Source: Eubacteriales bacterium
GTDB taxonomy: Bacteria > Bacillota > Clostridia > Oscillospirales > CAG-272
Direction of reading: 5' to 3'
Length of the DNA stretch: 64,000 nt
Assembly: GCA_045632345.1 (NCBI GenBank)
Contig: JAZQWM010000052.1
Location: forward strand, 5,229-69,228
This document shows, piece after piece, positions 1 through 64,000 of the stretch; position 1 is the first letter of the stretch, and every line of letters begins with the position of its first letter. Made by a program: the position numbers and the translations under genes. Below the pieces are notes generated by a model, which saw nothing but the letters and a program-made list of their open reading frames with translations, made no database searches and was not told the origin of the DNA.

Positions 1-914
1 TTGCTGAAATCGCAATCGCTGAGGGTGCAGACGCAATCTGCCACGGCTGTACAGGTAAGGGTAATGACCAAGTTCGTTTTGAGCTTACAATTAAGGCATT
101 CGCACCTGATATGCCAATTATCGCTCCATGGCGTGAGTGGACAATTAAGTCCCGTGAAGAGGAAATCGAATACGCAGAGGCTCACAACGTACCTCTTAAG
201 ATAAACCGTGAAACAAACTACTCAAAGGATAAGAACCTTTGGCACTTAAGCCACGAGGGACTTGACCTTGAGGATGCAGGCAACGAGCCACTTTACGAAA
301 AGGAAGGCTTCCTTGAAATGGGCGTTTCCCCATTACAAGCACCAGATAAACCAACATATGTTGAGCTTGACTTCGTTCAAGGTATTCCTGTTGCAATCAA
401 CGGCGAAAAAATGAGCGCTAAGAACATTATTTTAAAGCTTAACGAGCTCGGCGGAGCAAACGGTATCGGACTTCTCGACATCGTTGAAAACCGTCTTGTT
501 GGTATGAAGTGCCGCGGCGTTTATGAAACTCCAGGCGGAGCAATCCTTTACTTCGCACACAACTACCTTGAAACAATCTGCCTTGACAAAATGACAATGC
601 ACGAAAAGCAAAAGCTCTCAATCACATTTGCTGAGCTTGTATATAACGGTCAATGGTTTACACCACTTCGTGAGGCTCTTTCAGCATTTGTTGACAAGAC
701 ACAAGAGAACGTTACAGGTAAGGTAAGAATTAAGCTTTACAAGGGTAACATGATTAAGGCTGGCGTATGGAGCGACTATTCACTCTACTCAGAAGAAATC
801 GCAACGTTTGGTGAGGATAACGTTTACAACCAAGCAGACTCAGCTGGATTTATCAACCTATTCGGCTTACCAATCAAGGTTCAAGCTCAAGTTAACGCAA
901 AGAACAAGAAATAA
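1..914 (+). CDS. argG: argininosuccinate synthase, C-terminal part (5' end outside window)
   Basis: Frame 3 is open from the window edge ([28 protein letters not shown]...) and runs into the listed 111..914 ORF. ArgG-like sequence; first gene of a contiguous arg cluster. Confidence 0.9.
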
Positions 915-925
915 TTAATACCAAT

Positions 926-952
926 TTGCGATGGGTATTTTGCCCATCGCAA
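926..952 (+). other. perfect 10-bp hairpin between argG and argH (weak terminator/attenuator or processing site)
   Basis: TTGCGATGGG-TATTTTG-CCCATCGCAA; no clean U-tract follows. Confidence 0.35.
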
Positions 953-1000
953 TACGGCTTTATAAAAAGGCTAATTTCCTAAGTACGAAAGGACAAATTT

Positions 1001-2374
1001 ATGGATAAAATGTGGGCAGGAAGATTTGAAAAGGCGCTTGATAAGCAGGCTGACGACTTTAATTCTTCCATTCATTTCGATAAAAAAATGTATAAGCAGG
1101 ATATTTTAGGCTCTCTTGAGCATGCTCTTATGCTCTCAAGCTGTGGCATTATATCTCATAGCGAATACGAGAAAATTGCAGAGGGATTAAATTCAATCCT
1201 TGATGATTTAAATAACGGCGCCCTTGCATTTGATGAGGATGCAGAGGATATCCATATGTTTGTTGAAGCCGAGCTTACTAAGCGTATCGGTGATGCAGGT
1301 AAAAGATTACATACTGCAAGAAGCCGTAACGACCAGGTAGCATTAGACCTTCGCCTCTATATGCGAGATGAAGCAACTACTATTATTGAAATGCTTAAGG
1401 AGCTTATCGGCGCATTACAGGAGCAGGCAGAGAAAAACCAAAAATCAATTATGCCGGGCTATACACATTTACAAAGAGCGCAGCCAATCACATTTGCACA
1501 TCATTTACTTGCATATTGCATGATGTTCATTCGTGACGTAACAAGATTACAGGACGCAATCAAGCGTATGAATTACTCCCCGCTTGGCTCCTGCGCACTT
1601 GCCGGCACAACTTATCCAACAGACAGAGATATGGTAGCAAAAGCCCTTAACTTTGACGGTATCTGCCTAAACTCCATTGACGGCGTTTCTGACAGAGACT
1701 ACTGTATAGAGCTTGAAAGTGCATTTTCACTTATTATGATGCACCTGTCCCGCCTTAGTGAGGAAATTATTCTTTGGTCAAGCTGGGAATTTAAGTTCGT
1801 TGAGCTTGACGATTCATATACAACAGGCTCATCAATTATGCCACAAAAGAAAAACCCTGATATGGCAGAGCTTGTAAGAGGAAAAACAGGCAGAGTATAT
1901 GGCGATTTAATGGCGACACTTACAATGCTTAAGGGAATTCCACTTGCATACAACAAGGATATGCAAGAGGATAAGGAAGCGATTTTTGATGCAACTGAAA
2001 CAGTTCAAAAATGTATCAGCGTTTTTGTTCCAATGATCAAAACAATGAAATCAATTCCTGAAAATATGTATAACGCCGCAAAGCGTGGCTTTATAAACGC
2101 AACAGACTTAGCTGACTACCTAACTAAAAAAGGACTTCCGTTCAGAAGCGCATATAAAATCGTAGGAACAATAGTTGGCGAGTGCATTAAGAAGAATATT
2201 ACACTTGATGAAATGTCCCTTGAAGAATACAAATCTCATTCTGACATTTTTGAAAGTGACCTATATAACGAAATTTCTCTTGAAAGCTGTGTAGCTAAGA
2301 GAATTTCAAGAGGATCAACAGGCTATGAATCCGTAAAAGAGCAACTAAATTACGTAGCGGAGTTTTTAAAATGA
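1001..2374 (+). CDS. argH: argininosuccinate lyase
   Basis: 457 aa with lyase-1 family pattern (GYTHLQRAQP, GSSIMPQKKNPD). Sits in the arg cluster. Confidence 0.95.
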   Translation: MDKMWAGRFEKALDKQADDFNSSIHFDKKMYKQDILGSLEHALMLSSCGIISHSEYEKIAEGLNSILDDLNNGALAFDEDAEDIHMFVEAELTKRIGDAGKRLHTARSRNDQVALDLRLYMRDEATTIIEMLKELIGALQEQAEKNQKSIMPGYTHLQRAQPITFAHHLLAYCMMFIRDVTRLQDAIKRMNYSPLGSCALAGTTYPTDRDMVAKALNFDGICLNSIDGVSDRDYCIELESAFSLIMMHLSRLSEEIILWSSWEFKFVELDDSYTTGSSIMPQKKNPDMAELVRGKTGRVYGDLMATLTMLKGIPLAYNKDMQEDKEAIFDATETVQKCISVFVPMIKTMKSIPENMYNAAKRGFINATDLADYLTKKGLPFRSAYKIVGTIVGECIKKNITLDEMSLEEYKSHSDIFESDLYNEISLESCVAKRISRGSTGYESVKEQLNYVAEFLK

Positions 2375-3306
2375 GCAAAAAGAAAATTTTTATAGATGGA
2401 AAAGCAGGCACAACAGGACTTCGCATTGAGGAAAGACTGTCAAGCCGTGATGATATTGAAATCGTTACGTTACCTGATGAATTAAGAAAAGACCCGGAAG
2501 CTAAGAAAAAGGTACTTAACCAAGTAGATGTAGCATTTCTTTGCTTACCTGACCAAGCCGCTAAGGACTCAGTTGCGCTTATTGACAATCCAAACGTAGT
2601 TGTAATCGACACTTCAACCGCCCACAGAACAAATCCTGATTGGGCATACGGCTTTGCAGAGCTTGATAAATCCTTTGAAAATAAAATTAAAAATAGCAAG
2701 CGTATCGCAGTTCCTGGCTGTCATGCCAGCGGCTTTATCGCGCTTGTTTACCCACTTATTAAAAACGGAATTATCTCCCCCGATACACTCTTAACCTGCC
2801 ATTCAATTACAGGCTTTAGCGGTGGCGGTAAGAAAATGATTGAGGAATATAATAACGATGATAGATGCATATGCCTTGACGCTCCAAGACAGTACGGACT
2901 TACTCAAGCACATAAACACTTACCTGAAATGAGCAAAATCACAGGACTTAACAACCTTCCAATCTTTTGCCCAATCGTTTCCGATTTCTATTCAGGTATG
3001 GAGGTAACAGTCCCACTCTTTAAAAGTCAGCTTTTAAAGGGCGATATTGAAGCTATCAAGGAAATTTACAGAAACGCATATAATACTGAAATCGTATATT
3101 ACAAGGATAATTCAAGCGAAGAGGGCTTTTTAACCGCCAACGCTTTAAGCGGAAAAGACTCAATGCAAATTGAAGTGTTCGGCAACGAGGACAGAATTTT
3201 ATTAACCGCAAGATACGATAACTTAGGCAAGGGCGCATCAGGTGCCGCTGTTGAATGCTTAAATATTGTTTTAAACCAAGAAAAAACCAAAACTTTAGAG
3301 GTATAA
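2371..3306 (+). CDS. argC: N-acetyl-gamma-glutamyl-phosphate reductase (short type)
   Basis: 311 aa with GKAGTTG NAD motif and PGCHASG catalytic Cys region. 4-nt overlap with the argH stop. Confidence 0.9.
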   Translation: MSKKKIFIDGKAGTTGLRIEERLSSRDDIEIVTLPDELRKDPEAKKKVLNQVDVAFLCLPDQAAKDSVALIDNPNVVVIDTSTAHRTNPDWAYGFAELDKSFENKIKNSKRIAVPGCHASGFIALVYPLIKNGIISPDTLLTCHSITGFSGGGKKMIEEYNNDDRCICLDAPRQYGLTQAHKHLPEMSKITGLNNLPIFCPIVSDFYSGMEVTVPLFKSQLLKGDIEAIKEIYRNAYNTEIVYYKDNSSEEGFLTANALSGKDSMQIEVFGNEDRILLTARYDNLGKGASGAAVECLNIVLNQEKTKTLEV

Positions 3307-3307
3307 C

Positions 3308-4522
3308 ATGAAAATTATTGAAGGTGGAGTTTGCGCAGCACAAGGCTTTTTAGCAAGCGGTGTTCACTGTGGAATTCGTAAGAATAAGGAAAAGAGAGAT
3401 ATTGCACTTATCTATTCCCAAAAGAAAGCAACAGCTGCAGCAGTATATACAACTAACAAGGTTAAGGGCGCGCCTTTAACAGTAACTAAAAACAATATAG
3501 CAGACGGCTATGCTCAAGCAGTAATCTGTAATAGCGGTAACGCTAATACCTGTAATGCAAACGGTATTGAAATTGCAGAGCAAATGTGCGACCTTGTTGC
3601 AAAGGAATTGAATATTAGCGCAAAGGACGTTGTTGTAGCATCAACAGGCGTTATCGGTCAGCCTTTAAATATTGAGCCTATTGCAAAGGGCATTCCAATG
3701 CTTAAGGAGCAATTATCCCAGGACGGAAGCAAAAACGCAGCCGAGGGTATTATGACAACCGATACAAGATTAAAGGAATTATCCGTAAGCTTTGAGGTTG
3801 ATGGTGTAGAATGTAAAATTGGCGGTATTGCCAAGGGCTCAGGTATGATTCACCCTAATATGGCTACAATGCTTGTGTTTATTACAACAGACTGTAATAT
3901 TTCAGCTAAGATGCTTCAAAAGGCTTTATCAACAGATATTCAAAATACCTTCAATATGGTAAGCGTTGACGGAGATACCTCAACAAACGATATGGTAACA
4001 ATCCTAGCTAATGGTATGGCAGGCAATAAGGAAATCACAGAAGAAAATGAAGCATACAAAACCTTTATGGAAGCGCTTAACACGTTAACCGTTTATCTTT
4101 GCCGTAAAATCGCAGGAGACGGAGAGGGAGCAACAAAGCTTCTTGAATGTGAGGTTGAGGGTGCTTACGATGAAGCGAACGCTAAAATTATTGCAAAGAG
4201 CGTTATTTGCTCATCACTTGTAAAGAGCGCAATGTTTGGCTCTGACGCTAACTGGGGAAGAGTTTTATGCGCTATCGGTTATAGCGGAGCAACAGTAGAT
4301 GTAAATAAGGTATTTGTTTCCTTTAAATCTGCAAAGGGCGAAATCTCAGTTTGTGAAAACGGTGCAGGCGTAGATTTCTCTGAGGAAATCGCAAAGGAAA
4401 TTCTTTTAGAAGAGGAAATCACAATCAAAATTAAATTAGGCGACGGAAACGGCAATGCAGTAGCATGGGGCTGTGACTTAACCTATGATTATGTAAGAAT
4501 TAACGGAGATTATAGAACGTAA
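3308..4522 (+). CDS. argJ: bifunctional ornithine acetyltransferase / glutamate N-acetyltransferase
   Basis: 404 aa, ArgJ-like, including the autoproteolysis region ATMLVFITTD. Confidence 0.9.
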   Translation: MKIIEGGVCAAQGFLASGVHCGIRKNKEKRDIALIYSQKKATAAAVYTTNKVKGAPLTVTKNNIADGYAQAVICNSGNANTCNANGIEIAEQMCDLVAKELNISAKDVVVASTGVIGQPLNIEPIAKGIPMLKEQLSQDGSKNAAEGIMTTDTRLKELSVSFEVDGVECKIGGIAKGSGMIHPNMATMLVFITTDCNISAKMLQKALSTDIQNTFNMVSVDGDTSTNDMVTILANGMAGNKEITEENEAYKTFMEALNTLTVYLCRKIAGDGEGATKLLECEVEGAYDEANAKIIAKSVICSSLVKSAMFGSDANWGRVLCAIGYSGATVDVNKVFVSFKSAKGEISVCENGAGVDFSEEIAKEILLEEEITIKIKLGDGNGNAVAWGCDLTYDYVRINGDYRT

Positions 4523-5424
4523 TGGAACTTAGCAATTTACCACTTGGAATGACAAATGCTCAAAGAGCCGTAGTTTTAACACAAGCGCTTCCATATATTC
4601 AAAAGTACTATGGCAAGGTTGTAGTTATCAAATACGGCGGAAATGCTATGATTAACGAGCAATTAAAGGAACAAGTAATGGAAGACATTGTTCTTTTACA
4701 CCTTATCGGCGTTAAGGTTGTTTTAGTTCACGGCGGTGGACCGGAAATCACCGATACATTAAAGCAAATCGGCAAGGAAACTGTATTCGTTGACGGACTT
4801 CGTGTAACCGACGAGGAAACTATCGGCGTTGTGCAAATGGTTCTTGCAGGTAAAATTAACAAGAGTCTTGTAAATAAGCTTCAAATCAAGGGCGGTAAGG
4901 CTATCGGTATTTCAGGTCTTGACGGTCATATGATTCAAGCAGAAATGAAGGATAAGCGCCTTGGCTATGTTGGTAAAATCACAAACGTTGACGTTAAGCC
5001 AATTTGCGACCTTTTAGAAAAGGACTATATTCCTGTTGTATCAACCATCGGTTGCGACAAGGAGGGCAATGTATATAATATCAATGCAGATACAGCTGCC
5101 GCATTTATCGCAGGCGGTATGAACGCATCAAGACTTATTACAATGACTGATATTGAAGGTATTTTAATGGATAAGGATGACCATTCATCAATCATTCCAT
5201 GTATTGACCTTAAAATGGCAGATAAGCTCTTTAAGCACGAAATCATCAGTGGCGGTATGATACCTAAGGTTGAATGCTGTATTGATGCAATCCATAAGGG
5301 CGTTAAAAAGGTTACAATCCTTGACGGCCGTGTGCCACACGCATTGCTTATTGAAATGCTTACCGATGAGGGTGCTGGTACAATGTTTGTAAGAGATATG
5401 GATGAGGACAAAGATGGGCTTTAA
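4522..5424 (+). CDS. argB: acetylglutamate kinase
   Basis: 300 aa amino-acid kinase fold (VIKYGGNAM, VLVHGGGP). Confidence 0.92.
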   Translation: MELSNLPLGMTNAQRAVVLTQALPYIQKYYGKVVVIKYGGNAMINEQLKEQVMEDIVLLHLIGVKVVLVHGGGPEITDTLKQIGKETVFVDGLRVTDEETIGVVQMVLAGKINKSLVNKLQIKGGKAIGISGLDGHMIQAEMKDKRLGYVGKITNVDVKPICDLLEKDYIPVVSTIGCDKEGNVYNINADTAAAFIAGGMNASRLITMTDIEGILMDKDDHSSIIPCIDLKMADKLFKHEIISGGMIPKVECCIDAIHKGVKKVTILDGRVPHALLIEMLTDEGAGTMFVRDMDEDKDGL

Positions 5425-6583
5425 AAATATAGACAAGGAATATGTAGCTAATACATATGGTAGATTTGATTTAGAGCTAACCCACGGTAGTGGCTCCTTA
5501 GTTTACGATATAAACGGCAAGGAATATATTGACCTATCAACAGGAATTGCAGTAAATACCTTCGGTATTTCCGATACTGAATGGATAGGAGCTATAACTG
5601 AGCAGCTAAACAAGGTTCAGCATACCTCTAACCTTTACTATTCCGAGCCATGCGCCGTTCTTGCAAAAATGCTTTGCGAGGGCACAGGTGCAAAAAAAGT
5701 ATTTTTCTCAAACTCAGGCGCAGAGTCTAACGAGTGCGCAATTAAAGCCGCAAGACTTTGGGCAAGCGAAAATAAGGGCGAGGAATACTTTAATATTATC
5801 ACACTTAAAAACAGCTTTCACGGAAGAACAATTACAACACTTTCTGCCACAGGACAGGATGTTTTCCATAAGTACTTTAACCCATTAACAGGCGGCTTCC
5901 TTTATGCTGAGGCAAACAATCTTGATAGCGTTTGCGACCTTATAAAGAACAATAAATGCGCCGCTATTATGATGGAGCTTGTCCAAGGCGAGGGCGGAGT
6001 TATGGCTCTTAACCGGGACTTCGTTGACGGCGTATGCGCTCTTGCCAAGGAAAATAACATTTTAGTTATTATTGATGAGGTGCAAACGGGCAACGGTAGA
6101 ACAGGAGAGCTTTACGCTTTCCAAAGCTACGGAATTATACCTGACATTGTGTCAACTGCAAAGGGTCTTGCAGGCGGACTTCCTCTCGGCGCAACTCTAT
6201 TTTTCGATAAAACAGAGTTCACACTTAAAGCAGGACTTCACGGCTCAACCTTCGGCGGTAATCCTATTGCCTGTGCAGGTGCTATCAATATCCTATCAAG
6301 ACTTGATAGAGAAATGCTCGATAGCGTAAAATCAAAATCAAAGTATATCTTTGATAGCCTACAAAATGCAGAGGGTATTAAGAGTGTAAGTGGCTTAGGT
6401 CTTATGATAGGCATTGAAACCGAGGGAGATGCATCTGTAATTTTAGCAAAATGTATGGAAAAGGGCATTTTACCAATCAAGGCTAAAAACAAAATCAGAT
6501 TACTTCCTGCACTCAATATTCCAATGGACTTACTTGAAAAATCCATTAACATTATTAAAGAAACTGCTAAGGAGAATAAATAA
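5414..6583 (+). CDS. argD: acetylornithine aminotransferase
   Basis: Class III aminotransferase pattern ([28 protein letters not shown]). The ATG at 5414 has a GAGGA 5 nt upstream; the listed 5402 start is the alternative. Confidence 0.88.
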
Positions 6584-7569
6584 TGAACTTCTTAAAGGAA
6601 AAAGACTTTTTAAAGCTTCTTGATTTCACACCATGTGAAATCGGTAAGCTTATAGATTTAGCTGCTGAATTAAAGGCTAAAAAGAAAAACGGCGAGGCTC
6701 ACGATTATTGCAAGGGCAAGAATATCGCTTTAATATTTGAAAAAACAAGCACAAGAACAAGATGTAGCTTTGAGGTTGCCGCTCACGATTTAGGTATGGG
6801 CGTAACGTATCTTGACCCAACAGGCTCACAAATTGGTAAAAAGGAAAGTATTGCCGATACCGCAAGAGTTCTTGCTTCAATCTATGACGGCATCGAATAC
6901 CGTGGCTACGGTCAAGAAATTGTTGAGGAGCTTGCAAAATACTCCAAGGTGCCTGTATGGAATGGCTTAACAAACGAATTCCACCCAACACAAATCCTTG
7001 CTGACTTCTTAACAATTAAGGAGCATTTCGGCAAATTAAAAGGCATAAAGCTCGTATACATGGGCGATGCAAGATACAATATGGGTAACTCCTTAATGGT
7101 AGGATGCGCTAAAATGGGTCTTGACTTTGTTGCTTGCGCACCAAAGAAATATTTCCCAGACCAAGCATTAATTGATGCTTGCCAAGAAATCGCAAAGGAA
7201 ACAGGCGCAACTCTCTCATTTGAGGAAAATCCTGAAATTGCAGTTAAAAACGCAAATGTAATCTATACTGATGTATGGGTGTCAATGGGCGAGCCTATCG
7301 AGGTATGGCAGGAAAGAATTACCGACCTTGCTCCATACCAAGTAAATAGCGACATTATGAAAAAAGCCGACAAAAACGCCGTATTTATGCACTGTCTCCC
7401 TGCTTACCACGACCTTAAAACAGGCGTAGGAAAGGAAATGGGCGAAAAATTCGGCAGAGACTCAATGGAAGTAACTGATGAAGTGTTTGAAAGCGAGCAA
7501 TCAATCGTATTCCAAGAGGCAGAAAATCGTATGCACACCATCAAAGCAGTTATGCTTTCGACTTTATAA
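6583..7569 (+). CDS. argF: ornithine carbamoyltransferase
   Basis: 328 aa with STRTR, HPTQ and HCLP motifs. Last gene of the arg cluster. Confidence 0.9.
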
Positions 7570-7594
7570 GCTTCATATTGCGTCGTTGCTCCTC

Positions 7595-7677
7595 GTTGAC
7601 AACCTCAATGTACGCCAAGTACATTATCGCCTGTCAACTTCGGTGCGCCTAGCACTATTTTGCTTCTAAAACCGAAG
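7595..7677 (+). other. two stable hairpins in the argF 3' untranslated region
   Basis: GTTGACA..AATGTAC-GCCAA-GTACATT..TGTCAAC (7595-7638) and CTTCGGT...ACCGAAG (7638-7677). Both lie between the argF stop and the terminator. Confidence 0.3.
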
Positions 7678-7702
7678 GTGCACGTAAAATTAAGTATGAA
7701 TT

Positions 7703-7727
7703 AGCCACGCTTAGCGTGGCTTTTTTA
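7703..7727 (+). terminator. rho-independent terminator of the arg operon
   Basis: AGCCACGC-TTA-GCGTGGCT followed by TTTTTT. Confidence 0.8.
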
Positions 7728-7779
7728 TATTTGCTAACCTATGGTTGACAGATTTTATATAAAAGCAACCGCAGGTTAG

Positions 7780-7808
7780 TTGACATAAGCTATAATAAAT
7801 GCTAAAAT
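7780..7808 (+). promoter_or_regulatory. sigma-A type promoter
   Basis: TTGACA, 17 nt, TAAAAT with TG extended -10. Lies 27 nt upstream of the 7835 ORF. Confidence 0.55.
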
Positions 7809-7834
7809 AAAGAAAAAGCAAAGGAGTGTAGCAA

Positions 7835-8782
7835 ATGGAAATAAAATTTCGCAATAAAAAAATAGTTTACATATTATTATCAGTACCATGCTTGGCATTT
7901 TGTATTTTTTTAAATATGTTTTTTGTTCCTGCATTAATTTTTAGTATTGAAAGCCATAATTTACAAGAAATATTGTTTTGCTCACTAATGATTTTTATTT
8001 TCTTAATTGCTGGAGCTTTTGGCGTTTTTATTGCCTTACAAGCTATAAATCATCTTGTTCTTAAGGATGATTATATTGAAGGTTATTACAACGGAAAAAT
8101 CAAAATCTATTACAAGGATATAGAATGTATATCTACACATTTTGAACCAACGTTACCAAACTCTAATGAAATTTGCATTTTTTTGCATAACGGAAAAAGC
8201 TATCACATAACGAATGTAAAAAATATTGACGAGGTTTATAAAAAAGTATTTATAAGCTCTCCTAATTTAGCTAAAGATTATAATGATATAAAGGTTAGAA
8301 AAGAAAAAACATCAAAAGCATCAAAATCATATTATATATTGATTGCATCTCTTATAGTAATTATGTTTGTTGCTATATTTATTTGTGTCGGTTTAACAGG
8401 GGCAAGAGATATTCCTGAATTTAACGAAACCGATAAAATCATATTTACGTACTTTATAATCTTTGAAATTGTAACCGTTATAACATTGTTTTTAGTGGCA
8501 ATTTTAGGCGCAAAATATGTAAGAAATAAATGGGTATTTGATAATATGCTGCGCTATTTGAAAGCAAAGCAAGACAAAGATAAAAATCTTGAACAATATA
8601 CAGATAAATTATTATCTGTAAAATACAAATTTGACTATTCATTAAGACTTATTTTATACAGACAGGATGAAAAAGAATTGTTTGCGGTAGAATGGTATGT
8701 TGGAAACTCATGGCGAGGTTGCGTTGATGAATTTACAAATGATGATGAAACCGCAAAGAAATATTTTGAAAGTACACTTTGA
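7835..8782 (+). CDS. hypothetical multi-pass membrane protein
   Basis: 315 aa with several hydrophobic helices, AGGAG RBS, and its own promoter and terminator. Confidence 0.6.
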   Translation: MEIKFRNKKIVYILLSVPCLAFCIFLNMFFVPALIFSIESHNLQEILFCSLMIFIFLIAGAFGVFIALQAINHLVLKDDYIEGYYNGKIKIYYKDIECISTHFEPTLPNSNEICIFLHNGKSYHITNVKNIDEVYKKVFISSPNLAKDYNDIKVRKEKTSKASKSYYILIASLIVIMFVAIFICVGLTGARDIPEFNETDKIIFTYFIIFEIVTVITLFLVAILGAKYVRNKWVFDNMLRYLKAKQDKDKNLEQYTDKLLSVKYKFDYSLRLILYRQDEKELFAVEWYVGNSWRGCVDEFTNDDETAKKYFESTL

Positions 8783-8786
8783 TATA

Positions 8787-8822
8787 AAACCGCCAAAGCA
8801 TCTTACTTTGGCGGTTTTATTT
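8787..8822 (+). terminator. rho-independent terminator
   Basis: ACCGCCAAAG-CATCTTA-CTTTGGCGGT followed by a T-run. Confidence 0.8.
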
Positions 8823-8831
8823 ACCTTTTTC

Positions 8832-8860
8832 TTGAAATAATCATAATAATATGCTACAAT
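8832..8860 (+). promoter_or_regulatory. sigma-A type promoter of the GRE cluster
   Basis: TTGAAA, 17 nt, TACAAT with TG extended -10. Confidence 0.6.
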
Positions 8861-8887
8861 ATTTTTATGAAATAAAGGAGGTGCAAT

Positions 8888-11005
8888 ATGACAGAACGAA
8901 TTAAAATCTTAACCGACCTTACCTTACAGGGTAAAATGTATGTTGATACAGTTGATACCGAATACGAATACGATAGCACCTTAACCGAAAGTCAAAATGA
9001 TGTAAAGCATCTATGCAAATATATTGTAAATCAAGAGCCTAAAATAACCGAGCATTCCGCATTTTGTGGCTACTTTAATTTTGACGGTAGCGTTATAGGC
9101 GATGCTTTCAGACGCGGCGGACACAAAAACACGGATATTGCACTTCAAAAATATTACCTAAAGCCCATAGATAACCTTTCAACAATGGAATGGCAGCACG
9201 CCACAGCCGACTATAAGAAGGTACTTGAAAAGGGCATAATGGGCATTATAAGAGATATTAACCACTCTATAGAGCAACATACAGAGCCTAACGAAATTGA
9301 GTTTTTACAGTCCTTAAAAAGGGTAGCAGTAGCTCTTATTAGATGGACAGAAAAATGCGTAAAAAGGGTTAAAGAATTCGCAAGAAAAACATCTGACATA
9401 GAAGCGCGCAAAAGACTGAAAAATCTTGCAAATGCCCTTGAATATGCACCCAAAAACCCGCCAAGAACGTTTTACGAAGCTGTATTATCAATCTACGTGT
9501 GCTTTAGCGCCGACCCAGATAGCGTAGGCACTCTTGATAGATACCTAACACCATTTTACGAAAATGATATTGCAAACGGCACACTAACTGAGGACGAGGC
9601 CAAGGAATACTTACAGGAGCTATTTTTAATGCTCCAAGCATCAACACACATTTCCTCCCCTCACTTTACCCGTGGCGGTCAATCCCATTTTTGTATCGGT
9701 GGCTATCTACCAAACGGAGAGGATGGCTTTAATAACCTGTCAAGGCTCATCGTTGAAGCGTTAACCGAGCTTCCAACCTACATTCCACAAATAACATTCC
9801 GTTGGACTAAAAAAACTCCTAAAAGCGCACTATACTATATGATGGATAAGGAAAGACAGGACCCGCACAAGCGTATAGCATTTACCAACGATGAAAAGCG
9901 TATAAAATGCTACACTGAAATATGCGGTATTCCATACGAAAGAGCCGTTTCCTACACAATGGTAGGATGTAACGAGCCTGCATTTTTAGGTGCAATCACA
10001 GGTAGCACCTCAAAGGGCAATATCCTAAAATGTATTGAAACACTATTCCACGAAAAAAGCGAAATAGTAAAAAGCATCGACACATTTGAGGACTTTTACG
10101 CATTATTCGAAACAGAGCTATATTTCGACCTTAATAAAATTTATGCATATGACGATATGTATAACCTTGAAAGAGCCAAGGATATAAATTATATATCCAG
10201 CCTATTCTTTAATGATTGCATAGAAAATGCAAAAAGCCTAACCCAAGGCGGTGGCAACTACGTTATCGCATCTCCTATGCTAATAGGCATAACCAACGTT
10301 ATTGACTCTCTTTGCGTTATCAAGCAACTTGTCTATGACACGAAAACAATCTCCTTAAACGAGCTTATTTCAGCCTTAAAATCGAATTGGCAAGGCTACG
10401 AGGATATGCACACGCTAATAAACAAAAAATGTTGCTTTTTCGGTAATGATGATACGTCATCAAATCAAATCGCCATATTGCTTTATAATAGCCTTTACAC
10501 CTACTTAAAAAACAAGAAAAACGTATTCGGCTATCAATTTTTAGCAGGCGACCTTTTAGGCTACAACGAGCATCACAAATGGTTTGGCGAAAAAACAAAA
10601 GCTACACCAGATGGCAGATTTAACGGAGAAATGCTTAAATTTGGCATAGGACAAAGCGAATGTAAGGACAAAAACGGTCTTACCGCACTTCTTAATTCAA
10701 TAGCCAAATGCGATGAAAATGCAATTTCCTGTGGCTCAACCGTAACTAATATTTCATTAGATAAATCACTAATTGAAAATGAGGATAGCTTTAGAAAATT
10801 AGTGTACGTGTTTGAGGAATATTTTAAACAGGGTGGCACACATTTTCAGCTTACCTATGTGTCAAGCGAGGATTTAATCAACGCCCAAAAATCCCCTAAG
10901 GATTACCAAAATCTAAGAGTAAGAGTTACAGGCTTTTCAGATTATTTTGTAAATCTTAAGGAAAGCATACAAAACGATATTATTAAAAGGACTGAGCAAA
11001 AATGA
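8888..11005 (+). CDS. glycyl radical enzyme, PFL2/dehydratase-lyase-like, unusually short
   Basis: 705 aa. C-terminal glycyl radical motif RVRVTGFSDYF and Cys loop MVGCNEPAF (Cys-x-Glu). Confidence 0.85.
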   Translation: MTERIKILTDLTLQGKMYVDTVDTEYEYDSTLTESQNDVKHLCKYIVNQEPKITEHSAFCGYFNFDGSVIGDAFRRGGHKNTDIALQKYYLKPIDNLSTMEWQHATADYKKVLEKGIMGIIRDINHSIEQHTEPNEIEFLQSLKRVAVALIRWTEKCVKRVKEFARKTSDIEARKRLKNLANALEYAPKNPPRTFYEAVLSIYVCFSADPDSVGTLDRYLTPFYENDIANGTLTEDEAKEYLQELFLMLQASTHISSPHFTRGGQSHFCIGGYLPNGEDGFNNLSRLIVEALTELPTYIPQITFRWTKKTPKSALYYMMDKERQDPHKRIAFTNDEKRIKCYTEICGIPYERAVSYTMVGCNEPAFLGAITGSTSKGNILKCIETLFHEKSEIVKSIDTFEDFYALFETELYFDLNKIYAYDDMYNLERAKDINYISSLFFNDCIENAKSLTQGGGNYVIASPMLIGITNVIDSLCVIKQLVYDTKTISLNELISALKSNWQGYEDMHTLINKKCCFFGNDDTSSNQIAILLYNSLYTYLKNKKNVFGYQFLAGDLLGYNEHHKWFGEKTKATPDGRFNGEMLKFGIGQSECKDKNGLTALLNSIAKCDENAISCGSTVTNISLDKSLIENEDSFRKLVYVFEEYFKQGGTHFQLTYVSSEDLINAQKSPKDYQNLRVRVTGFSDYFVNLKESIQNDIIKRTEQK

Positions 11006-12375
11006 TAAACTCAAAAATTCATAAATACATAGAGGAAAATAGAGAAGCGATTTTAAAGGACTATATTGACCTTCTTAAAATTCCATCAATTAGCGACACA
11101 GAGGAAGCAAAAAACGCCCTCAAATTCTTAAAGGGCAGATATGAAGAATACGGCTTTGAATGTGAGCTATATGATGACTACCTATTATCACACTTTAAAA
11201 ACGGCAAAAAAACAATAGGACTTTTCGCCCACGCCGATGTAGTGCCTGTTGATGACGGATGGACTATAACCAACCCATTTGAGCCTAAAATAGTAAACGG
11301 CGACCTTTTTGCAAGAGGTGCATCTGATGATAAAAGCGCGGTAATTATTTCCCTTTATGCTTTAAGAGCAATTAAGGAATTAAATATCCCATTTAATTCA
11401 TCCCTTGTTTGCTTTGCGGGAGCAAATGAGGAAACAACAATGCAGGATTTGAAAAGCTATATAAAAACACACACTCCCCCGGACTTTTCCTTGGTTTTAG
11501 ATGCGGGATTTCCTGTTTACTATGGAGATAAGGGAATGCTATGGCTAATGCTTACGTTTAATGATAGCAATTTTGAGGACCTTATTGACCTAAGCGGCGG
11601 TAATACCTATAACATCATTTTAGGCGAAGCAAACGGTAAGGTGAAATATTCCGAAGAGCTTTACAACGAGCTTTTAGCAAACGAAAGAATCACAGTATCT
11701 AAAAAAGATGACGTTATCGAAATACACGCCAAGGGAATTTCAAGCCATGGCGCTATGCCTTATAATAGCATAAATGCTGGTGGCGTAATCATAGAAGCGC
11801 TTTGTAACGCAAAATCATTTAGCCAAAAGGACAAGGAGCAGCTACTATTCCCACTTGCAATTTTAACCACCTATGACGGCGAAATCTTGAATATTAAATC
11901 CGAGGACGAAATATACAGAGACACAACCGCATCAACCGGTATCTTAAAAGTAGAAAACGGCAAGCTAAAATTGTCTCTTGACATCCGCTACGGCAAAACC
12001 TTTACACCTGAAACGTTAATTTCTCAGCTACAATCAACGTTTGAAAAGAAGAACGTTATCTTTGAGATTGCAAAAAGCAATGCTCCGCATCATACAAGTA
12101 TTGAAAACAAGCACATACACGCTTGCATGAAGGCGTATAGAGACCACACAGGCAGATTAGATGCTCAGCCTCGCATAAATGCAGGCGGAACGTATCTCCG
12201 TTTCTTACCAAACTGTATAGAGACAGGCACAACAACCAAGCATTGTGTAACACCACTACCAAGCGGACACGGCACCGCCCACCAAAGAGATGAGTGTATG
12301 AATTTAGAGGGCTTCTTTGAAGGACTAGAAATTATTATAAAAATGATTATTGAATGCGACAAAACAGATAATTAG
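11002..12375 (+). CDS. M20 family dipeptidase (PepV/Sapep-like)
   Basis: 457 aa with HADVVP and GASDDK motifs. ATGA start/stop overlap with the GRE gene. Confidence 0.8.
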   Translation: MINSKIHKYIEENREAILKDYIDLLKIPSISDTEEAKNALKFLKGRYEEYGFECELYDDYLLSHFKNGKKTIGLFAHADVVPVDDGWTITNPFEPKIVNGDLFARGASDDKSAVIISLYALRAIKELNIPFNSSLVCFAGANEETTMQDLKSYIKTHTPPDFSLVLDAGFPVYYGDKGMLWLMLTFNDSNFEDLIDLSGGNTYNIILGEANGKVKYSEELYNELLANERITVSKKDDVIEIHAKGISSHGAMPYNSINAGGVIIEALCNAKSFSQKDKEQLLFPLAILTTYDGEILNIKSEDEIYRDTTASTGILKVENGKLKLSLDIRYGKTFTPETLISQLQSTFEKKNVIFEIAKSNAPHHTSIENKHIHACMKAYRDHTGRLDAQPRINAGGTYLRFLPNCIETGTTTKHCVTPLPSGHGTAHQRDECMNLEGFFEGLEIIIKMIIECDKTDN

Positions 12376-12390
12376 AAAGGAAGTATCACC

Positions 12391-13227
12391 ATAAAAGCAA
12401 CAATATTTGATATTCAAAGATGCTCTCTTGTTGACGGCGAGGGAGTACGCACAACAGTATTTTTTAAAGGGTGTAACCTTAACTGTAAATGGTGTCATAA
12501 CCCCGAAGGAATTTCCAAAAGCATTCAAAAGCTATTTTATAAAAGCAAATGCACCGAGTGCGGCAAATGCAAAAGCGTATGCGAAAGCAATCAAAAATCC
12601 TGTACCCTGTGTGGCAAATGTCAGCTTTATTGTGTAAATAACGCCATAGAAATCTGTGGTAAGGAATACACAGTAAGCGAAATTTTTGATATTATATCAA
12701 CTGATAAGCATTACTACGTATCATCAAACGGCGGAGTAACATTTTCAGGCGGAGAATGTATGCTTCAAATTGATTTTCTTACCGAAATATTAAAGCTCTG
12801 TAAGGAAAATAATATAAGCACCGCAGTTGATACCGCAGGCAACGTACCTTACGAATATTTTGAAAAAATCATTCCGTATACCGATACGTTTTTGTACGAT
12901 GTTAAATGTATAACGGAAGAACTGCACAAGGAGTTTACAGGCGTTTCAAATACCCAAATCCTATCAAATCTACAAAAATTATCTGCTAACTTTAACGGTA
13001 AAATAACAGTTAGAGTCCCAATAATCGGCGGTTTTAACGACACAGATGGCGAGATTTTGAAAATAAAGAGCTTTTTGTCTGACTTAAACATCTCAAATAT
13101 TGAGCTTTCACCATATCACAAAATGGGGCTTCATAAATACGAAGCACTCAATTTAAAAATAGCAGAATTTTACGAAATTCCAAAGGATAAATTAAACCGC
13201 TTTAGCGTTTTAATGTCACCTAAATAA
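12391..13227 (+). CDS. glycyl-radical enzyme activating protein (radical SAM); no canonical start codon
   Basis: Reading frame is open from 12376. It encodes IFDIQRCSLVDGEGVRTTVFFKGCNLNCKWCHNPE (CX3CX2C) plus two ferredoxin-like Cys clusters. First ATG/GTG/TTG in frame is 12760, downstream of the cluster. The ATA at 12391 sits 7 nt after AGAAAGGAAG. Confidence 0.8.
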   Translation: MKATIFDIQRCSLVDGEGVRTTVFFKGCNLNCKWCHNPEGISKSIQKLFYKSKCTECGKCKSVCESNQKSCTLCGKCQLYCVNNAIEICGKEYTVSEIFDIISTDKHYYVSSNGGVTFSGGECMLQIDFLTEILKLCKENNISTAVDTAGNVPYEYFEKIIPYTDTFLYDVKCITEELHKEFTGVSNTQILSNLQKLSANFNGKITVRVPIIGGFNDTDGEILKIKSFLSDLNISNIELSPYHKMGLHKYEALNLKIAEFYEIPKDKLNRFSVLMSPK

Positions 13228-13233
13228 AAAACA

Positions 13234-13260
13234 AATCGCAGAGCAAAATGCTCTGCGATT
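13234..13260. terminator. bidirectional terminator between the activase and asd
   Basis: AATCGCAGAGC-AAAAT-GCTCTGCGATT flanked by an A-run and a T-run. Confidence 0.8.
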
Positions 13261-13269
13261 GTTTTTATA

Positions 13270-14271
13270 TTACTTAATAAGTTCCTCAGCAATTTGAATA
13301 GCGTTTGTAGCAGCGCCCTTTCTTACTTGGTCGCCACAGCACCAAAGCGTGATAGCGTTATCAAATACAAGGTCCTCTCTAATTCTACCAACGTAAACAA
13401 GGTCTTGATCAGACGTTACGATTGGCATTGGATATTCCTTAGCTTCGCCGTTGTCATAAAGCTTACAGCCCTTTGCGTTAGCAACTGCCTCTCTTACTTG
13501 GTCAACTGTTAATTTGTCCTCTGTGAGAACAGTTACAGAAATTGAGTGTGAACGAACAACAGGAACTCTGACACATGTGCAAGTAACCTTTAACTCAGGT
13601 AAGTGAAGGATCTTTCTACCTTCATTTTGCATCTTCATTTCCTCAGCAGTAAAGCCGTTTGCGCCGAATGAACCGATGTGTGGAATTACGTTTTCAGCAA
13701 TTTGGTGTACAAACACTTCATTCTTAATTTCGCCACCGTTAATAAGAGCGCTTTCTTGGTCGCGAAGCTCAACAGGACCGCCTGCTCCTGCACCACTTGT
13801 TGCTTGATATGTTGAAGCAATCATGCCCTTAATCTTTGAAAGCTGATTGATAGCGTTTACAGCTACTAAAGTAATAATAGTAGAGCAGTTAGGGTTAGAG
13901 ATAATACCCTTATTCTTCTTAACGTCCTCGCCGTTAATTTCTGGAACTACTAGTGGAACGTCATCGCACATTCTAAATGCGCTTGAGTTGTCAACGAAAA
14001 CTGCGCCAGCCTTTACAATGTCAGGAGCAAGCTCCTTTGCAACAGCATTTGAAGCTGCGCCAAGAACAATATCAAGTCCCTCAAATGCGCCAACCTCAGC
14101 AAGCTTAACCTCAATTTCCTCGCCCTTGAAAGCGATTTTCTTACCAACGCTTCTTGGACTTGCAAGTAATCTTAATTCATTAATAGGGAAGTTTCTTTCC
14201 TCTAAGATATTCATCATTTCACGGCCAACTGCACCGGTTGCACCTAAAATACCAACGTTATACTTTTTCAT
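13270..14271 (-). CDS. asd: aspartate-semialdehyde dehydrogenase
   Basis: 333 aa with GATGAVG and SNPNCST active-site Cys. Confidence 0.92.
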   Translation of the reverse strand: MKKYNVGILGATGAVGREMMNILEERNFPINELRLLASPRSVGKKIAFKGEEIEVKLAEVGAFEGLDIVLGAASNAVAKELAPDIVKAGAVFVDNSSAFRMCDDVPLVVPEINGEDVKKNKGIISNPNCSTIITLVAVNAINQLSKIKGMIASTYQATSGAGAGGPVELRDQESALINGGEIKNEVFVHQIAENVIPHIGSFGANGFTAEEMKMQNEGRKILHLPELKVTCTCVRVPVVRSHSISVTVLTEDKLTVDQVREAVANAKGCKLYDNGEAKEYPMPIVTSDQDLVYVGRIREDLVFDNAITLWCCGDQVRKGAATNAIQIAEELIK

Positions 14272-15599
14272 TATTCATTTACCTCGCTTAAGTTATAAAG
14301 AACTTTAATTGTTTTCTTAAAGTTAATATCGTCAACACCGATAATAATATTAATTTCATCTGCACCCTGCTCAATCATTCTAATATTGATATCATTTTCG
14401 CCAAGTGCTGTAAAGATTTTACCTGCAATACCAATATTGCAAGCGAGCTTTCTTCCAACGATAGCAATTAAGCTGATTTCATTTGCAATATTAATTGAAT
14501 CTGGCTTTAATCTGTCATTTAATGCAGAAATAAGCTCATGCATAATACCCTCAATATGATTTGAAGCAACTACAACAGAGAATGAGTCAATAGATGAAGG
14601 GATATGCTCGATTGGAATTTGGAAGTTCTCAAATACCTCAAGAGCCTTTCTTACGTAGCCGATTTCCTCATTCATTCTATTCTTTGCAATAGTAATGATA
14701 GAGTAATTCTTCTTACCTGAAATACCTGTGATAAAGTGCTTGTTCTTGTTTTCCTCATCCTCATCAAAGGATTCCATAATAAGAGTACCGCGAGCGTTCA
14801 TATCGTTAGTATTCTTAATAAATAAAGGAATATTCTTTTGTCTTACAGGGAATACAGTTTCCTCATGAAGAACCTCAGCGCCCATGTATGAAAGCTCACG
14901 AAGCTCAGCAAAGGTAACGTTTTCAATAGGTCTTGGATTTTCAACGATTCTTGGGTCAGCAGTCATAATACCGCTAACGTCAGTCCAGTTTTCGTACATG
15001 TCAACGTTCATAGCAGCCGCTGCAATAGCACCTGTAATATCAGAGCCACCTCTTGAGAATGTCTTGATGTTTCCGTCAGGAGTTGCGCCGTAGAAGCCTG
15101 GAAGAACTACCTTTGGATATGTTTCCATAATCTTTGAAAGATTATCGTAAGATTTATCAAAATCAACCTTGCCGTTATAGTTAAATACAAGCCATTCTGC
15201 GCTATCAACAAATGTGTAGCCAAGATATTCAGCCATAAGCTTTGCGTTTAAGTATTCGCCTCTTGAAACGATGTAATCAACGCTTGTTTTCTTTGAAAGC
15301 GTAGAGCGAATCTTTAAAAACTCAGTTTCAATATCCTGTGTAAGACCGCAGGAAGCATGAATTTCTCTGTATCTGTCCTCAATCTTTGAAATAACGTCAT
15401 CAAATGGAGCATTGTACTTAATATGCGCATGGCAAATATAAAGTAAGTCAGTTACCTTTGTGTCTCCGCTGAATCTCTTACCTGGAGCAGATACTACGAC
15501 AATTCTTCTTGAATTGTCAGCCTCAATAATTTTCTTTACCTTATTAAATGTTTCACCTGAGGCAAGAGATGAACCACCGAATTTTACTACCTTCAACAT
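14271..15599 (-). CDS. lysC: aspartate kinase
   Basis: 442 aa with VVKFGGSS N-terminus and a C-terminal ACT-like region. Confidence 0.9.
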   Translation of the reverse strand: MLKVVKFGGSSLASGETFNKVKKIIEADNSRRIVVVSAPGKRFSGDTKVTDLLYICHAHIKYNAPFDDVISKIEDRYREIHASCGLTQDIETEFLKIRSTLSKKTSVDYIVSRGEYLNAKLMAEYLGYTFVDSAEWLVFNYNGKVDFDKSYDNLSKIMETYPKVVLPGFYGATPDGNIKTFSRGGSDITGAIAAAAMNVDMYENWTDVSGIMTADPRIVENPRPIENVTFAELRELSYMGAEVLHEETVFPVRQKNIPLFIKNTNDMNARGTLIMESFDEDEENKNKHFITGISGKKNYSIITIAKNRMNEEIGYVRKALEVFENFQIPIEHIPSSIDSFSVVVASNHIEGIMHELISALNDRLKPDSINIANEISLIAIVGRKLACNIGIAGKIFTALGENDINIRMIEQGADEINIIIGVDDINFKKTIKVLYNLSEVNE

Positions 15600-15602
15600 A
15601 AA

Positions 15603-16748
15603 TTATTCCTCAATTCCCGCATAGAATGAAGCAGGATCCTTTTCTGTAATAGTTTTAGCAATTTCATGCATATAGGAAACAGAAATTTCATTTGTTAAAA
15701 TATATCTGCTACCGTTAATTGTTTCCTCACTCTCAAAGCAAGGATAAGATACGTCGCTGTTTGTTCTAATATAATATTTTCTCATAACTAACGAATTATC
15801 CACGTTTAACGCTTTGTCCTCAAATCTAACTGAACGAGCGCCGTTTACAATATCAATAATATCCTGAGCAAGAGCGTTACCTGTAGGATACTTACCTGCG
15901 CCCTGACCGTAGAATGAAAGACGTCCAACACTTTCGCCAAAGAGAGTAATCATGTTGAAATTCTTGTTAACGTTAGATTCTAACGCATCGCTTGATAAAA
16001 GCGTAGGCTCAACGAAAGTAGAAACACCGGTTTCACTCTTAACGCCAAAGCCGAGATATCTTACAGTCTTATTAAGCTTTCCAACTATATATTCTATGTC
16101 GCATTTTTTAATTGTGCGCATAGTAAATATGGAAACGTCGCTTTCCTTAACAACCGAGCCAAAGGCTATTGAAGAGGAAATAGCAGTTTTTCTGCCTGTA
16201 TCAAGACCGTCAACGTCAGCTGATGGATTAGCCTCAGCATAGCCAAGAGATTGCGCTTCCTTTAATACGTCATCAAAATCACGCTTGTCCGTAATCATAG
16301 CGTCAAGAATAAAGTTGGTAGTACCGTTCATTATTCCCATAATTTTGTTGATTTCGTCGCAACGAATACTTCTTTTAATATTGTATAACCAAGGAATACC
16401 GCCACCAACAGCAGAGGTGAAGCGAATAGTAACGCCGTTTTCCTTAGCAAGATTATGAAGCTCCTCAAAATATTCGCAAATTAAATGCTTGTTTGAGCTT
16501 ACTACGTGCTTGCCGGCTTTAAGAGCCTTAACCACAAACGTATGTGATGGTTCAAGACCGCCAATAGCTTCTGCAACAATCTCAATTTCCTTATCATTTA
16601 ATATATCGTCATAGTTTGAGGTAACCTTATCGCCGAGTTCCGGATGGGGACGAATATCAAGAATTCTTTTTACGTCGTAGCCGTACTTTGAAAGCACCTC
16701 AAAAGCGCCTGAACCAACCACTCCGTAGCCGAGAATTGCTATTTTCAT
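15603..16748 (-). CDS. hom: homoserine dehydrogenase
   Basis: MKIAILGYGVVGSG start at 16748. The listed ORF extends 23 codons further upstream without homology. Confidence 0.88.
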   Translation of the reverse strand: MKIAILGYGVVGSGAFEVLSKYGYDVKRILDIRPHPELGDKVTSNYDDILNDKEIEIVAEAIGGLEPSHTFVVKALKAGKHVVSSNKHLICEYFEELHNLAKENGVTIRFTSAVGGGIPWLYNIKRSIRCDEINKIMGIMNGTTNFILDAMITDKRDFDDVLKEAQSLGYAEANPSADVDGLDTGRKTAISSSIAFGSVVKESDVSIFTMRTIKKCDIEYIVGKLNKTVRYLGFGVKSETGVSTFVEPTLLSSDALESNVNKNFNMITLFGESVGRLSFYGQGAGKYPTGNALAQDIIDIVNGARSVRFEDKALNVDNSLVMRKYYIRTNSDVSYPCFESEETINGSRYILTNEISVSYMHEIAKTITEKDPASFYAGIEE

Positions 16749-16852
16749 AAAAAATTTTACCTTTCTTGTGTCTTTATTTGAAAAACACTTGTATTTTGTT
16801 GAGAAATAGTGTATCATATATAAAACAAAAAATCAAGAGGTATTTTTAAAAA

Positions 16853-18340
16853 ATGTGGTATTTAAGTACAAGAAATCAAAAAATTCAAAAAACACCGTCT
16901 CAAGCGGTGCTTCAAGGCATAGCTGATGACGGCGGATTATATATGCCAAAGAGCTTTGATAGCGCAAAATTTCCAATGGATAAGCTTATAAGCTTATCAA
17001 ATAAGGAAATCTCCGCAACAGTTCTTTCATTATTATTCAGCGATGACAAAATGTTCAACAATAATTTTGACGAGGCTTTAGCAGCAGTATCCCGTGCTTA
17101 TGACGGAAAATTTGATAATGAGGACTTCGCTCCACTCTCAAAGGTAGGCGACGCTTACGTTATGGAATTATATCACGGTCCAACGTGTGCATTTAAGGAT
17201 GTAGCTCTCCAGCTTCTTCCACAGCTTGTTGCTTGCGCAAAGAAAGCAACTGACATGAAGGATGAAATCGTAATTTTAACTGCAACAAGCGGCGATACAG
17301 GAAGCGCAGCGCTTTCAGGCTTTAGCGATGTTGACGGTGTTAAAATCATCGTATTCTATCCTAAGAAGGGCATCAGCGCAGTTCAAGAAAGACAAATGGT
17401 TTCAGTTGACGGCAAAAACACATGCGTAGTTTCCGTAAACGGCAACTTTGATGATGCTCAAAGCGGTGTTAAGAATATTTTCGCAACGTTAGAGCTTCCG
17501 GAGAGCGTTAAACTTTCAAGCGCTAACTCTATAAATATAGGAAGACTTGCTCCACAGGTAGCATACTACTTCAAAACATATCGCGACCTACTTTTAAACG
17601 ACGCTATCAAAATGGGCGATAAGGTTAACTTTATCGTTCCAACAGGTAACTTCGGCGATATTTTAGCAGGCTACTTCGCAAAGCAAATGGGCTTACCGGT
17701 TGGTCAGCTTGTTTGCGCATCTAACGAAAATAAGGTTCTTACCGATTTCTTTGAAAACGGTGTATATAATAAGAACAGAGAATTCCACGTTACAAAATCT
17801 CCATCAATGGATATTCTTATCTCCTCTAACCTTGAAAGACTTCTTTATTTAACCTGCGGAGCTGAAAAGTGCGCTCACTATATGGCAGAGTTAAAGGAAA
17901 AGGGCGAATATAAGCTTACAAAGGAAGAGCTTGACAAGATAAGAAGCGAATTTGATGCAGGCTTTACAAATGACGAGGAAACTCTTGAAACTATCAAAAA
18001 TGTTTACGAAAACCACGGATACTTAATGGATACCCATACAGCAGTAGCTTGGAGCGTTTATGAAAAATGGGTTAAGGAAACAGGAAATAAGGATGTTAGC
18101 GTTGTTCTTTCCACAGCATCTCCATATAAGTTCTCATCAAGCGTAATGAACGCGCTTGGCAAGGACTACGAGGACGAGTTTGATGCAGTAAATAAGCTTA
18201 ACGCATATACAGGCGCTAAAATCCCATCCTCACTTGTTGACATTGAAAATAAGCCAATCGTGCACAACGTAACAGTTGAAAAGGAAGATATGCTCTCCTT
18301 CGTTGGCTCAATGGTAGCAAAAAAGGTTTGGAGAGACTAA
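16853..18340 (+). CDS. thrC: threonine synthase
   Basis: 495 aa with PLP lysine context CAFKD. Divergent from hom. Confidence 0.92.
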   Translation: MWYLSTRNQKIQKTPSQAVLQGIADDGGLYMPKSFDSAKFPMDKLISLSNKEISATVLSLLFSDDKMFNNNFDEALAAVSRAYDGKFDNEDFAPLSKVGDAYVMELYHGPTCAFKDVALQLLPQLVACAKKATDMKDEIVILTATSGDTGSAALSGFSDVDGVKIIVFYPKKGISAVQERQMVSVDGKNTCVVSVNGNFDDAQSGVKNIFATLELPESVKLSSANSINIGRLAPQVAYYFKTYRDLLLNDAIKMGDKVNFIVPTGNFGDILAGYFAKQMGLPVGQLVCASNENKVLTDFFENGVYNKNREFHVTKSPSMDILISSNLERLLYLTCGAEKCAHYMAELKEKGEYKLTKEELDKIRSEFDAGFTNDEETLETIKNVYENHGYLMDTHTAVAWSVYEKWVKETGNKDVSVVLSTASPYKFSSSVMNALGKDYEDEFDAVNKLNAYTGAKIPSSLVDIENKPIVHNVTVEKEDMLSFVGSMVAKKVWRD

Positions 18341-18363
18341 TTTAGCATAAAACGAGAGAGAAA

Positions 18364-19284
18364 ATGAGAAAAATTAGAGTAAGAGTACCCGCCACATCAG
18401 CTAACGTTGGCTCTGGATTTGACTGTGCAGGCATAGCGTTTCAGCTCTATAACGAATTTGAATTTGAAAAGCTTGATAGTGGCTTTATAATTGAAGGATG
18501 CGAGGAAAAGTTTGCAAATGAGGACAATTTAGCTAACGTAGCATATAAGGCAATGTGCCAAAAATTAGGCGTTGACCCATCAGTAAGAATTAAAATAATT
18601 GAGGTAAATGTGCCTAACGCAAGAGGCTTAGGCTCGTCCTCTACGTTCATATGCGCAGGCGCATATTCTGCTATTCTTTTAAATTGCCCTAATTACATAA
18701 GAAGAAAGGACTTTTTAAAGGAAAAGTGGAACGAGCTTTGTCAGGTATGTACCGAAATTGAGGGACATCCGGACAATGTTATTCCCGCTTTATATGGCTC
18801 CCTTTGTATCACAACATGGGATGATGGCAAAATCATAAGCTACGTTTATAATATTTCCGATAAAATTCATTTTACTGTTTTAATCCCTGAATTTGAGGTT
18901 AAAACAAGTGAGGCAAGAAAGGTATTACCAAAGGAAATTACCCGTGATGATGCGGTTTATAACATGTCAAGACTTGCGCTTATGCCACACGCATTTATTA
19001 ACGGCAATTTCGAGCTTTTAAAGGTGGTAACCAAGGATAAAATCCACGAGCAATACAGAAAAAAGCTATTTAAAAACATAGACGAGGTTGAAAAAATTGC
19101 GTACGATTTAGGCGCAAGCTCCTTCGTTATAAGCGGAGCAGGCTCAACCTGTCTTTGCATGAGCGAGCATTCTATTGAAGTACAGCTTAACGAAAAGCTA
19201 AATGGACTTGAAAACAACTGGAAAGCGATTGAATTAAAGGTAGCCAAGGACGGCATCGAGGAGGTAATGTACTATGCAGAGTAA
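18364..19284 (+). CDS. thrB: homoserine kinase
   Basis: 306 aa with PATSANVGSGFD GHMP kinase motif. Confidence 0.92.
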   Translation: MRKIRVRVPATSANVGSGFDCAGIAFQLYNEFEFEKLDSGFIIEGCEEKFANEDNLANVAYKAMCQKLGVDPSVRIKIIEVNVPNARGLGSSSTFICAGAYSAILLNCPNYIRRKDFLKEKWNELCQVCTEIEGHPDNVIPALYGSLCITTWDDGKIISYVYNISDKIHFTVLIPEFEVKTSEARKVLPKEITRDDAVYNMSRLALMPHAFINGNFELLKVVTKDKIHEQYRKKLFKNIDEVEKIAYDLGASSFVISGAGSTCLCMSEHSIEVQLNEKLNGLENNWKAIELKVAKDGIEEVMYYAE

Positions 19285-19711
19285 ATATTTGTTAGTAGAT
19301 AAAAGCATACTCCCATCCTGCTTTGAAAAAGTAATTGAAGCAAGAACACTTGTTACAAGCGGCAAGGTAAAGGATGTAAGCGAGGCTGTAAAGCAGGTAG
19401 GCATTTCAAGAAGCACATACTATAAGTATAAAGACTACGTTTTCGCCACAAACACCGATACAGAATGTCGCAAGGCGGTAATTTCATTAACGTTATCCCA
19501 TAAAGCAGGACTTTTAGGCGAGGTTTTAGGCATTTTATCAACCCACGGTGCAAATATCCTAACAATTACCCAAAACCTTCCTGTAAACTCACGTGCCCAT
19601 GTAGTATTGTCAATAGATATCTCTCATATGACCTACGATATGGATACAACTTTAATCCGCCTAAACAAAACCGATGGCGTATCCAATACGAAGCTAATCG
19701 CTATTGAATAG
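19274..19711 (+). CDS. ACT domain protein (UPF0735/PheB-like)
   Basis: 145 aa. Overlaps the thrB stop; C-terminal ACT-like fold pattern. Confidence 0.7.
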   Translation: MQSKYLLVDKSILPSCFEKVIEARTLVTSGKVKDVSEAVKQVGISRSTYYKYKDYVFATNTDTECRKAVISLTLSHKAGLLGEVLGILSTHGANILTITQNLPVNSRAHVVLSIDISHMTYDMDTTLIRLNKTDGVSNTKLIAIE

Positions 19712-19764
19712 TGGTCAGCGGTCAGCGAATATCACATAAGCTATAAAATATTGAATACATAAAA

Positions 19765-19785
19765 ACTCCCAATCGGGAGTTTTTT
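19765..19785 (+). terminator. rho-independent terminator
   Basis: ACTCCC-AATC-GGGAGT followed by TTTTT. Confidence 0.75.
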
Positions 19786-19797
19786 GTTTTTTGAGTA

Positions 19798-19826
19798 TTG
19801 ACAAACATAATACTTCGTGATATGAT
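19798..19826 (+). promoter_or_regulatory. sigma-A type promoter of the PadR operon
   Basis: TTGACA, 17 nt, TATGAT with TG extended -10. AATAC...GTATT dyad overlaps it. Confidence 0.6.
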
Positions 19827-19850
19827 GTATTACGTAAGGAGGAGTATTGT

Positions 19851-20165
19851 ATGGACATTCAATTAAAACGAGGACTACTTGAAGTTTGCGTATTAACCGC
19901 AATAAAAAACAAGCCTTCCTACGGATACAAAATTATAAAGGACATAAAGCCATATATAGAAATGACCGAATCTACTCTATATACCATTCTAAAAAGATTA
20001 GAAAGCGCCAAGCTTCTTACCGTCACCACAACGGAGCACGACGGTAGATTAAGAAAATATTACCACATAACCGATGCAGGCATTAAGCGTATTAACGACT
20101 TTAAGGAAGAATGGCGAGAGGTAATGACAATTTATAAATTTGTAACGGAGGACGAAAATGAATAA
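19851..20165 (+). CDS. PadR family transcriptional regulator
   Basis: 104 aa winged-helix pattern (PSYGYKIIKDI...TLYTILKRLE). Confidence 0.85.
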   Translation: MDIQLKRGLLEVCVLTAIKNKPSYGYKIIKDIKPYIEMTESTLYTILKRLESAKLLTVTTTEHDGRLRKYYHITDAGIKRINDFKEEWREVMTIYKFVTEDENE

Positions 20166-20790
20166 GCAAGAATTTATAAAAAAGCTAAAGGAAATGCTTT
20201 CAGACTTGCCTGAAAAGGAAATCAATGACCGCATTGGCTTTTATTCAGAAATGATTGATGATAGAATAGAGGACGGCTTAACCGAGGAGCAAGCAATAAA
20301 GGACATCGGCACAGTAGAAGAGGTTGCTAAGCAAATTATAAACGAAATTCCCCTCTTTAAAATTATCAAGCATAAGCTAAAGAAATCAAAAAACAAAACT
20401 AAAAATCAAAAAACAACTAAAAAAAGAAACCGTTCATGGTGGGAAATAACCTTAATTGCCGTTGGCTCTCCAATATGGTTTTCCCTCTTAATTTCATTTT
20501 TTGCGGTAATATTTAGCCTTTATGTATCACTGTGGGCAGTAATCATATCACTTTTTGCAGTAGATTTATCGCTGCTTTTAAGCGGTCTTGCAATAATCCC
20601 CGGCGTTTTATTTATTTTTACTGAAAGCTTATCCGTAGGATTACTGATAATCGCAGGAGGCATAATGTGTATGGGCTTATCAATCCTATTTTTCTATGTA
20701 TGTAAATATACCGCAAAATTTGGTATATTCATCACTAAAAAAATCCCAAGACTAATAAAAGGCATATTTATTAGAAAGGAGCAAATATAA
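20158..20790 (+). CDS. DUF1700-like membrane protein
   Basis: 210 aa. N-terminal soluble helix region (FIKKLKEMLSDLPEKE), K-rich linker, C-terminal TM helices. 8-nt overlap with padR. Confidence 0.6.
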   Translation: MNKQEFIKKLKEMLSDLPEKEINDRIGFYSEMIDDRIEDGLTEEQAIKDIGTVEEVAKQIINEIPLFKIIKHKLKKSKNKTKNQKTTKKRNRSWWEITLIAVGSPIWFSLLISFFAVIFSLYVSLWAVIISLFAVDLSLLLSGLAIIPGVLFIFTESLSVGLLIIAGGIMCMGLSILFFYVCKYTAKFGIFITKKIPRLIKGIFIRKEQI

Positions 20791-21728
20791 TGAAAAAAAT
20801 TAAAGCAGCAATAATTCTTATACTTCTTGCTTTCGTAATATTTGCATTAGTAATGGCTTTTAATCAATGGAGCTTCAAATCTATGTTTGAAAAAGACTAT
20901 ATAACAAATACACACGAAATCACAGAAAACTTTTCTAATATTAAAATAATGGTAGAAACAACCGATGTAGAAATACTACCGTCACAGAACAATAAATGCA
21001 AAATTGATATTTATGAAAATGCTAAATATCCTCATAAAGCAGATGTAATAGGCGAAGGTCTTACTATAACTCAACCAAATAAAAAAATTACCAACTCATT
21101 TTTTAATTTTGGAAATCCAAAAATAACAATTTATCTACCAAATTCAGAATATCAAGCATTTCTCGCAGTAGTGTCAACAGGCGACATTACAATAGATAGC
21201 AGCTTTACATTTGATATAATTGATATTGATGTTACAACAGGTGATGTAAAAAACAATGCATCAGTCAATGAAAACCTTAAAATCGAATCAACCACAGGCG
21301 ATATCATTCTTGAGGATATTTCAGCAAAAAACATTAATCTTTCAGTATCAACAGGGGACATTACATTAAAGAATGTATCAGCCTTAGATAATGTTACTCT
21401 TGATGTAAGCACGGGAAAATCTTATTTAACAAATGTTAATTGTAAGCACCTATCATCAAAGGGTACAACAGGAGATATAGAATTAAATAATGTAATCGCT
21501 ACTGAATCCTTCAACATAAAAAGAACAACAGGCGATGTTATATTTGATAGTAGTGACGCAACCGAAATTGTCGTTGATGTAACAACGGGAGATGTGTTAG
21601 GCACATTACTTACAGGCAAAAGCTTCAATGTTGAAACCACCACAGGCAAAAAAGAAGTGCCGCAAACCACAGGCGGACTCTGTAAAATCCACACAACAAC
21701 AGGCGATATCATCATAACAATTAAATAA
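20790..21728 (+). CDS. DUF4097-like beta-strand repeat protein (LiaG-like)
   Basis: 312 aa with an N-terminal TM helix and about 10 repeats of (S/T)TGD(I/V). Confidence 0.65.
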   Translation: MKKIKAAIILILLAFVIFALVMAFNQWSFKSMFEKDYITNTHEITENFSNIKIMVETTDVEILPSQNNKCKIDIYENAKYPHKADVIGEGLTITQPNKKITNSFFNFGNPKITIYLPNSEYQAFLAVVSTGDITIDSSFTFDIIDIDVTTGDVKNNASVNENLKIESTTGDIILEDISAKNINLSVSTGDITLKNVSALDNVTLDVSTGKSYLTNVNCKHLSSKGTTGDIELNNVIATESFNIKRTTGDVIFDSSDATEIVVDVTTGDVLGTLLTGKSFNVETTTGKKEVPQTTGGLCKIHTTTGDIIITIK

Positions 21729-21767
21729 AACAAACATATATTCACTTGAACATCTGTTCATAAATAA

Positions 21768-21799
21768 AAATAACTATTGCGAAAATGCAATAGTTATTT
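21768..21799. terminator. bidirectional terminator
   Basis: AAATAACTATTGC-GAAAAT-GCAATAGTTATTT between convergent genes. Confidence 0.75.
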
Positions 21800-21804
21800 T
21801 TATT

Positions 21805-24800
21805 TTATATGTCCGTTTCCTCAACCTCAACACATTTTCCAAGCTTAACGGAGTAAATAAGAACTCTATTTACTAAATTATCAAAAATCTTATTGCAAGC
21901 CTTTCTGTAATAATTTAACTGAATTGAATGCTTTTCTCTTAAAACGTCCTCGTATTTATCTAACGGCACATCATCGGTTTTGTAGTCAACCAAGGTTAGC
22001 TTTCCATCCTCTGTTTCGAAAATACAGTCAGTAACACCTTGCAAGAGTACCTTTTCCTTCTTCAAATCATCGTAAGAGGTAAGATTATCAGCTTCAATCA
22101 AAACGTTAAATCTAAATTCTCTTATTACTCGCTTTGATTTAAGAATTTCCTTAAATAAGCTTGAATTTTTAAATAGCTCTAATTTATCCTCGCTTACAAG
22201 CATACCGTCATGCTCTGATATAAATGAGCTACTAATAAGTCTGTTAAGTTCATTCTTAACGCCATTTTCCTTTTTAAGCTCAGTAAAATTACAGAACTGC
22301 ATAAATGTATGTGTTGCAGTACCTATTTCAGCCGCCGTTGATTTTTCATCCTCAGTAAGCAAAAACCTAGGCTTATCCTTAAGAGGCTTAATTTCAATAT
22401 CGCTATTTTCATTGCCGTCAAGAATTTCAGGATAAAGCTTAGATATGCTCATTTTAGATGGCAAATTCTTTAAGTAATCATACTTATACTTAAAATTAAA
22501 TCTTTCCTTTAAAATCTCTTTATATCTGTCAACAGTTTCTCTTACGTAAACAGGATCCTTTGGATCTTTAGTGCCAGGCTGTAGATCCTTTGTGTCAATC
22601 TCATATGCAATAAAGGAAGCATCATTATCTCTTGCACCGCCAACAACAAAGCTGTATAAGCTCTTAGCGTTATAAAGCTCATAATGCTTAATATATTTTT
22701 TTCCAAGAGATAAAGTATTTCTATTTTTCAAAGGATTAGCAGTAGAAGTAGTTAAAATTAAACGATTCTTAGCTCTAGTCATAGCTACGTAAAGAACACG
22801 CATTTCCTCCTCGCGCATATCTCTTGCAAGCTGCAATCCAATACACTTTCTTGCAATAGTCTCATATTTATTAAGACCGTCATCGCGACTAACGTAGCCT
22901 GCAATACCCATGTTTCTTTGGAAGAGAATAGGGTCCTTTGTGTCGGCATGATTAAATGGGTCAGCAAGATTACAAATAAAGCAAACCTCAAACTCAAGTC
23001 CCTTTGAAGAGTGAATAGTCATTATCTTTACGTTTTCCTTTGCAGTATCTCCCGAAAAGCTCTTATCTCCCTTTGAATCGGAAATCTTTTCAACGTGCTT
23101 TAAGAAGCTATATAACCCCTTAAAGGTGTTCCCCTCATACTCTCTTGCAACGTTGTAAAGCTTAATAAGATCATCCTTTTCCGTAGATTTACACATGGAA
23201 AGAATACCGCAAATACCAAAAATATATGAAATAGCTTGATACGCACTCATTTTCTTAGTGGCTTTTTTAATATCGCTAATCTTTTCAAGGAACTTTTTAA
23301 GTCTTTCCTTTAAATCATCATCCTTGCCGCGTTTAATGTAAGAATTTACGCTTGAATAAAGAGTAGCGGACTTTTCCGCCTTATTCTTTATTTTAGCAAG
23401 GTCCGAAAGTGAAAACTTAAATACTTGGGATCTCATAGCGCCGGCTAAATAAATATCTCTTGACGGATTATCAATAGCATTTAAAATACAAAGCATCAAA
23501 AGAATATGCGGTTTTTCATAAAAATCCTCAGCCATTTCAAATCTTGCGCTAACGCCGTATTTTTCAAGAGCCTGTGTGTATAATTTATGATTTTTTGTGT
23601 AGTTGCGAAGCAAAATAGCAATATGAGAAGCGTTTATCTTATCTCCGTTTGGTAAGTATTCATAGTCAATCATATGCTTAATACGCTTAGCTACGTACTC
23701 AGCCTCATATTTAGGACCGTTACCCTTGCCAAGACCTTGTGAATTTATTAAACAAAGCTCCACATCCTCGTGCTTGTAATCTTCATTTACCTTCTTGGAA
23801 AATATAAGCTCATCCTCACTTTTATCGTAAGGAATACCGTGAGAATTTGAGAACGTATAGTCAGAAACTAAATTTGAAAAATCAATGATTTTCTTATCAC
23901 ATCTAAAATTATTAGACATAAAAATTGAAAATCCTATGCTTTTATCCTTGTCGTATGTGATTTCTTTTTCAAAATTAGTTCTATACCAAGAAAAAATCTC
24001 AGGCTCAGCTGAGCGGAATCTGTAAATGCTTTGCTTTATATCTCCAACCATAAATCGGTTATTGTTTGAAATTGCCTTAAATAGCTTGTCTTGTATTGAG
24101 TTAGTATCCTGATATTCGTCAATATAAATTTCAGTATACTTTTCCTTTAAATCGTTTGCAATATTATTTTCCTTATTATCAAGAAGAGTAAGTGCAAAAT
24201 TAGCAATATCGTTAAAGGAATAAACAGAGTATAGATGCTTTTTCTTAATTAAAGCTTTCTCAAATTCAATTAAAATATCGTAAATCGCTTTGCAAATCAC
24301 GTGATTTTGCTTTAATGAGCTTTTAATTCCAGCCTCACTAGACGTAAATAGCGTATCCTTTAATTTTGTTGCAAAATCCTTGAAATTTCCTCTTGCATCT
24401 TTATAAAAATCCATAGGAATATCGCTATTTGATAGCTTGGCTGTTGACATTCTTGTAAAGTCAATATTAGTAGCAATTTTAGCTATTTCGTCATAGCCTT
24501 TTCCGTGCTTAAATGCGCTGTCAAGGTCGCATAAATATTTATATTCAGTATCAAATAGCTCAATATATTTACCGCCATTACTGTCTCCACGTATATCCCT
24601 TAAGGCATCTGCATAAATAGGAATAAAGTATTCAAGTCCCTCGGTTACGTACTCCTTTAATGCGCTTCCGTAAACAGTATCGAAGAAATTATCAACACAG
24701 GAGTTGTCAATTAAAAGCGTTTCAAGACCGTCATTTGTGGTCAAAAGCTTTTTTCTTAAATCTAAAAGCGATTTGCCAAGCTCACTTTCAGACCAAATGC

Positions 24801-25287
24801 TTGAATAACAGTCAGCCACCAATAAAAAGCTCTTGTTAGTGCCGTTTTCATATAGCTCATCAATAATTTCGGAAATAGTTTCCTTTTCAAGCACGTCAAT
24901 TTCACTTGCTTGACCAATTCTAAAATTAGCATCAAGTCCTAAGCTTTTAAAATTAGGGCGCACAATTCTCATACAAAAGCTGTCAATAGTACAAATGTCA
25001 GCAGAGCCAACCTTAAGCATCTGGTCGCTGATATGAGTGCTTGTGGGATCTTCCTTTAATACCTCGCTAAGAGCTACGCTTATCTTGTTTTTTAATTCAG
25101 CCGTTGCCGCCTTTGTAAAGGTAACAATGAGCATTTTTGAAATATCCTTACCACTTTTAATTTTACGGATAATTCTTTCAGTCAAGGTAGCACTCTTACC
25201 ACTACCTGCCGCCGCAGATATAATTAAATCACTGCCATTATGCTTTATTGCCGACAGCTGAGAGTCGGTCCAATTAACCTCGCCCAT
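21805..25287 (-). CDS. addA: ATP-dependent helicase/nuclease subunit A
   Basis: UvrD-type helicase motifs (AAAGSGKS, DEYQDT) plus a C-terminal nuclease. The ATG at 25287 has an AAAGGAGAA RBS and overlaps the addB stop (TAATG). Confidence 0.9.
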   Translation of the reverse strand: MGEVNWTDSQLSAIKHNGSDLIISAAAGSGKSATLTERIIRKIKSGKDISKMLIVTFTKAATAELKNKISVALSEVLKEDPTSTHISDQMLKVGSADICTIDSFCMRIVRPNFKSLGLDANFRIGQASEIDVLEKETISEIIDELYENGTNKSFLLVADCYSSIWSESELGKSLLDLRKKLLTTNDGLETLLIDNSCVDNFFDTVYGSALKEYVTEGLEYFIPIYADALRDIRGDSNGGKYIELFDTEYKYLCDLDSAFKHGKGYDEIAKIATNIDFTRMSTAKLSNSDIPMDFYKDARGNFKDFATKLKDTLFTSSEAGIKSSLKQNHVICKAIYDILIEFEKALIKKKHLYSVYSFNDIANFALTLLDNKENNIANDLKEKYTEIYIDEYQDTNSIQDKLFKAISNNNRFMVGDIKQSIYRFRSAEPEIFSWYRTNFEKEITYDKDKSIGFSIFMSNNFRCDKKIIDFSNLVSDYTFSNSHGIPYDKSEDELIFSKKVNEDYKHEDVELCLINSQGLGKGNGPKYEAEYVAKRIKHMIDYEYLPNGDKINASHIAILLRNYTKNHKLYTQALEKYGVSARFEMAEDFYEKPHILLMLCILNAIDNPSRDIYLAGAMRSQVFKFSLSDLAKIKNKAEKSATLYSSVNSYIKRGKDDDLKERLKKFLEKISDIKKATKKMSAYQAISYIFGICGILSMCKSTEKDDLIKLYNVAREYEGNTFKGLYSFLKHVEKISDSKGDKSFSGDTAKENVKIMTIHSSKGLEFEVCFICNLADPFNHADTKDPILFQRNMGIAGYVSRDDGLNKYETIARKCIGLQLARDMREEEMRVLYVAMTRAKNRLILTTSTANPLKNRNTLSLGKKYIKHYELYNAKSLYSFVVGGARDNDASFIAYEIDTKDLQPGTKDPKDPVYVRETVDRYKEILKERFNFKYKYDYLKNLPSKMSISKLYPEILDGNENSDIEIKPLKDKPRFLLTEDEKSTAAEIGTATHTFMQFCNFTELKKENGVKNELNRLISSSFISEHDGMLVSEDKLELFKNSSLFKEILKSKRVIREFRFNVLIEADNLTSYDDLKKEKVLLQGVTDCIFETEDGKLTLVDYKTDDVPLDKYEDVLREKHSIQLNYYRKACNKIFDNLVNRVLIYSVKLGKCVEVEETDI

Positions 25288-28200
25288 TATTTCTCCTTTC
25301 TGCATACCGAATAATGCTCACAGTATTCGCAAGGGTCATTCTTTGAGTCATCTGGTATAGCGCTTGCGTCTCCGCTTATAATTTCGTTGCCGATTTTCTT
25401 AATCGCATTTTCAAGCCTTGCGTAAATATCATTGAAATCTTGAAGCTTTAAATACCAATCACTATGCTCAGCTTTGCTTGGTATAAATTTACCGCCACCG
25501 CTTGAATCTTGAGCATTAATAACGTTAGTATCATCAAGAAAACAGCCTGAACGCTCAATTCTGTCAATAGTAACGCTGGACTCAAAGTCATCAAGAGAGG
25601 ATGACTCCAAATCAACGTCATATTTTACTGAGTTCTTTGAAATGTTCATAGGGAAGTACATAATTCCCGCAGGCTTAACTTCCTTTGTGTCCCCCATAAA
25701 GCTCTTTTTAAAGTCGCAATCCTTCATGTTGCAAAGGGTAAACAAATAAATAAATAGCTGCGCACCGTATCCCTTATCAATTAAGTCAAGGTCAATTTTT
25801 TCAACACCCGACTTATAGTCAATAATCTTAACGTAAGCAGTATCACCGTCTCTGAAAACGTCAACTCTGTCCGCCGTACCCTTTAAGGAAACAACAGAAC
25901 CGTTATTTATGTCATAGGTTAACGGAATAGGTGCGTCTGTACCGTCGCCGGAAAGAGAAAGCTCCATATAATGCTCATCAAACTTGCTTTGCTTAAGCTC
26001 TGAGACAAGCTCCATTAAATACAAAACTAAATTTCTTTTTAGCTTATTAAATAAATATCGTAGCTTTTTAGAGTTGTTAACTGATTTACATATAAGCATT
26101 GAGTAGCTATTTATTATATCATCAACAATTTTTTCAACGTCCTTCTTTGTAACGCTATTAATGTCAATCTTTCCATCACGTTTTAAATTGAAAAACTTTT
26201 CAATAATTAAATGGTTAAGAGTTCCAATATTGTTTGAAGCAAAGGTTATTCTACTGCTTGATTTCAATTTTAAGACGTTTTCGCAATAGTACTTTAATTT
26301 ACATGAAGCAAAGGTCTCCATGCTTGATTTAGATAGTGAAATATGCTTTTCAAAAATCTCCCCTGCAGTATCGTTATCAATGGAAAGATTTTTGTTAGAA
26401 AAGCCACTCTGTGATGGCTTTTGATCATTAAAGTATTCCTTAATAGCCGTAGTAACGTCAAAATCATAAGAGCCAAGCTGCTCATCAGCATTAGATTCAG
26501 TATAAATTCTGTCAATAGGCGCAAGAGTAGAGGTGTCAACGCTTTTGTCCTTCTTTGTGTCCTTGCCGTCCTTGTCCTTAATCATACCAAGCATAGTGGA
26601 AACTCTTGAAAACGCCATTGAAGGAAGCATTGCCGTACCTTTAATGTTAGTTTTTAAGCAAGAAACAGTAACACTATCCGAAGCTAATGATAAAGCATGT
26701 CTGAATGCTAAAAGCTCATCATCGCTTCTCATTTTAGTTTTAGAGGAAAGCTCAAAATTCACGTTAGCATTTGAGGTTAAGGTAATGCCAAGAGTTTCAA
26801 GTGTAACCTTATCTGTATCTGTAAAAAAGCCATCGTCGCTAATTTCCATAGGGAATACACCCTCATTTACACCTAAAATAAATACGTGCTTAATGTTATT
26901 AGCTCTTACAGTTGGCGCGTCCCCAATTAAAACGTTATCCTCTCCCGATGGAATGGTTGTGATTTTATTTTCACTTAAGGCGTATCTTAAAAGAGAAGCA
27001 AAATCATCAACACCAACGTAGTTATCGCCACAAATCGTTACCATTTCATCAAGTGCAGAAATAAATATATTCCAAATTTGCGAAAGCTCGTATCCGTCCT
27101 GTCTTGAAACAGAATAAATCTCCTTTTGAAGCTTTTTCTTTACGTCGTGTGCTTCTAAAAATTTAAAAACAGCCTTTGCAGCATCACAAACAGTACACTT
27201 TTTAGAAAAGCAATTTTCAAGTATAGAGAGCTTGCTTTCAACTGCGTCTCTTACAGCGTTTACGCGTCTAAGTGTCTCTAATTGGAACATTGTAGGCTCA
27301 CTTACGTATCCGTCAGGATTGGATGCCCAGTAGTCCACGTCCTTGAACTTCTTGCCGTAAATGTTCCATCTGAACATATAGCTTTCAAAATCATTCAAAT
27401 CATTATCATGTATATCCGTGTATCCGCACTTGATATATGAAATAACGTCCTCATATCTGTAATTGGATATGGAAGCAAGAGCAGAAAACACCATTTTAAT
27501 AACAGACGTTGATGTAATGTCCGTAGGAACAGAATAAAAGTATGGAATATCAAATTTATCAAATGAAAAATCAATTATACCCTTATATGTGTCTGAATTT
27601 CGCATTATAACCGCAATATTAGAGTATCTTAAATCCTCATTTTTGAAAATAAGCTCTCTGATTTTTGAGGCAACGTATTCGCATTCCTCAAATTCATCAT
27701 TGGCTTTAACAAGATTTATACCGCTAAGGCCGGGAATTTCATTTGTGCAGAAATTCCACACGTTTTCACATACGGCCTGTATGCTTTTGTTTGCGTGCTT
27801 TTTATCCTCGGTAAAGGCTTTTTCACTAGGCTTGATTTTTAAATCATTTGCGCAAATAGCATATAGCTTGTCTCTTGCGTCTGTAATTTTTGCATATTGC
27901 ATAGCGCCTGTCTTTGTGCCTAAAGGACAGTCAAATGCAACAGTAACGTTTTCACAGCTTATAAAAAGCTCCTTAATAACGTCAAGCTGATTTTTAGTAA
28001 AGCTGTAAAAGGAATCAATGTAAACGTTTACACCTTTTAAATATTCCTTACATTCTTTAGTTTTTAGTATGTCAGCAAGGCTTGAAAGATCATTCAAATT
28101 ATCGCTGAATTTACCGTCAAGCACCTTTTCATAGGCAGACCAAACTACCAAAATATCTTTTAGCTTATTTTTAAAGCGGGCATTGGTTTCATCTCCACTT

Positions 28201-28646
28201 TGAATTTCCCCGTCAATATAATCAATCGCTGATTGAATTTTTTCATTTGTAACGCTATAAGCTTTTAGCTCGCCAATGGCGCTCAAAAATAGCTTTACAC
28301 AGCTTTTTTCACGACCCTCTTCAATCTTGTACTCAGTAAGAATAGAGCCACATTCACAAAGAGCGCGATACATGGCGAGGTTTTTTCCGCTTTGGCTTAT
28401 GTAATTGTATTTAAGTCCACCGAATTCTCTGAATATCTTATTTGCAAATCGCGTAAAGTTGGTAGCCTCGCAGTAATACTGACTTGAAGCAGGAAGAAGT
28501 GTAGCAATCTCTCTTTCGCTGATTACAGTTTGCTGTTCAGGAACAAGCAAAACTACCTGCTTTTTATTTTCAGTATCATTCTTTATTCTTTCAAGAATTT
28601 CGGTGCTTTTTCCGCAGCCCTCATTACCGAAAAGAAAATTAATCAT
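25287..28646 (-). CDS. addB: ATP-dependent helicase/nuclease subunit B
   Basis: GNEGCGKST P-loop and C-terminal Fe-S Cys cluster (CEYCEHYSVC). MINFLFG start at 28646. Confidence 0.9.
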   Translation of the reverse strand: MINFLFGNEGCGKSTEILERIKNDTENKKQVVLLVPEQQTVISEREIATLLPASSQYYCEATNFTRFANKIFREFGGLKYNYISQSGKNLAMYRALCECGSILTEYKIEEGREKSCVKLFLSAIGELKAYSVTNEKIQSAIDYIDGEIQSGDETNARFKNKLKDILVVWSAYEKVLDGKFSDNLNDLSSLADILKTKECKEYLKGVNVYIDSFYSFTKNQLDVIKELFISCENVTVAFDCPLGTKTGAMQYAKITDARDKLYAICANDLKIKPSEKAFTEDKKHANKSIQAVCENVWNFCTNEIPGLSGINLVKANDEFEECEYVASKIRELIFKNEDLRYSNIAVIMRNSDTYKGIIDFSFDKFDIPYFYSVPTDITSTSVIKMVFSALASISNYRYEDVISYIKCGYTDIHDNDLNDFESYMFRWNIYGKKFKDVDYWASNPDGYVSEPTMFQLETLRRVNAVRDAVESKLSILENCFSKKCTVCDAAKAVFKFLEAHDVKKKLQKEIYSVSRQDGYELSQIWNIFISALDEMVTICGDNYVGVDDFASLLRYALSENKITTIPSGEDNVLIGDAPTVRANNIKHVFILGVNEGVFPMEISDDGFFTDTDKVTLETLGITLTSNANVNFELSSKTKMRSDDELLAFRHALSLASDSVTVSCLKTNIKGTAMLPSMAFSRVSTMLGMIKDKDGKDTKKDKSVDTSTLAPIDRIYTESNADEQLGSYDFDVTTAIKEYFNDQKPSQSGFSNKNLSIDNDTAGEIFEKHISLSKSSMETFASCKLKYYCENVLKLKSSSRITFASNNIGTLNHLIIEKFFNLKRDGKIDINSVTKKDVEKIVDDIINSYSMLICKSVNNSKKLRYLFNKLKRNLVLYLMELVSELKQSKFDEHYMELSLSGDGTDAPIPLTYDINNGSVVSLKGTADRVDVFRDGDTAYVKIIDYKSGVEKIDLDLIDKGYGAQLFIYLFTLCNMKDCDFKKSFMGDTKEVKPAGIMYFPMNISKNSVKYDVDLESSSLDDFESSVTIDRIERSGCFLDDTNVINAQDSSGGGKFIPSKAEHSDWYLKLQDFNDIYARLENAIKKIGNEIISGDASAIPDDSKNDPCEYCEHYSVCRKEK

Positions 28647-29499
28647 CTGAATTTCCCCCGTCATTTATCTCTGAATATTTCTCTCTGTTTTCATATATGT
28701 CAACGTTTCTTGCTATAACTCCGCGGCCACGCCAAGCAAAAGGACGAGCAGAGAATTCCTCATCGCTAAGACTCTCAAGCGTTTTTTTGTCAAGAAGCGT
28801 AATCACGTCGTTTCTAAAAAAGTCAATAGGCGTTAAAGTGGCATTTTTTGTATAAGGGCAAACGTTTTGACATACGTCGCAGCCCCAAATGCTTCCGTTT
28901 TGAAGCATGAGCTTAATTTCATCATGGGTTAAATCGTTTTTCTTCTGAGTAATAGCGGAAAGACATTCGGTTTTAGGCTTTCCGTTTTCTCCAATACAGC
29001 CACAGGGGCAAGCATTTTGACATTTTTTACAATGTAAGCACTCCGTAACCCCTTTGTTGGGCGCATATTCAAGACCAAGCTCACTATCTGTCAAATCAGT
29101 AACACATTCCGCTAAAAAAACAAATGAAGAATATTTTTCGTTTATAAGAAGTCCGTTATCTCCAATAAAACCAAGTCCGCTTATACATGAAGCGTGCACC
29201 TCATCAATAGGGGAGTGGTCGGCAAAAAGACAGAATTTTCCCTGTGGATATTTTTCCTTAACGTAATCGTTAAGCTCTTTTTTTAGTATTTCAACGTATC
29301 TGTGATAGTCAGGAGTAGAAGCGTAAACCGTTAAATTCACAGGCGTATGCTCGCTTCTGTACGGAATTAAGAAAACAATAGCGTTGTCATCTATGCTAAA
29401 ACCGTTCTTTTCCAAAAGATATCCCTTTAAAATTTTGCAGCTCTTTAACGGAATAAGAGAATAAAATTCAATTCCGTGTTTTATGAAAAATTCCTTCAT
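28639..29499 (-). CDS. queG: epoxyqueuosine reductase-like 4Fe-4S protein
   Basis: YASTPDYH, GLGFIGDNGLLI and two CxxCxxCxxxCP-like clusters. Start taken at MKEFF. Confidence 0.6.
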   Translation of the reverse strand: MKEFFIKHGIEFYSLIPLKSCKILKGYLLEKNGFSIDDNAIVFLIPYRSEHTPVNLTVYASTPDYHRYVEILKKELNDYVKEKYPQGKFCLFADHSPIDEVHASCISGLGFIGDNGLLINEKYSSFVFLAECVTDLTDSELGLEYAPNKGVTECLHCKKCQNACPCGCIGENGKPKTECLSAITQKKNDLTHDEIKLMLQNGSIWGCDVCQNVCPYTKNATLTPIDFFRNDVITLLDKKTLESLSDEEFSARPFAWRGRGVIARNVDIYENREKYSEINDGGNSDD

Positions 29500-29621
29500 T
29501 TTGCACCATCCTAAACAGTTATAATTCAATTATAATATCTTTTCAGATTAAAGTCAACAACTTAATGTCTTAACGTTAGTACATTAGAAAAATTTCAATT
29601 ATAAAAAAATGGAAATTACAC

Positions 29622-29650
29622 TTGCAATAAATATTTTTATATGCTAAAAT
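29622..29650 (+). promoter_or_regulatory. sigma-A type promoter
   Basis: TTGCAA, 17 nt, TAAAAT with TG extended -10. Confidence 0.55.
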
Positions 29651-29689
29651 TATTATGTATAATTATCTTTTATTTTTTTAGGGGGAAAT

Positions 29690-31672
29690 ATGGCTAAGGA
29701 ATACAATGAGCAAAGTATATACGCATTAACAGGCGCAGACCGTGTAAGAAAAAGACCTGCGGTAATTTTCGGCTCAGATGGACTTGAAGGCTGCGAGCAT
29801 TCATTTTTTGAAATTTTATCTAACTCCATAGACGAAGCAAGAGAAGGCTACGGTAAGGAAATTACAGTAACCGTATATCAAGACAGAACAATCGAGGTTG
29901 ACGACCGCGGACGTGGCGTTCCACTTGATTTTAACAAAAAGGAAAACCGCTATAACTGGGAGCTTGTATATTGCGAGCTTTACGCAGGCGGCAAGTACGA
30001 AAACAACGATGGCGGCGCATACAAATATTCTCTTGGCTTAAACGGTCTTGGTGCATGCGCAACACAGTATTCATCTGAATTTATGGACGTTTATTCCTAC
30101 AAAAAGGACACCCTCTACGAAATTCACTTTGAAAAAGGAGCTCCTACAACCGATCTCAAGGTGCGTCCTTTAGAGGGCAAGGAAAGACGTACAGGCACGT
30201 TAACACGTTGGCGTCCTGACCTTGAGGTGTTTACCGACATCGCAATTACAAGAGAGCATTTTTTAGACGTTTTACATAGACAAGCAGTAGTTAATAAGGG
30301 ACTTAAATTAGTTCTTAATTATCAAATGCCAAACGGCAAGTTTGAGAAAACCGAATTCTTTTACGAAAACGGTATTACCGACTATCTAAATGAAATTGTA
30401 GGTGCAAACGCTAAAACTGCCCCTGTTTACTGGGAAATGGAGGATAAGGGTAGAGACAGAGAGGACAAAGAGGATTACGAGTTTAAGGCGCAAATCTGCT
30501 TCTGTGTTTCCAACACTGTGAATATGACCGAATATTTCCACAACTCCAGCTTCTTGGAGCATGGAGGCTCTCCGGATAAAGCAGTAAGAAAAGCATTTGT
30601 TAACGAGCTTGATAAGTATATCAAGGACAACAAAAAGTATCAAAAGGGCGAAAGCAAAATCAGCTTTACCGATATTCAGGAATGCTTAGTTGTTGTAATC
30701 AATAGCTTCTCAACCCAAACCTCATACGAAAACCAAACAAAGAAATCAATTACCAATAAGTTCATTGAGGACTCACTTTGCGAGTTTATTAGATCCAAGC
30801 TTGAAATCTACTTTACAGAGCATAGCACCGAGGCTGAAATTTTCGCAAACCAAGCTCTTATCAACAAAAGAGCAAGAGAAAAAGCAGAAACAACCAAGCT
30901 TGATATTAAGAAAAAGCTTGCTACCTCAAGCGATTTTACAGCAAGAGTAGAGAAGTTCGTTTCATGCCGTTCCAAGGATGAAAACAAAAGAGAGCTTTAC
31001 ATAGTTGAGGGAGATTCTGCTCTTACGTCCTGTAAATTAGGCAGAGATGCTGAATTCCAAGCAATCATCCCTGTAAGAGGTAAAACTCTTAACTGTCTAA
31101 AAAGCTCCTATGAAAAGATTTTCAAGAGCGATATCATTATTGACCTACTTAAGGTTATCGGTTGTGGCGTTGAGGTTAAAACCAAGTCGAAGGACGATAT
31201 GATGCCATTTAAGCTTGAAAACCTAAAATGGCGTAGAATTATTATCTGTACCGATGCCGATGAGGATGGATTCCAAATCAGAACACTTATTTTAACAATG
31301 TTCTACCGCCTCTTACCAACTCTTATTCAAGAGGGAAAAATCTTTATTGCCGAATCTCCACTTTATGAAATTACAAGCGGCAAGGATGAAATTCAGTTCG
31401 CATATAACGAAACTGAAAAAGCAGAAATTCTTGAAAAGCTTCAAGGCAAAAAGTACACAATTCAGCGTTCAAAGGGTCTTGGCGAAAACGAGCCTGACAT
31501 GATGTGGCAAACCACAATGAACCCTGAAACCAGAAGACTTATCCAGGTTAGCCCTGCTGATGAATACGAAACACAAAAAATGTTTGAAACCTTGCTTGGC
31601 GATGATATTATAGCAAGAAAAGCATTTATCGCAGAAAACGGTTCAAGATACATGGATCTTGCAGATATTTAA
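29690..31672 (+). CDS. type IIA DNA topoisomerase subunit B (GyrB/ParE family, divergent paralogue)
   Basis: 660 aa with GHKL ATPase N-terminus, TOPRIM (LYIVEGDSA, CTDADEDG) and QRSKGLGE tail. Confidence 0.85.
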   Translation: MAKEYNEQSIYALTGADRVRKRPAVIFGSDGLEGCEHSFFEILSNSIDEAREGYGKEITVTVYQDRTIEVDDRGRGVPLDFNKKENRYNWELVYCELYAGGKYENNDGGAYKYSLGLNGLGACATQYSSEFMDVYSYKKDTLYEIHFEKGAPTTDLKVRPLEGKERRTGTLTRWRPDLEVFTDIAITREHFLDVLHRQAVVNKGLKLVLNYQMPNGKFEKTEFFYENGITDYLNEIVGANAKTAPVYWEMEDKGRDREDKEDYEFKAQICFCVSNTVNMTEYFHNSSFLEHGGSPDKAVRKAFVNELDKYIKDNKKYQKGESKISFTDIQECLVVVINSFSTQTSYENQTKKSITNKFIEDSLCEFIRSKLEIYFTEHSTEAEIFANQALINKRAREKAETTKLDIKKKLATSSDFTARVEKFVSCRSKDENKRELYIVEGDSALTSCKLGRDAEFQAIIPVRGKTLNCLKSSYEKIFKSDIIIDLLKVIGCGVEVKTKSKDDMMPFKLENLKWRRIIICTDADEDGFQIRTLILTMFYRLLPTLIQEGKIFIAESPLYEITSGKDEIQFAYNETEKAEILEKLQGKKYTIQRSKGLGENEPDMMWQTTMNPETRRLIQVSPADEYETQKMFETLLGDDIIARKAFIAENGSRYMDLADI

Positions 31673-31675
31673 GAC

Positions 31676-32122
31676 ATGGAAAATCAAGACAAGATATTTA
31701 TGCTTGAAGCATTAAAGGAAGCTAATATTGCCTCCGCCGAGGATGAAGTCCCTGTAGGTGCGGTAATCGTGCGTAATGGCGAAATATTAGTAAAAGCCCA
31801 TAACACACGAGAAAAGGACAAAAACGCTCTCTATCACGCTGAAATAAAGGCGATAAACGAAGCCTGTAAAATTCTTGGCGGTTGGCGTCTTGTTGGTTGT
31901 ACTCTCTACGTTACCTTAGAGCCATGCCCAATGTGCGCAGGAGCAATTATCAACTCCCGCATAGAAAGAGTAGTCTACGGCGCTCCCGACCATAAGGCAG
32001 GAGCCTTCGGCACAATGATAAACCTAACCGACTACCCCCTTTTCAAGCCACAAATCACATCAGGCATCCTCTCCGATGAATGCTCAGGGATCCTTTCAAG
32101 CTTTTTTAAAAACAAACGATAA
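31676..32122 (+). CDS. tadA: tRNA adenosine(34) deaminase
   Basis: 148 aa with HAE and PCPMCAGA zinc motifs. Confidence 0.9.
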   Translation: MENQDKIFMLEALKEANIASAEDEVPVGAVIVRNGEILVKAHNTREKDKNALYHAEIKAINEACKILGGWRLVGCTLYVTLEPCPMCAGAIINSRIERVVYGAPDHKAGAFGTMINLTDYPLFKPQITSGILSDECSGILSSFFKNKR

Positions 32123-32126
32123 ACAA

Positions 32127-32155
32127 AAAGCGAATGTCAAACGACATTCGCTTTT
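32127..32155. terminator. bidirectional terminator
   Basis: AAAGCGAATGTC-AAAC-GACATTCGCTTT. Confidence 0.8.
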
Positions 32156-32160
32156 AAAAT

Positions 32161-33333
32161 TTATTTTTTCAAGCTCTTAACAAACGCCTCAATTTTTTCA
32201 AGCGCCAAAGTTAAATGTTTCATAGAATAAGCATAGGAAATTCTTGCATATCCTTCGCCACACTCACCAAATGCAGTACCTGGCACAATAGCGCAGTTAT
32301 GCTCATGTAAAAGCCTTTGCGCAAACTCCTCACTGCTTAGACCAAACTGACCAATATTAGGATATAGATAGAACGCGCCCTCTGCCTCAAAGCATTCAAT
32401 ACCGATTCTCTTAAAGCCCTCAAGTAAGAATACGCGTCTGCGATTATATTCCGCACGCATAATCTCCACATCCTCATCACCATTGCGTAAAGCCTCAACT
32501 GCCGCAAACTGTGATACGGTAGGAGCGCACATAATTGCAAATTGATGTATCTTTAGCATTTGCTCTGCAAGCGTTTGTGGAGCACAGATGTATCCCATTC
32601 TCCAGCCTGTCATAGCGTAAGCCTTAGAAAATCCGCTTGCAATAATAGTTCTTTCCTTCATTCCATCTATCTGAGCAATGGAAACGTGCTTTCTTCCGTA
32701 GGTAAGCTCCGCATAAATTTCATCAGATAAAATAGCAATATTAGTCCCTCTTAAAACCTCAGCAATTTCCTCTAATTCCTCGCGTGTCAAAATTGCACCC
32801 GTAGGATTATTAGGGAAGGGAAGAACTAAAAGCTTTGTTTTTGGTGAAATAGCATTTTTTACTTCTTGCGCGGTTAACTTAAATTTGTTTTCCGCCTTAG
32901 TATTAATTTTAATAACCTTAGCCCCAAGCATAGTAGCTATAGGCTCATAGCATACAAATGATGGACAAGGCAAAATAACCTCATCTCCAGGCTCAAGTAA
33001 AGCTCTCATAGCAATGTCAATAGCCTCACTACCGCCAACGGTAATAATAACCTCATTCTTAGGATTGTAGTCAAGCTCAAAGCGACGCTTCATATATCTT
33101 GAAACCTCACTTCTTAGGTCCACTGTACCTGCATTAGATGTGTAATATGTCTTTCCCTTCTCAAGACTTTCAATAGCAGCCTCTCTTATATGCCAAGGTG
33201 TAATAAAGTCAGGCTCTCCAATAGTAAGTGAAATAACATCCTTCATATCAGCAAGCATATCGAAAAATCTTCGTATGCCTGATGGCTTTAAATCACAAAC
33301 AGTTTTCGAGAGCATTTTCTCGTAATTAATCAT
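32161..33333 (-). CDS. class I/II PLP-dependent aminotransferase (aspartate aminotransferase-like)
   Basis: 390 aa with SFSKAYAMTGWRMGY PLP-lysine motif. Confidence 0.85.
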   Translation of the reverse strand: MINYEKMLSKTVCDLKPSGIRRFFDMLADMKDVISLTIGEPDFITPWHIREAAIESLEKGKTYYTSNAGTVDLRSEVSRYMKRRFELDYNPKNEVIITVGGSEAIDIAMRALLEPGDEVILPCPSFVCYEPIATMLGAKVIKINTKAENKFKLTAQEVKNAISPKTKLLVLPFPNNPTGAILTREELEEIAEVLRGTNIAILSDEIYAELTYGRKHVSIAQIDGMKERTIIASGFSKAYAMTGWRMGYICAPQTLAEQMLKIHQFAIMCAPTVSQFAAVEALRNGDEDVEIMRAEYNRRRVFLLEGFKRIGIECFEAEGAFYLYPNIGQFGLSSEEFAQRLLHEHNCAIVPGTAFGECGEGYARISYAYSMKHLTLALEKIEAFVKSLKK

Positions 33334-33803
33334 ATGTTGCCTCTTTCGTCAATGTGCGCAGGACCATAAATAACGCCCTTGTCCTTGTATTTTCTTAAAA
33401 CAAAGTGAGTAGCAGTAGCTGTAACATACTCAATAGTAGCAAGCTTCTGCGCCACGAAATAGGCGACCTCCTTCATAGTTTTACCCTCAATAATAAGCGC
33501 GAGGTCAAATCCACCTGACATTAAGTAAAGAGATTGCACCTCAGGATAGTTGTAAATCTTTTCTGCAATTTTGTCAAAGCCACGGTCTCTTTGTGGCATA
33601 ACCTTAACCTCAATTAAAGCGCTAACGTACTCTCTGTCAGTCTTGTCCCAGTCAACAATAGTCTTATATCCAAGGATAACTCCATCCTTTTCGTACTTTT
33701 CAATTATATTCTTAATTTCGCCAACCTCTTTATCAAGCATAACAGCAAGCTGCTCAGCAGTTAAGGTTGCATCATCTTCAATTAACTTTAAAATCTTATC
33801 CAT
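33330..33803 (-). CDS. Lrp/AsnC family transcriptional regulator
   Basis: 157 aa with N-terminal HTH and C-terminal RAM-like domain. 4-nt overlap with the aminotransferase. Confidence 0.85.
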   Translation of the reverse strand: MDKILKLIEDDATLTAEQLAVMLDKEVGEIKNIIEKYEKDGVILGYKTIVDWDKTDREYVSALIEVKVMPQRDRGFDKIAEKIYNYPEVQSLYLMSGGFDLALIIEGKTMKEVAYFVAQKLATIEYVTATATHFVLRKYKDKGVIYGPAHIDERGNI

Positions 33804-33890
33804 AATAAGCTCCTTAAAATAAAAGTTATTTTTAATATATCATAAAAAAATATGTATGTCAATTATTTTACCTAACTAAATTATATAATC

Positions 33891-33919
33891 TTGCAAAATC
33901 TACTAATATTTGCTATAAT
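33891..33919 (+). promoter_or_regulatory. sigma-A type promoter
   Basis: TTGCAA, 17 nt, TATAAT with TG extended -10. Confidence 0.6.
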
Positions 33920-33952
33920 AGAAGCAGAAAACAACCGAAAAGGAGAATATAT

Positions 33953-35533
33953 ATGCTAACACAAAAAAATCCTGTATTAACAGGCTTCCATCCCGACCCT
34001 TGTATTTTAAGAGTAAATGATGACTATTTCTTGGCTACGTCCACGTTCCAATGGTTTCCAGGCGTTCAGCTTTATCATTCAAAGGATTTAGTAAACTGGC
34101 AGGAAATCAAATCCCCATTAAACCGCCTATCTCAGCTTGATATGCACGGCAATCCAAACTCAGGCGGAATTTGGGCGCCTTGCCTTTCATACGATAAAGG
34201 CACCTATTACCTTATCTATACCAACGTTAAAAACTTCCACGGTATTTTCAAGGATACGCACAACTACTTAGTAACCACAACCGATATTTTCTCAGGAAAT
34301 TGGAGCGAGCCAATTTACCTAAATTCAAGCGGATTTGACCCATCACTTTTCCATGATGACGACGGAAAAAAATACCTTGTAAATATGCGTTGGGATCACC
34401 GTATGGAATTCCACGATTTTGAAGGCATCTTAATTCAAGAATACTCCGAAAAGGAACAAAAATTAGTAGGCGAGGTAAAAAACATATTTAAGGGCACGTC
34501 AGTAGGCGCAACCGAAGCACCTCACTTATATAAGCTAAACGGCTATTACTACCTAATGGTAGCCGAGGGTGGCACAATGTACAACCACGGAATTAGAATG
34601 GCGCGCTCAAAGAACGTTATGGGACCTTATGAATACGACCCTAAGCCACTTTTAACTACACGTAATAATCCCGAACAGCCTATGCAAAGAACAGGCCACG
34701 GCTCCTTAGTTATTACACAAAACGGTCAAATGTTCGTAGCATACCTCTGCGGCAGACCAATTACCGAAAAATCAAGATGCACCTTAGGCAGAGAAACCTG
34801 TATATGTGAGGTAGTATGGGATGAGAACGGATGGCTTCGCTTAAAGGACGGCGGAGAAGTGCCACCAAAGGAATACTCAGTTGATCTACCGGAGTACAAA
34901 TTTGATACGCTCCCCGCAAAGGATACCTTTAATATTAAAGAGCTTCCACCACATCTTAATACGTTAAGAATTCCATTAGACGAAATCGGCTCACTAACCG
35001 CAAGAGAGGGCTTCCTTCGCCTTTACGGTAATGAATCAATTACGTCATGGAATAGACAGTCAATGGTAGCAAGACGCTTACAGCACCACAACGCCGAAGC
35101 AACCGTAAAAATGGAATTCCACCCACAAACGTTCCAACAAATGGCAGGACTTGCAGTCTTTTACGATACGTACAATTTCTATTATCTCTATATGTCAACT
35201 AACGAAATGGGACATAACGTTTTAAGAATGTGCGTACGCGACGGACTTAAATTTTCAAATCCAATAAACGGAGCAATCAATATAGGCGACCATAGTGAAA
35301 TTTATCTAAGAGCAAGCATTAAAAACTTAAAGTTAAATTTCTACTATTCATTTGATAACGTAAGCTACCACTCCGCAGGCGGCGACCTTAATATCGCCAG
35401 CCTTTCCGATGAAGCATATGGCGAAATCGGACACGAGGGACATACTGGCACGTTCATCGCTATGGCTTGCCAAGACCTAACAGGCAACCATAATTACGCC
35501 GACTTTGAATATATTGAATACAAAGCAAAATAA
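33953..35533 (+). CDS. glycoside hydrolase family 43 (beta-xylosidase/arabinofuranosidase-like)
   Basis: 526 aa with N-terminal NPVLTGFHPDPCILRV and a five-bladed propeller pattern plus a C-terminal beta-sandwich. Confidence 0.85.
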   Translation: MLTQKNPVLTGFHPDPCILRVNDDYFLATSTFQWFPGVQLYHSKDLVNWQEIKSPLNRLSQLDMHGNPNSGGIWAPCLSYDKGTYYLIYTNVKNFHGIFKDTHNYLVTTTDIFSGNWSEPIYLNSSGFDPSLFHDDDGKKYLVNMRWDHRMEFHDFEGILIQEYSEKEQKLVGEVKNIFKGTSVGATEAPHLYKLNGYYYLMVAEGGTMYNHGIRMARSKNVMGPYEYDPKPLLTTRNNPEQPMQRTGHGSLVITQNGQMFVAYLCGRPITEKSRCTLGRETCICEVVWDENGWLRLKDGGEVPPKEYSVDLPEYKFDTLPAKDTFNIKELPPHLNTLRIPLDEIGSLTAREGFLRLYGNESITSWNRQSMVARRLQHHNAEATVKMEFHPQTFQQMAGLAVFYDTYNFYYLYMSTNEMGHNVLRMCVRDGLKFSNPINGAINIGDHSEIYLRASIKNLKLNFYYSFDNVSYHSAGGDLNIASLSDEAYGEIGHEGHTGTFIAMACQDLTGNHNYADFEYIEYKAK

Positions 35534-35534
35534 A

Positions 35535-35567
35535 AAATGCTACTGCGAAAATCGCAGTAGCATTTTT
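35535..35567. terminator. bidirectional terminator
   Basis: TGCTACTGCGA-AAA-TCGCAGTAGCA followed by TTTTT. Confidence 0.8.
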
Positions 35568-35574
35568 ATGTTAA

Positions 35575-35982
35575 TTACTCAATACCCTTGATATTTTTAA
35601 TTATCGCAAATGGATATACAAAAATTGATACCACAAGACCTAATGCAATTGCTAAAATTCCGCAAATAGCAGCGAGAATAAAGCCTAAAATCCAGAATAA
35701 AAGCTTAACAGTTAAGAACCAAATAATACCGTCAAGGTCAAGCTCAAAAATCAAGCCCGGCATTTTAACGAATCCCCAGCTAAATATCTCAAGAACCATA
35801 TCGCCAATAAAGTTGTTGTCTAAAATTAAGCATGAAATGAGAGTATATGCTAAAACACCAAATACAATCCATGCAAGCAAGTTAGTGGAGTTGTTTGATT
35901 TAGTAAAGTTTACAATTCCAATAACAATCGCGATAACAGCAGCTAAGCCGCCCCAAACAAAAGAATGAATTCTTCTTACCAT
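35575..35982 (-). CDS. hypothetical membrane protein
   Basis: 135 aa with four hydrophobic helices. Lies 12 nt downstream of the lipoprotein gene. Confidence 0.55.
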   Translation of the reverse strand: MVRRIHSFVWGGLAAVIAIVIGIVNFTKSNNSTNLLAWIVFGVLAYTLISCLILDNNFIGDMVLEIFSWGFVKMPGLIFELDLDGIIWFLTVKLLFWILGFILAAICGILAIALGLVVSIFVYPFAIIKNIKGIE

Positions 35983-35994
35983 TGTTGTTTCTCC

Positions 35995-37872
35995 TTAAAA
36001 TGTAATTTTGTCGCCTATATAAGCTATAATTGTTTCCTCAGTAACCTTGTCCTTATTTTCAATGAAAACAGGAATTAGCTTATCGTAATCATCAAGAATT
36101 TGCTCAATGTCATTTTCATCAACTTTAACACTGATTGTTATCTTGTTAGCTGATTTTACGTCGCTTTCAAAGTCATCATATACTTCCTCTTGAACAAAAA
36201 TCATAGGAACACTAATCTTATGCTCAATGTATTTTTCTTCTGTGGCATCATATGAGTAAACGTACTGTGTTCTAAACTCAATATCAAAGCGTCTTGAAGC
36301 AGCTTTTGTTAAAAAAGATACACCCATGTTCTTTGTTTCCCAAGCAGATGAAGAACCGTTTATATAAACCTCAGCAGCGTTTTTACCCTCAGCCTCTTTG
36401 TATTTAATAGAGTTGATTCCACTAATATCATTTAAATTGAACCATAATGTGTTGAATGTAATAGCAGAAAGTGTTTCTTGAACCTCATAGCCTAAAAGCT
36501 TACCTGTATTTACGTCGTAAAGCTCATTGATATATCCTGTAAAGCCAATCATACCGCTTGCTTTATTACCTACAACAGACATGTAATCCTCTGTAATGTA
36601 AAATTCAGCACAGCTTGATAATCCAACACCCTCATATGTTAAAAATTCATAAATAGAGCCGCTTACACTTCCGTCGTTATCTCTTTCAATAGAGAACATT
36701 GCGCGTCTTATACCTAAATACTTAATAGCAAACTCATAAGAATTTTCAGTAATCTTGTAGCTAAGAGCATTAGCGTCGCCTAACTGAATTCTTACGTTTC
36801 TTTCGCTTGTTTCAATATCCATAGCTAAAGCAATTTGAACTGTTTGCTCTCCTAAAACAGGAAGAGTAGTAGTATAGTCAACAATATAAGAAATAATTTC
36901 GCCGTCAAAGTCGATTGTAATATTGTAAATTCCACTTTCAAATGTATGATGCGCAGTATCTGCTGGATTACTGTCAAAGTAATTGTTAAATGCAGAAATT
37001 GAAGCTGCGGAAACACCCTCAATAACAGTTAAAACGTTAAAGAATATCTTTGATTGCTCAAGATTATCAAGCACCATGTGATATTGCTCTCCGTAGCCGT
37101 ACGTAACGTCGGAAACATTTATAAACCCGTTTGTATAGTCGCTTACGATGTCATCGCTATCTACTAAATTTGCGCTGTAATCAACAAGCATAGTTTCTGG
37201 GAAAAAGCTATATGGATTTAAGTTATATCCGTTAAGTAGTGCAGCAAGAAACGCTTTTGCATCAACAATAGTATTCCAAATAGCAAAATATTCTGTATTT
37301 TTTGTAATAGCTTTGTTAAAATCCACGCTATTGTTGCCGTTAACGTCTGTGCACCAACCCATAAACTTGTGCCCCTCATATGTAGGCTCCTCTGGTAATA
37401 CTGCCAAAGCTCCGTATTCCACAACCTGTGATTCAACTGCGCTACCGCCGTTTGAGTTAAACGTAACGGTATATTTTTGCTTTACCTTAGTAACAACAGC
37501 ATAATAAGTTGTGTCATCAGAAAATGCAGGAATAGAGCTTAATACCTCACCATTGTTAGATGCGCTCCAACCCTCAACTGTGTAATCCCATTCAGCAGTA
37601 TCAGCCTTTGTGTATGTGTATGATGGATATTCTCCCTCAAGCACAGTATCAACCTTTAACTGATTTCCGTTTCCATCAACCCAAGTAACTGTGTACGTAA
37701 CAGGTTTAGGAACAGTATCTGTATCTGTATCACTGCTCACACTTGTGTCAGTGTCGCTGCTTGTATCTGTGTTTACGTTTGAGTTAGTGTCTGTGTCAGT
37801 AGAACTACCGCCACAAGCTACACAAAATGCAAGTACAGCAAGCATAAAAACTAATAAAAGTAATTTTTTCAT
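35995..37872 (-). CDS. lipoprotein with Listeria-Bacteroides (InlB B-repeat-like) repeats
   Basis: Lipobox LAFCVACGG and a D/T/S-rich linker. Repeats such as YTVTFNSNGGSAV...GHKFMGW. Confidence 0.7.
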   Translation of the reverse strand: MKKLLLLVFMLAVLAFCVACGGSSTDTDTNSNVNTDTSSDTDTSVSSDTDTDTVPKPVTYTVTWVDGNGNQLKVDTVLEGEYPSYTYTKADTAEWDYTVEGWSASNNGEVLSSIPAFSDDTTYYAVVTKVKQKYTVTFNSNGGSAVESQVVEYGALAVLPEEPTYEGHKFMGWCTDVNGNNSVDFNKAITKNTEYFAIWNTIVDAKAFLAALLNGYNLNPYSFFPETMLVDYSANLVDSDDIVSDYTNGFINVSDVTYGYGEQYHMVLDNLEQSKIFFNVLTVIEGVSAASISAFNNYFDSNPADTAHHTFESGIYNITIDFDGEIISYIVDYTTTLPVLGEQTVQIALAMDIETSERNVRIQLGDANALSYKITENSYEFAIKYLGIRRAMFSIERDNDGSVSGSIYEFLTYEGVGLSSCAEFYITEDYMSVVGNKASGMIGFTGYINELYDVNTGKLLGYEVQETLSAITFNTLWFNLNDISGINSIKYKEAEGKNAAEVYINGSSSAWETKNMGVSFLTKAASRRFDIEFRTQYVYSYDATEEKYIEHKISVPMIFVQEEVYDDFESDVKSANKITISVKVDENDIEQILDDYDKLIPVFIENKDKVTEETIIAYIGDKITF

Positions 37873-38013
37873 ATCATTCTCCTTAAAATTGATATTTTTA
37901 TTTTAGTACAAATATTTACTAAAGTCAATATATATAGTAAAAATATTTACTAAAAAATAATAGTAAACTTATTTACTTGATATAATGTCAAAAAACATGG
38001 TCGAGGTTTAAAT

Positions 38014-38217
38014 ATGAAATATATTAGACGTATTCGTGACCTTCGTGAGGATAATGACAAAACACAAAAAGAAATAGCCGAGCTTTTGGGTACATCACAA
38101 ACAATGTATGCAAGATACGAAAGAGGAGCAAATGATCTTCCTATACGACATTTAATTAAGCTTTGTGAGATTTATAATGTTTCTGCAGATTACATATTAG
38201 GATTAGCTGATAAATAA
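38014..38217 (+). CDS. XRE family HTH regulator
   Basis: 67 aa with HTH_3 pattern (KTQKEIAELLGTSQTMYARYERG). Confidence 0.8.
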   Translation: MKYIRRIRDLREDNDKTQKEIAELLGTSQTMYARYERGANDLPIRHLIKLCEIYNVSADYILGLADK

Positions 38218-38285
38218 ACAAATTTTCCTTTAAAGCATATTATGTATTAGAGGCTTGCCTCTAATCTAAGTATAAAGGAAATATT

Positions 38286-38498
38286 ATGTGTAACAATACA
38301 AACGAAAATAGAAACGTAATCTTTGACTGTCAATGCCCATACAGAGATACCTGTCAACGTTACGGTTATAGAGAAAACTATAACCAAACTCAAAGACAAA
38401 CACAAAGAAGCTGCGAAAACAGAGAAAGCAGAGAATACAGAGGAAGATCATGCACTTCATGTAGCCTTTGTAACATCTTTCGACGTAACTGCAACTAA
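38286..38498 (+). CDS. small Cys/Arg/Gln-rich hypothetical protein
   Basis: 70 aa with 9 Cys. AAGGAA RBS 5 nt upstream and a terminator directly downstream. The overlapping alternative-frame ORF 38323..38508 lacks an RBS. Confidence 0.4.
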   Translation: MCNNTNENRNVIFDCQCPYRDTCQRYGYRENYNQTQRQTQRSCENRESREYRGRSCTSCSLCNIFRRNCN

Positions 38499-38512
38499 AA
38501 TAATCTAAAATG

Positions 38513-38543
38513 TACTGACAAGCACACGCTTGTCAGTATTTTT
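38513..38543 (+). terminator. rho-independent terminator
   Basis: ACTGACAAGC-ACAC-GCTTGTCAGT followed by a T-run. Confidence 0.75.
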
Positions 38544-38547
38544 TATA

Positions 38548-38576
38548 TTGCTATTTCAATCTTAATGTGCTAAAAT
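38548..38576 (+). promoter_or_regulatory. sigma-A type promoter
   Basis: TTGCTA, 17 nt, TAAAAT with TG extended -10. Confidence 0.55.
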
Positions 38577-38603
38577 ACACGTATCAACCTTAAAGGAGAA
38601 ACT

Positions 38604-39623
38604 ATGAGCAAATTTTCGCCGTTAGAATTAAGAAAAAGATTGTATGAGAATATAACACCGCAGCTTCGTTGGAATGGCGTAGATAACCTAATAAGTCATA
38701 AAGAAAAATGCAGAGAAAAGCTTAAAGAGCTTTTAGGATGGGACACTTTCAAGGAGTGCGACCATGATTTGCAAATCTTAAAAGAGGACACGGTAAACGG
38801 ATATAAGCATATCCATTTTATAGTCCAAACTGAAGAAGGCTACTATGCAAATTGCCACCTTCTTTTACCAAATAATATAGAAGGTAAAAAGCCTCTTTGT
38901 GTAGGTCTTCAAGGACACGTAAGCGGAGCGCACCTAAGCTTAGGACAGTATAAGTATAGCTATGATGAGGTGTATTTAGCTGAACAGCATTCCGATTTTT
39001 GTATCCAAGCCGTTAATAACGGATATATAGGTCTTGCTATCGAGCAAAGAGCCTTTGGTGATAACACGGGCGAAGAAGAACCGGGCGGATGCCATTGCCA
39101 CTATAACGCCGCCCAAGCACTGCTTTTAGGCAGAACACTTATCGGCGAGCGTGTATGGGATATTATGCAAGTAACAAAAGCCGTAAAAGAAAAATTTAGC
39201 CACATAATCACAATGAAAAACTCTGTTATAATAGGCGAGTCCGGCGGTGGCACAGCTACATATTATTCCGCATGCCTTATTGACGATTTTGATATCTATG
39301 TACCGGGAGTTGCAATATGCTCATTTAAGGACTCAATAATTGACATTGAGCATTGTCCTTGCAACTATATTCCAAATATAGCAAAATACTTTGATATGGG
39401 CGATATGGCATCAATGATAGCGCCTAAAAAACTAATAGTTGAAAGCGCAATAAATGATAGATGGTTCCCGATAGATGGCGCTAAAAAGGCATACCGTGAA
39501 ATAGAAAGAATTTATAAAGCCCAAAATGCAGAAAACAACTGCACAATGGTAATAGGTGAGGGAGAGCACCGCACCTATCCCGAATTAGTATGGGAACAAA
39601 TCCACAAAATGAAAAATAATTAA
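38604..39623 (+). CDS. alpha/beta hydrolase (acetyl esterase / dienelactone hydrolase-like)
   Basis: 339 aa with GESGGG nucleophile elbow. Confidence 0.65.
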   Translation: MSKFSPLELRKRLYENITPQLRWNGVDNLISHKEKCREKLKELLGWDTFKECDHDLQILKEDTVNGYKHIHFIVQTEEGYYANCHLLLPNNIEGKKPLCVGLQGHVSGAHLSLGQYKYSYDEVYLAEQHSDFCIQAVNNGYIGLAIEQRAFGDNTGEEEPGGCHCHYNAAQALLLGRTLIGERVWDIMQVTKAVKEKFSHIITMKNSVIIGESGGGTATYYSACLIDDFDIYVPGVAICSFKDSIIDIEHCPCNYIPNIAKYFDMGDMASMIAPKKLIVESAINDRWFPIDGAKKAYREIERIYKAQNAENNCTMVIGEGEHRTYPELVWEQIHKMKNN

Positions 39624-39634
39624 AGAGGTATATT

Positions 39635-40549
39635 ATGAAGGATGAGTTAAAGGAATTAAGAATAGTAGATAACTTCTACCAAACGTCAGCGTTTTACCCA
39701 ATGCCAACAATTTTAGTAGGTACAGTAAGTGAAAACGGACAAACTAACTTAGGCGCATATTCACTCTGCTTCCCATACTATGTAGCAGGCAAGGACTATT
39801 ACGCTATGATTTTAGAATGTAGAAATAGCTCCAACACCGCCCAAAATATACTCCGCACAAAGAAATGCACACTTAACTTTATTACAGACGATAAAAAATA
39901 CTTTAAGGAAGCAGTAAGACTTGGCTTCCCAGGTGAAACCACCGAGGAAAAAATGAAAAATTGCATTTTCACCTTAAAGGATAGCACCTTAGGTAGCGAC
40001 AGACCTCAAATCGTAGAGGAAAGCTATCAAGTATTTGAATGTACATGGGATGATAGCCTTGAAAACGCCTTTGAGGACAAAGCGGGCGAGCTTGAAGGCT
40101 ATGAGCCACCATATAGAAGCTTCAACGGAATTACAAGTAAATTCGGCGCTCACTTCATTTTAAAGATTGACAAAATCTTAATGAAGGAAAAGTATCATAA
40201 CGCAATAGTAAATGGTGTCAAGAATAATAACTTCCCAAGCGTGCCTGTTGACTACGGCTACCGCGATAGCACAAATTTCTGGTATACAAAATTCAAAAAG
40301 CCAATTAGTGAAAAAATCCCTGAGAAGAATAACGGCGACGTAAAGTCCGTAATCTATGCCGCCGAAAGAATAGACCCCGATGTGAAATTCACAAATGAAG
40401 CATGCGCTAAGCTAACAAAAATCCCAAGAGTATTCCTAAAAGCGGCACTTACCCAAATGGTAAATATCGCAAAGGAAGAGGGAATCTCTCTAATTGATGA
40501 AAAAGCATTAGAAATCATTAACGATAAGCGCAGAAAAGAGAAGAAATAA
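39635..40549 (+). CDS. flavin reductase-like split-barrel protein with PCP_red-like C-terminal domain
   Basis: N-terminus FYPMPTILVGTVSENGQTNLGAYS. C-terminus KLTKIPRVFLKAALTQMVNIAKEEG. Family assignment is from memory. Confidence 0.5.
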   Translation: MKDELKELRIVDNFYQTSAFYPMPTILVGTVSENGQTNLGAYSLCFPYYVAGKDYYAMILECRNSSNTAQNILRTKKCTLNFITDDKKYFKEAVRLGFPGETTEEKMKNCIFTLKDSTLGSDRPQIVEESYQVFECTWDDSLENAFEDKAGELEGYEPPYRSFNGITSKFGAHFILKIDKILMKEKYHNAIVNGVKNNNFPSVPVDYGYRDSTNFWYTKFKKPISEKIPEKNNGDVKSVIYAAERIDPDVKFTNEACAKLTKIPRVFLKAALTQMVNIAKEEGISLIDEKALEIINDKRRKEKK

Positions 40550-40577
40550 TCTCTCTCAAAAAAACAAAGCAAAAAGC

Positions 40578-40598
40578 CTTCCCCTTCGTGGGGAAGGT
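40578..40598 (-). terminator. orphan terminator-like hairpin whose U-tract lies on the minus strand
   Basis: CCTTCCCC-TTCGT-GGGGAAGG. The T-rich tract exists only on the minus strand (reverse complement of 40559-40577). Confidence 0.4.
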
Positions 40599-40712
40599 GT
40601 CAGCTATGCTGACGGATGAGGTGGAAAGAGAGCAAAAACGCTAAATAACCTTAACATATTCTGCTTTTTAAAAATACTGCATAAAAATAATTTAAAAATC
40701 TCAAAATAATAC

Positions 40713-40741
40713 TTGACAAACAGTATAAAGTGTGCTAAAAT
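40713..40741 (+). promoter_or_regulatory. sigma-A type promoter of tRNA-Gln
   Basis: TTGACA, 17 nt, TAAAAT with TG extended -10. Ends 28 nt before the tRNA. Confidence 0.6.
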
Positions 40742-40769
40742 ACATAGGCAAAAAACAAAACCGACATAT

Positions 40770-40845
40770 TGGGATGTAGCCAAGCGGTAAGGCACCAGAC
40801 TTTGACTCTGGCATTTCGATGGTTCGAACCCATCCATCCCAGCCA
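40770..40845 (+). tRNA. tRNA-Gln (anticodon UUG), CCA encoded
   Basis: Cloverleaf read by eye. Acceptor TGGGATG/CATCCCA; anticodon arm CCAGA-CTTTGAC-TCTGG; T arm GATGG-TTCGAAC-CCATC; discriminator G + CCA. Confidence 0.9.
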
Positions 40846-40930
40846 AGTTGAACCTAATTTGAACCACTCGGTTTAAGTTAGGTTTTTCTCTTTATATTGG
40901 CTAAATGCTTTTGTTATATAACGGATTTTA

Positions 40931-40957
40931 GACAGGGTTTTTGCCCTGTTTTTTTCT
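40931..40957 (+). terminator. rho-independent terminator downstream of tRNA-Gln
   Basis: ACAGGG-TTTTTG-CCCTGT followed by TTTTTTT. Confidence 0.75.
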
Positions 40958-41024
40958 TTGCTTAAGTCTTTGCTTTAATGTGATAAAAGTCCTTTGAAAG
41001 TTGCTTTTATGCCGTGAAAGACGA

Positions 41025-41142
41025 TTGACAAGAGTAGGGAGTGTGGTAGGCTATTTCAGCCGAAAGGCAAACGAAACCCCTCGGGGTTGATGTCTTGGCT
41101 CTTTTACGCCTTACATCCACACTCCCGAGAGGCTCTTGTCAA
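41025..41142. other. 118-nt rod-like hairpin immediately 3' of the recombinase gene
   Basis: Two perfect 10-bp helices: TTGACAAGAG/CTCTTGTCAA (41025-34 / 41133-42) and GGGAGTGTGG/CCACACTCCC (41037-46 / 41117-26). They enclose GCC-GAAA-GGC and ACCC-CTCG-GGGT hairpins. Confidence 0.6.
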
Positions 41143-41176
41143 TTGTACCATGGAATAAATGCAACTTTTATTCCTT

Positions 41177-42666
41177 TCAAATATACATTTCTATTTTGTA
41201 TCCGAAATCATTTGTTTTAGAAAAGCAAAAGCCCTGACTTTTGTCAGGACTTATACTACTATTTGGGGTGTTAAAATAAATCTTTAATGTATCATCAAAC
41301 ATTTCAATTTCTTTTATGAGTATTGATACAAATGCTTTAGCTTCTAATTTAAGAGTTTCTTTAAAGTATTCTCTTATATCGCTTTCTGTAAGTGCTATTT
41401 CTACCTTTGCATTTTCAATCAGAAGCTCTTTTTCTATATCTTCTAATTTGTTTTCAAGCTCGTGTAATCTTTTGTTAGTGGTATTTGAAATTATACCGTT
41501 TTCAATTGCTTTCATAATATTGTCAAGTGATTTTTCAATTTGCTTCTTTTCATTTAAAAGCATTGATAATACAGCATTTTCTCTTGAATTGCTTTCTTGT
41601 GCTTTCAATATGCTATCAACAATTAAATTCATAATTTCAGGCTTGTTTAATTCTGTTTCCAAGATTGTAAGAATAAGCGTTTCAAAATCATTTTTCTTAA
41701 CTATTGACTTTGTGCAGCCATTTGCTCTTTTTCTGCCAAAGCATTTATAGTAATGACAGGTTTTGCCAGACCTTGCTGTGCCTGTTTCAGCTGTAACTGT
41801 ACTACCACAGTAGCCACATTTTAATTTATGACGGAGTAAATAGTCAATCTTTTCACTTTTTGTTCCGTATTTATTTGCTACGATTTTCTTATGTACTCTA
41901 TCAAATATATTTTGAGGTACAATTCTTGGGTACATATCGGTAAATACTTCGTTTTTGAATCTGTATATACCTGCGTATTTTTCATTTTTAAGCATATTAT
42001 AAACGGTGTTTCTTAGAAATTCCTTGCCTTTGTAATATACACCTCTTTCTGTTAAGACTTTGATTATATCTTTTACAGCTACGTCGTATGAATATTGCTC
42101 ATAAATGTATCGTACAATTTCGGCTTCTTCTTCATTTATGACAACTTTTTTATTTACAATTTTGTAGCCATAAAGCAGATTTCCACCTGTAAAATTGCCC
42201 TTTAATCTTGTTTCATTCATACCACGCTTCACTTTTTGTGAAAGTTCAGCAGAGTAATACTCAGCATATCCTTCAAACATTGATTCCATAATGATAGCTT
42301 CAGGTGTATCAGGTAAATATTCTGTTGCTGATTTCAATCTTACACCATTATCTTTTAATGTTTTCTTATGAATTGCTGTTTCGTATTTGTTTCTTGAAAA
42401 TCGGTCAAATTTGTAAACTAATACATAGTCCCAATTTCCGTTTGCACTGTCTTTTAACATTTGCTGAAATGCAGGGCGATTGTCATTTGTCCTGTCATAG
42501 CTCTGTCAATGTATGTATTAACTATTACTATGTTATTGTTTTTAGCATAGTCAGTACATACTCTTAACTGTCCGTCAATTGACTGCTCAGTTTGATTTTC
42601 ACTTGAATAACGAGCATAAATTACAGCTGTTTTCAACTGATTTGATTGTGATTTTTTCTTTTCCAT
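41177..42666 (-). pseudogene. large serine recombinase disrupted by a 1-nt frameshift
   Basis: N-terminal fragment (AVIYARYSSENQ...YIDRAMTG) and C-terminal ORF (NDNRPAFQQMLKD..., zinc ribbon CGYCG...CHYYKC, coiled coil) are in different frames. They meet near 42486-42492. Confidence 0.85.
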
Positions 42667-42889
42667 TTTTGATTTCTCCTTTTTAATTTTCTTTAATTTG
42701 TCTTTCGACAGGAAAAACCAAAAACGGAATTGGCAGAGATGTCAAGGAAACAGAAAATAAATTGTATAACTGTTATTCTTCTTGCATTTATGCACAATAT
42801 ATTTTCCCTTGACAGAAATGACAATTTCGTTTACACCCACCGGGCGAAAGACAAATTAAAATGTGATGTGTTAAGCATAGGCTTTAACC

Positions 42890-43018
42890 TCATTTCTTTG
42901 AATTTTTAACTAACTCCGTTATTCTCTCTAACAGAGTAAAATATAGCTGACTTTCGTTTTTCAAAAGCTCGGCTATGTTTTCTTTTCCAATAGCATCAAT
43001 TTTGATTTCATTGCTCAA
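42890..43018 (-). CDS. possible 42-aa helical protein upstream of the recombinase
   Basis: TTG start 8 nt after AAGGAG: MSNEIKIDAIGKENIAELLKNESQLYFTLLERITELVKNSKK. Below the ORF-track size cutoff. Confidence 0.3.
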   Translation of the reverse strand: MSNEIKIDAIGKENIAELLKNESQLYFTLLERITELVKNSKK

Positions 43019-43143
43019 TGTAACGCTCCTTTCGATTTTTTGTTATCTCTATTTTACGATAGGTAAGCACTTCGATTCAATATTTCTTGTTCACATAAAA
43101 ACCTCTATTTTCCCAACTGTCGCAATATACGGACACCCTAAGA

Positions 43144-43172
43144 TTGACAAGTATATTAAAATGCGTTAAATT
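43144..43172 (+). promoter_or_regulatory. candidate promoter
   Basis: TTGACA, 17 nt, TAAATT. Lies 20 nt upstream of the 43192 start. Confidence 0.45.
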
Positions 43173-43191
43173 ATATACAGGTGGTGAGGAA

Positions 43192-43488
43192 ATGAAAAGT
43201 ATTGAAGAAATACGAAAGGAATTGCGTGGAATTCAGCATTATTACAGGAATAAAGACACGTTTGATAGCTCTATTGCACTTTTAGGAAAACCGTCATTTT
43301 ATGACACTACGGAAATGTACGAAAGGTATATTGTAAATGCTCCTAAACGGTTGCAAGATGTTTACGAGGACTTATACAGACAAGGCAAAGCACAAAAGAT
43401 AGTAGCTATTGAATGGCACGTAACCGAGAAATATATACAGATACTAAACAAAAGGCTTATACTGTATTTTCAAAACGTTTTAGAGTGA
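43192..43488 (+). CDS. small sigma-70 region-4-like / DUF1492-like element regulator
   Basis: 98 aa from MKSIEE with GGTGAGGA RBS. C-terminal HTH-like KIVAIEWHVTEKYIQILNKRL. Assignment is from memory. Confidence 0.45.
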   Translation: MKSIEEIRKELRGIQHYYRNKDTFDSSIALLGKPSFYDTTEMYERYIVNAPKRLQDVYEDLYRQGKAQKIVAIEWHVTEKYIQILNKRLILYFQNVLE

Positions 43489-43496
43489 TATTTATA

Positions 43497-43828
43497 TCAA
43501 GACAAGCACACGTCTAAAAACGCAACACCTCGTTTTATTACTGATTACCCCAACTAAAAATGGGTTCGCCTGAGCAAAAAAGAAAACTCTCCTTTCGGAG
43601 AGCTTAAAAATATACAAACTATACGAATAAGGCGTTAGCGAGAAAGTGGGTGTTTTCGCAAGCGGCTTAGCGCGAAACCCCACTTCGCTCGCCTTCGTAT
43701 TTGTTTTTTAACTCGTGGGAGCGTTTTTGACGTGAGCTTTTAGTTTGTCAGTTTGCTTTGTTTTTTGTAGGGCGTGTGCTTGTCTGCCGAGCGAAGCGAG
43801 GCACTTGTTCAAGACAAGCACACGCCCT
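43497..43828. repeat. 16-nt perfect direct repeat plus inverted copy forming a 16-bp stem
   Basis: TCAAGACAAGCACACG at 43497-43512 and 43809-43824. AGGGCGTGTGCTTGTC (43769-84) pairs with GACAAGCACACGCCCT (43813-28). Confidence 0.7.
43570..43602 (-). terminator. minus-strand rho-independent terminator about 265 nt downstream of the XRE-TPR gene
   Basis: Minus strand reads CTCTCC-GAAA-GGAGAG followed by TTTTCTTTTTTG. Confidence 0.6.
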
Positions 43829-43865
43829 GTTTACACGTTTCACACAAACATTGACTTAATGTTTT

Positions 43866-44999
43866 CTAATCATTACTCTTATATTTAGCATATTTTTCAA
43901 GTTTTTGCAAAATTTCTTGAAATTCAGGTGTGTTATTTACAAAAGTAAAGCACTTATCACTCATTCCATCTATTGATGTAAGACAGGTGTTTCTTGGATT
44001 GCTTGTAGTTACATATTCTCGTTTAAAATCAAGTTTATCTACAAAAAGAGAGGTATGCGGTGAATCTTGCAATGTATTAAACATAATTGAATAATCTGCC
44101 ATTTTATTAAGATTTTCTAAGGTCTTTTCTTCGTTTTCAAGTTTCGCATATTCTCTTGCTATCCAAGAATGCAGCACGGACATTTTTACACAAAAGAAAC
44201 CATAGTCCTCCTTGTAGAAAACTATTTTTATAATATTAGTACAATCTTCAAGAATTTTAATTTTTTCTTCTATTGATGTATTTGCCTGTCTTGTAGCTCT
44301 ATTCATCAAGCTTTCGATAAAAAGGTCAAGATATGCAAAGGTATTTTGTTGGCGTTGCTTTTCACCTTCGTCACCCTTCAAAATTATGCCTAAAAGTTGC
44401 TCTCTGCTTGTAACCATAGTTCCTGACATATTAGCATATTCTTTTGCTTTTTCTATATCTTTCTTGCGAAAATAAGTAAAACAAAGGGTTTGTATTGCAC
44501 TTGTTCTTGAATTTATATCTGTGCTTGACAACAAGGATTCTGCTATATTTATCAGCAAAGGAAATTTTTCCTGTTTTTGCTTTTCATCAAATCCTTGTGT
44601 GCAACGTTCATCAAGCATATACATATAATAAACCTTGACTGTTTCATTGTTTGGAAACTCTGAATATGCCTTTTCCCAAAGCTCATATGCTTCCTGACAT
44701 TTTCCAACCATTAGAAATTCGTGGCTTTCTTTTTTGTATTTTTCGATTTTTTCTTGTATTCGTTCTTCTTGCAGTCCCAATAAATTATCAACTGTTGTGT
44801 CAAAAAACAATGCTATTTTAGGCAACAAGGTTATATCGGGATATCCTTCGCCTCTTTCCCATTTTCCTATCGATTGAGCAGAAATATATAAATGCTTTGC
44901 AAGAGCCTCTTGTGTTATTCCTTTTTCTATGCGTAATTTTTTAAGCATATCCTTTAATGTGATTTCCATTTTGTTCTCCTTTGAGATATTATTTGACAA
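43866..44999 (-). CDS. XRE-HTH + TPR-like regulator (RRNPP-like architecture)
   Basis: 377 aa. N-terminal HTH (ITQEALAKHLYISAQSIGKWERGEGYPDITLLPKIA) and a C-terminal helical-repeat region. Confidence 0.75.
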   Translation of the reverse strand: MSNNISKENKMEITLKDMLKKLRIEKGITQEALAKHLYISAQSIGKWERGEGYPDITLLPKIALFFDTTVDNLLGLQEERIQEKIEKYKKESHEFLMVGKCQEAYELWEKAYSEFPNNETVKVYYMYMLDERCTQGFDEKQKQEKFPLLINIAESLLSSTDINSRTSAIQTLCFTYFRKKDIEKAKEYANMSGTMVTSREQLLGIILKGDEGEKQRQQNTFAYLDLFIESLMNRATRQANTSIEEKIKILEDCTNIIKIVFYKEDYGFFCVKMSVLHSWIAREYAKLENEEKTLENLNKMADYSIMFNTLQDSPHTSLFVDKLDFKREYVTTSNPRNTCLTSIDGMSDKCFTFVNNTPEFQEILQKLEKYAKYKSND

Positions 45000-45054
45000 G
45001 CGCTTATCTACTTTTATTATAATTCACATTTTACACATTTTCAAGAACTGTTAG

Positions 45055-45082
45055 GTTGTATTTTAGTTGTATTTTACAACCG
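45055..45082. promoter_or_regulatory. candidate operator in the divergent intergenic region
   Basis: Perfect tandem 11-mer GTTGTATTTTA x2 (45056-66, 45067-77) bracketed by GGTTG...CAACC. Confidence 0.4.
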
Positions 45083-45194
45083 AATATATATGATGATAGT
45101 AATTAAACATACTAAAAGAAGTAATTAAATTCTAAAATTATGGCTATAATTAAAGTAATGATAGCCTTCTCCGTAATTTTTTTACGGAAAAGTG

Positions 45195-45223
45195 TTGAAT
45201 TTGCTTTACAATCGTGTTATAAT
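45195..45223 (+). promoter_or_regulatory. strong sigma-A type promoter of the ATPase/RloB-like operon
   Basis: TTGAAT, 17 nt, TATAAT with TG extended -10. Confidence 0.65.
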
Positions 45224-45260
45224 GTCAATGAAAATCTATAAAAATCGTGGAGGAACTGTA

Positions 45261-46397
45261 ATGATTAGAAAATTTGAAGTCAAGAATTATAAGAATTTTA
45301 AAGATACTTTAAGTATTGATTTTACAAATGTTCACGATTATCAATATAACGAATATTGTGTAAAAAATGGTCTCATTAACAAAATGATAATTTACGGCAA
45401 AAATGCTGTAGGAAAGAGTAATTTAGGTATCGCCCTATATGATATCGCTATGGATGTTCACCTCTCGAGAAATCCATACAACTATAAAAACGATAGAATG
45501 CTTTTTAAAAATGCAGATGCAGAAGATGAAGAATTAGTAGAGTTTTATTATTCTTTTCAATTTGATGATGATATTGTTGATTATAGTTATAAGAAAAAGG
45601 ACGTTACAGATATTGTAAGCGAATCATTGCACATAAATGATGAATTGATTTTCTCTTATAATACAATAACTGGCGAACAGGATTTTTCAAACACTATAAA
45701 AATCAATGCAAGTGATTTGAATTGGAACGATTTTATTGAAATTTCTGATGCTTCAGGGCCAGATTTTATAGAGTCGACCAAGCCCTCTGCATTGAGATAT
45801 ATTATCTACAATACTATTCAAAAAGAATCCTCTCTTATCACAAAATTATCTCAGTTCATAAAAGGAATGCGTTTCACTCCTTCACTTAATTCAATTTCGC
45901 CAAGACTTTTATTAAATGAATATTTCACGGATGAAGAAAGCTTGTTAAAATTTGAAAAATACCTCAACAATTATGGAGTAATGTGTAAACTCAAAATGAT
46001 AGAGGGATTGGATGGAAAAAAAGACCTTTATTTTGATTATAAAAAGCCTTTATTGTTTAGTAGTAATCTATCAAGTGGAACTATTGCATTGACAAGATTT
46101 TACATTCAATACTTAAGCAGAGTAAAACCAACATTTGTTTTTATGGACGAGTTTGATGCTTTTTATCATTTTGAATTATCCGAAAAAATTATTTCATTGC
46201 TGGAAAATGAATTTGATTGTCAAGTAATATTAACCTCTCATAATACGAATTTATTAAGCAATTCAATTATGCGACCAGACTGTTTTATGATTTTGAGCAA
46301 TGGAAAACTCACACCGATATGCGAAGCCACCAACAGAGAATTGCGTCAAGGACACAATCTTGAAAAATTGTACAAAAACGGTGAATTCGATGAGTAA
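45261..46397 (+). CDS. ABC/SMC-type (AAA_15/21-like) ATPase, AbiLi/OLD-ATPase-like
   Basis: Start MIRKFEVKNYKNF with GGAGG RBS. Walker A GKNAVGKSN, signature-like LSSGT, Walker B FVFMDEFD, TSHN. Confidence 0.8.
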   Translation: MIRKFEVKNYKNFKDTLSIDFTNVHDYQYNEYCVKNGLINKMIIYGKNAVGKSNLGIALYDIAMDVHLSRNPYNYKNDRMLFKNADAEDEELVEFYYSFQFDDDIVDYSYKKKDVTDIVSESLHINDELIFSYNTITGEQDFSNTIKINASDLNWNDFIEISDASGPDFIESTKPSALRYIIYNTIQKESSLITKLSQFIKGMRFTPSLNSISPRLLLNEYFTDEESLLKFEKYLNNYGVMCKLKMIEGLDGKKDLYFDYKKPLLFSSNLSSGTIALTRFYIQYLSRVKPTFVFMDEFDAFYHFELSEKIISLLENEFDCQVILTSHNTNLLSNSIMRPDCFMILSNGKLTPICEATNRELRQGHNLEKLYKNGEFDE

Positions 46398-47148
46398 TGA
46401 TGGACGTAACATTCTTTTAATTGTTGAAGGTGAAAAAGCTGAGGTGAGATTGTTCGAAAAAATCTTATCTCTTTTCCCTGAAATAAAGTTAAATCCCAAC
46501 AACATACTCGTTTATAACACTAATATTTGGGTTTTGAACAAGAGTTTGGAATATGCTTTTGGCACAGATTGGTATAATTCCAAAGATATTGAATTTCTTG
46601 AATTTATAGAATCTAGATTTCCAGAGATTAAAGGAAAGAAAATAACTGACACATTTTTAGTGTTTGATTATGAAAGGCAGGATTTTAGATTCTGTGGTGA
46701 CAAATTGGAAAAGATGTGTCAATTTTTCAACGACTCGGTGGAAAATGGGAAGTTGTACATCAATTATCCAATGATTGAGTCATACAAACATTTCAAATGC
46801 TCCGAGTTTCCTGATAACGATTATAGAGACAGAATTTGCAAAGTAGAAGACATAGCTGTATATAAAAATACAGTTGGTCAAGAAACTAAACATCAAGATA
46901 TAAGAAAATTTTCACGAGCTATGTTTCAACAAATTACAATTCATAATATCAAAAAATCATCGTTCATTGTGTCAAACAAATATGATTTGAATGATTCCGA
47001 AATATTGGATTATTGCGAATACATAGATTTACAAGAAATTGCTAAAATGCAAAACGTACACTCCTCGGGAGCAGAACAGTTCATATATGTGTTGTGTACG
47101 TGTCTATTTTTTATTAGTGACTATAATAGGAATCTACTATATGATTAA
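46390..47148 (+). CDS. RloB-like / TOPRIM-like partner protein (AbiLii-like)
   Basis: ATGAGTAA start/stop overlap with the ATPase. N-terminus NILLIVEGEKAE, later LVFDYERQD and YINYPMIESY. Assignment is from memory of the RloB signature. Confidence 0.55.
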   Translation: MSNDGRNILLIVEGEKAEVRLFEKILSLFPEIKLNPNNILVYNTNIWVLNKSLEYAFGTDWYNSKDIEFLEFIESRFPEIKGKKITDTFLVFDYERQDFRFCGDKLEKMCQFFNDSVENGKLYINYPMIESYKHFKCSEFPDNDYRDRICKVEDIAVYKNTVGQETKHQDIRKFSRAMFQQITIHNIKKSSFIVSNKYDLNDSEILDYCEYIDLQEIAKMQNVHSSGAEQFIYVLCTCLFFISDYNRNLLYD

Positions 47149-47154
47149 TGTTGT

Positions 47155-47216
47155 GGTTCAAATTACAAACAAAATGCTCAGCCAAAACAAGAGGACACCA
47201 AATCGGTGTCCTTTTT
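47155..47216 (+). repeat. cassette-junction element, copy 1
   Basis: GGTTCAA (47155-61), N14, GCTCAGCCA (47176-84), hairpin GGACACC-AAATC-GGTGTCC (47193-47211), then TTTTT. Confidence 0.7.
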
Positions 47217-47227
47217 GTTTTGTTTTG

Positions 47228-47400
47228 GCTGGGATGGCGCTGGCTCGACCACTTTATGTTTGCTTTGCAAACATAAATATGGTTCGTTCTTTTGCCCTAA
47301 GGCGTTGTCTGCTTGCAAGGATAAGCCGTGGGCAAAAGCCTCGCCCATGGCGAGAACCCATCCGCATAGTTACTTTTTAAAAAGACTCCATCCATTCCAG
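47228..47400 (+). other. GC-rich structured patch containing tRNA-Gln-like fragments
   Basis: 10-bp hairpin 47254-47276; CTTTTGCCC...GGGCAAAAG; CTCGCC-CATG-GCGAG. GAACCCATCC (47354-63) is identical to tRNA 40826-35. CCATCCATTCCAG (47388-400) matches tRNA 40830-42 at 12/13. Confidence 0.5.
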
Positions 47401-47482
47401 ATGATGTTAGCACTATACTGTATTGAGAGCATTCGCGTAAAAAACAGTCAACCAATGGTTAACAAAATATATCAACTATCTC

Positions 47483-47511
47483 TTTACATACCACTGAGCT
47501 CGTGCTATAAT
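47483..47511 (+). promoter_or_regulatory. sigma-A type promoter
   Basis: TTTACA, 17 nt, TATAAT with TG extended -10. The palindrome AACCAATGGTT (47450-60) lies upstream. Confidence 0.6.
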
Positions 47512-47552
47512 ATGATTAGTTCCGGAGCAATAATTTCTTGGAGGTGTTTTGA

Positions 47553-48143
47553 ATGTCAAATTTAAAAATAGGCGATAAAATCAGAACAAAAAGAAGAGAG
47601 CGCAATATGACTCAAGAAGAGCTTGCCAACAAGCTTTTTGTAAGCAAGGCAGCAGTAAGCAAGTGGGAGAATGAGGAAAGCTATCCTGATATAACTATGC
47701 TTCCTCAAATAGCACAGATATTTCATGTAACAATGGATGAGCTTTTCGATTACACTCTTGAAGAGAAGCCGTTAAGTATCGTTAACGAATATCATTTCGG
47801 GTTCTCACTTGATGTAGTAGATAGACAAATTTTAAATTATGGTATCGCTGAAGAATGCAAAGCTTACAAAGTCGGTGACACTTGGGAGATATGCGTTGAT
47901 TTTGTATCTAATGAGGAAAATATCCCGTATATATTGCAAAAATACATTAAGCCGGGTGTACTTATTGACGGTTACAGTGTTAGACGAGCAGACGGAAAAG
48001 TTATAGATGATGATAAGCCGAATAAACATTATATATGCAGTGAAAAGGTTTGGGAATACAATCTTTCCAATAAAAAATATATGTGGTCTATGTTAAGAGA
48101 ACAAATAGCTATGGGATTGATTGAAGGAGAGGAAGGCTTCTAA
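47553..48143 (+). CDS. XRE-HTH regulator with unknown C-terminal domain
   Basis: 196 aa. HTH (MTQEELANKLFVSKAAVSKWENEESYPDITMLPQIA) followed by about 130 aa I do not recognise. Confidence 0.75.
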   Translation: MSNLKIGDKIRTKRRERNMTQEELANKLFVSKAAVSKWENEESYPDITMLPQIAQIFHVTMDELFDYTLEEKPLSIVNEYHFGFSLDVVDRQILNYGIAEECKAYKVGDTWEICVDFVSNEENIPYILQKYIKPGVLIDGYSVRRADGKVIDDDKPNKHYICSEKVWEYNLSNKKYMWSMLREQIAMGLIEGEEGF

Positions 48144-48154
48144 CAATAAAGCAG

Positions 48155-48178
48155 AAAGACAGGGCTTCCCCTGTCTTT
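48155..48178. terminator. bidirectional terminator between convergent regulator genes
   Basis: AAAGACAGGG-CTTC-CCCTGTCTTT. Confidence 0.7.
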
Positions 48179-48180
48179 TC

Positions 48181-49341
48181 TTATTTCTCTGCAAGCTTTA
48201 ATGCTTTTTCATAAAGAACTACAAATCTTTCGTCTGTGCGAACATCGTCAAACCAATGCCAATGTGTCATAGCCCTTCTTATGTCGCTTTTTATTCCAAA
48301 AAAAAGCCATAAATATGGATTCCAAGCCTTTGTTCCGTCCTGTAAATGAATGTACACAACATTTGAGCTATCGTTTTTATTTATCTTTGCATTTTCAAAC
48401 AGCTCAGGTTTTCCTACATCCATAAGCTTTCCATCGGGGATTTCAATCCATTTTTCATATAATTCAAATGATTTTTCAAGATATTCAAAGCCTTCGTTGA
48501 GTTCGTTTGCTCCAATCAATGCACCACCTGTTTTTAAACAGAGTTCTGCATAAGCACCGAGCCAAGCTTCAGGTATCGTTCCGTCAAGTGAAATAGTTTC
48601 AAGCACTCGCATTTTGAATTTTGAAAGCTCGGCAGTTCTCATAGGACTTTCAAAAACAATTCCAAATCTGTCTTTTTCTCTTACATCATGATAACGCATA
48701 CAATCTCTGCCCAAAAAATGCATTAAGCTAAGCAAATTATTTGCATTTGATTGATTTTGAAATTTTTCGTTTTCGCACCTTTGATAGTAACGTTCCTCTA
48801 ATTTTTCGTTTTCGCAATCAGCAAATATTCGTGGGCTTCTGTATTTCCAATTCTCAAATTCTTCATCTGGGCATACTATATTCATGTAATGAATCGCACT
48901 TTGCCTTATCCATTCGTTTGTACATTCTTCCATTATTTTTTCGCAAATATGCTTCAAAAGTGGATATTCCTTTTCCCAATAGTCCTTAATTTCTACTATT
49001 GAGCCACCTAAAATTTCCATAATCACAAAATTTTGTGGATATTTTTTGTGATACGCCTTAGCCAATGATAAGCGTTCTTTATAATTTACTTTTCCGTATT
49101 TTTCTAAAAAGCTTTCTATATCGTTTTTAACACTAACCTCGTCATTTCCGATAAGCTCATCAACAGTAATTCCCAAAAAGTTAGCAATAGACGGAAGCAA
49201 AGTTATATCGGGATAGCCACCTCTTTCCCAATTTGATACAGCTTGTGGTGAAACATATAAAGCCTTTGCTTATTCCTCTTGTGTTAAATCAAGACGCTTT
49301 CTTTCTCTTGAAATAACTTCTGAAATTTTCAATTCTACCAT
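48181..49341 (-). pseudogene. XRE-HTH + TPR-like regulator with an in-frame TAA in the HTH
   Basis: ATG at 49341 with GGAGG RBS gives MVELKISEVISRERKRLDLTQEE-TAA-AKALYVSPQAVSNWERGGYPDITLLPSIANFLG, in frame with the listed 48181..49200 ORF. The stop is at 49270-49272, where paralogues have Leu. Confidence 0.75.
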
Positions 49342-49478
49342 AATAAAATCCTCCTGTATGATTAGAGGGAGTGCACACCTTCTGTCATTATGATAACATT
49401 GTTTTGTGTGATAGTCAATAACTTTGCACTTGAGTTTCGCTCAAACAATGTTTGAATTTTACAAACAACAATTAAACA

Positions 49479-49504
49479 GCGAGTGCCGAAAAATCAGCAC
49501 TCGC
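49479..49504 (-). terminator. minus-strand terminator
   Basis: GCGAGTGC...GCACTCGC hairpin. A T-rich tract follows on the minus strand. Confidence 0.6.
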
Positions 49505-49512
49505 CATTTGTT

Positions 49513-50625
49513 TTATTCAAAATTAAAACATTGCTTGACTTTTGAAACCAAAGCCTTAAATCTTTCTGTTCCCCTTATAGGATTTAGCCATTCCCAACCC
49601 TCAGATTCAGTTAAAATCTCATATAATTGTTCAAATCGCCACGGGTCAGTATGATTAGGCGATAAAAAAATCAAATCAAGAGTTGGACAATTGAACTTCA
49701 ATTCCGTACCTGTAGGAATATTCCAATATTTAATGTATAAATCAATTGATTTTTCAAGAGCTTTAAAGCCTTCTTCTATTTCGCCTGACCCAACGAGTCC
49801 TCCTGCTAATCGCAAATATGCCCAAGCCCTTTCAGCAATCCAAGCATCTATTTCCTCGGACGGGTCTCTCAAAGCATCAATTATTTTTAAAATAATCTTC
49901 TGTCCTTCTGCACGAGATTTTGCATTTTTGTATGTTTTTGCATCTCTTTTACAAAAATCTCTACTAAAAATATCTATCAACCCATCTACTATATTCCATT
50001 GAATTTGCTCGTTATATTTTTCAATCTCATTACGATATTCATATCGTGAGGTAATAATGCTGGGTAAAGAAGTATAAAATCTATCACTTACATATTGTGT
50101 CCAATTTTCAAGTTTATCCTCATCCTCTACTCTAATCATTATTCTTATACAGCCTAAGCGATATTCTTTATCTTTAGAGTTATCGTTTTCAATAACAAAT
50201 AAAGAATATTTTCTTAACGCTTCAATATTTTTCTTGGCACAATCAAAGCCCCTCCTATGATATAGACTACATAATTTCCATTGAAAGTACACATCCTTTG
50301 GAAAGCTTTTAATTGCTTCCGTAAGAGTTTTTTCAAACTTTTTGAAATCTTCGTCACTATATATATTTTCCTGTTCTTTGATTGTTTTCAAATATTCCTG
50401 TCGCTTATATTCTATTGTTGTTTCGTCTGTGCCAAAAAGCACATCAGTAGTTACACCAAAATAATTACCAATCAACGGAATAAGCTCCACATCAGGATAT
50501 GCAAGGTCATTTTCCCATCTGCTAACCGATTGATAGGTTACATTCAAAACCTTTGCTAATTCCTCTTGCGTGATATTCTTTTCCTTTCGTAATCTCTTTA
50601 TTACTTGTGAAATAGGCAATCTCAT
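49513..50625 (-). CDS. XRE-HTH + TPR-like regulator (paralogue)
   Basis: 370 aa. HTH (ITQEELAKVLNVTYQSVSRWENDLAYPDVELIPLIG) and a helical-repeat C-terminus similar to the 48181 and 43866 proteins. Confidence 0.75.
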   Translation of the reverse strand: MRLPISQVIKRLRKEKNITQEELAKVLNVTYQSVSRWENDLAYPDVELIPLIGNYFGVTTDVLFGTDETTIEYKRQEYLKTIKEQENIYSDEDFKKFEKTLTEAIKSFPKDVYFQWKLCSLYHRRGFDCAKKNIEALRKYSLFVIENDNSKDKEYRLGCIRIMIRVEDEDKLENWTQYVSDRFYTSLPSIITSRYEYRNEIEKYNEQIQWNIVDGLIDIFSRDFCKRDAKTYKNAKSRAEGQKIILKIIDALRDPSEEIDAWIAERAWAYLRLAGGLVGSGEIEEGFKALEKSIDLYIKYWNIPTGTELKFNCPTLDLIFLSPNHTDPWRFEQLYEILTESEGWEWLNPIRGTERFKALVSKVKQCFNFE

Positions 50626-50766
50626 ATTCTCACCTCAATATTAAATTCAAAGTGCACCTTGTACCTTTATTGTAATGCAAAACTACTGATATTTCAATAA
50701 CTTATCACGCATAATCAACTAAATTGTTAAGTGAGTTTTTCGCAAATTGATAATACTGTGGTATTC

Positions 50767-50834
50767 GGTTCAATTTTCGCACATCCCGTTCAGCCAGAAA
50801 AAAGACCAACTCACTTGTGGGTTGGTCTTTTTTT
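50767..50834 (+). repeat. cassette-junction element, copy 2
   Basis: GGTTCAA (50767-73), N14, GTTCAGCCA (50788-96), hairpin AGACCAAC...GTTGGTCT (50803-28), then a T-run. No same-strand gene lies upstream. Confidence 0.7.
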
Positions 50835-50872
50835 GTTATATTCGCCTGCGGCGAGTTCTATGCACGACCTGC

Positions 50873-51008
50873 GTGATATTGCCTTCGGCAGTGATATGCG
50901 CTTCGCGCGTTGGAAGTTACAAGGGCGAATATAATATCACTGTGAGCAAATCGAACAATATCACTTTTTCGCAGAAAAAATATCACTCTGCTTTAGCAGA
51001 ATATCACT
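50873..51008. repeat. iteron-like heptamer cluster (6 copies of ATATCAC/GTGATAT)
   Basis: GTGATAT at 50873 and 50891. AATATCACT at 50933, 50957, 50979 and 51000 (core starts spaced 24, 22 and 21 nt). The last copy abuts the -35 box. Confidence 0.75.
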
Positions 51009-51014
51009 TATTTC

Positions 51015-51043
51015 TTTACAAGCGATTTAATTTATGATATACT
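51015..51043 (+). promoter_or_regulatory. sigma-A type promoter
   Basis: TTTACA, 17 nt, TATACT with TG extended -10. Confidence 0.55.
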
Positions 51044-51061
51044 TTTTACGAGGTGATAACA

Positions 51062-51424
51062 ATGTCAAACAGCATTTTAAGAGATAAATCCAAAGATTTT
51101 GCAAAGCAAATTGTTATTCTTTGCAGAAATATTAAAGCTAATCACAAAGAATCGGTTTTGACCAATCAACTCTTGCGTTCGGGAACATCCATCGGTGCAA
51201 ACATACACGAGGCACAATACGCACAAGGTAAAAAGGATTTTATATCTAAATTGGAAATCGCACAAAAGGAATGCAACGAAACGGAATATTGGCTTGAATT
51301 ACTGTTTGAAACAGGCTATATGACAGAGGCAGAATACAAGCCAATTCAAAGCGAGTGCGGTGCTATTCGCAGAATGTTAATTTCCTCTATAAATACCACT
51401 AAAGCAAATTTACAACAGGAGTGA
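51062..51424 (+). CDS. four-helix-bundle protein (23S rRNA intervening-sequence protein family)
   Basis: 120 aa from MSNSIL with GAGGTG RBS. Pattern LLRSGTSIGANIHEAQ...FISKLEIAQKECNETEYWLELL. Confidence 0.7.
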   Translation: MSNSILRDKSKDFAKQIVILCRNIKANHKESVLTNQLLRSGTSIGANIHEAQYAQGKKDFISKLEIAQKECNETEYWLELLFETGYMTEAEYKPIQSECGAIRRMLISSINTTKANLQQE

Positions 51425-51430
51425 AATGGT

Positions 51431-51928
51431 ATGGCTATTTGGTACAAAGTTGAACATTCAAAATTGGGAATAAAAAACTTTATGGAATGCAATTGGCATT
51501 TCCACGATTTTAGTATTGAACGAGTTAGCCTTTTATCTAATGAAAATACAGTGGAAATTTTTTTAAGGTATGATGAATTGGAAGGCAGTGTTATTATTCG
51601 TTTTGTTAATGTTCATTCTATGAATGTAAATTTTAAGGTGGAGTTCGGTTCTTCTGAGGGCATTATGGGTAGTGTTTTACTTTTGACCGACAACAGTCGC
51701 TTATTATGGATTGCCGACGACTCTTGGGGCAATCAAAGTGCCCAACATATTGACGAGCTTAAAAATGAATTTTCATGGGTAGAAGCAGAAAATATCATAT
51801 GGGCAGTAACGGACGAAACTGGCAAACCAGCTGAAATGCCAGCTTCTAAAATCGACCAAGTTTGGAACATCTATGGCAAAACAGAATATCACCATTTCGA
51901 TCTTATGCCATATAATGAAGTAGAATAA
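51431..51928 (+). CDS. hypothetical protein
   Basis: 165 aa, coupled 6 nt after the four-helix-bundle gene. No family recognised. Confidence 0.55.
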   Translation: MAIWYKVEHSKLGIKNFMECNWHFHDFSIERVSLLSNENTVEIFLRYDELEGSVIIRFVNVHSMNVNFKVEFGSSEGIMGSVLLLTDNSRLLWIADDSWGNQSAQHIDELKNEFSWVEAENIIWAVTDETGKPAEMPASKIDQVWNIYGKTEYHHFDLMPYNEVE

Positions 51929-52043
51929 TATTTTAAATATTGCGATAAGTAAGGTTAAAATCTCACAAAAATTCTGACTTAAAATCAAATCTTAACTGTT
52001 ATAAATTCTTATGCCGCAAGGCTTTAAGTCAATTTCACCTTGC

Positions 52044-52118
52044 GGTTCAACTGAGGCCTTAAATGTTCAGCCAAGAAAGACATAATCCGAACCGTCGGGT
52101 TAGGTCTTTCTCTTTTTT
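52044..52118 (+). repeat. cassette-junction element, copy 3
   Basis: GGTTCAA (52044-50), N14, GTTCAGCCA (52065-73), hairpin AGAAAGAC...GTCTTTCT (52074-52111), then a T-run. Confidence 0.7.
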
Positions 52119-52276
52119 GCTTGGATGTATGTTCTCACGACCCTTCCTCTTACTTCGAAAGAACATGGTTCGTAATCAAGCCCAAGTCATCTGGGAGGAC
52201 GCTCACAAGGTACTGAGTGCAGATCATTTTCCAACGGAAAATGTATCCGTTCTCTTTTTATAAAAACCAAATCTAC

Positions 52277-52305
52277 TTGAACTTTTATTAAAATTATGAT
52301 ACAAT
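52277..52305 (+). promoter_or_regulatory. sigma-A type promoter
   Basis: TTGAAC, 17 nt, TACAAT with TG extended -10. Confidence 0.6.
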
Positions 52306-52329
52306 CATATCAAGAAAGGTGGTGCACTT

Positions 52330-53169
52330 ATGGGATGTTGGGGAATGGGACTTACCCAAAGCGATGAATACTGCGAAATATACGAGCGATTTATGGAAGA
52401 ATACGATGAGGGTAAACCTCTTGGTGATATTAAAAACGATATTATAGAAGAATACTTAGAAGAATTTGATGAACACGACGGAATCTTTCACGATGTATAT
52501 TTTGCTATCGGTAAAGCGGAATGGATGTGCGGCGGAATATCCGACGAAATTTTGGAAAAAATAAAGCATATCATCTTGAATGGTGATAATATTGCTTTTT
52601 ACCGTGAACTTGAAGCCACAGAAAGCGATTTAAAATTGCGGCAAAAGAATCTTGAAAAATTTTTAAACTCACTTTCTATACCAAGAGGAAAGACAAAAAA
52701 ACGCAAAATACCAACTGAAAAATACATGCCTGTAATAAAACCTAAACTTCCGCCCTTCAAATGTGGCGACATATTTTCGTATGAAGTAAACGGAAAACAT
52801 CGTCTGTTATGCTTTGTATATAGAGGTAAATATTATTCCACATATGCCGCCTATTGCTATGCGTGGCAAAAACTATACGATACTATTCCGCCATTAGAGG
52901 ATTTAGCTAAAGAGTTAGTTATGCCTCTTGGATATTTTACCGTAGATACCTTCCCAAATTTTAATAAACTCACCTACCACGGAAATAATCTGAATTTAAA
53001 AAAACTATACGTTTTCTTTCCAAAAGTTTTTTGTGAGCATTGGAAACCTGCAAGATATGCTATGGCGTTGGAGAAACATTTATCTGAGCATTATCCAACA
53101 GAACATTGCATAAAACTTAGCGAGTGCTTTGAAAAAATAGAAGAAATTAAAAAAAGAATAATAGGCTGA
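52330..53169 (+). CDS. DUF4259-like N-terminal domain protein (polymorphic-toxin immunity-like)
   Basis: 279 aa with MGCWGMGLTQSDEY N-terminus. C-terminal GDIFSYEVNGKHRLLCFVY resembles Imm26-type cores. Assignment is from memory. Confidence 0.45.
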   Translation: MGCWGMGLTQSDEYCEIYERFMEEYDEGKPLGDIKNDIIEEYLEEFDEHDGIFHDVYFAIGKAEWMCGGISDEILEKIKHIILNGDNIAFYRELEATESDLKLRQKNLEKFLNSLSIPRGKTKKRKIPTEKYMPVIKPKLPPFKCGDIFSYEVNGKHRLLCFVYRGKYYSTYAAYCYAWQKLYDTIPPLEDLAKELVMPLGYFTVDTFPNFNKLTYHGNNLNLKKLYVFFPKVFCEHWKPARYAMALEKHLSEHYPTEHCIKLSECFEKIEEIKKRIIG

Positions 53170-53257
53170 CTTACGTAAGGACTCACTAAACGGGTACAAA
53201 TGTCATAAAAAAAGAATGCATTGACATAAAACTATAATCAATAGAAAGAAAAAAACA

Positions 53258-54031
53258 ATGAACAAAACCTACAACCGATATAAAAAAGAACTTTTAGCAA
53301 ATGGTTTTACAGAAGCCAAGAAAAAGGACGGACATTTTTACCGTCAAGCAGCAAGTCAAACCGCATTTGTAATAAATTTAGAAAATAATGAATTTTGTGT
53401 TGACATCTTATATGGCTTTGCTTCTACCGCCTGTATGTTGGGTGATGAAGATTATTTTTCAAATTATGGCTCTAATAAAGATGACTGCCACATAAGAAAA
53501 ATAATATCCGTGTCTAAAGAAAACGAAGAAGCAGCGAAACAAATAATCAAAGACCTTTATAACAAATATAAATCATTCACAAAGGACGAAATTCTTTCTC
53601 TAAAAAAGGAGTGCCAAAAGGAATTTTTAAATAATTTTGCTAAAGTCTTAAAGCCCCTTGGCTTTAAAAAGAAAGGGACTAAATGGTCAAGGGAATTGGA
53701 AAACGGATATTTTCTGTTTTTGGATGCTCAAAAATCAGCATTTTCTGATGAATACTACTTTAATGTAATAATAAAATTACTCAACGAAAGTAGCGTAGGA
53801 TGTTTTTATACAAGAGTAGTAATGGGTGAGCAAAATATCTATAATTGGCAGTTAATGTCCGATAAGCAAATTGAAACTCTCGTTAATTACACCTTGGATA
53901 ATTACATAACACCAATTTTAAATACACCCCTGCAAGACTTAGGAAAGAATAAATCCATTTGTAATAGTTGCTATTGCGAAAGAAACAAATGTGCAAATTG
54001 TTGGCTTGAACACAACCATTGGCAAAATTAA
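53258..54031 (+). CDS. DUF4304-like protein (immunity-like)
   Basis: 257 aa. LKPLGFKKKGTKWSRELENGYFLFLDAQKS...YYFNV matches the DUF4304 pattern as I remember it. Confidence 0.45.
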   Translation: MNKTYNRYKKELLANGFTEAKKKDGHFYRQAASQTAFVINLENNEFCVDILYGFASTACMLGDEDYFSNYGSNKDDCHIRKIISVSKENEEAAKQIIKDLYNKYKSFTKDEILSLKKECQKEFLNNFAKVLKPLGFKKKGTKWSRELENGYFLFLDAQKSAFSDEYYFNVIIKLLNESSVGCFYTRVVMGEQNIYNWQLMSDKQIETLVNYTLDNYITPILNTPLQDLGKNKSICNSCYCERNKCANCWLEHNHWQN

Positions 54032-54073
54032 AAAGCAAAATAATATTAAGCGCATTTATAAAGGAGAGCCGAT

Positions 54074-55165
54074 ATGTTTGAATTAACCAACGAACAAAGA
54101 AAGTGCTTCGCTTTACCGCCTGTGCTTGAGGCTTGGAAAAGAATAGAGGTGAAAAAGGGACCGTACGATACTTGTAATACCTATGCGTATATTGACGGAC
54201 AACAAATTATGAAGGTTATTCAAGTGTGTGATACGAAAGGTCAAGAGTTTTACCGTGAATATTCAGTCAATCAATTAATCTCAAATGACGGAACGAAGCT
54301 TCTTCCTAAAACTTCAAAAGGGAAACCGCAAAATTTTATTGCATCATATCTTGAAAAGAAAAAACCGATTGGAATGTCAATTGATTTTAAATCCAATTAT
54401 ATCGCCATAGTTAATAATGATAGTGAACAATGCTATTATCGTTCTGTATATTGCGGTGAAAGAATAGAAACACTTAGCGATTTTAAATTGTGGATAGCAA
54501 ATTGGTGTAAAACCACAGGAGAAAAGGAATTAAAAGAAATAATTGAATTTTCCAAGCGTACAAAAAGTCATCAAAAATTTAATGAAGGTGATTTTTTTAG
54601 ATACAGAATAGACCGTTCTCTTTATGGCTATGGCAGAATTCTTTTGGATTTTGAAAAAATGCGCAAGGAAGGCGTAAAGTTTTGGGATATATTTATGGGC
54701 AAGCCACTATGTGTTGCAGTATATCATATTGCTACCACAGATTCAAATTTAAAGCCCGAACAGCTTTTGGGAAAAAAGATGCTTCCATCACAAATGATAA
54801 TGGATAATATATTCTATTACGGTGAATGTGAAATTGTTGGAAATATTCCCATTGAAGAGAACGAAAAGGATTATCCGATACACTACGGAAGAAGTATATC
54901 ATTAATAGACCCAAATAGTATTAAATACCAATGCGGAAAAACCTATGCTTCAAAATTATTAAAAAAAGAATTAGGCGATTTTAAAAATAATGGCATAGGT
55001 TGGGACTTAAATGTGAAGTTACCTATTTTGTTAGAATGTATCAAGCAAAATTCTAACGATCCATATTGGCAAATGATTCATCCTTATTATTCAAATAAGG
55101 ATTTGCGAAATCCAAAATTCAAGAAAGAGCTCGAACAAATTAAAAAGCAAATGGGAGTAAAATAG
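54074..55165 (+). CDS. Imm26-like immunity-family protein
   Basis: 363 aa with GDFFRYRIDRSLYGYGRILLDF core. Assignment is from memory. Confidence 0.4.
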   Translation: MFELTNEQRKCFALPPVLEAWKRIEVKKGPYDTCNTYAYIDGQQIMKVIQVCDTKGQEFYREYSVNQLISNDGTKLLPKTSKGKPQNFIASYLEKKKPIGMSIDFKSNYIAIVNNDSEQCYYRSVYCGERIETLSDFKLWIANWCKTTGEKELKEIIEFSKRTKSHQKFNEGDFFRYRIDRSLYGYGRILLDFEKMRKEGVKFWDIFMGKPLCVAVYHIATTDSNLKPEQLLGKKMLPSQMIMDNIFYYGECEIVGNIPIEENEKDYPIHYGRSISLIDPNSIKYQCGKTYASKLLKKELGDFKNNGIGWDLNVKLPILLECIKQNSNDPYWQMIHPYYSNKDLRNPKFKKELEQIKKQMGVK

Positions 55166-55179
55166 AAAGGAAAACAATT

Positions 55180-55497
55180 ATGGAAAAATACGCATGGAAA
55201 GCAAAAATAGTTGACGGAGCATTAGAGGAATACATAAAACGCCACGATGCAATATGGGAAGAAATGAAGGAAGTCTTATCAAATGCAGGTATAGTAAACT
55301 ACACAATTTGGAATGTAGGCAACGAACTTTTTGGCTATTACGAATGTGAAAAGGGCATTGAATACGCCACCAAGGTACAAAGAGAAAGCCCCGTAGTTGA
55401 TAAATGGAACGAATATATGAAGGACATTCTTATAATGGAATTAGACCCTGAAACAGGCGCACAACCTCAACTCAAAAAGGTATTTTCATTCAAATAA
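55180..55497 (+). CDS. rhaM: L-rhamnose mutarotase family (DUF718) protein
   Basis: 105 aa with the YIKRHDAIWEEM...NYTIW...LFGYYE pattern. Confidence 0.7.
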   Translation: MEKYAWKAKIVDGALEEYIKRHDAIWEEMKEVLSNAGIVNYTIWNVGNELFGYYECEKGIEYATKVQRESPVVDKWNEYMKDILIMELDPETGAQPQLKKVFSFK

Positions 55498-55501
55498 AAA
55501 C

Positions 55502-55529
55502 AAAGACCTGACAAAGATGTCAGGTCTTT
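55502..55529 (+). terminator. terminator hairpin ending the same-strand gene array
   Basis: AAAGACCTGACA-AAGA-TGTCAGGTCTTT. Confidence 0.6.
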
Positions 55530-55607
55530 AAAATATTTATTTTTATGATTGATTTTAAATACAATTTATGTTAAAATTACAATATATATGCAAAAGGAAT
55601 GTGAAAA

Positions 55608-56252
55608 ATGAAAATAATAGATTTAACACACGATATTACAGAAAATATGCCTGTATATCCCAATAGTGATAAACCAAAGTTTAAAACCATCTTCACCTAC
55701 GAAAAAGATGGCTTTAGAGAAACCTTGCTTACCTTAGGCAGCCATACAGGCACACACATTGATGCCCCTGCCCATATAATAAACGGAAAGCTAACCCTTG
55801 ATGAATTTGACGTTTCTCAATTTATTGGCAAAGCACTAGTCATTGATTGCCGTAGCTTAAAGGACGGCGAGCTAATCACAGCTGATTATATTTTGAAGTA
55901 TGGCGAAAAATTAAATCAAGCAGAATTTCTGCTCTTTAATTTAGGCTGGGACAAAAGATGGGGAACTAACGAATATTTTGGCGATTTCCCTTGCCTAAAT
56001 AGTGAAGCCATTGACGTAATAGCAAACGGTAACTATAAGGGCGTTGGCTTTGACGTTATCAGCATTGACGGAGTAGGCAAGCCACTCAAGGTCCACACAG
56101 AGCTGTTTTCTAAAAAATCACTAATCAACGTAGAAAATCTCAAAAATCTTGAACTTTGCGGTAGCGAAATTTTCACGTTCGTTTGCTTACCGTTAAAATT
56201 AACAAACGCAGACGGCTCTCCAACAAGAGCCATAGCAATAATAGAAGAGTAA
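55608..56252 (+). CDS. cyclase family protein (kynurenine formamidase-like)
   Basis: 214 aa with HTGTHIDAPAH metal motif. Confidence 0.8.
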   Translation: MKIIDLTHDITENMPVYPNSDKPKFKTIFTYEKDGFRETLLTLGSHTGTHIDAPAHIINGKLTLDEFDVSQFIGKALVIDCRSLKDGELITADYILKYGEKLNQAEFLLFNLGWDKRWGTNEYFGDFPCLNSEAIDVIANGNYKGVGFDVISIDGVGKPLKVHTELFSKKSLINVENLKNLELCGSEIFTFVCLPLKLTNADGSPTRAIAIIEE

Positions 56253-56272
56253 CCGTTTTAGAAGGAGTTAAA

Positions 56273-57706
56273 ATGTACGATATAGTAGTAATAGGTGCAG
56301 GCGTTGTAGGTGGAATGATAGCAAGAGAGCTTTCCTTCTACAATCTTAAAACCTGTCTTGTTGAAAAGGAAAATGATGTTGCCACAGGCGCAACAAAGGC
56401 GAATTCAGCCATAGTCCATGCAGGCTTTGATGCTAAAGAGGGAACACTCAAAGCCAAATTAAATGTAAAAGGCTCAAAAATGATGCAAAAGGTAGCTAAA
56501 GACCTTGGCGTAAAATACTTTAATAACGGCTCACTTGTTGTTGGCTTTAATAAAGAGGACGAAGAAACGCTTCAAGGACTTCTTGTAAGAGGTAATGCAA
56601 ACGGTGTTGAAGGACTTAAAATTTTAAATAGAGAAGAAATTCTTGAAATTGAACCAAATATCGGTAAAGAGGTTACTTGCGCATTATACGCTCCAACAGG
56701 CGCAATTATCTGCCCATACGATCTTGCAGTATCAGCTATCGGCAACGCTATGGATAATGGCGTTACTCTAAAATGTAATTTTGAAATCACAAGCATCAAA
56801 AAAGAAACCGACCATTACGTTTTAAAATCCAATAACGAAGAAATTTCAGCACGCTATATCGTAAACTGCGCAGGCGTTTATTCCGATAAAATTGCAAAAA
56901 TGGTAGGCGACACCACATTTGACGTTCATCCAAGAAGAGGCGAATACGTGCTTCTTGATAAGGAATCCGGCGGACATATCAAGCATACGATTTTCGTAAC
57001 CCCAAGCAAAATGGGTAAGGGCATTTTAGTGTCTCCAACGGTTGACGGCAACCTTATTTTAGGTCCAACAGCAGTTGACGGCGACGATAAAACCGATAAA
57101 TCCACAACAACCGACTTCTTTGCATCAATTTTCGATATTGCCGAAAGAAGCGTTTCCAATATTCCAAGAAACAAAACAATCACATCCTTCTGCGGACTTC
57201 GCTCCGTAGGTAGCACAGGCGACTTCGTTATAAACAACCCAAAGGAAAACTATATAAACGTTGCCGCAATCGAGTCCCCGGGACTTTCCTCAGCCCCTGC
57301 AATAGCAGAATACGTGTGCGAGCTTTTAAAGGAAGCAGGACTTACACTTGAAGAAAACAAAAACGCGTCAAGAACAAGAAAATCAATGCACGCATTCAGA
57401 GAAGCATCCATTGAAGAGAAGAACAAAATGATTAAGGAAAACCCATCATACGGTAAAATCGTTTGCCGCTGCGAGGGAGTAACCGAGGGCGAAATTCTTG
57501 ATGCAATCCGTAATAATCCAAAAGCAACCGACCTTGACGGCGTAAAAAGACGTACACGCGCCCAAATGGGAAGATGCCAAGGCGGATTTTGTAGCCCATA
57601 TATAATCGAGCTTTTATCAAAGGAGCTTAATTTACCTTACGAAAAAATCACCAAATCAGGTGGAAATTCCTATGTTGCAGTTGGCAAAACAAAGGAGATA
57701 AAGTAA
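56273..57706 (+). CDS. FAD-dependent oxidoreductase with BFD-like [2Fe-2S] domain (glycerol-3-phosphate dehydrogenase-like)
   Basis: MYDIVVIGAGVVGG start with GGAG RBS. C-terminal CRCEGVTEGEILDAI. Confidence 0.8.
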   Translation: MYDIVVIGAGVVGGMIARELSFYNLKTCLVEKENDVATGATKANSAIVHAGFDAKEGTLKAKLNVKGSKMMQKVAKDLGVKYFNNGSLVVGFNKEDEETLQGLLVRGNANGVEGLKILNREEILEIEPNIGKEVTCALYAPTGAIICPYDLAVSAIGNAMDNGVTLKCNFEITSIKKETDHYVLKSNNEEISARYIVNCAGVYSDKIAKMVGDTTFDVHPRRGEYVLLDKESGGHIKHTIFVTPSKMGKGILVSPTVDGNLILGPTAVDGDDKTDKSTTTDFFASIFDIAERSVSNIPRNKTITSFCGLRSVGSTGDFVINNPKENYINVAAIESPGLSSAPAIAEYVCELLKEAGLTLEENKNASRTRKSMHAFREASIEEKNKMIKENPSYGKIVCRCEGVTEGEILDAIRNNPKATDLDGVKRRTRAQMGRCQGGFCSPYIIELLSKELNLPYEKITKSGGNSYVAVGKTKEIK

Positions 57707-58944
57707 TGACAGACTTAGTAATTATAGGCGGCGGCCCTGCCGGAATGAGTGCCGCAATCTCCGCATATGAAAACGGAATTAAGGATATTTTAATTCTTGA
57801 AAGAGATGACGATTTAGGCGGTATTTTACGCCAATGCATCCATAACGGCTTCGGCTTACACAAGTTCAAGGAAGAGCTTACAGGCCCCGAATATGCACAC
57901 AGGTATGCCCAAAAGGTAAAAGAATTAGGTATTCCCTATAAGCTAAATACCATGGTTCTTGACATAACCAAGGATAAAAAAATAATAGCCACAAATAGCG
58001 AGGACGGTATTTTTGAAATCCAAGCCAAAGCAATAATTCTTGCTATGGGATGCAGAGAAAGAGCCAAGGGTGCATTAAATATCGCAGGCGACCGCCCGTC
58101 AGGTGTTTATAGCGCAGGCACAGCCCAAAAATTAGTAAACATCAAGGGCTATATGCCAGGCAAGGAAATCGTAATTTTAGGCTCAGGAGACATAGGTCTT
58201 ATTATGGCTCGTAGAATGACACTTGAGGGAGCTAAGGTAAAAGCTGTATGCGAGCTTATGCCATATTCCTCAGGACTTGCAAGAAATATTGAGCAATGCT
58301 TAAACGATTTTAATATCCCACTTCGCTTATCTCACACAGTAGTTGAATTACACGGTAAGGAAAGACTTACAGGCGTTACAATCGCTAAGGTTGATGAAAA
58401 CCGCAAGCCAATTAAGGAAACCTATGAGCTTATCCCTTGCGACACACTTCTTCTTTCCTGTGGCTTAATTCCTGAAAACGAGCTTACAAAAGGAGCAGGC
58501 GCATCACTTTCAGGCGTTACAAACGGTGGTATCGTTGACCAAAACAGAGAAACCGATATAGAGGGCATTTTCTCTTGCGGTAATGTGCTCCACGTGCACG
58601 ATTTAGTGGACTATGTGTCCGACGAAGCCGAAATCGCAGGCAAGGGAGCCGCAAATTATATTAAAGGCATAAGCGAAAAAACAGTTAATATTCCTATCTC
58701 AACCGACGGCAAAATTCGTTACACAGTCCCACAATTAGTCACCGAGAAAAAGGATGTAACAGTATATTTCAGAGTATCAAACGTATTCAAAAACGTAAAG
58801 GTCAACGTTTATGCAGACGGCAACCTTGTTTTATCAAGAAAAAAGCAAAAGGTAGCACCTGCCGAAATGGAAACAATCAAGATAAATAAGGACGTTTTTG
58901 AAAACGCTAAAGCATTATCCTTTAAGCTGGAGGAAATACAATGA
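57706..58944 (+). CDS. FAD/NAD(P)-binding pyridine nucleotide-disulfide oxidoreductase
   Basis: DLVIIGGGPAGMSAA and ILGSGDIGL dinucleotide motifs. 1-nt overlap with the preceding gene. Confidence 0.75.
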   Translation: MTDLVIIGGGPAGMSAAISAYENGIKDILILERDDDLGGILRQCIHNGFGLHKFKEELTGPEYAHRYAQKVKELGIPYKLNTMVLDITKDKKIIATNSEDGIFEIQAKAIILAMGCRERAKGALNIAGDRPSGVYSAGTAQKLVNIKGYMPGKEIVILGSGDIGLIMARRMTLEGAKVKAVCELMPYSSGLARNIEQCLNDFNIPLRLSHTVVELHGKERLTGVTIAKVDENRKPIKETYELIPCDTLLLSCGLIPENELTKGAGASLSGVTNGGIVDQNRETDIEGIFSCGNVLHVHDLVDYVSDEAEIAGKGAANYIKGISEKTVNIPISTDGKIRYTVPQLVTEKKDVTVYFRVSNVFKNVKVNVYADGNLVLSRKKQKVAPAEMETIKINKDVFENAKALSFKLEEIQ

Positions 58945-59285
58945 AAAGAGAATTAACGTGTATTGCTTGCCCATTAGGCTGCACTCTTACAGTAACCATC
59001 GAGGATAAAAAGGTTATCAGCGTAGATGGAAACACCTGCCCAAGAGGAAAGGATTATGCTATAAACGAATGCACCGCCCCTGTCCGCACAGTAACATCCA
59101 CTGTAATGTGCGAAAATGGCGACCTAGTGTCTGTAAAAACAAAAAATCCTATCCAAAAGGATAAGATTTTTGATGCTATGAGCATCATAAATAAAACAGT
59201 AGCAAAGCTTCCTGTCAGCGTAGGCGACGTAATCATTGAAGACCTATTCGGAAGCCCGCTTGTAGCAACACAAGACAAAAAATAA
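58941..59285 (+). CDS. DUF1667-like Cys-rich protein
   Basis: 114 aa with CIACPLGC...CPRG. Third gene of the oxidoreductase trio. Confidence 0.6.
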   Translation: MKRELTCIACPLGCTLTVTIEDKKVISVDGNTCPRGKDYAINECTAPVRTVTSTVMCENGDLVSVKTKNPIQKDKIFDAMSIINKTVAKLPVSVGDVIIEDLFGSPLVATQDKK

Positions 59286-59294
59286 GAGGACAAA

Positions 59295-60014
59295 ATGAAT
59301 ACAATTAAATTTGACAAAAAATCAACTCTTGTAATAGCCCACAGAGGACTTTCAGGACTTGAAAAGGAAAACACCAACGCAGCATTTGTTGCCGCGGGCA
59401 ACCGTTCATATTACGGCATTGAAACAGATATCCACAAAACAAAGGACGGACACTTTGTAATCAACCACGATGGCGACTTTAAACGCGTAGCCAACGATGA
59501 AACCGTAATTGAAAACTCAACACTTGAGGAAATTCAAAAAATTATTCTTTTAGACGAAAGCAAGGGCAAGCATAGACAGGACTTGCGCCCAACGTTGCTT
59601 GAAAATTACCTTGATATCTGCAAAAAGTACGAAAAACACTCCATTATAGAGCTAAAATCCGACTTTACCGATGAGGATATTGCAAAAATCATTGATATTA
59701 TCAAGTCATATGACTATCTTGAAAACGTAACATTTATCGCATTTAATTATGAAAATCTTTTAAAGGTGCGTAAAATACTACCAAACCAATCCTGCCAATA
59801 CCTATTTTGGAAGCTTACCGATGAGGAAATTGAACGCCTTGTAAAGGACAGAATTGATGCAGACGTGTGGTGCATTGAATTAACCGAGGAGCAAATCGCC
59901 AAAGCCCACAAAGCAGGCTTAAAGGTCAACTGCTGGACAGTAAACGAAAAGGAAAACGGCGAAAAGTTTGCATCATGGGGTATTGATTTTATCACTTCTA
60001 ACATACTTGAATAA
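59295..60014 (+). CDS. glycerophosphodiester phosphodiesterase
   Basis: 239 aa with AHRG...ENT...ETD GDPD motifs. Confidence 0.85.
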   Translation: MNTIKFDKKSTLVIAHRGLSGLEKENTNAAFVAAGNRSYYGIETDIHKTKDGHFVINHDGDFKRVANDETVIENSTLEEIQKIILLDESKGKHRQDLRPTLLENYLDICKKYEKHSIIELKSDFTDEDIAKIIDIIKSYDYLENVTFIAFNYENLLKVRKILPNQSCQYLFWKLTDEEIERLVKDRIDADVWCIELTEEQIAKAHKAGLKVNCWTVNEKENGEKFASWGIDFITSNILE

Positions 60015-60017
60015 AAG

Positions 60018-60050
60018 AACACTCACGCTAACTATGCGTGAGTGTTTTTT
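60018..60050. terminator. terminator
   Basis: AACACTCACGC-TAACTAT-GCGTGAGTGTT followed by TTTTT. Confidence 0.75.
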
Positions 60051-60051
60051 A

Positions 60052-60689
60052 TTAACTTAATGCGTCCCTTACAGTATAAACACCTGCATCCTTATTTCTT
60101 GCAAGCTCTATTTGGAAATTAACCACCGCTTGAATTGTTTTATCACTAAACTTCTTGTCAGAAAATTCCGTAATTACTCTTTCAAAATCCTCACTTCTGC
60201 GTAGAATGTCTACGTATTGAGCGATAATATTTTCGTTTTTCTTTTTAATTGCTGGAAGCTTTTCAAACATATTAACCGCCATTTTTCTAACGTGCTTGGC
60301 ATTATTCTATCTCTGTTGTCATCGCAGCTCCATGCACATCTCAAAAGCGCAGAATATGCATCCATATACTTTCTGTCATGCATCATAATCTTATGGTGTT
60401 TATAAAATCTGTCTGCTAATTCGCTCTTGAATTCCAATCCGTCATTGCTTGAATATTCATAAGATTTTAAAAATTACTCTTTGACAGATGATATGCTCTC
60501 AACGTCATAATTTACGTAGTTGCAGCATGGACATCTTTGAATCCAAAGCCACATGGTGCTTCGCCTCATTTCCGGTGGTCTTAAATCTAAATCAGGACTA
60601 CCAAAGCTATTGGTACTTGTAATTATGTTGAATTTTGATTCAGTACCGCAAATAGTGCATTTTTTCTTGAATTCTCTAAAAGTTGACAT
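60052..60689 (-). pseudogene. zinc-ribbon + helical (DUF2225-like) gene, apparently disrupted twice
   Basis: MSTFREFKKKCTICG...CPCCNYV (AAGGAAG RBS) ends at TAA 60474-76, yet the same frame continues open (FLKSYEYSSNDGLEFKSELADRF...). A further frame change near the T5 run 60282-86 joins the 60052..60282 ORF. Confidence 0.4.
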
Positions 60690-60739
60690 TGTATCACTTC
60701 CTTTATTTTTTAATGAATTATAATAACAAATTGCCATAT

Positions 60740-61867
60740 TTATTTTGCATAGCTCAATTCCATGAGCTTTCGCAAACATGATCTGATAGAACAAATAAAT
60801 TCCTCAAACCATTTTGGCAGCTTCAGTTGACTATACACCTCATCAACGTCAGGCGAAACCGTATTAAGAGCAAATCTACCCATGCGGATCTGCTTCGTAA
60901 TTTTCTCCGCATATTTTAAATCCACCCCAACTCTTTCAACCTCAGGCTTTATAATCTCAAAGATATCATCTCTGAAAGCAGGAATTTCAAAGAGCGAAAT
61001 ATCTCCCCTTTGAATTAGCTTTTCTCCGTTATCATTCCATACGTTTGTGCCGTGAAGTAAACCGCAAATTTTAAGCAGCTCAAGCTTGCTTTGAGGCTTA
61101 ATGTTGGTAATTTCAGTTTCCTCTAATAGTCCAAAATCAAGCTTAACCTCATCTGGATTGATTTTACTAAAATCAATATCCTCATATTTAATTTCGCTTT
61201 TACTCTCAAGCATTCTAAGCTCATCTAAAATCGCTTTTGCAGTAACTCTTATGTGCGGATATCTTCTGTAAAAAGGCTCATTATCCTTTGGTTTGGTAAA
61301 GACCTTTGGCAAAATGGTAAATATCTTATCCTCGGTATGACAGTCCACTTCCTCTACAAAATTGTAAACCTTTAATATTTCTCTAATTACGTTATAAGCT
61401 GCTTCAAGTGCTTCAAATCCTACAAAAAGAGTACACCCAGGCGCATCAATCATTATAGAATGCATTTCATACGGAACGTTAAACCCCTTAGGCTTCATTC
61501 TTGCTCCGCAAGTGCATTCCTTTTGACCAACGTCCCAAGGAGTTAGGTTACTGTCAATCATTTCAACTCTTTTGCAAGCGGGACAATAGTAGTGATGCGG
61601 CAAAGGATTGTTATCAGTAACCCCAAGCAAATATGAAATTAAAGTTGAGCCATACGTAATACTGTAATGGGAATGGTATCGCATATTTCTAAGAGAGGAC
61701 TTTATTTTTCCAAGTATTTCATCAAATAGCAACGCCCCATACCCAAGCAAATATTTCGCCTTTTCCATCTCAAGCCTTTCCTTAAAAGCCTTTGGTGCAT
61801 TATCTCCGTAAATATCTTCAAATCGCTCCTTAACAATATCTAATATTCTGAAATTTTGTTCGTTCAT
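60740..61867 (-). CDS. PolC-fragment-like protein (PHP C-terminal half, zinc-finger region and start of the polymerase core); exapted or decaying
   Basis: Collinear with the PolC pattern: FKERLEMEKA..., NPLPHHYYCPACK...CTCGARMKPKGFNVPYE, LLHGTNVW, FRDDIF, LPKWFEEF. The next PolC motif (YQIMFAKAHG) is in the -1 frame (ORF 60474..60794). Confidence 0.5.
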   Translation of the reverse strand: MNEQNFRILDIVKERFEDIYGDNAPKAFKERLEMEKAKYLLGYGALLFDEILGKIKSSLRNMRYHSHYSITYGSTLISYLLGVTDNNPLPHHYYCPACKRVEMIDSNLTPWDVGQKECTCGARMKPKGFNVPYEMHSIMIDAPGCTLFVGFEALEAAYNVIREILKVYNFVEEVDCHTEDKIFTILPKVFTKPKDNEPFYRRYPHIRVTAKAILDELRMLESKSEIKYEDIDFSKINPDEVKLDFGLLEETEITNIKPQSKLELLKICGLLHGTNVWNDNGEKLIQRGDISLFEIPAFRDDIFEIIKPEVERVGVDLKYAEKITKQIRMGRFALNTVSPDVDEVYSQLKLPKWFEEFICSIRSCLRKLMELSYAK

Positions 61868-61954
61868 ATTTTATCCCCCTTGTAAATTATCAATAATACC
61901 GTTATTTATAGCTATTTTAACATAGCAATAAAAACTAAGCGTTTTTAATTTTCC

Positions 61955-61987
61955 AAAGCAAAAAAACGGATACTGTTTTCAGTACCC
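61955..61987 (-). terminator. minus-strand terminator of the membrane protein gene
   Basis: Minus strand reads GGGTACTG-AAAA-CAGTATCC followed by GTTTTTTTGC. Confidence 0.6.
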
Positions 61988-62009
61988 ATTTCGGTAATTT
62001 ATAAAGATT

Positions 62010-62768
62010 TTAAGATCTTGATTTTTTTAATCTTGGAATAAAATAGTATGCGTTTATATAAATAAAAACAAACAGCAAATAGAGAGGTAAATATAATCCG
62101 TAACACATACCAACTATTTCCTGCACCTCATTATCGCGCATAAAATAGAATGGGTCGGGATCAATCTTAAATAAGTAAATTTCCAAAAAAGTATATAAGA
62201 GCATTACACCAAAGCAAATTCCTTCCTTCCAAATATTACAGTATTTGAAATCAGTGAATTTATAGATTATAAAGCAAACGGCAATAATCAAGAAAAATGA
62301 ATGTGTAAGAATAGAATAAAGATTTTCAAACAAAATCAATTCATTAGTAAAGCCTGCGCTTGGATAAGCAAAAAATATTGTTGCGCAAAGTATTCCTACT
62401 ATTGAAGCGAAATTATAAAAGAATTTTTTTCTTACAATCAAAGCGATAATTACAAGCCAACAAGAAATTGCGCATCCTGGTCTAGGTAATAAAATCTTTA
62501 AAATCTTATTAACCGTAAGCTCGTCCGCAAGAATAAAACCGTTAATTCTTCTTACAACGCCTAAAACAGCAATCGCTATTGCCAAAGATAATAGAATAGA
62601 AAATTTAAGCTTTTCACTTTTGTTTTTTAATAGAATTGATGAAACAACAATAAATCCAATACATAAAATCAATGTGATAATATGTAAAGCACCCCATGCC
62701 CCATCAAGCTTAGGATTCGGATAAGTGCTAAAAAGCCAGTCTGTAAAGCTCATGTTAACGTACCTCAT
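62010..62768 (-). CDS. integral membrane protein (about 7 TM)
   Basis: 252 aa, hydrophobic throughout. Confidence 0.6.
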   Translation of the reverse strand: MRYVNMSFTDWLFSTYPNPKLDGAWGALHIITLILCIGFIVVSSILLKNKSEKLKFSILLSLAIAIAVLGVVRRINGFILADELTVNKILKILLPRPGCAISCWLVIIALIVRKKFFYNFASIVGILCATIFFAYPSAGFTNELILFENLYSILTHSFFLIIAVCFIIYKFTDFKYCNIWKEGICFGVMLLYTFLEIYLFKIDPDPFYFMRDNEVQEIVGMCYGLYLPLYLLFVFIYINAYYFIPRLKKSRS

Positions 62769-62890
62769 ATAAAATTAAAACGTATATATTATACCATACG
62801 CAAAGCGAAAGTGTCATTTTTATGAACAAGTTTTCAAAAAGTTCACAAACTGTTTTATGGCAAAGCACGAGCAGAGCCGAATTTACCGAT

Positions 62891-62927
62891 TCAAACTAAA
62901 CAAAAAGGACACCATGAAGGTGTCCTT
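62891..62927 (-). terminator. minus-strand terminator with no intact gene upstream
   Basis: AAGGACACC-ATGAA-GGTGTCCTT. On the minus strand it is followed by TTTTTGTTTAGTTTG. Confidence 0.6.
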
Positions 62928-62933
62928 ATTTAT

Positions 62934-62962
62934 TGGCGGAGTATGCGGGATGAAAATCGAAC
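62934..62962 (-). other. orphan tRNA 3'-end fragment (att-site-like remnant)
   Basis: Minus strand reads GTTCGAT[TTTTC]ATCCCGC-ATACTCC-G-CCA: T-loop/T-stem, 7-nt acceptor strand, discriminator and CCA. No 5' half is present, and it is immediately followed by the terminator above. Confidence 0.45.
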
Positions 62963-62969
62963 TGCTGTA

Positions 62970-62998
62970 TTTACAGAAAATTAAATATATGGTATAAT
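62970..62998 (+). promoter_or_regulatory. sigma-A type promoter
   Basis: TTTACA, 17 nt, TATAAT with TG extended -10. Confidence 0.6.
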
Positions 62999-63028
62999 TA
63001 TATTAAAAAGTTGTTACAGGAGATAATA

Positions 63029-63550
63029 ATGATATATTTGAGTAAAAAAACTAAAATAGTTTTGGGCATAATTTTATTAATATTAAGTGTTGCTTTGGCT
63101 GTTAGCGCAATATTTTGGAGTAATAATTTAGACCATAGTACTTATGATTATAACGAACTTACATATCGGGAATTCAGTGTACAAAGCATAAAAAAAGCAA
63201 CTGGAAGAAATGCTCGTTATGAAATATACACAAACGAGGAAGAACTTCCGCTTGTAATTAGCGAAATCAATTTTGGTGTTGTTAATCATGAAAACATGGA
63301 TTCATTACAACAGGGGGATAAAATTTTTTGTTATATAGATACTGCTCCCACAAAAGCTTTTTCTTACGGAATCGCAGAATTGCAAACTGAAAGCCAAGTT
63401 ATTTTGTCATTAAAAGATTACAACATTAGCGAAATTAAGAATCAAAAAGTCGGCTGTAATTTAATAGGTGCAACTTCAATTTTGTTTTTTTGCTTATCAA
63501 TAAGTGATTTTATTACAGTTATAATAGATAAACGCAAAAACAGATATTGA
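63029..63550 (+). CDS. hypothetical membrane-anchored protein
   Basis: 173 aa from MIYLSKK with GGAG RBS. N- and C-terminal TM helices. Confidence 0.55.
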   Translation: MIYLSKKTKIVLGIILLILSVALAVSAIFWSNNLDHSTYDYNELTYREFSVQSIKKATGRNARYEIYTNEEELPLVISEINFGVVNHENMDSLQQGDKIFCYIDTAPTKAFSYGIAELQTESQVILSLKDYNISEIKNQKVGCNLIGATSILFFCLSISDFITVIIDKRKNRY

Positions 63551-63584
63551 AATTTTGAAACGAAATAAAGAAATGGGGTGTTTT

Positions 63585-64000
63585 TTTGAAAATAATCAAT
63601 AATACGGGCAGTGTAGTTATTGCTTATACTAATAACTATAGCGTTGAGATTGCTATAAATGGAACCGAAATTGTACCTAATGAACTTTTAATAGATTGTG
63701 GAGAAATGTTCTTTAAATATTTTTCTCTAAAAAATGCTGAAATTACAAGTGGATGGGAAAAGGGAATAAGCCGTTATTACTATTTATACAATAAACAGAT
63801 AAACATCCCTACGATTACAAGGATAAACATAACTGACATAGATGAAATCATTCTTGAAAAAAACGAAACCAAAATAAATGTTGTAATAATCAAAACAATG
63901 TGTGTAAAGAATGTTTTGTGTAAAACTAATGACAAAAAAATTGAGAATCAAAGAGTGAGTTTTTTTGATTCGCATATTCGAAAGAAACTTTTAATGATTA
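63585..64000 (+). CDS. hypothetical protein, 3' end outside window
   Basis: Not in the ORF track. A TTG start after GGGGTG opens a stop-free frame to the window edge (MKIINNTGSVVIAYTNNYSVEIAINGTEIV...). The listed antisense ORF 63784..63975 is probably its shadow. Confidence 0.45.

Follow-up and report, generated by a model that had tools for sequence, protein, structure and literature searches.

A compact glycyl radical enzyme of gut Clostridia encoded in a three-gene operon with an M20 hydrolase in an apparently exchangeable slot

The window, by which we mean the whole stretch of 64,000 nucleotides that was analysed, comes from gut Clostridia (Eubacteriales bacterium; Clostridia, Oscillospirales, CAG-272; assembly GCA_045632345.1, contig JAZQWM010000052.1), and its positions 8888-13227 are a genuine three-gene operon encoding a glycyl radical enzyme (GRE), an M20 hydrolase of the Sapep/PepV type and a GRE activase. 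The genes and the signals around them are as follows.

8784..8820, + strand: terminator-like hairpin, a 15-pair stem with 6 GC pairs, then a T run
8832..8860, + strand: promoter-like site, TTGAAA, a 17-nt spacer and TACAAT, with TG before the second hexamer
8876-8883, + strand: AAGGAGGT, upstream of the GRE start
8888..11005, + strand: compact GRE, 705 aa (domain and family scans, AlphaFold2 model, Foldseek)
11002..11005, + strand: ATGA, shared by the GRE stop and the M20 start, predicted translational coupling (junction sequence)
11002..12375, + strand: Sapep/PepV-type M20 metallohydrolase, 457 aa (family and domain scans, catalytic residues)
12391..13227, + strand: radical SAM GRE activase, 278 aa, ATA start (family scan, motifs, alignment)
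13234..13260, no strand assigned: bidirectional terminator-like hairpin, a 12-pair stem, 6 of the pairs GC, flanked by T runs on either strand

The first hairpin ends the preceding membrane-protein gene and marks the upstream border of the operon, while the last one ends the operon on one side and the convergently oriented asd gene on the other. The promoter-like site, 28 nt upstream of the GRE start, agrees with the consensus at 10 of 12 positions and is a consensus match only. Inspection of the first junction bore out the ATGA overlap described in an earlier sequence-only reading of this DNA, and the spacer between the M20 and activase genes is 15 nt long. Taken together, the promoter-like site, the terminators, the ATGA and the short spacer suggest that the three genes are one transcription unit, a proposal that forms part of the overall explanation developed below and shares its roughly even confidence. 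Contigs from a bovine-gut RNA library, 90-97% alike, span the GRE 3' end, the M20 gene and the M20-activase junction (11982-12503), such contigs not amounting to proof of transcripts. In the window lineage the operon stands behind an arginine operon, and this lineage has no AraC regulator.

The first gene product, unusually short for a radical enzyme and oxygen-sensitive, carries the hallmarks of its superfamily. The glycyl motif RVRVTGFSDYF and the Cys loop GCNEP, both noted in the sequence-only reading, were located at residues 677-687 and 360-364, giving G682 as the radical glycine and C361-N362-E363 as the loop triad, and two Pfam domains scored above their cut-offs (PF02901, PFL-like, 297 bits; PF01228, Gly_radical, 70.5 bits against 22.2). 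All the superfamily features that we tested, namely the glycyl radical domain, the PFL-like barrel with its Cys loop and a nearby activase, were present. Across 33 compact-GRE sequences G682 and C361 are invariant and E363 is kept in at least 90%; C361 and E363 align with C433 and E435 of glycerol dehydratase and with C434 and E436 of HypD, and H104 falls in the same column as glycerol dehydratase His164. According to a superfamily review (June 2026), the CXE motif is kept in all eliminases and isomerases, with the Glu bonded to the substrate hydroxyl. Judged by alignment, C361-N362-E363 supplies this motif, and the enzyme has the Cys-x-Glu loop and the His common to the 1,2-eliminases of C-O, C-N and C-S bonds and to the GRE isomerases. 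Its AlphaFold2 model (pLDDT 92.2, pTM 0.91) matched HplG, glycerol dehydratase, propanediol dehydratase and CutC in Foldseek with a TM of 0.84, HplG being the top fold match, at 21-24% identity to solved GREs. With 705 residues against 764-850 in the solved eliminases and isomerases it is 60-145 residues shorter, depending on the comparator, so that the earlier estimate of about 100 was roughly right. Aligned to the 786-position model TIGR01774, residues 103-704 correspond to positions 156-784, about 53 positions being missing N-terminally and about 27 internally.

These likenesses raise the possibility that the GRE is an ordinary known enzyme, such as glycerol or propanediol dehydratase or HypD, minus N-terminal residues and with no new function. 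Its best sequence and fold matches are indeed glycerol dehydratase, HypD, HpyG, HplG and propanediol dehydratase, and the CXE and the His are retained. The best sequence match among solved structures is the B12-independent glycerol dehydratase of Clostridium butyricum (1R8W/1R9D; E 5e-64 over residues 104-704), which has the same fold and glycyl motif and is likewise served by a TIGR02494-type activase carrying two additional cluster motifs; HypD (6VXC), HpyG (8ID1), HpzG (8IOF) and the isomerase HplG (7VUA) follow at E 8.5e-63 to 5.3e-61. However, in a profile scan the GRE reached no NCBIfam cut-off: it scored 298 bits on TIGR01774 (PFL2/glycerol dehydratase subfamily, PFL2-3; cut-off 678.2), 270 on the HypD model NF043068 (1100), 223 on the CutC model TIGR04394 (1050), and 266, 245, 220, 218, 179 and 79 on HpsG and HpfG (NF048011/NF048009), PflD-type (NF007437), IAD, HPAD and PFL, in that order. 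The curated cut-offs of the HypD, CutC, HpsG/HpfG, PflD-type, IAD, HPAD and PFL equivalogs lie at 994-1150 bits, and overall the scores attain only 21-44% of the cut-offs.

The active-site alignment also departs from the known enzymes. The closest of them, glycerol dehydratase, has 787 residues and only 24% identity, and its His281-Ser282 loop is shorter in the compact GRE, where it reads D211-S212; His281 is thereby replaced by the invariant D211, Asp447 by S373 and Tyr640 by the invariant G558. We take these three to be ligand residues of glycerol dehydratase. In HypD, Tyr450 and Asp278, presumably ligand residues too, align with K376 and lie near D209 of the shorter loop, respectively, and the residue that separates Cys from Glu, N362, never varies among compact GREs whereas it is Val in glycerol dehydratase and HypD. 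The pocket of the compact enzyme thus aligned appears to be lined by small polar residues. Pfam and NCBIfam scans of the window found neither diol-utilisation genes nor proline-reductase or other proline-pathway genes near the GRE, the operon holding a dipeptidase-type hydrolase instead. That the GRE is a trimmed version of a familiar enzyme is in our view highly improbable. The hydroxyproline-type GREs use amino-acid substrates derived from peptides, which fits the idea of a peptidase partner.

Phylogeny points the same way, as the short GREs group in a single clade (SH-aLRT 100) that excludes the canonical-length representatives, an HpsG equivalog among them. Clustering with an enzyme of known substrate, which the sequence-only reading named as counter-evidence, was not seen, given the low NCBIfam scores, low identity and separate clade, and these sequence comparisons place the GRE in an uncharacterised, monophyletic group of GREs of about 700 residues. 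Matches at E<=1e-100 turned up in 26 of the 400 Clostridia genomes sampled, and in 21 of the 217 genera, counts to which related genomes do not contribute independently. The family comprises at least 120 clusters at 90% identity, with lengths of 698-714 aa, and among those listed the source names are only 'hypothetical' or 'PFL family'. The literature searched gave no description of the compact family and, the June 2026 review included, no characterised system of GRE, peptidase and activase, in agreement with the sequence-only reading.

The third gene product is the activase that had been anticipated. It scored 298 bits on TIGR02494 (cut-off 174), its best model being the HypD activase equivalog NF043069, at 306 bits against a cut-off of 425. 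It contains the radical SAM cluster motif CX3CX2C at residues 28-35 and the two predicted auxiliary CX2CX2CX3C cluster motifs at residues 54-64 and 71-81, and so appears to have the motifs required for placing the radical on G682. Its frame is open from 12376 and offers no ATG, GTG or TTG before 12760; the ATA at 12391, with GGAAGT 7 nt upstream, is the start that fits both the family alignment and a Shine-Dalgarno sequence. Such a weak start might hold the activase at catalytic amounts.

The second gene product, likewise, was correctly assigned to the PepV/Sapep type, scoring 228 bits on the Sapep subfamily model TIGR01887 (cut-off 207.95). Its metal and catalytic set is complete, with H77, D109, E143, E144, D167 and H427 as di-metal ligands and catalytic Glu, D79 beside them, and H249 and R329 in the lid domain, the lid Arg aligning with the residue mutated in a Sapep variant structure. 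The nearest solved structures are Sapep of S. aureus (SACOL1801, 3KHX; E 1.9e-34) and PepV of Lactobacillus delbrueckii (1LFW), which share with it the metal and catalytic residues and the lid His and Arg. It differs from them in falling below the PepV equivalog cut-offs (NF005591, 253 against 435 bits; TIGR01886, 210 against 632) and in being translationally coupled to a radical enzyme. We know of no GRE context for Sapep or PepV.

Is the hydrolase functionally tied to the GRE? In relatives, the GRE stop is followed by an M20, a PLL-type lactonase, a beta-propeller, a CapA-like protein or an SDR gene, or by nothing. Clade I, the GRE clade of the window, has 23 readable operons, of which 12 contain the M20; it is absent from the other 11 and from every operon of the SDR-linked sister clade. 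All 11 GRE-linked M20s fall into one clade (97 SH-aLRT, in a quick tree with SH-aLRT support only), and the window locus (WIN), L001-L004 and L062/L063 are grouped alike in the M20 tree and the GRE tree. The window M20 forms a sub-branch of its own (type A), which shares 38-42% identity with the type that accompanies CapA-like genes. The adjacency, which had been flagged as possibly peculiar to this genome, is recurrent but not obligatory. The M20 is found together with a PTE (lactonase) gene in L064 and L067, as expected of consecutive steps, and together with a CapA-like gene in L010 and L064.

Junctions read by eye indicated coupling of GRE to M20 in WIN, L001-L004, L062, L063 and L066; in relatives, the same ATGA overlap joins the GRE stop to an M20, PTE, SDR or activase gene, and by these readings the coupling belongs to the GRE stop, whichever gene comes next, and not to the M20. 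The predicted pocket columns WHADY / SADPDS / GCNEPAFGAITGSTSKN / CGSTVTN are identical or nearly so in the 18 aligned sequences with 59% identity or more, irrespective of the gene that follows. The clearest case is the pair L004 and L005, whose GRE DNA is 99.07% identical over 2155 bp and whose activases are 88.6% identical, while past the GRE stop one has an M20 and the other a PTE, with no mutual similarity; this natural experiment argues that one GRE substrate comes from different conjugates. As far as the alignments go, the following gene is exchangeable in relatives while the pocket columns stay constant.

The same exchangeability could mean that the M20 is a passenger, a general cytoplasmic dipeptidase in a recombination-prone slot with no metabolic tie to the GRE. 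The slot does take many unrelated genes, with the generic ATGA junction and with nearly half of the clade-I operons lacking an M20; eight proteins of genus g90 in the same M20 clade are not linked to a GRE but stand beside housekeeping genes (PHP-domain and ATP synthase); and the genome of the window has no PepV/Sapep-type match besides this M20, which would allow it a general dipeptidase role. Against this, a search at E<=1e-50 left 374 of 399 Clostridia genomes without a homologue, too sparse a distribution for a universal housekeeping gene, and among the GRE-bearing genomes, 18 of 26 of which lack one, the M20 lies within the GRE operon in six of the eight that do have one (G000, G081, G103, G246, G292 and G360). 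Furthermore, GRE-linked M20s of 38-97% identity hold the same position, coupled in the loci named above, and the other genes in the slot or adjoining the operon are non-random, being small-molecule hydrolases or reductases or their relatives, together with CapA-like and beta-propeller proteins that have no assigned function. We consider the passenger reading unlikely.

We therefore favour, at about even confidence, an explanation in which the GRE is an eliminase or isomerase acting on a small polar hydroxylated compound that accessory hydrolases free from conjugates, with the three genes in one transcription unit. In this scheme the M20 would release the GRE substrate from an amide conjugate with a free carboxylate, a dipeptide or N-acyl amino acid, and in other genomes lactonases or esterases would perform the equivalent release from lactone or ester forms. 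A thiyl radical on C361 would then take a hydrogen from the carbinol carbon of the substrate, E363 would deprotonate its hydroxyl, the adjacent C-O or C-N bond would break by elimination or ring opening, and C361 would give the hydrogen back. That the M20 frees the GRE substrate, the central proposal of the sequence-only reading, we infer from sequence and gene context; the recurrence of the adjacency speaks for it, whereas the occurrence of the same pocket with a lactonase, a beta-propeller, an SDR or nothing, the genomes without an M20 and the generic ATGA weigh against it.

The order of the steps can also be reversed. The GRE is the first gene of the operon in every locus, and gene order is compatible with a hydrolase step before or after the GRE. 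If a radical ring opening or rearrangement came first, as in HplG, YbiW or PflD, the M20, lactonase or esterase would act on its product; the superfamily review describes GRE isomerases with hydrolysable or reducible products, the closest fold match, HplG, is an isomerase, and SDRs, which usually handle carbonyl products, are often partners. This order appears quite improbable to us, as the pocket columns stay constant with partners that cleave amides, lactones or esters or with none, and the aligned pocket seems lined with small polar residues. One pocket with varied partners is more easily explained by a single small hydrolysis product serving as the GRE substrate than by a single GRE product that would require different hydrolases.

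Carried further, release before radical chemistry leads to a picture that we offer tentatively. The GRE may catalyse a radical C-O or C-N cleavage outside the current GRE repertoire, on a small hydroxylated amino-acid-like compound, with the slot funnelling several conjugate classes to it: amides via the M20, lactones via PLL-type and beta-propeller enzymes, and esters via AcmB-like and GDSL enzymes, while a CapA/MslH-like protein may adjust stereochemistry. The operon would then be a modular 'deprotect, then radical-cleave' cassette of gut Clostridia. The accessory mix of amidase, lactonase, esterases, SDR, CE4 and CapA-like proteins has no single obvious common substrate, and the 186 flanking ORFs (163 clusters) include no conserved transporter.

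Each GRE whose substrate has been solved opened up a piece of anaerobic gut chemistry, from choline to trimethylamine, hydroxyproline, isethionate to sulfide, and anhydro-sugars. The compact clade is structurally distinct, its members being about 80 residues shorter, and its accessory hydrolases, like the AraC regulators present in relatives, may serve as practical handles on its chemistry that bypass difficult GRE activation.

The GRE, M20 and activase genes lie on the forward strand between an arginine biosynthesis operon, with a membrane-protein gene behind it, and a convergent block of amino-acid biosynthesis genes.

Features of the operon and its borders (window coordinates)
111-7569, forward strand: arginine biosynthesis operon argG-H-C-J-B-D-F (ORF and family scans)
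7835-8782, forward strand: membrane-protein gene, 315 aa, without any family match
8784-8820, forward strand: strong terminator-like hairpin directly upstream of the GRE region (consensus match)
8832-8860, forward strand: promoter-like site just upstream of the GRE (consensus match)
8888-11005, forward strand: GRE gene, 705 aa, its start preceded by AAGGAGGT
11002-12375, forward strand: M20 gene, its ATG overlapping the GRE TGA as ATGA
open frame from 15 bases past the M20 stop, ending at 13227, forward strand: complete activase gene
13234-13260, bidirectional: hairpin 3' of the activase (consensus match)
13270-18340: convergent block of asd, aspartate kinase and homoserine dehydrogenase on the reverse strand, followed by thrC

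The three-gene arrangement described in the sequence-only reading is real, as its open reading frames, motifs and ATGA overlap were all found. The hairpins and the promoter-like site, which are consensus matches only, enclose exactly GRE, M20 and activase, and an Rfam scan of 7400-13400 for riboswitches and leader RNAs returned one sub-threshold match, over the terminator (27 vs 97 bits). The membrane-protein gene, for which neither Pfam nor NCBIfam gave a match, is AT-rich (GC 0.289 across 8001-9000) and is served by a separate promoter-like site at 7780-7808, with 11 of 12 matches, and a separate terminator at 8784-8820. Because it is missing in L002, one of the loci of related GREs, and is skipped by DNA contigs of two sequencing runs (joints 7728 to 8874/8880), we regard it as an insertion of this lineage that separates the arginine operon from the GRE cassette. 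The argF genes of loci L001 and L002 are 98-99% identical to that of the window, and the arginine operon is a neighbour common to all three.

The activase contains one CX3CX2C and two CX2CX2CX3C motifs and passes the GRE-activase subfamily model TIGR02494 with 298 bits against a cut-off of 174. Its frame has no ATG, GTG or TTG before 12760; the column at which the activases of relatives start is occupied by an ATA at 12391-12393, 7 nt behind GGAAGT. Non-canonical triplets at the activase start were also seen in L001 (ATA, 11504), L004 (ATA, 3544) and L003 (ATC, 8571), and each ATA or ATC lies 7 nt behind a good Shine-Dalgarno sequence; in L002 the column of the window's ATA is GTG. A survey of 32 activase starts in the family gave these 4 without a canonical codon and 28 with ATG, GTG or TTG in the aligned position or adjoining it. 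The ATA/ATC triplet seems to be a weak start that is conserved, for an activase needed in catalytic amounts only.

The GRE consists of a PFL-like and a glycyl radical domain, with G682 in RVRVTGFSDYF and C361 and E363 in GCNEP. Its score against the general NCBIfam PFL2/glycerol dehydratase model was 298 bits (cut-off 678), and against the HypD, HpsG, HpfG, CutC, PflD-type, IAD, HPAD and PFL equivalogs 79-270 bits (cut-offs 994-1150). Solved GREs align from about residue 100 of the window GRE onward, with E values of 5e-64 and weaker. An AlphaFold2 model built from 33 family sequences was confident (pLDDT 92.2, pTM 0.91) and about equally like HplG, glycerol dehydratase, propanediol dehydratase, CutC, HypD, HpyG and HpzG, with query-normalised TM values of 0.81-0.84 at 21-24% identity and no enzyme standing out. 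In HMMER alignments H104 corresponds to His164 of glycerol dehydratase, and C361/E363 to C433/E435 of glycerol dehydratase and C434/E436 of HypD. According to the 2026 GRE superfamily review, all 1,2-eliminases and the three isomerases retain CXE, with the Glu hydrogen-bonded to a substrate hydroxyl. Since the GRE matches no single enzyme and has the CXE residues, we place it by its working mode, as a protein that works like a CXE-type eliminase or isomerase and stands outside every named enzyme family. An IslA-type C-S lyase, which would bind a sulfonate, is unlikely judging from the alignment, in which the CGSTVTN strand of the window GRE, aligned with the region of IslA R678 (a residue given in the same review), contains no Arg. 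Two more GREs are encoded elsewhere in the window genome (contig C50, 57307-57627; contig C8, 117587-117895); their open frames span 761 and 848 aa, and each is accompanied by an activase-like gene.

A word-indexed search gave 2006 homologues of the window GRE, drawn from the 8000 candidates that share most words with the query; the 120 listed are 698-714 aa long, 66-96% identical to the window GRE and named only 'hypothetical protein' or 'pyruvate formate lyase family protein'. An exhaustive search of 50%-identity representatives found full-length short relatives as distant as about 33% identity (P0122-P0126, P0134, P0135, P0137 and P0141), and at about 30% these give way to a continuum of GREs in general. 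A quick maximum-likelihood tree with 57 rows, calculated without HypD, CutC or glycerol dehydratase sequences, placed the short GREs in one clade (100 SH-aLRT) apart from 11 canonical-length representatives, which include the HpsG equivalog and several proteins above the PFL2-3 cut-off. NCBIfam labelling of the 52 longest of 150 representatives yielded a single equivalog, P0268 (HpsG), and the tree therefore has few named outgroups. The sequence-only reading had set tight clustering with an enzyme of known substrate against a new GRE function; what we found instead were scores below cut-off, 21-24% identity and a separate clade. Within the short GREs, clade I comprises 19 rows including the window (99 SH-aLRT) and holds all hydrolase-rich operons, and its sister clade of 15 rows consists mostly of SDR-GRE-activase loci, SDR denoting a reductase-type partner. 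Compact GREs matched at E<=1e-100 in 26 of 400 scored Clostridia genomes and 21 of 217 genera. The window GRE itself is absent from the ESM Atlas, where the homologue P0075 led to PFL-like clusters only, none of them named, with Lentisphaerota and Spirochaetota among their labels.

We then compared 45 neighbourhoods, namely the window, 16 loci from a scan of genome contigs and 28 from whole genomes. GRE and activase are the constant parts. Of the 36 loci that could be read on the upstream side, 30 have a divergent AraC-family regulator there, the six without it being the window, L001, L002, L006, L007 and L073. The variable genes sit in the slot between the GRE stop and the activase, or adjoin these genes.

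Variable genes in the slot or adjoining the GRE and activase
M20 hydrolase
phosphotriesterase-family protein (PTE), closest to lactonase-type enzymes of Sulfolobus (E 1.4e-41)
beta-propeller, 342 aa, with only a sub-threshold DUF6923 match and no sequence match in the PDB
CapA-like PGA_cap protein, whose sole NCBIfam match is the peptide epimerase MslH (62 vs 700 bits)
SDR, one of two types
AcmB-like beta-lactamase-fold esterase
GDSL esterases
CE4 deacetylase

No conserved transporter or pathway genes surround the cassette: the 186 flanking ORFs of the 45 loci fell into 163 clusters, and the recurrent ones belong to the arginine operon in close kin of the window, or are neighbours that near-identical genomes share. 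In three relatives a cassette gene is split into two or three adjacent pieces (CapA-like gene, L064 2547-3692; activase, L078 4707-5491; GRE, L089 5051-7435), representing either assembly frameshifts or decayed genes. Eight of the 45 loci contain a second, different and uncharacterised GRE no more than a few kb from the compact one; it is 24-30% identical and, where complete, about 730 aa long. In loci with a readable flank this second GRE mostly comes with an activase and an AraC regulator of its own; the two that were scanned reached no NCBIfam cut-off.

Positions of the second GREs (locus coordinates)
L010, 13861-16856
L012, 4222-8100
L063, 1275-3095
L065, 90-2938
L069, 9502-12347
L078, 94-2103
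L083, 7433-9241
L084, 2-637

Genes in the slot are exchanged while the GRE remains the same. We compared 60 alignment columns chosen near the aligned segments of the active site. The 18 rows with an identity of 59% or more are essentially alike there, with WHADY, SADPDS, HCGGYLP, GCNEPAFGAITGSTSKN and CGSTVTN in common, whether the next gene is M20, PTE, propeller, CapA-like, SDR or none. The SDR-linked clade deviates (WHSDF, GCNE(I/L)A, GGIVFGFDPN, TGPSVTN), as do two copies that belong to clade I in the tree, the first copy of L063 and L069. The clearest view of the exchange comes from L004 (1-4468) and L005 (7965-11975), whose DNA is 99.07% identical over 2155 bp ending at the GRE stop; their slots, with M20 in L004 and PTE in L005, have no similarity, and their activase genes are 88.6% identical over 849 bp. 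In this pair a recombination breakpoint falls precisely on the GRE stop/ATGA. Read from the junction sequences, the stop of the GRE gene and the start behind it share ATGA when the next gene is an M20 of either type, PTE, SDR or the activase itself; in L066 the overlap is ATGTTAA instead. The translational coupling of GRE and M20 suggested by the sequence-only reading thus stands as far as the overlap is concerned, but it is not specific to M20: because different next genes share the overlap, coupling is a property of the junction. From these comparisons the ATGA junction evidently marks the point of cassette exchange.

The M20 protein, complete in metal ligands, catalytic Glu and lid-domain His, passes the Sapep subfamily model (228 vs 208 bits), does not reach the PepV equivalogs, and has Sapep 3KHX and PepV 1LFW as its nearest solved structures. 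Its R329 is the equivalent of an Arg by which the two deposited Sapep sequences differ (RY vs AY in printed alignments); in Sapep and PepV this Arg binds the C-terminal carboxylate of the substrate. The adjacency of M20, which might have been peculiar to this genome, proved recurrent, being found in 12 of the 23 clade-I GRE copies with a readable downstream side, a count that includes close kin (window/L001, L066/L068, L007/L008) and is not one of independent cases. Type A M20s, 66-97% identical to the window's, occur in the window and L001-L004, and type B, about 38-42% identical to it, in L010, L062, the second copy of L063, L064, L066, L067 and L068. A quick tree calculated from 30 M20 proteins unites all 11 M20s of both types that are full-length and GRE-linked in one clade (97 SH-aLRT), which also takes in eight unlinked proteins of a single genus, one of which was looked at and adjoins a PHP-domain gene and ATP synthase genes; the other unlinked M20s fall outside. 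The M20 and GRE trees agree on the type A groupings and on L062 with L063, which fits long joint inheritance. An M20 homologue at E<=1e-50 was present in only 25 of 399 genomes and in only 8 of the 26 GRE-bearing ones, within the GRE operon in 6 of these 8. Its absence from most GRE-bearing genomes counts against an obligatory GRE-M20 partnership.

By established GRE chemistry, the activase would place the radical on G682, C361 would become a thiyl radical and take a hydrogen from the carbinol carbon, the hydroxyl would be deprotonated by E363, the adjacent C-O or C-N bond would cleave, and C361 would give the hydrogen back. The neighbourhoods suggest that the accessory hydrolases may release one common small substrate from different conjugates, which in the window's case would be an amide with a free carboxylate. 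M20 is a plausible but unproven supplier of the GRE substrate. L064 and L067 have both PTE and M20, L010 and L064 have a CapA/MslH-like protein beside M20, and the aligned GRE pocket segments hold the acidic D209 and D211 and the basic K376; these observations are consistent with an amino-acid-like substrate and prove nothing. Homoserine (from acyl-homoserine lactones), pantoate, sugar acids and muramic acid derivatives were also considered as possible GRE substrates; homoserine and pantoate are disfavoured, since their hydroxyl and leaving group are not vicinal.

In one RNA library, a bovine-gut metatranscriptome, contig pieces with 90-97% similarity to the window cover the 3' end of the GRE gene, the greater part of M20, the junction of M20 and activase (11982-12503) and some of the activase. 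As contig pieces from relatives, in a library possibly containing DNA, they are a weak hint that such GRE operons are expressed. The best sequencing runs share at most 0.30 of the sampled words with the window and therefore hold relatives rather than the window strain; by their records, the runs with relatives are animal gut metagenomes.

The sequence-only reading had recognised no GRE-peptidase-activase operon among characterised systems. Within the openly available full-text papers searched, we found neither a GRE partnered by a peptidase, lactonase or esterase nor a compact GRE clade. In the 2026 superfamily review 'M20' occurs only inside a reference-list DOI. Preprints on metal-dependent bile salt hydrolases (PMC13081902, PMC13081988) cite GREs only for taurine metabolism, and the enzymes of PMC13081988 are described there as Amidohydro_3, not M20; this work would bear on the GRE-M20 operon solely as an analogy. 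We conclude that the system represents a compact GRE clade, uncharacterised and equipped with a modular slot for accessory genes, inside a well-known superfamily.

Follow-up and report, generated by a model that had tools for sequence, protein, structure and literature searches.

A candidate phage defence pair of the PDC-M12 family, an AbiL-like ABC ATPase and a putative RloB/Toprim-type nuclease, on a mobile element of a gut Clostridia genome

The pair and its described relatives

AbiL of Lactococcus lactis, which was reportedly described by Deng et al. in 1999 and consists of AbiLi and AbiLii, is a two-gene operon in which an ABC ATPase gene is followed by a gene for an RloB-type putative Toprim nuclease. 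RloAB of Campylobacter sits in type I restriction-modification (RM) loci. AbiL is counted among the systems that combine an ABC ATPase with a Toprim protein (PMC11464382; PMC13064643), and RloB has been related to OLD_TOPRIM by HHpred (PMC10440598). PDC-M12 is one of the 145 "phage defence candidates" of PADLOC-DB v2 (Payne et al. 2024, 10.1101/2024.01.29.577857), where it is listed as multi-gene candidate no. 12, cassette CAS_00072, with the composition FAM_01143>>FAM_01648. It was picked up via copies embedded in BREX, DISARM or type I RM loci (10.1101/2024.01.29.577857), and the name "PDC-M12" is absent from the main text of the literature searched. Abortive-infection activity has been shown for AbiL, whereas none is on record for PDC-M12.

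The locus described here lies in a stretch of 64,000 nucleotides that was analysed as a whole (the window). Two neighbouring genes of one strand, A followed by B, each match their PDC-M12 model in PADLOC. Protein A matches the PDC-M12A model PDLC04426 with an E-value of 6.6e-96 over its entire length (protein residues 1-378, model positions 1-369 of 369), and protein B matches the PDC-M12B model PDLC04430 at 2.4e-41 (protein residues 1-248, model positions 6-240 of 251), as well as four more PDC-M12B models. Judged by these sequence matches, the pair almost certainly belongs to PDC-M12. The original prediction had described B as only loosely RloB-like and possibly an unclassified variant; the remote relationship to RloB and AbiLii is borne out, but the protein already has a place in PADLOC-DB v2.

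The PDC-M12 archetypes are plasmid-borne, in E. coli and Acinetobacter, and share architecture, motifs, gene order and overlap with the pair in the window. Compared with them, our pair represents a diverged branch from the Bacillota: B shares 27% identity with the E. coli plasmid protein, and its score with the B model is far below that of the archetypes (E 2.4e-41 versus 8e-120). The pair introduces no new type of system. Its value is that of one more clean, intact example of a candidate defence family, found in the genome of an uncultured gut Clostridia bacterium, where a mobile element carries it. Should PDC-M12 prove active, the ATPase plus Toprim immune group (OLD, Gabija, PARIS and AbiL) would gain a compact member. 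The 4-kb E. coli plasmids that carry close archetypes make the family directly testable in a laboratory host.

Operon layout and signals

The features of the locus are as follows (coordinates are those of the window).

45055-45076: tandem 11-mer, two copies of GTTGTATTTTA, lying just before the -35 box in the promoter of the divergent regulator
45166-45192, + strand: inverted repeat with the core CCGTAA-N5-TTACGG, abutting the -35 box of the A-B promoter
45195-45223, + strand: sigma-70-type promoter, TTGAAT-17-TATAAT, whose -10 element is extended by TG (TGtTATAAT)
45249-45254, + strand: GGAGGA, the ribosome-binding site of gene A, 6 nt upstream of its ATG
45261-46397, + strand: gene A (PDC-M12A), 378 aa, AbiLi-like ABC ATPase of the Rad50/SMC type (AAA_21)
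Gene A, residues 46-53: Walker A, GKNAVGKS
Gene A, residues 270-274: ABC signature, LSSGT
Gene A, residues 292-299: Walker B with the catalytic Glu, FVFMDEFD
Gene A, residues 325-328: H-loop, TSHN
46390-46397, + strand: overlap of A and B, ATGAGTAA, 8 nt, joining the stop of A with the start of B
46390-47148, + strand: gene B (PDC-M12B), 252 aa, predicted N-terminal RloB/Toprim-type alpha/beta core and C-terminal helical domain
Gene B, residues 11-18: IVEGEKAE, within the motif ILLIVEGEKAE
Gene B, residues 92-98: FDYERQD
47189-47225 (also given as 47189-47215), + strand: intrinsic terminator closing the operon, with a stem of 11 bp and a T-run after it

The program-listed open reading frame of gene A opens at GTG 45192. 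We place the true start at ATG 45261, since GGAGGA lies 6 nt upstream of it and homologues begin at the same residue. This ribosome-binding site is conserved in a second contig that carries the locus (L102, approximately 90% identical), and the promoter ends 38 nt before the start codon. The near-consensus promoter of the original prediction is present as described: it matches the consensus at 10 of 12 positions, and L102 has both hexamers unchanged. The stretch is AT-rich and holds many promoter-like sites (25 found versus 14.4 expected), and the promoter call therefore leans on position and on conservation in L102.

A hairpin had likewise been predicted upstream of the promoter, and we find it as the inverted repeat at 45166-45192 (-12.5 kcal/mol, z = -4.3 versus shuffled sequences), with its core conserved in L102. 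With no T-run after it on either strand, it does not qualify as a terminator; it may be an operator. The tandem 11-mer had been placed at 45056-45077. The repeat is indeed present, but its coordinates are shifted by one, the same repeat being read in another phase. It falls outside the block common to the window and L102 and adjoins the -35 box of the divergent regulator, which makes a role in control of the A-B operon unlikely; it probably belongs to the divergent regulator's promoter.

The 8-nt overlap of the two genes indicates that they are translationally coupled, as had been proposed. The identical overlap is found in 57 of 79 related loci and some overlap in 74 of 79. The codons of the C-terminal Gly-Glu-Phe of A (GGTGAATT) are invariant and occupy the expected Shine-Dalgarno position of B. 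Two open reading frames after B (47039-47380 and 47206-47565) were rejected as genes, since they span the terminator and an att-like junction; the 174-aa call in L102 that matches them belongs to no family. An Rfam scan of 43400-47700 returned no RNA family.

An ABC ATPase and its putative nuclease partner

Gene A codes for a complete Rad50/SMC-like ABC ATPase head. All four motifs of the ABC set (Walker A, signature, Walker B and H-loop) are present as the original prediction had read them (GKNAVGKSN, LSSGT, FVFMDEFD and TSHN in a 378-aa protein), and the key ATPase residues are invariant across 45 sequences. The protein matches Pfam AAA_21 above the cut-off (1.1e-17), the PADLOC AbiLi model PDLC02335 at 5.5e-38 (a partial match, model positions 49-282 of 326) and a PADLOC AriA model at 2.7e-18. 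A sequence search of the PDB found no relative of A. Its AlphaFold2 (AF2) model (pLDDT 90) resembles PtuA, Rad50 and SMC heads in a Foldseek search of the PDB (E 7e-10 to 3e-7, probability 1.0, TM 0.40-0.58), and its closest ATPase relatives are the defence ATPases AbiLi, AriA, PtuA, MADS3 and HEC-01. In its sensor ATPase plus Toprim effector logic, the pair would resemble PARIS (AriA and AriB), P2 Old and Gabija GajA. In contrast to the ATPases of those systems, A is much smaller, at 378 aa, and has no long coiled-coil arms.

For B, no Pfam family was found: the RloB model (PF13707, gathering threshold 31.5 bits) gave no match at E<=1, and there was no match to a Toprim-clan, DUF4435 or Toprim_Old family. 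NCBIfam yielded nothing useful, and a PF13707 match is absent anywhere in the window's own genome. The lack of a DUF4435 or OLD-type Toprim match sets B apart from what would be expected of AriB. The AbiLii model PDLC02337 is matched below significance (E 0.014, 14 bits), a difference from AbiL. The Acinetobacter PDC-M12B has an RloB match that is sub-threshold.

Comparison of profiles reaches further. The B profile aligned by hhalign to RloB with a probability of 91.2% (E 1e-6; 69% in a second run) and to an AbiLii-like set with 90.8%, with 1.1% for the ATPase family as negative control. A comparison with three DUF4435 sequences (1%) says nothing either way, because only three sequences were used and RloB itself reached only 2.3% against the same three, leaving the control without power. 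The three conserved motifs of B occur in RloB in the same order and on the same predicted strands: IVEGexxE aligns with CEGxxTE, FDYExxD with VFDxD, and NYPMxExxxH with SNxxFELWxxLHF. The third of these differs in wording, being NYPMxE..H in B and SNxxFELW..LHF in RloB and AbiLii. The alignment covers only the N-terminal 110-140 residues, and the helical C-terminal half of B is specific to PDC-M12, a further difference from AbiL. On these profile alignments B is a very distant but true homologue of RloB and AbiLii. The original prediction of a two-gene ABC ATPase and RloB/Toprim-like pair, an AbiL/OLD-like candidate, is essentially upheld by the AbiLi and AAA_21 matches of A together with the RloB/AbiLii alignments of B.

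The AF2 model of B is of high confidence (pLDDT 94.4), with core strands at residues 7-12, 39-43, 85-93 and 120-126. Searched against BFVD with Foldseek, its top match is an "RloB-like protein" (E 1.4e-3, probability 1.0, TM 0.41-0.46), and the next has an E-value of 0.07. In the PDB search the 50 matches listed contain no Toprim protein, neither AriB nor OLD nor GajA, and the best is RadA/Rad51 (E 0.05, TM 0.22). The Toprim fold originally proposed for the second protein is thus a candidate fold, and the original prediction's refuting condition, the lack of a TOPRIM/RloB fold, is survived only weakly. Sequence searches of the PDB revealed no solved relative for the B profile and no solved structure for the RloB/AbiLii profile; since the RloB profile itself lacks one, the tie of B to a proven Toprim nuclease is indirect. 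We rejected B as a RecA-like ATPase in spite of the weak RecA-like matches, because it has no P-loop and the TM-score is 0.22.

Both predicted motifs of B, ILLIVEGEKAE and FDYERQD, were located in the 252-aa protein, and they contain E13, D93, E95 and D98. In an alignment of 38 sequences, down to 37% identity, E13, D93, E130 and H134 never vary, and E95 and D98 hardly do; Y158, K159, N186, K189, Q221 and T237 are invariant in the helical C-terminal half. As defined by Aravind, Leipe and Koonin in 1998, the Toprim domain is said to have a Glu ending strand 1, an acidic motif of the DxD type ending strand 3, and an alpha/beta core of four strands. In the model, E13 stands at the end of strand 1 and D93-x-E95 at the end of strand 3, so that the invariant Glu13 and Asp93-x-Glu95 may occupy the positions of the Toprim catalytic residues.

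B could instead lack catalytic activity and act as an adaptor or regulator built on a Rossmann-like core, the effector being the ATPase or an unlinked partner. The absence of a significant PDB match to the model, with RecA-like ATPase cores ranking first, would suit such a role, as would the absence of a Pfam Toprim-clan match and a second acidic motif that in B and its close relatives reads D-x-E rather than the classical D-x-D. That same motif is D-Y-D in the E. coli plasmid homologue, however, and the conserved residues of B align with those of RloB and AbiLii. The strict conservation of E13, D93, E130 and H134, and the near-conservation of E95 and D98, also speak against an adaptor, and charged residues conserved at strand ends are typical of a metal-binding active site. 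We consider a purely non-catalytic B improbable. B is better described as a putative nuclease with a candidate Toprim fold and a putative catalytic set of E13, D93, E95, E130 and H134, and PDC-M12 is most likely a sister of lactococcal AbiL within the group of ABC ATPase plus Toprim-type nuclease systems (OLD, Gabija, PARIS and RloAB).

Linkage, mobility and proposed function

A and B form one translationally coupled, co-evolving unit of fixed gene order. In all 80 related loci A is the gene immediately upstream of B, the two proteins co-evolve (Mantel r 0.81, with none of 999 permutations as high), and a long A always comes with a long B. We rejected a third conserved gene or a conserved regulator: no family is common to the 145 nearest neighbours in 79 loci, the top tally being 3, and the divergent XRE-TPR gene of the window is replaced by an unrelated gene in L102.

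This two-gene cassette has been acquired horizontally and is mobile. Of 299 other species of the class, 9 have it; 60 related genomes, among them 36 species of the same genus, lack it; and relative to L102 the block 45105-47362 moves as a unit. In the window, the pair rides on a serine-integrase element of approximately 6.5 kb at tRNA-Gln. In E. coli, PDC-M12 is the only cargo of ColE1/Rop-type plasmids of 4.0-4.4 kb, and on the Acinetobacter plasmid pZS-2 its neighbours are two RelE/ParE toxin-antitoxin systems. No match to B came up in a tblastn search of 50,697 phage records.

The serine recombinase of the carrier element bears on a further alternative, in which the pair would be a DNA-repair or recombination accessory of the integrative element and neither an immunity nor a toxin module. 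RecF (an SMC-like ABC ATPase) and RecR (a Toprim protein) have the same domain logic as A and B, and a RecF model (9a5q_B) is among the fold matches of A. Yet the recombinase that neighbours the pair here is broken and is not conserved beside it elsewhere, the sporadic distribution just described does not favour such a role, and the best relatives of the ATPase are defence ATPases. A RecF/RecR-like function thus appears very improbable.

Association of the pair with defence islands is weak. The original prediction had named its lack in other genomes as refuting, a condition that the pair survives only weakly: a few defence genes do occur next to the pair (GajA 2, type IV restriction endonuclease 2, PbeA 2 and ResIII 3 among the 145 neighbours), but the neighbours are mostly housekeeping or unrelated genes. 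Recombinases account for 3 of the 145, and most of the 79 chromosomal loci have no adjoining recombinase or plasmid gene.

The most likely function, which we infer from related systems, is that of an abortive defence module like AbiL and PARIS or of a toxin-antitoxin-like module. Our proposed mechanism is modelled on PARIS and P2 Old, in which a tRNase is released upon phage sensing; P2 Old acts as a tRNase (10.64898/2026.07.10.737580), and AAA antitoxins neutralise translation-blocking Toprim toxins in toxicity-neutralisation assays (PMC10440598). If the pair works like PARIS, P2 Old and the tested AAA/Toprim toxin-antitoxin pairs, the two proteins would form a complex in which the ATPase holds the nuclease silent. 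The ATPase would sense a cue from the phage (a protein or an aberrant nucleic acid) that releases or activates B, which would then cleave an essential nucleic acid (tRNA or DNA) and halt the infected cell, so that the infection is aborted. The same toxin-antidote logic might also stabilise the mobile element that bears the pair. Taken as a whole, mechanism included, the reading of the PDC-M12 pair as a self-contained operon and AbiL sister, with an ATPase-silenced nuclease in phage-triggered abortive defence, is one that we hold to be probable, with moderate confidence.

Stabilisation of the mobile element could also be the main role. The pair would then be mainly an addiction module, with B as toxin and A as antidote, that stabilises small mobile elements, and any anti-phage effect would be secondary or absent. 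Its place as sole cargo of the small E. coli plasmids, its company on pZS-2, its carriage here by the tRNA-Gln element and the weak association with other defence genes all fit this, and pairs of an AAA ATPase and a Toprim protein do act as toxin-antitoxin systems in neutralisation assays (PMC10440598). On the other hand, the lack of adjoining recombinase or plasmid genes in most of the chromosomal loci speaks against it, and the family was detected through copies inside BREX, DISARM or type I RM loci. Toxin-antitoxin activity and abortive defence are moreover compatible, as PARIS shows both (PMC13064643). We regard an addiction role in place of defence as rather unlikely.

Within the preferred reading of an abortive defence operon, PDC-M12 might conceivably be a functional immune family with a biology of its own rather than a simple replica of AbiL, an idea that we put forward tentatively and with some doubt. 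The C-terminal domain of B would serve in substrate recognition or in docking to the ATPase, which would be new among characterised Toprim effectors, and the arm-less ATPase would sense a cue different from those of AriA, Old and GajA. B belongs to no Pfam family and has no solved relative, which would fit this idea, as would the fact that, in Bacillota and Proteobacteria alike, integrase cassettes and minimal plasmids carry the pair.

Family assignment and predicted folds of the two proteins

The two-gene operon is a new member of an already catalogued candidate family, PDC-M12. PADLOC assigned both proteins, with full-length matches of the ABC ATPase (A) to PADLOC-DB model PDC-M12A (6.6e-96) and of its partner (B) to PDC-M12B (2.4e-41). 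PDC stands for "phage defence candidate" and covers 145 systems from genes embedded in BREX, DISARM and type I RM loci, all termed untested by their authors (Payne et al., bioRxiv 10.1101/2024.01.29.577857); PDC-M12 is cassette CAS_00072, FAM_01143>>FAM_01648, count 272, in their supplementary table. The name "PDC-M12" was not found in the main text of papers in the literature searched. The chief worth of the present analysis lies in a defined set of putative catalytic residues, the co-evolution result and Escherichia coli plasmid homologues that can be used for testing.

A also matches the PADLOC models for AbiLi (5.5e-38), MADS3, PtuA, HEC-01 and GajA, an AriA model of the PARIS system (2.7e-18) and Pfam AAA_21 (1.1e-17). 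Among its homologues (alignment, n = 45), the Walker A Gly/Lys, signature Ser-Gly-Thr, Walker B Asp-Glu and H-loop His are invariant. In Foldseek, the AF2 model (pLDDT 90) resembles PtuA of retron-Septu complexes and the heads of Rad50 and SMC (E 7e-10 to 3e-7, probability 1.0). Because model matches, folds and invariant ABC motifs agree, A is, as judged from sequence and predicted structure, a small ABC ATPase head of Rad50/SMC type and belongs to the AAA_15/21 group associated with defence. We give little weight to a RecFR-like repair role for the pair.

B matched no family in Pfam or NCBIfam, all its listed homologues lack a Pfam domain, and sequence searches with B or a B profile found no solved structure. 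The family is large, with 1032 representative relatives in a 50%-clustered library. In 38 homologues with identities as low as 37%, the invariant residues are E13 (in V-E-G), D93, G120, Y126-P127-M128, E130, H134, Y158-K159, N186, K189, Q221 and T237, with E95 and D98 near-invariant. The confident AF2 model (pLDDT 94.4, pTM 0.91) has a predicted beta-alpha core (strands 7-12, 39-43, 85-93 and 120-126) and, beyond about residue 140, a half made up wholly of helices. In this model, strand 1 leads into the invariant Glu and strand 3 into an acidic D-x-E..D cluster, the same layout that Aravind, Leipe and Koonin reportedly took in 1998 as defining Toprim. Beside these residues, a non-catalytic B appears quite improbable to us.

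The original prediction had called B RloB/TOPRIM-like, and the RloB half of this description holds as remote homology. For the comparison, ORFs were extracted for RloB (PF13707) genes taken from 22 of 151 same-class genomes and for AbiLii-model matches taken from 18 of 301 genomes across the phylum. A 136-sequence B alignment matched the RloB set over 112 columns (probability 91.2%, E 1e-6) and the AbiLii-like set (90.8%, E 1.2e-6), compared with 1.1% (E 0.05) for the ATPase family as negative control; hhalign of the 38-sequence B alignment against a 28-sequence set gave 69.4% (E 4.3e-5). Three motifs align, IVEGexxE/FDYExxD/NYPMxE..H in B with CEGxxTE/VFDxD/SNxxFELW..LHF in RloB, and an Acinetobacter PDC-M12B protein has a sub-threshold Pfam RloB match (E 0.0072). 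The top Foldseek match of the B model in a viral predicted-structure library was a myovirus "RloB-like protein" (E 1.4e-3, probability 1.0, TM 0.41/0.46), the second-best having E 0.07. The Toprim half fared less well, in that no Toprim protein was among the 50 PDB matches listed for the model, the best of which were RecA-like cores (E 0.05, TM 0.22). Since the RloB profile search likewise found no solved structure, the step from RloB to a proven Toprim nuclease rests on the literature, where RloB is related to OLD_TOPRIM by HHpred (PMC10440598) and an AbiLii model superposes on the OLD nuclease 6NJV (PMC13064643). We take B to be a remote relative of RloB/AbiLii, with active-site residues arranged as in Toprim domains and a likely Toprim fold.

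Operon architecture and linkage of the two genes

The pair forms a compact plus-strand operon at 45166-47225. Its elements are listed with the promoter of the divergent XRE-TPR gene; both promoters were read from the sequence.

45044-45016, minus strand, XRE-TPR gene promoter TTGAAA-17-TATAAT
45195-45223, plus strand, operon promoter TTGAAT-17-TATAAT with TG extension
45249-45254, plus strand, ribosome-binding site GGAGGA, 6 nt 5' of the gene A ATG
45261-46397, plus strand, gene A (378 aa)
46374-46392, plus strand, GGTGA(A/G)TT encoding the ATPase C-terminal Gly-Glu-Phe, at the matching position in 57 of 79 loci
46390-47148, plus strand, gene B (252 aa)
47189-47215, plus strand, intrinsic terminator 3' of gene B

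All protein motifs cited in the original prediction are present, and the hairpin near the promoter is genuine (45166-45192); the region matched no RNA family in Rfam. The perfect tandem 11-mer that the original prediction noted upstream of the operon promoter is also real (GTTGTATTTTA twice, 45055-45076), but it sits immediately upstream of the -35 box belonging to the XRE-TPR promoter on the minus strand and outside the block common to L102, a metagenome contig about 90% identical to the window. It is more likely a putative binding site at the regulator's own promoter than a component of the ATPase operon.

In the shared sequence ATGAGTAA, the stop codon of A overlaps the B start codon. The same order, with an A homologue immediately 5' of B in the same orientation, was seen at 80 of 80 loci in species-representative genomes; the overlap is 8 nt in 57 of 79 and of any size in 74 of 79. 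The C-terminal Gly-Glu-Phe codons of A are invariant and supply a GGTGA element that precedes the B start by 8-9 nt; they may be doubly constrained, as protein sequence and as Shine-Dalgarno sequence of B. Pairwise distances of A and B are strongly correlated (Mantel r 0.81, equalled by 0 of 999 permutations), and long A (382-389 aa) is always paired with long B (309-343 aa), in which an inserted helical stretch of about 80 residues follows the conserved Y-K motif. Such linkage and co-evolution are as expected of two proteins working as a complex. The long-form subfamily (eleven loci) is mostly from Lachnospiraceae, with the pair at about 6800-9000 in most.

Mobility and genomic context

B was present in 9 of 299 further species from the class and in none of 60 related genomes, 36 species of the same genus among them. 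Bacillota account for most hosts of the 80 loci, with a few Chloroflexota, Coriobacteriia and Negativicutes and one betaproteobacterium. A tRNA-Gln and, next to it, a broken serine recombinase flank the cassette on one side, and a repeat of the tRNA 3' end lies on the other.

40770-40845, tRNA-Gln
41177-42666, minus strand, large serine recombinase (Resolvase, Recombinase, Zn_ribbon_recom) in two overlapping frames (42454-42666 and 41177-42460), probably inactivated by frameshift
47354-47400, repeat of the tRNA-Gln 3' end

Comparison of L102 1-10560 with window 43648-56108 gave a common block, 45105-47362, that holds promoter, A, B, terminator and junction. In L102, an unrelated 306-aa gene of no family replaces the divergent XRE-TPR gene; the contig also carries the att-like junction (window 47204-47362) in duplicate and lacks window 50796-55173. 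Given these differences around a kept block, the operon with its own promoter is the mobile unit, in a hotspot built from exchangeable cassettes. The XRE-TPR gene and the 11-mer were rejected as parts of this unit because both lie outside the common block.

Three paralogous proteins of about 340-377 aa are encoded on the minus strand (43866-44999, 48181-49200 and 49513-50625), and a 196-aa XRE protein on the plus strand (47553-48143). Two of the paralogues have a Pfam XRE helix-turn-helix match and a long C-terminal domain; that at 48181-49200 has no Pfam match and, at its N-terminus, what appears to be a truncated helix-turn-helix. PADLOC matches in these proteins cover the helix-turn-helix part only (HTH_VI, RmrA, capH), and no tie between them and the ATPase operon was found.

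Defence-island association in other genomes, which the original prediction made a test of its reading, was recovered only weakly. By per-family tallies, the 145 nearest neighbours in 79 loci have no family in common; defence genes among them are few (GajA 2, type IV restriction enzyme 2, PbeA 2, ResIII 3), 3 are recombinases and ordinary housekeeping genes are numerous. Support from defence islands is therefore weak, which agrees with the statement that PDC candidates are less associated with other systems than are candidates derived by enrichment (Payne et al., 10.1101/2024.01.29.577857).

Candidate mechanism and plasmid copies

The domain identities, conserved residues, coupling, co-evolution and mobility come from the present analysis, and a mechanism can be proposed from them by analogy. 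Its templates are PARIS, where AriA releases the AriB tRNase (PMC11464382), the tRNase P2 Old (10.64898/2026.07.10.737580), pairs of an AAA antitoxin with a translation-blocking Toprim toxin (PMC10440598), and AbiL, whose mode of action is still open according to a review (PMC13064643). A would keep the nuclease B inactive and would sense infection; freed B would then cut tRNA or DNA, and this cleavage would abort the infection. We regard such abortive defence by an ATPase-restrained nuclease as reasonably probable.

No B relative was found in 50,697 phage records; 14 plasmid records carry one. Nine of these are E. coli-group plasmids of 4.0-4.4 kb, ColE1/Rop-type, with the pair as sole sizeable cargo; the only sizeable genes of pEcFELIX705.3 encode an "ATP-binding protein" and a "hypothetical protein" (8-nt overlap), plus rop. 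On Acinetobacter pZS-2, the pair adjoins two RelE/ParE systems. This occurrence speaks for a toxin-antidote logic, and it hints at a possible plasmid-stabilising role of the pair; that the pair is mainly an addiction module nevertheless seems unlikely to us, and abortive defence stays the preferred reading. The E. coli plasmid pair is a laboratory-ready homologue.

1412-2485 and 2478-3260 of NZ_CP101918.1 (whole 4404-bp plasmid), archetypal PDC-M12 pair

The E. coli plasmid proteins are archetypal PDC-M12 members (A 6.4e-176, B 8e-120), and their B has 27% identity to the window B, with D-Y-D as its second motif.

Follow-up and report, generated by a model that had tools for sequence, protein, structure and literature searches.

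Within the window (the whole 64,000-nucleotide stretch of DNA that was analysed), a tRNA-Gln (UUG) gene adjoins a gene for a large serine recombinase (LSR), followed by a cargo region and by three copies of a bipartite box, which are accompanied by gene remnants and small structured units (Table 1). The LSR gene is frameshifted near 42490 in comparison with the intact 500-aa homologue P0001 (tblastn, frame -2 to -1), and among solved relatives its product comes closest in sequence to TP901-1 integrase, TnpX, and A118 integrase. Directly behind the recombinase stop codon, 5 of 5 element lineages checked have a palindrome of about 130 nt, whose TCAGCC-like loop sequence is independent of the target tRNA. 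The tip of this palindrome (41055-41105) had been taken for a degenerate relative of the boxes, with which it shares no kinship.

Table 1. Features of the tRNA-Gln locus, with positions in the window and the evidence on which each assignment rests.
Feature	Position	Strand	Evidence or remarks
tRNA-Gln (UUG), integration target	40770-40845	+	ARAGORN; Rfam tRNA 63 bits; sequence
Probable attL (B-O-P')	40821-40865	+	half-site table; L180 alignment end 40846; P' shared with L159, L161
attL B arm (tRNA)	40821-40840		putative centre between 40840 and 40841
attL core CAGCCAA	40840-40846		
attL P' arm	40841-40865		TTGAACC at half-site positions 8-14 and 19-25
Palindrome, ~130 nt	41018-41150	.	window, L161, L163, L167, L177; compensatory changes; no att site
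LSR gene	41177-42666	-	Pfam Resolvase + Recombinase + Zn_ribbon_recom; adjoins tRNA-Gln
First-element cargo region	43866-47148	.	Pfam; PADLOC
HTH-TPR regulator (first-element cargo)	43866-44999	-	Pfam
PDC-M12 A/B, two-gene candidate defence system	45192-46397, 46300-47148	+	PADLOC 7.6e-96, 1e-41
Copy 1, probable attR (P-O-B') of first element	47155-47204	+	partner arm; B' homology; recurrence elsewhere
Copy 1 P arm; core CAGCCAA	47155-47179; 47179-47185		
Structured unit 1	47226-47363	+	fold; colinear tRNA-Gln matches
Second-element remnant	47376-50766	.	three HTH_3 genes left; Rep and recombinase genes missing
HTH_3 genes of second-element remnant	47553-48143; 48181-49344; 49513-50625	+; -; -	second gene with internal stop
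Copy 2, probable attR of second element	50767-50816	+	identical 30-mer at far end of L161 element
Copy 2 P arm; core CAGCCA; terminator	50767-50791; 50791-50796; 50797-50834		
Diverged unit, GTGATAT/ATATCAC repeats and small hairpins	50833-51033	.	fold; contains CACGACC 50863
Third-element leftovers, two genes between copies 2 and 3	51053-51928	+	Pfam
Copy 3, probable P-O-P' junction	52044-52093	+	half-site table
Copy 3 P arm; core CAGCCAA; hairpin and T-run	52044-52068; 52068-52074; to ~52115		
Structured unit 3	52122-52251	+	TTGGATGTATG, CACGACC, hairpin, ATGGTTCG, two hairpins

Boxes and structured units

As described in the initial annotation, the sequence GGTTCAA-N14-GYTCAGCCA occurs exactly at 47155, 50767, and 52044, in each case on the plus strand. 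These three occurrences stand against a shuffle expectation of 0.11 (0 of 100 shuffles gave three), and no further site was found in the window when up to 2 mismatches were allowed. Behind each box come an A-rich stretch, a hairpin whose sequence is unrelated between the copies, and a T-run; the terminator scan gave matches behind the boxes at 47189-47215, 50797-50834, and 52083-52102. C(A/T)CGACC at 47244, 50863, and 52136, ATGGTTCG at 47279 and 52165, as well as TTGAACC at 40848 and 40859 were also recovered, and the only other occurrence of ATGGTTCG in the window is at 40819, inside tRNA-Gln. The description of the two boxes themselves has to be revised in part. In box 2, conservation is limited to a core of 6-7 nt, CAGCCA(A), with which tRNA-Gln ends, and the 14 nucleotides behind box 1, previously called unrelated, begin with 4 bases that lengthen box 1 to an 11-bp inverted repeat with a recombinase-side partner arm.

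The third box, C(A/T)CGACC, and ATGGTTCGT had been counted as parts of the same site. They are parts of a structured element of its own, which also occurs in strains without recombinase elements; in it, the third box pairs with ATGGTTCG to form one stem. Unit 1 consists, in this order, of TGGCTGGGATGG (complementary to the 3' end of tRNA-Gln), CTCGACC, an inner hairpin, ATGGTTCG, two more hairpins, and a final GAACCCATCC, and is 77-86% identical to the flank of the LSR-free strains L179 and L180. Unit 3 is homologous to the units of L105, L179, and L180, with compensatory changes, and shows 95% identity to positions 938-1069 of L003, where the sequence lies directly upstream of rhaM. The diverged unit behind copy 2 yielded sub-threshold matches to Gut-1 RNA (Rfam RF01706, 33-35 bits compared to a gathering score of 50).

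Element boundaries and half-site geometry

The alignment of the window with L180, an element-free strain of the same species, breaks off at 40846, where CAGCCAA ends. Native flanking sequence begins again at about 47192, shortly behind copy 1, and here the post-tRNA sequence of L179 (11217-11376) aligns with window positions 47192-47362. Comparison with the loci of other strains revealed that gene content changes exactly at the boxes, in agreement with the earlier proposal that they divide the accessory region. The P arm of copy 1 recurs in L091 and L105 behind different genes, whereby identity begins exactly at GGTTCAA; in L091, the hairpin that follows the same P arm differs from that of the window. 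To the right of the core of copy 1 stand the trailer and terminator native to tRNA-Gln (hairpin 47189-47215), with homology both to the L180 flank, an unoccupied attB, and to the native flank of L179. For copy 2, window positions 49480-50796 share 87.5% identity with the distal end of an intact element in L161 (three HTH genes, Rep, and LSR, adjoining tRNA-Gln, on another contig), and this identity stops directly after CAGCCA. Of the third element, two genes remain; one encodes a four-helix protein that is 23S_rRNA_IVP/bAvd-like, and the other a protein of 165 aa. The right half of copy 3 (52069-52093) is P'-like, with TAATCCGAACC at positions 15-25, and together with its terminator is homologous to the trailer at 40846-40900. 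The window's P' arm is also located behind the tRNA in L159 and L161, and its hairpin and T-run (to about 40900) form the present terminator of tRNA-Gln.

The chromosomal counterpart of box 1 is the tRNA-Gln T-loop GGTTCGA (40821-40827), and that of box 2 is the tRNA 3' end CAGCCA (40840-40845). Box 1 resembles the T-loop but is located 5 bp farther from the core. A half-site table was compiled from the tRNA-side arms of Gln-UUG, Gln-CUG, fMet, and Ser targets as well as from P and P' arms. The motif occupies positions 14-20 in all tRNA-side arms and positions 19-25 in all P' arms and in the P arms, with the exception of the tRNA-Ser element of L177, where the P-arm motif is weak (GACCA instead of GAACC). 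The offset of +5 repeats across three tRNA targets (tRNA-Gln, tRNA-fMet, and tRNA-Ser) and agrees with the 5-bp difference in ZD-motif position that has been published for attP and attB of serine integrases (PMC3783163). Since the chromosomal right half-sites (B') have no clear motif at positions 14-20 of the table, it is only for the left arms that this 5-bp rule is demonstrated.

P arms and their cognate P' arms are perfect inverted repeats of 11-13 bp at positions 15-25/27. The P arm of copy 1 (TAATTTGAACCAC, positions 15-27) pairs with the window's P' arm at 13 of 13 positions and that of copy 2 (AAAATTGAACC, positions 15-25) with the L161 P' arm at 11 of 11; a P' arm matching the P arm of copy 3 (TCAGTTGAACCGC) was found right of the L161 attR. 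Reconstruction yields an imperfectly palindromic attP of about 50 bp with a short identity core, GGTTCAAATTACAAACAAAATGCTC joined to AGCCAAGTTGAACCTAATTTGAACC; the excised attP junction was not found in viral contigs. In L163, a homologous P arm (78% identical to the copy 1 region) is followed by GCACCCA in place of CAGCCA. This is the 3' end of the tRNA-fMet targeted there, and so the core tracks the target.

Interpretation of the boxes as probable attachment sites

Overall, it is highly probable that the boxes are attR-type right-end junctions of small LSR-inserted elements that stand in tandem at the 3' end of tRNA-Gln. Such a tandem array is an ordinary scar of mobile DNA, and a clear example of one. 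Each bipartite box would consist of an element-derived P arm, joined at the core CAGCCA(A) to DNA that formerly lay downstream of the tRNA. Box 1 is most likely read by the zinc-ribbon domain of the recombinase, and its 5-bp offset from the T-loop may be the cue by which serine integrases distinguish attP from attB. Box 2 would represent the inner half-site plus the core held in common with the tRNA's end, ...CCCAGCCA, and the symmetry suggests CA as the crossover dinucleotide. The freedom of the spacer between the boxes may reflect a small number of base-specific protein contacts. The initial annotation was probably right in its general conclusion that fixed boxes with free sequence between them mark a protein-binding recombination site. 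The hairpin and T-run, which it counted with the site, have no part in the site's function and lie to the right of the crossover; in copies 1 and 2 they would be the displaced tRNA-Gln terminator and in copy 3 a P' hairpin left by an older element already resident there.

With regard to the sequence of events, the junctions at copy 3 and in L161 suggest that an incoming element used the attL of one already resident, after which the recombinase ends of the older elements were lost. The right halves of copies 1 and 2 are native-type terminators and not P' arms of the next element. Thus, the whole array is not explained by simple sequential integration, and these two copies were probably also imported by homologous recombination. 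Accretion of site-specific elements with subsequent decay is a described process (PMC5704250). We rejected the view of the units as promoterless cassettes; they are decayed integrative elements, whose genes have their own promoter-like sites and lie in both orientations. In the literature examined, serine integrases mostly targeted sites other than tRNA genes (PMC10654092), and compared to this tendency the use of a tRNA gene is unusual but no contradiction.

Two alternatives go back to the initial annotation. Integron-attC- or rAID-like junctions, at which a tyrosine recombinase inserts promoterless cassettes at folded sites, would be in line with the constant structure and variable sequence behind each box, the immunity-type genes Imm26 and DUF4304 nearby, and the different gene content of strains at these points. 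However, the only recombinase among the Pfam-checked ORFs of the accessory region (41-59 kb) is of the serine type, with no tyrosine or integron integrase; the GTTRRRY/RYYYAAC core is absent, the genes between the sites lie in both orientations with promoter-like sites of their own, conservation falls on a linear bipartite half-site and not on the hairpin, and the boxes pair with partner arms beside LSR genes, so that this candidate is hardly credible. It is also extremely unlikely that the boxes belong to a small or cis-regulatory RNA of about 60-90 nt, reaching from the vicinity of box 1 to the terminator. A good intrinsic terminator does follow each box and weak promoter-like hexamers precede copies 1 and 2, but promoter-like sites are not enriched (24 found, 20.3 expected), the Rfam search gave no matching family, the boxes pair in the fold neither mutually nor with a conserved partner, and the terminator differs between L091 and the window despite an identical box. 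Moreover, identity between loci extends from exactly the start of box 1 to exactly the end of the recombination core, which argues for a DNA junction and not for an RNA gene.

The location of the boxes on the strand of tRNA-Gln, with T-loop-like and 3'-end motifs, might point to direct repeats of the tRNA 3' end as in tyrosine-integrase islands (classical attR, T-loop to CCA), and L163 does have such a genuine 3' fragment of tRNA-fMet downstream. We consider this very unlikely: in place of the 12 nt that separate the motifs in the tRNA, the boxes have 17 unrelated nt, and therefore they are not tRNA copies; no tyrosine integrase is among the Pfam-checked ORFs, and the +5 offset is common to three tRNA targets. 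Finally, the three copies align weakly past the boxes (67% mean column identity), as would be expected if an intergenic segment of about 230 nt had simply been duplicated locally and had diverged, with no selection on the boxes. This similarity stems from the separate native unit, however, other genomes contain identical counterparts of copy 1 and of copy 2 with identity limits exactly at the site, and each copy pairs with its own distinct cognate arm, which leaves next to no probability for such a duplication.

Comparison with known systems

With integron attC and Bacteroidales rAID-1 arrays, the locus shares repeated sites between accessory or immunity genes and a hairpin after each site, but it lacks a tyrosine recombinase, an attC core, uniform orientation, and promoterless cassettes. 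Tyrosine-integrase tRNA islands use the same kind of hot spot with the same strand logic and carry defence or immunity cargo, whereas here the recombinase is of another family and, in place of a long tRNA repeat, there is a 6-7 nt core and a T-loop motif offset by 5 bp. The attachment sites of large serine integrases (Listeria phage A118/LI, phiC31, Bxb1, and TP901-1) agree in the three-domain LSR architecture, the imperfectly palindromic attP of about 50 bp with a short identity core, and the outer motif of 7-11 bp, whose distance from the centre is 5 bp shorter in attB than in attP. In contrast to them, the target is here the 3' end of a tRNA gene, with the T-loop as outer motif, the family has switched between tRNA-Gln, tRNA-fMet, and tRNA-Ser via the core-proximal sequence, and the chromosomal right half-site has no clear motif. 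Serine-recombinase IMEs usually interrupt dispensable genes (PMC5704250), whereas the present elements leave the tRNA intact and give it a new terminator; of the mobilisation functions, neither an oriT nor a relaxase was identified in them. They have in common with these IMEs, whose accretion and decay to CIMEs is known from Streptococcus and Clostridia, the small size of 6-10 kb, a content of recombinase and cargo, in some cases with a rolling-circle Rep, and, as in IME accretion (PMC5704250), a single-site array in which one recombinase-bearing element is accompanied by decayed neighbours.

Boxes at the tRNA-Gln Locus and Their Relatives

A scan of the window with the pattern GGTTCAA-N14-GYTCAGCCA yielded exact matches at 47155, 50767, and 52044 (copies 1, 2, and 3), all on the + strand, and no further copy in the window when two mismatches were allowed. 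In shuffled sequence 0.11 matches are expected, and none of 100 shuffles reached three. Thus, the three exact boxes described in the initial annotation hold up, as do the A-rich stretch, the hairpin of unrelated sequence, and the T-run after every copy, which were recovered in the sequence and by a terminator scan. A motif search of the window also confirmed the reported positions of C(A/T)CGACC (box 3) and of ATGGTTCG, whereby the latter occurs three times in the 64 kb, the third time within tRNA-Gln. The tRNA-Gln 3' end reads GGTTCGA-N12-CAGCCA, compared to GGTTCAA-N17-CAGCCA in the boxes, which are therefore five bases longer. Copy 3 and tRNA-Gln are followed by homologous trailers and terminators (CAGCCAAG, 7 nt, TAATYYGAACC...TTAGGTyTTTCTCTTT).

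Features of the locus and of the comparison contigs (L handles); positions refer to the window unless a contig is named
Feature	Position	Strand	Basis or remark
tRNA-Gln(UUG)	40770-40845
Long imperfect palindrome	41018-41150
Large serine recombinase (LSR) gene: resolvase PF00239, recombinase PF07508, zinc ribbon PF13408	41177-42666	-	Pfam; directly after tRNA-Gln
Small ORF	43144-43488
First-element cargo: HTH-TPR regulator, then two-gene candidate defence system PDC-M12	after LSR gene, followed by copy 1
CAAGACAAGCACACG repeat region	43500-43830
PDC-M12 A/B, candidate defence	45192-47148		PADLOC: A, AAA_21/AbiLi-like ATPase, 7.6e-96; B, 1e-41
Terminators 3' of copies 1, 2, 3	47189-47215; 50797-50834; 52083-52102		terminator scan
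Structured units 3' of copies 1 and 3	47226-47363; 52122-52251
Three HTH_3 genes, one with internal stop	between copies 1 and 2
HTH_3 gene of second-element remnant	48181-49344	-	in-frame stop near 5' end
Gut-1-like matches	50833-51033	+	RF01706, sub-threshold
23S-rRNA-IVP/bAvd-like gene and 165-aa gene	between copies 2 and 3
279-aa, DUF4304, and Imm26 genes	52330-55165		after copy 3
rhaM	55180		core genome restarts
Probable short-homology exchange sites	52310-52335, 55165-55185; L001 1195-1331; L179 14178-14429; L180 10067-10183
GGACACC hairpins	47193-47211, 62907-62925; L001 1128-1146; L003 921-938; L179 11218-11236; L163

The translated LSR gene contains the catalytic YARYSS motif. Relative to P0001, an intact 500-aa homologue with 97% identity, a 1-nt frameshift near 42490 divides the gene into two parts (42454-42666 and 41177-42460), so that either the gene is a pseudogene or the sequence is in error. 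LSR homologues at the equivalent position beside a tRNA are intact. The stop in the HTH_3 gene is consistent with decay of the second element. Exact-protein look-ups for three proteins of the window returned no record. Between the small ORF and the HTH-TPR gene, CAAGACAAGCACACG is repeated at ~43500 and ~43810 around a GC-rich, hairpin-rich stretch.

The 33-nt sequence of copy 1 is present without mismatch in two MAG contigs, L091 and L105, with identity beginning at GGTTCAA, whereby the genes upstream differ among all three loci and the hairpin after the core in L091 is unlike that of the window. These two contigs were the real ones among the matches listed in a genome-collection scan for the bare pattern, which gave at least 120 matches, almost all of them due to chance. 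A metagenome scan for the pattern plus T-run gave 33 matches with no family member among them. Viral-contig scans with the box plus T-run, the structured unit, or the reconstructed attP yielded nothing or chance matches only; the excised attP junction was not found in viral contigs, and BLAST of copy 3 against plasmids and phages gave no match.

The search for LSR homologues led to a 29-kb contig (L161), in which a 61%-identical LSR lies beside an identical tRNA-Gln. There, the copy-2 30-mer is located ~5 kb past the LSR start, beyond a rolling-circle Rep gene and three HTH genes, and ~1.3 kb leading up to it are 87.5% identical to the window, with identity stopping right after CAGCCA. Thus, 47.4-50.8 kb of the window represents the distal portion of an L161-type element whose Rep and recombinase genes are gone. 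The 97%-identical LSR adjoins the 3' end of tRNA-Gln(CUG) in the same geometry (L159), a 60%-identical one adjoins tRNA-fMet (L163/L164), and other homologues adjoin tRNA-Ser. The far end of the tRNA-fMet element is 78% identical to the copy-1 region, with GCACCCA, the tRNA-fMet 3' end, replacing CAGCCA, and its spacing is likewise extended by five (GGTTTAA-N16 versus GGTTCAA-N11 in the tRNA).

Contigs of the same species, found via the left core gene, span the region from that gene to rhaM without an LSR element (L179 and L180). The alignment of the L180 empty site with the window extends to 40846, where CAGCCAA ends, and the L180 tRNA is then followed by AAACAGAAAGACCACC...GGTGGTCTTTCTGTTTTGG, homologous to the right half of copy 1. 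In L179, positions 11217-11376, immediately behind the tRNA, can be aligned with 47192-47362 of the window. These alignments define the first element as an insertion of approximately 40847-47185, with attL at the tRNA and copy 1 as attR. L179 itself lacks the CAGCCA core, since its tRNA-Gln gene does not encode the CCA (region 11135-11240; ...CATCCCAG followed by TAACGC), and has no LSR element, an association that comes from this single strain.

Half-Site Geometry and Class of the Boxes

For the comparison of half-sites the centre was set between C and A of the core and both halves were written outward. The unoccupied attB of 40-50 bp, read from L180, consists of the arms GGTTCGAACCCATCCATCCC and AGCCAAAACAGAAAGACCACC, and the reconstructed attP of ~50 bp consists of GGTTCAAATTACAAACAAAATGCTC and AGCCAAGTTGAACCTAATTTGAACC. 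The tRNA-side arms of tRNA-Gln(UUG), tRNA-Gln(CUG), tRNA-fMet, and tRNA-Ser carry TxGAACC, the reverse complement of the T-loop, at positions 14-20, and the element-side P arms and LSR-adjacent P' arms carry the motif at positions 19-25, with the exception of the P arm of contig L177 (GACCA). The P arm of copy 1 and the P' arm of the window form a perfect inverted repeat (13/13, TAATTTGAACCAC), and so do the P arm of copy 2 and the P' arm of L161 (11/11, AAAATTGAACC); these repeats of 11-13 bp occupy positions 15-25/27. The core common to attP and attB is CAGCCA(A) for Gln, GCACCCA for fMet, and CCGCCA or TCCGCCA for Ser, and its symmetry suggests CA as the crossover dinucleotide. The 5-bp shift is seen in the left arms for all four tRNA targets, and the chromosomal right arm B' has no clear motif, so that the rule is demonstrated on one side only.

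With regard to LSR attachment sites, the LSR gene lies inside the element beside one att site, hybrid attL and attR junctions occur together with an unoccupied attB in related genomes (L180 and L179; in L161, tRNA-Gln and the copy-2 box delimit the element), attP and attB have a short core in common, and attP is an imperfect palindrome of ~50 bp. At the sequence level, the boxes have the features of LSR attachment sites and are predicted to act as such. The initial annotation had proposed integron attC-like or rAID-like cassette junctions, which did not stand up to this analysis. The ORFs of the 41-59 kb region yielded no IntI-type tyrosine integrase with attI and Pc, and attC R''/R' cores (RYYYAAC...GTTRRRY) around an imperfect hairpin are absent, the boxes presenting GGTTCAA and GYTCAGCCA in direct order. 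Furthermore, attC cassettes are promoterless and co-oriented, whereas the genes between the sites face both ways and have promoter-like sites of their own. In rAID-1 (recombinase-associated acquired interbacterial defence) arrays, a conserved tyrosine recombinase heads co-oriented immunity genes that are split by conserved intergenic repeats. Here, a tyrosine recombinase is lacking among the ORFs of that region, and the sites bound whole decayed elements with regulators and defence genes. A diversity-generating retroelement, which the bAvd-like gene had brought to mind, was rejected as well, as neither a reverse transcriptase nor template/variable repeats were detected among the examined ORFs.

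Directly after the LSR stop codon there is a ~130-nt long imperfect palindrome, which is kept in five element lineages with compensatory changes (e.g., TTGACAAGAG/CTCTTGTCAA versus TTGACGCGAG/CTCACGTCAA). Possible functions are those of a terminator, an oriT, or a single-strand origin; a target-matched pseudo-att site was rejected, since the core-like sequence of the palindrome is independent of the target.

Tandem Array and Structured Unit

The right half of copy 3 is P'-like, with TAATCCGAACC at positions 15-25, and the right half of the L161 attR is a P' that matches the P arm of copy 3 (TCAGTTGAACCGC, offset by 1 nt). Such junctions would be the expected product of a new element entering the attL of a resident one, and accretion followed by decay is known for integrative elements (PMC5704250). 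Copies 1 and 2 have native-type terminators on their right side, so sequential integration alone cannot explain the whole array. An extra step is likely, in which an element and its flank would have been imported together by homologous recombination.

In L179, one long inverted repeat, GGTTCGAACCCATCCATCCCAG...CTGGGATGGATGTTCTCTCGAACC, extends from the tRNA 3' half through the terminator and over the following 24 nt. This accounts for two motifs of the initial annotation, as TTTTGGCTGGGATGG is the far arm and box 3 the inverted T-loop. Box 3 (CGA(A)CC) and GGTTCG are paired in 10 of the 10 modules examined, enclosing an inner hairpin of variable sequence, and the downstream hairpins of the unit show compensatory changes. 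Single modules and tandem arrangements both occur: in L179 an acyltransferase gene lies between two arrays, L180 has a copy-1-type module with a copy-3-type module directly behind, and in contig L003 a copy-3 module with 95% identity lies directly upstream of rhaM. Relative to L180, 4.7 kb separate the two module types in the window, for which reason the modules may also act as exchange points. The unit is present in LSR-free strains and is thus not part of the att sites but simply what follows tRNA-Gln.

In Rfam, tRNA alone was above threshold, and neither the boxes nor units 1 and 3 gave a match; an nhmmer search for more units yielded nothing usable. A decayed tRNA-Gln gene does not fit the unit, since only its ends match and the middle 42 nt agree at ~24% (by eye), which is chance level. 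A small-protein gene starting from ATGGTTCGT was discarded because copy 3 and L105 do not share the reading frame and a ribosome-binding site is lacking. A permuted tRNA or two-piece tmRNA (3' piece, spacer, 5' piece) was rejected as well, since TGGGATGG proved complementary to the tRNA 3' end on the other side of the terminator, ARAGORN reported none, and N14 forms neither a T-stem nor an acceptor stem. The unit contains an inverted copy of the tRNA 3' half, the stem of box 3 and GGTTCG, and further hairpins, and instead of being debris it may be a structured RNA of a new kind or a module for DNA recombination; it could supply the homology at which cassettes are exchanged.

Further junctions were observed in the comparison contigs. 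In L180 (7940-8036) and L003 (850-945), the structured unit comes after a junction of another type, which consists of GCATCTAAATCRGACACACATCMCA with a terminator behind it, and in L180 this junction closes a 1.1-kb insertion between two copies of the tRNA trailer and terminator; it is probably another element family at the tRNA-Gln 3' end. In L163 (reverse complement, 19381-19618), downstream of the tRNA-fMet attR, there are a GGACACC-type terminator, ~190 nt with CACGACC, and 22 nt that repeat the tRNA-fMet 3' end exactly and have a terminator of their own. This has the appearance of a scar left by an earlier integration of a different kind. Near-identical GGACACC-loop-GGTGTCC terminator hairpins are present at unrelated places and in different genomes.

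The three-gene block after copy 3 is absent from L003 and appears to be inserted at the ribosome-binding site/start codon of rhaM (shared CAAGAAAGGTGGTnACAnTTATGG), and other strains have a duplicated rhaM 5' fragment upstream of the Imm26 gene. Thus, the exchange of immunity genes at this locus seems to proceed by short-homology recombination. Two Gut-1 RNA matches (33-35 bits versus a threshold of 50) lie just upstream of the 23S_rRNA_IVP-like gene; they comprise GTGATAT repeats and small hairpins, behind which ATATCAC occurs four times at a spacing of 21-24 nt. Since this arrangement resembles iterons or operators, it may be asked whether Gut-1 is a repeat at the DNA level.

Comparison With Known Integration Systems

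In the literature consulted, tRNA genes were mostly targets of tyrosine integrases (PMC10654092), so an LSR family that would read the tRNA T-loop and has moved among Gln, fMet, and Ser tRNAs, as its junctions suggest, would be somewhat unusual. The LSR zinc-ribbon domain may read the universally conserved T-loop. Two readings, a retargetable LSR family with the T-loop as zinc-ribbon motif and a structured unit that is a new RNA or recombination module instead of debris, we consider rather unlikely. If the first is true, the family would shift between tRNA genes (Gln, fMet, Ser) via the core-proximal 12-17 bp alone and would represent a naturally modular integrase family. For annotation, GGTTCRA-N17-(tRNA 3' core) downstream of a tRNA would mark where a serine-recombinase element ends on the far side, the near end being given by the tRNA. 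Such a rule would delimit mobile cargo for defence and immunity in gut Clostridia, in which the sites of serine integrases are difficult to predict. The related integrases with attP/attB pairs matched from sequence are candidate genome-engineering tools.

Overall, the finding is an instance of known biology and leaves current concepts unchanged. For serine integrases, a palindromic attP of 50 bp and a shorter attB have been described, whereby the motif for the zinc-ribbon domain lies 5 bp nearer to the centre, an offset that was originally proposed from one crystal structure (PMC3783163) and is now seen, in the left arms, across four natural tRNA targets. Compared to these described att sites, the attP reconstructed here is likewise palindromic and the attB shorter, and the 5-bp shift of the motif is seen in the left arms but not in the chromosomal right arm B'.
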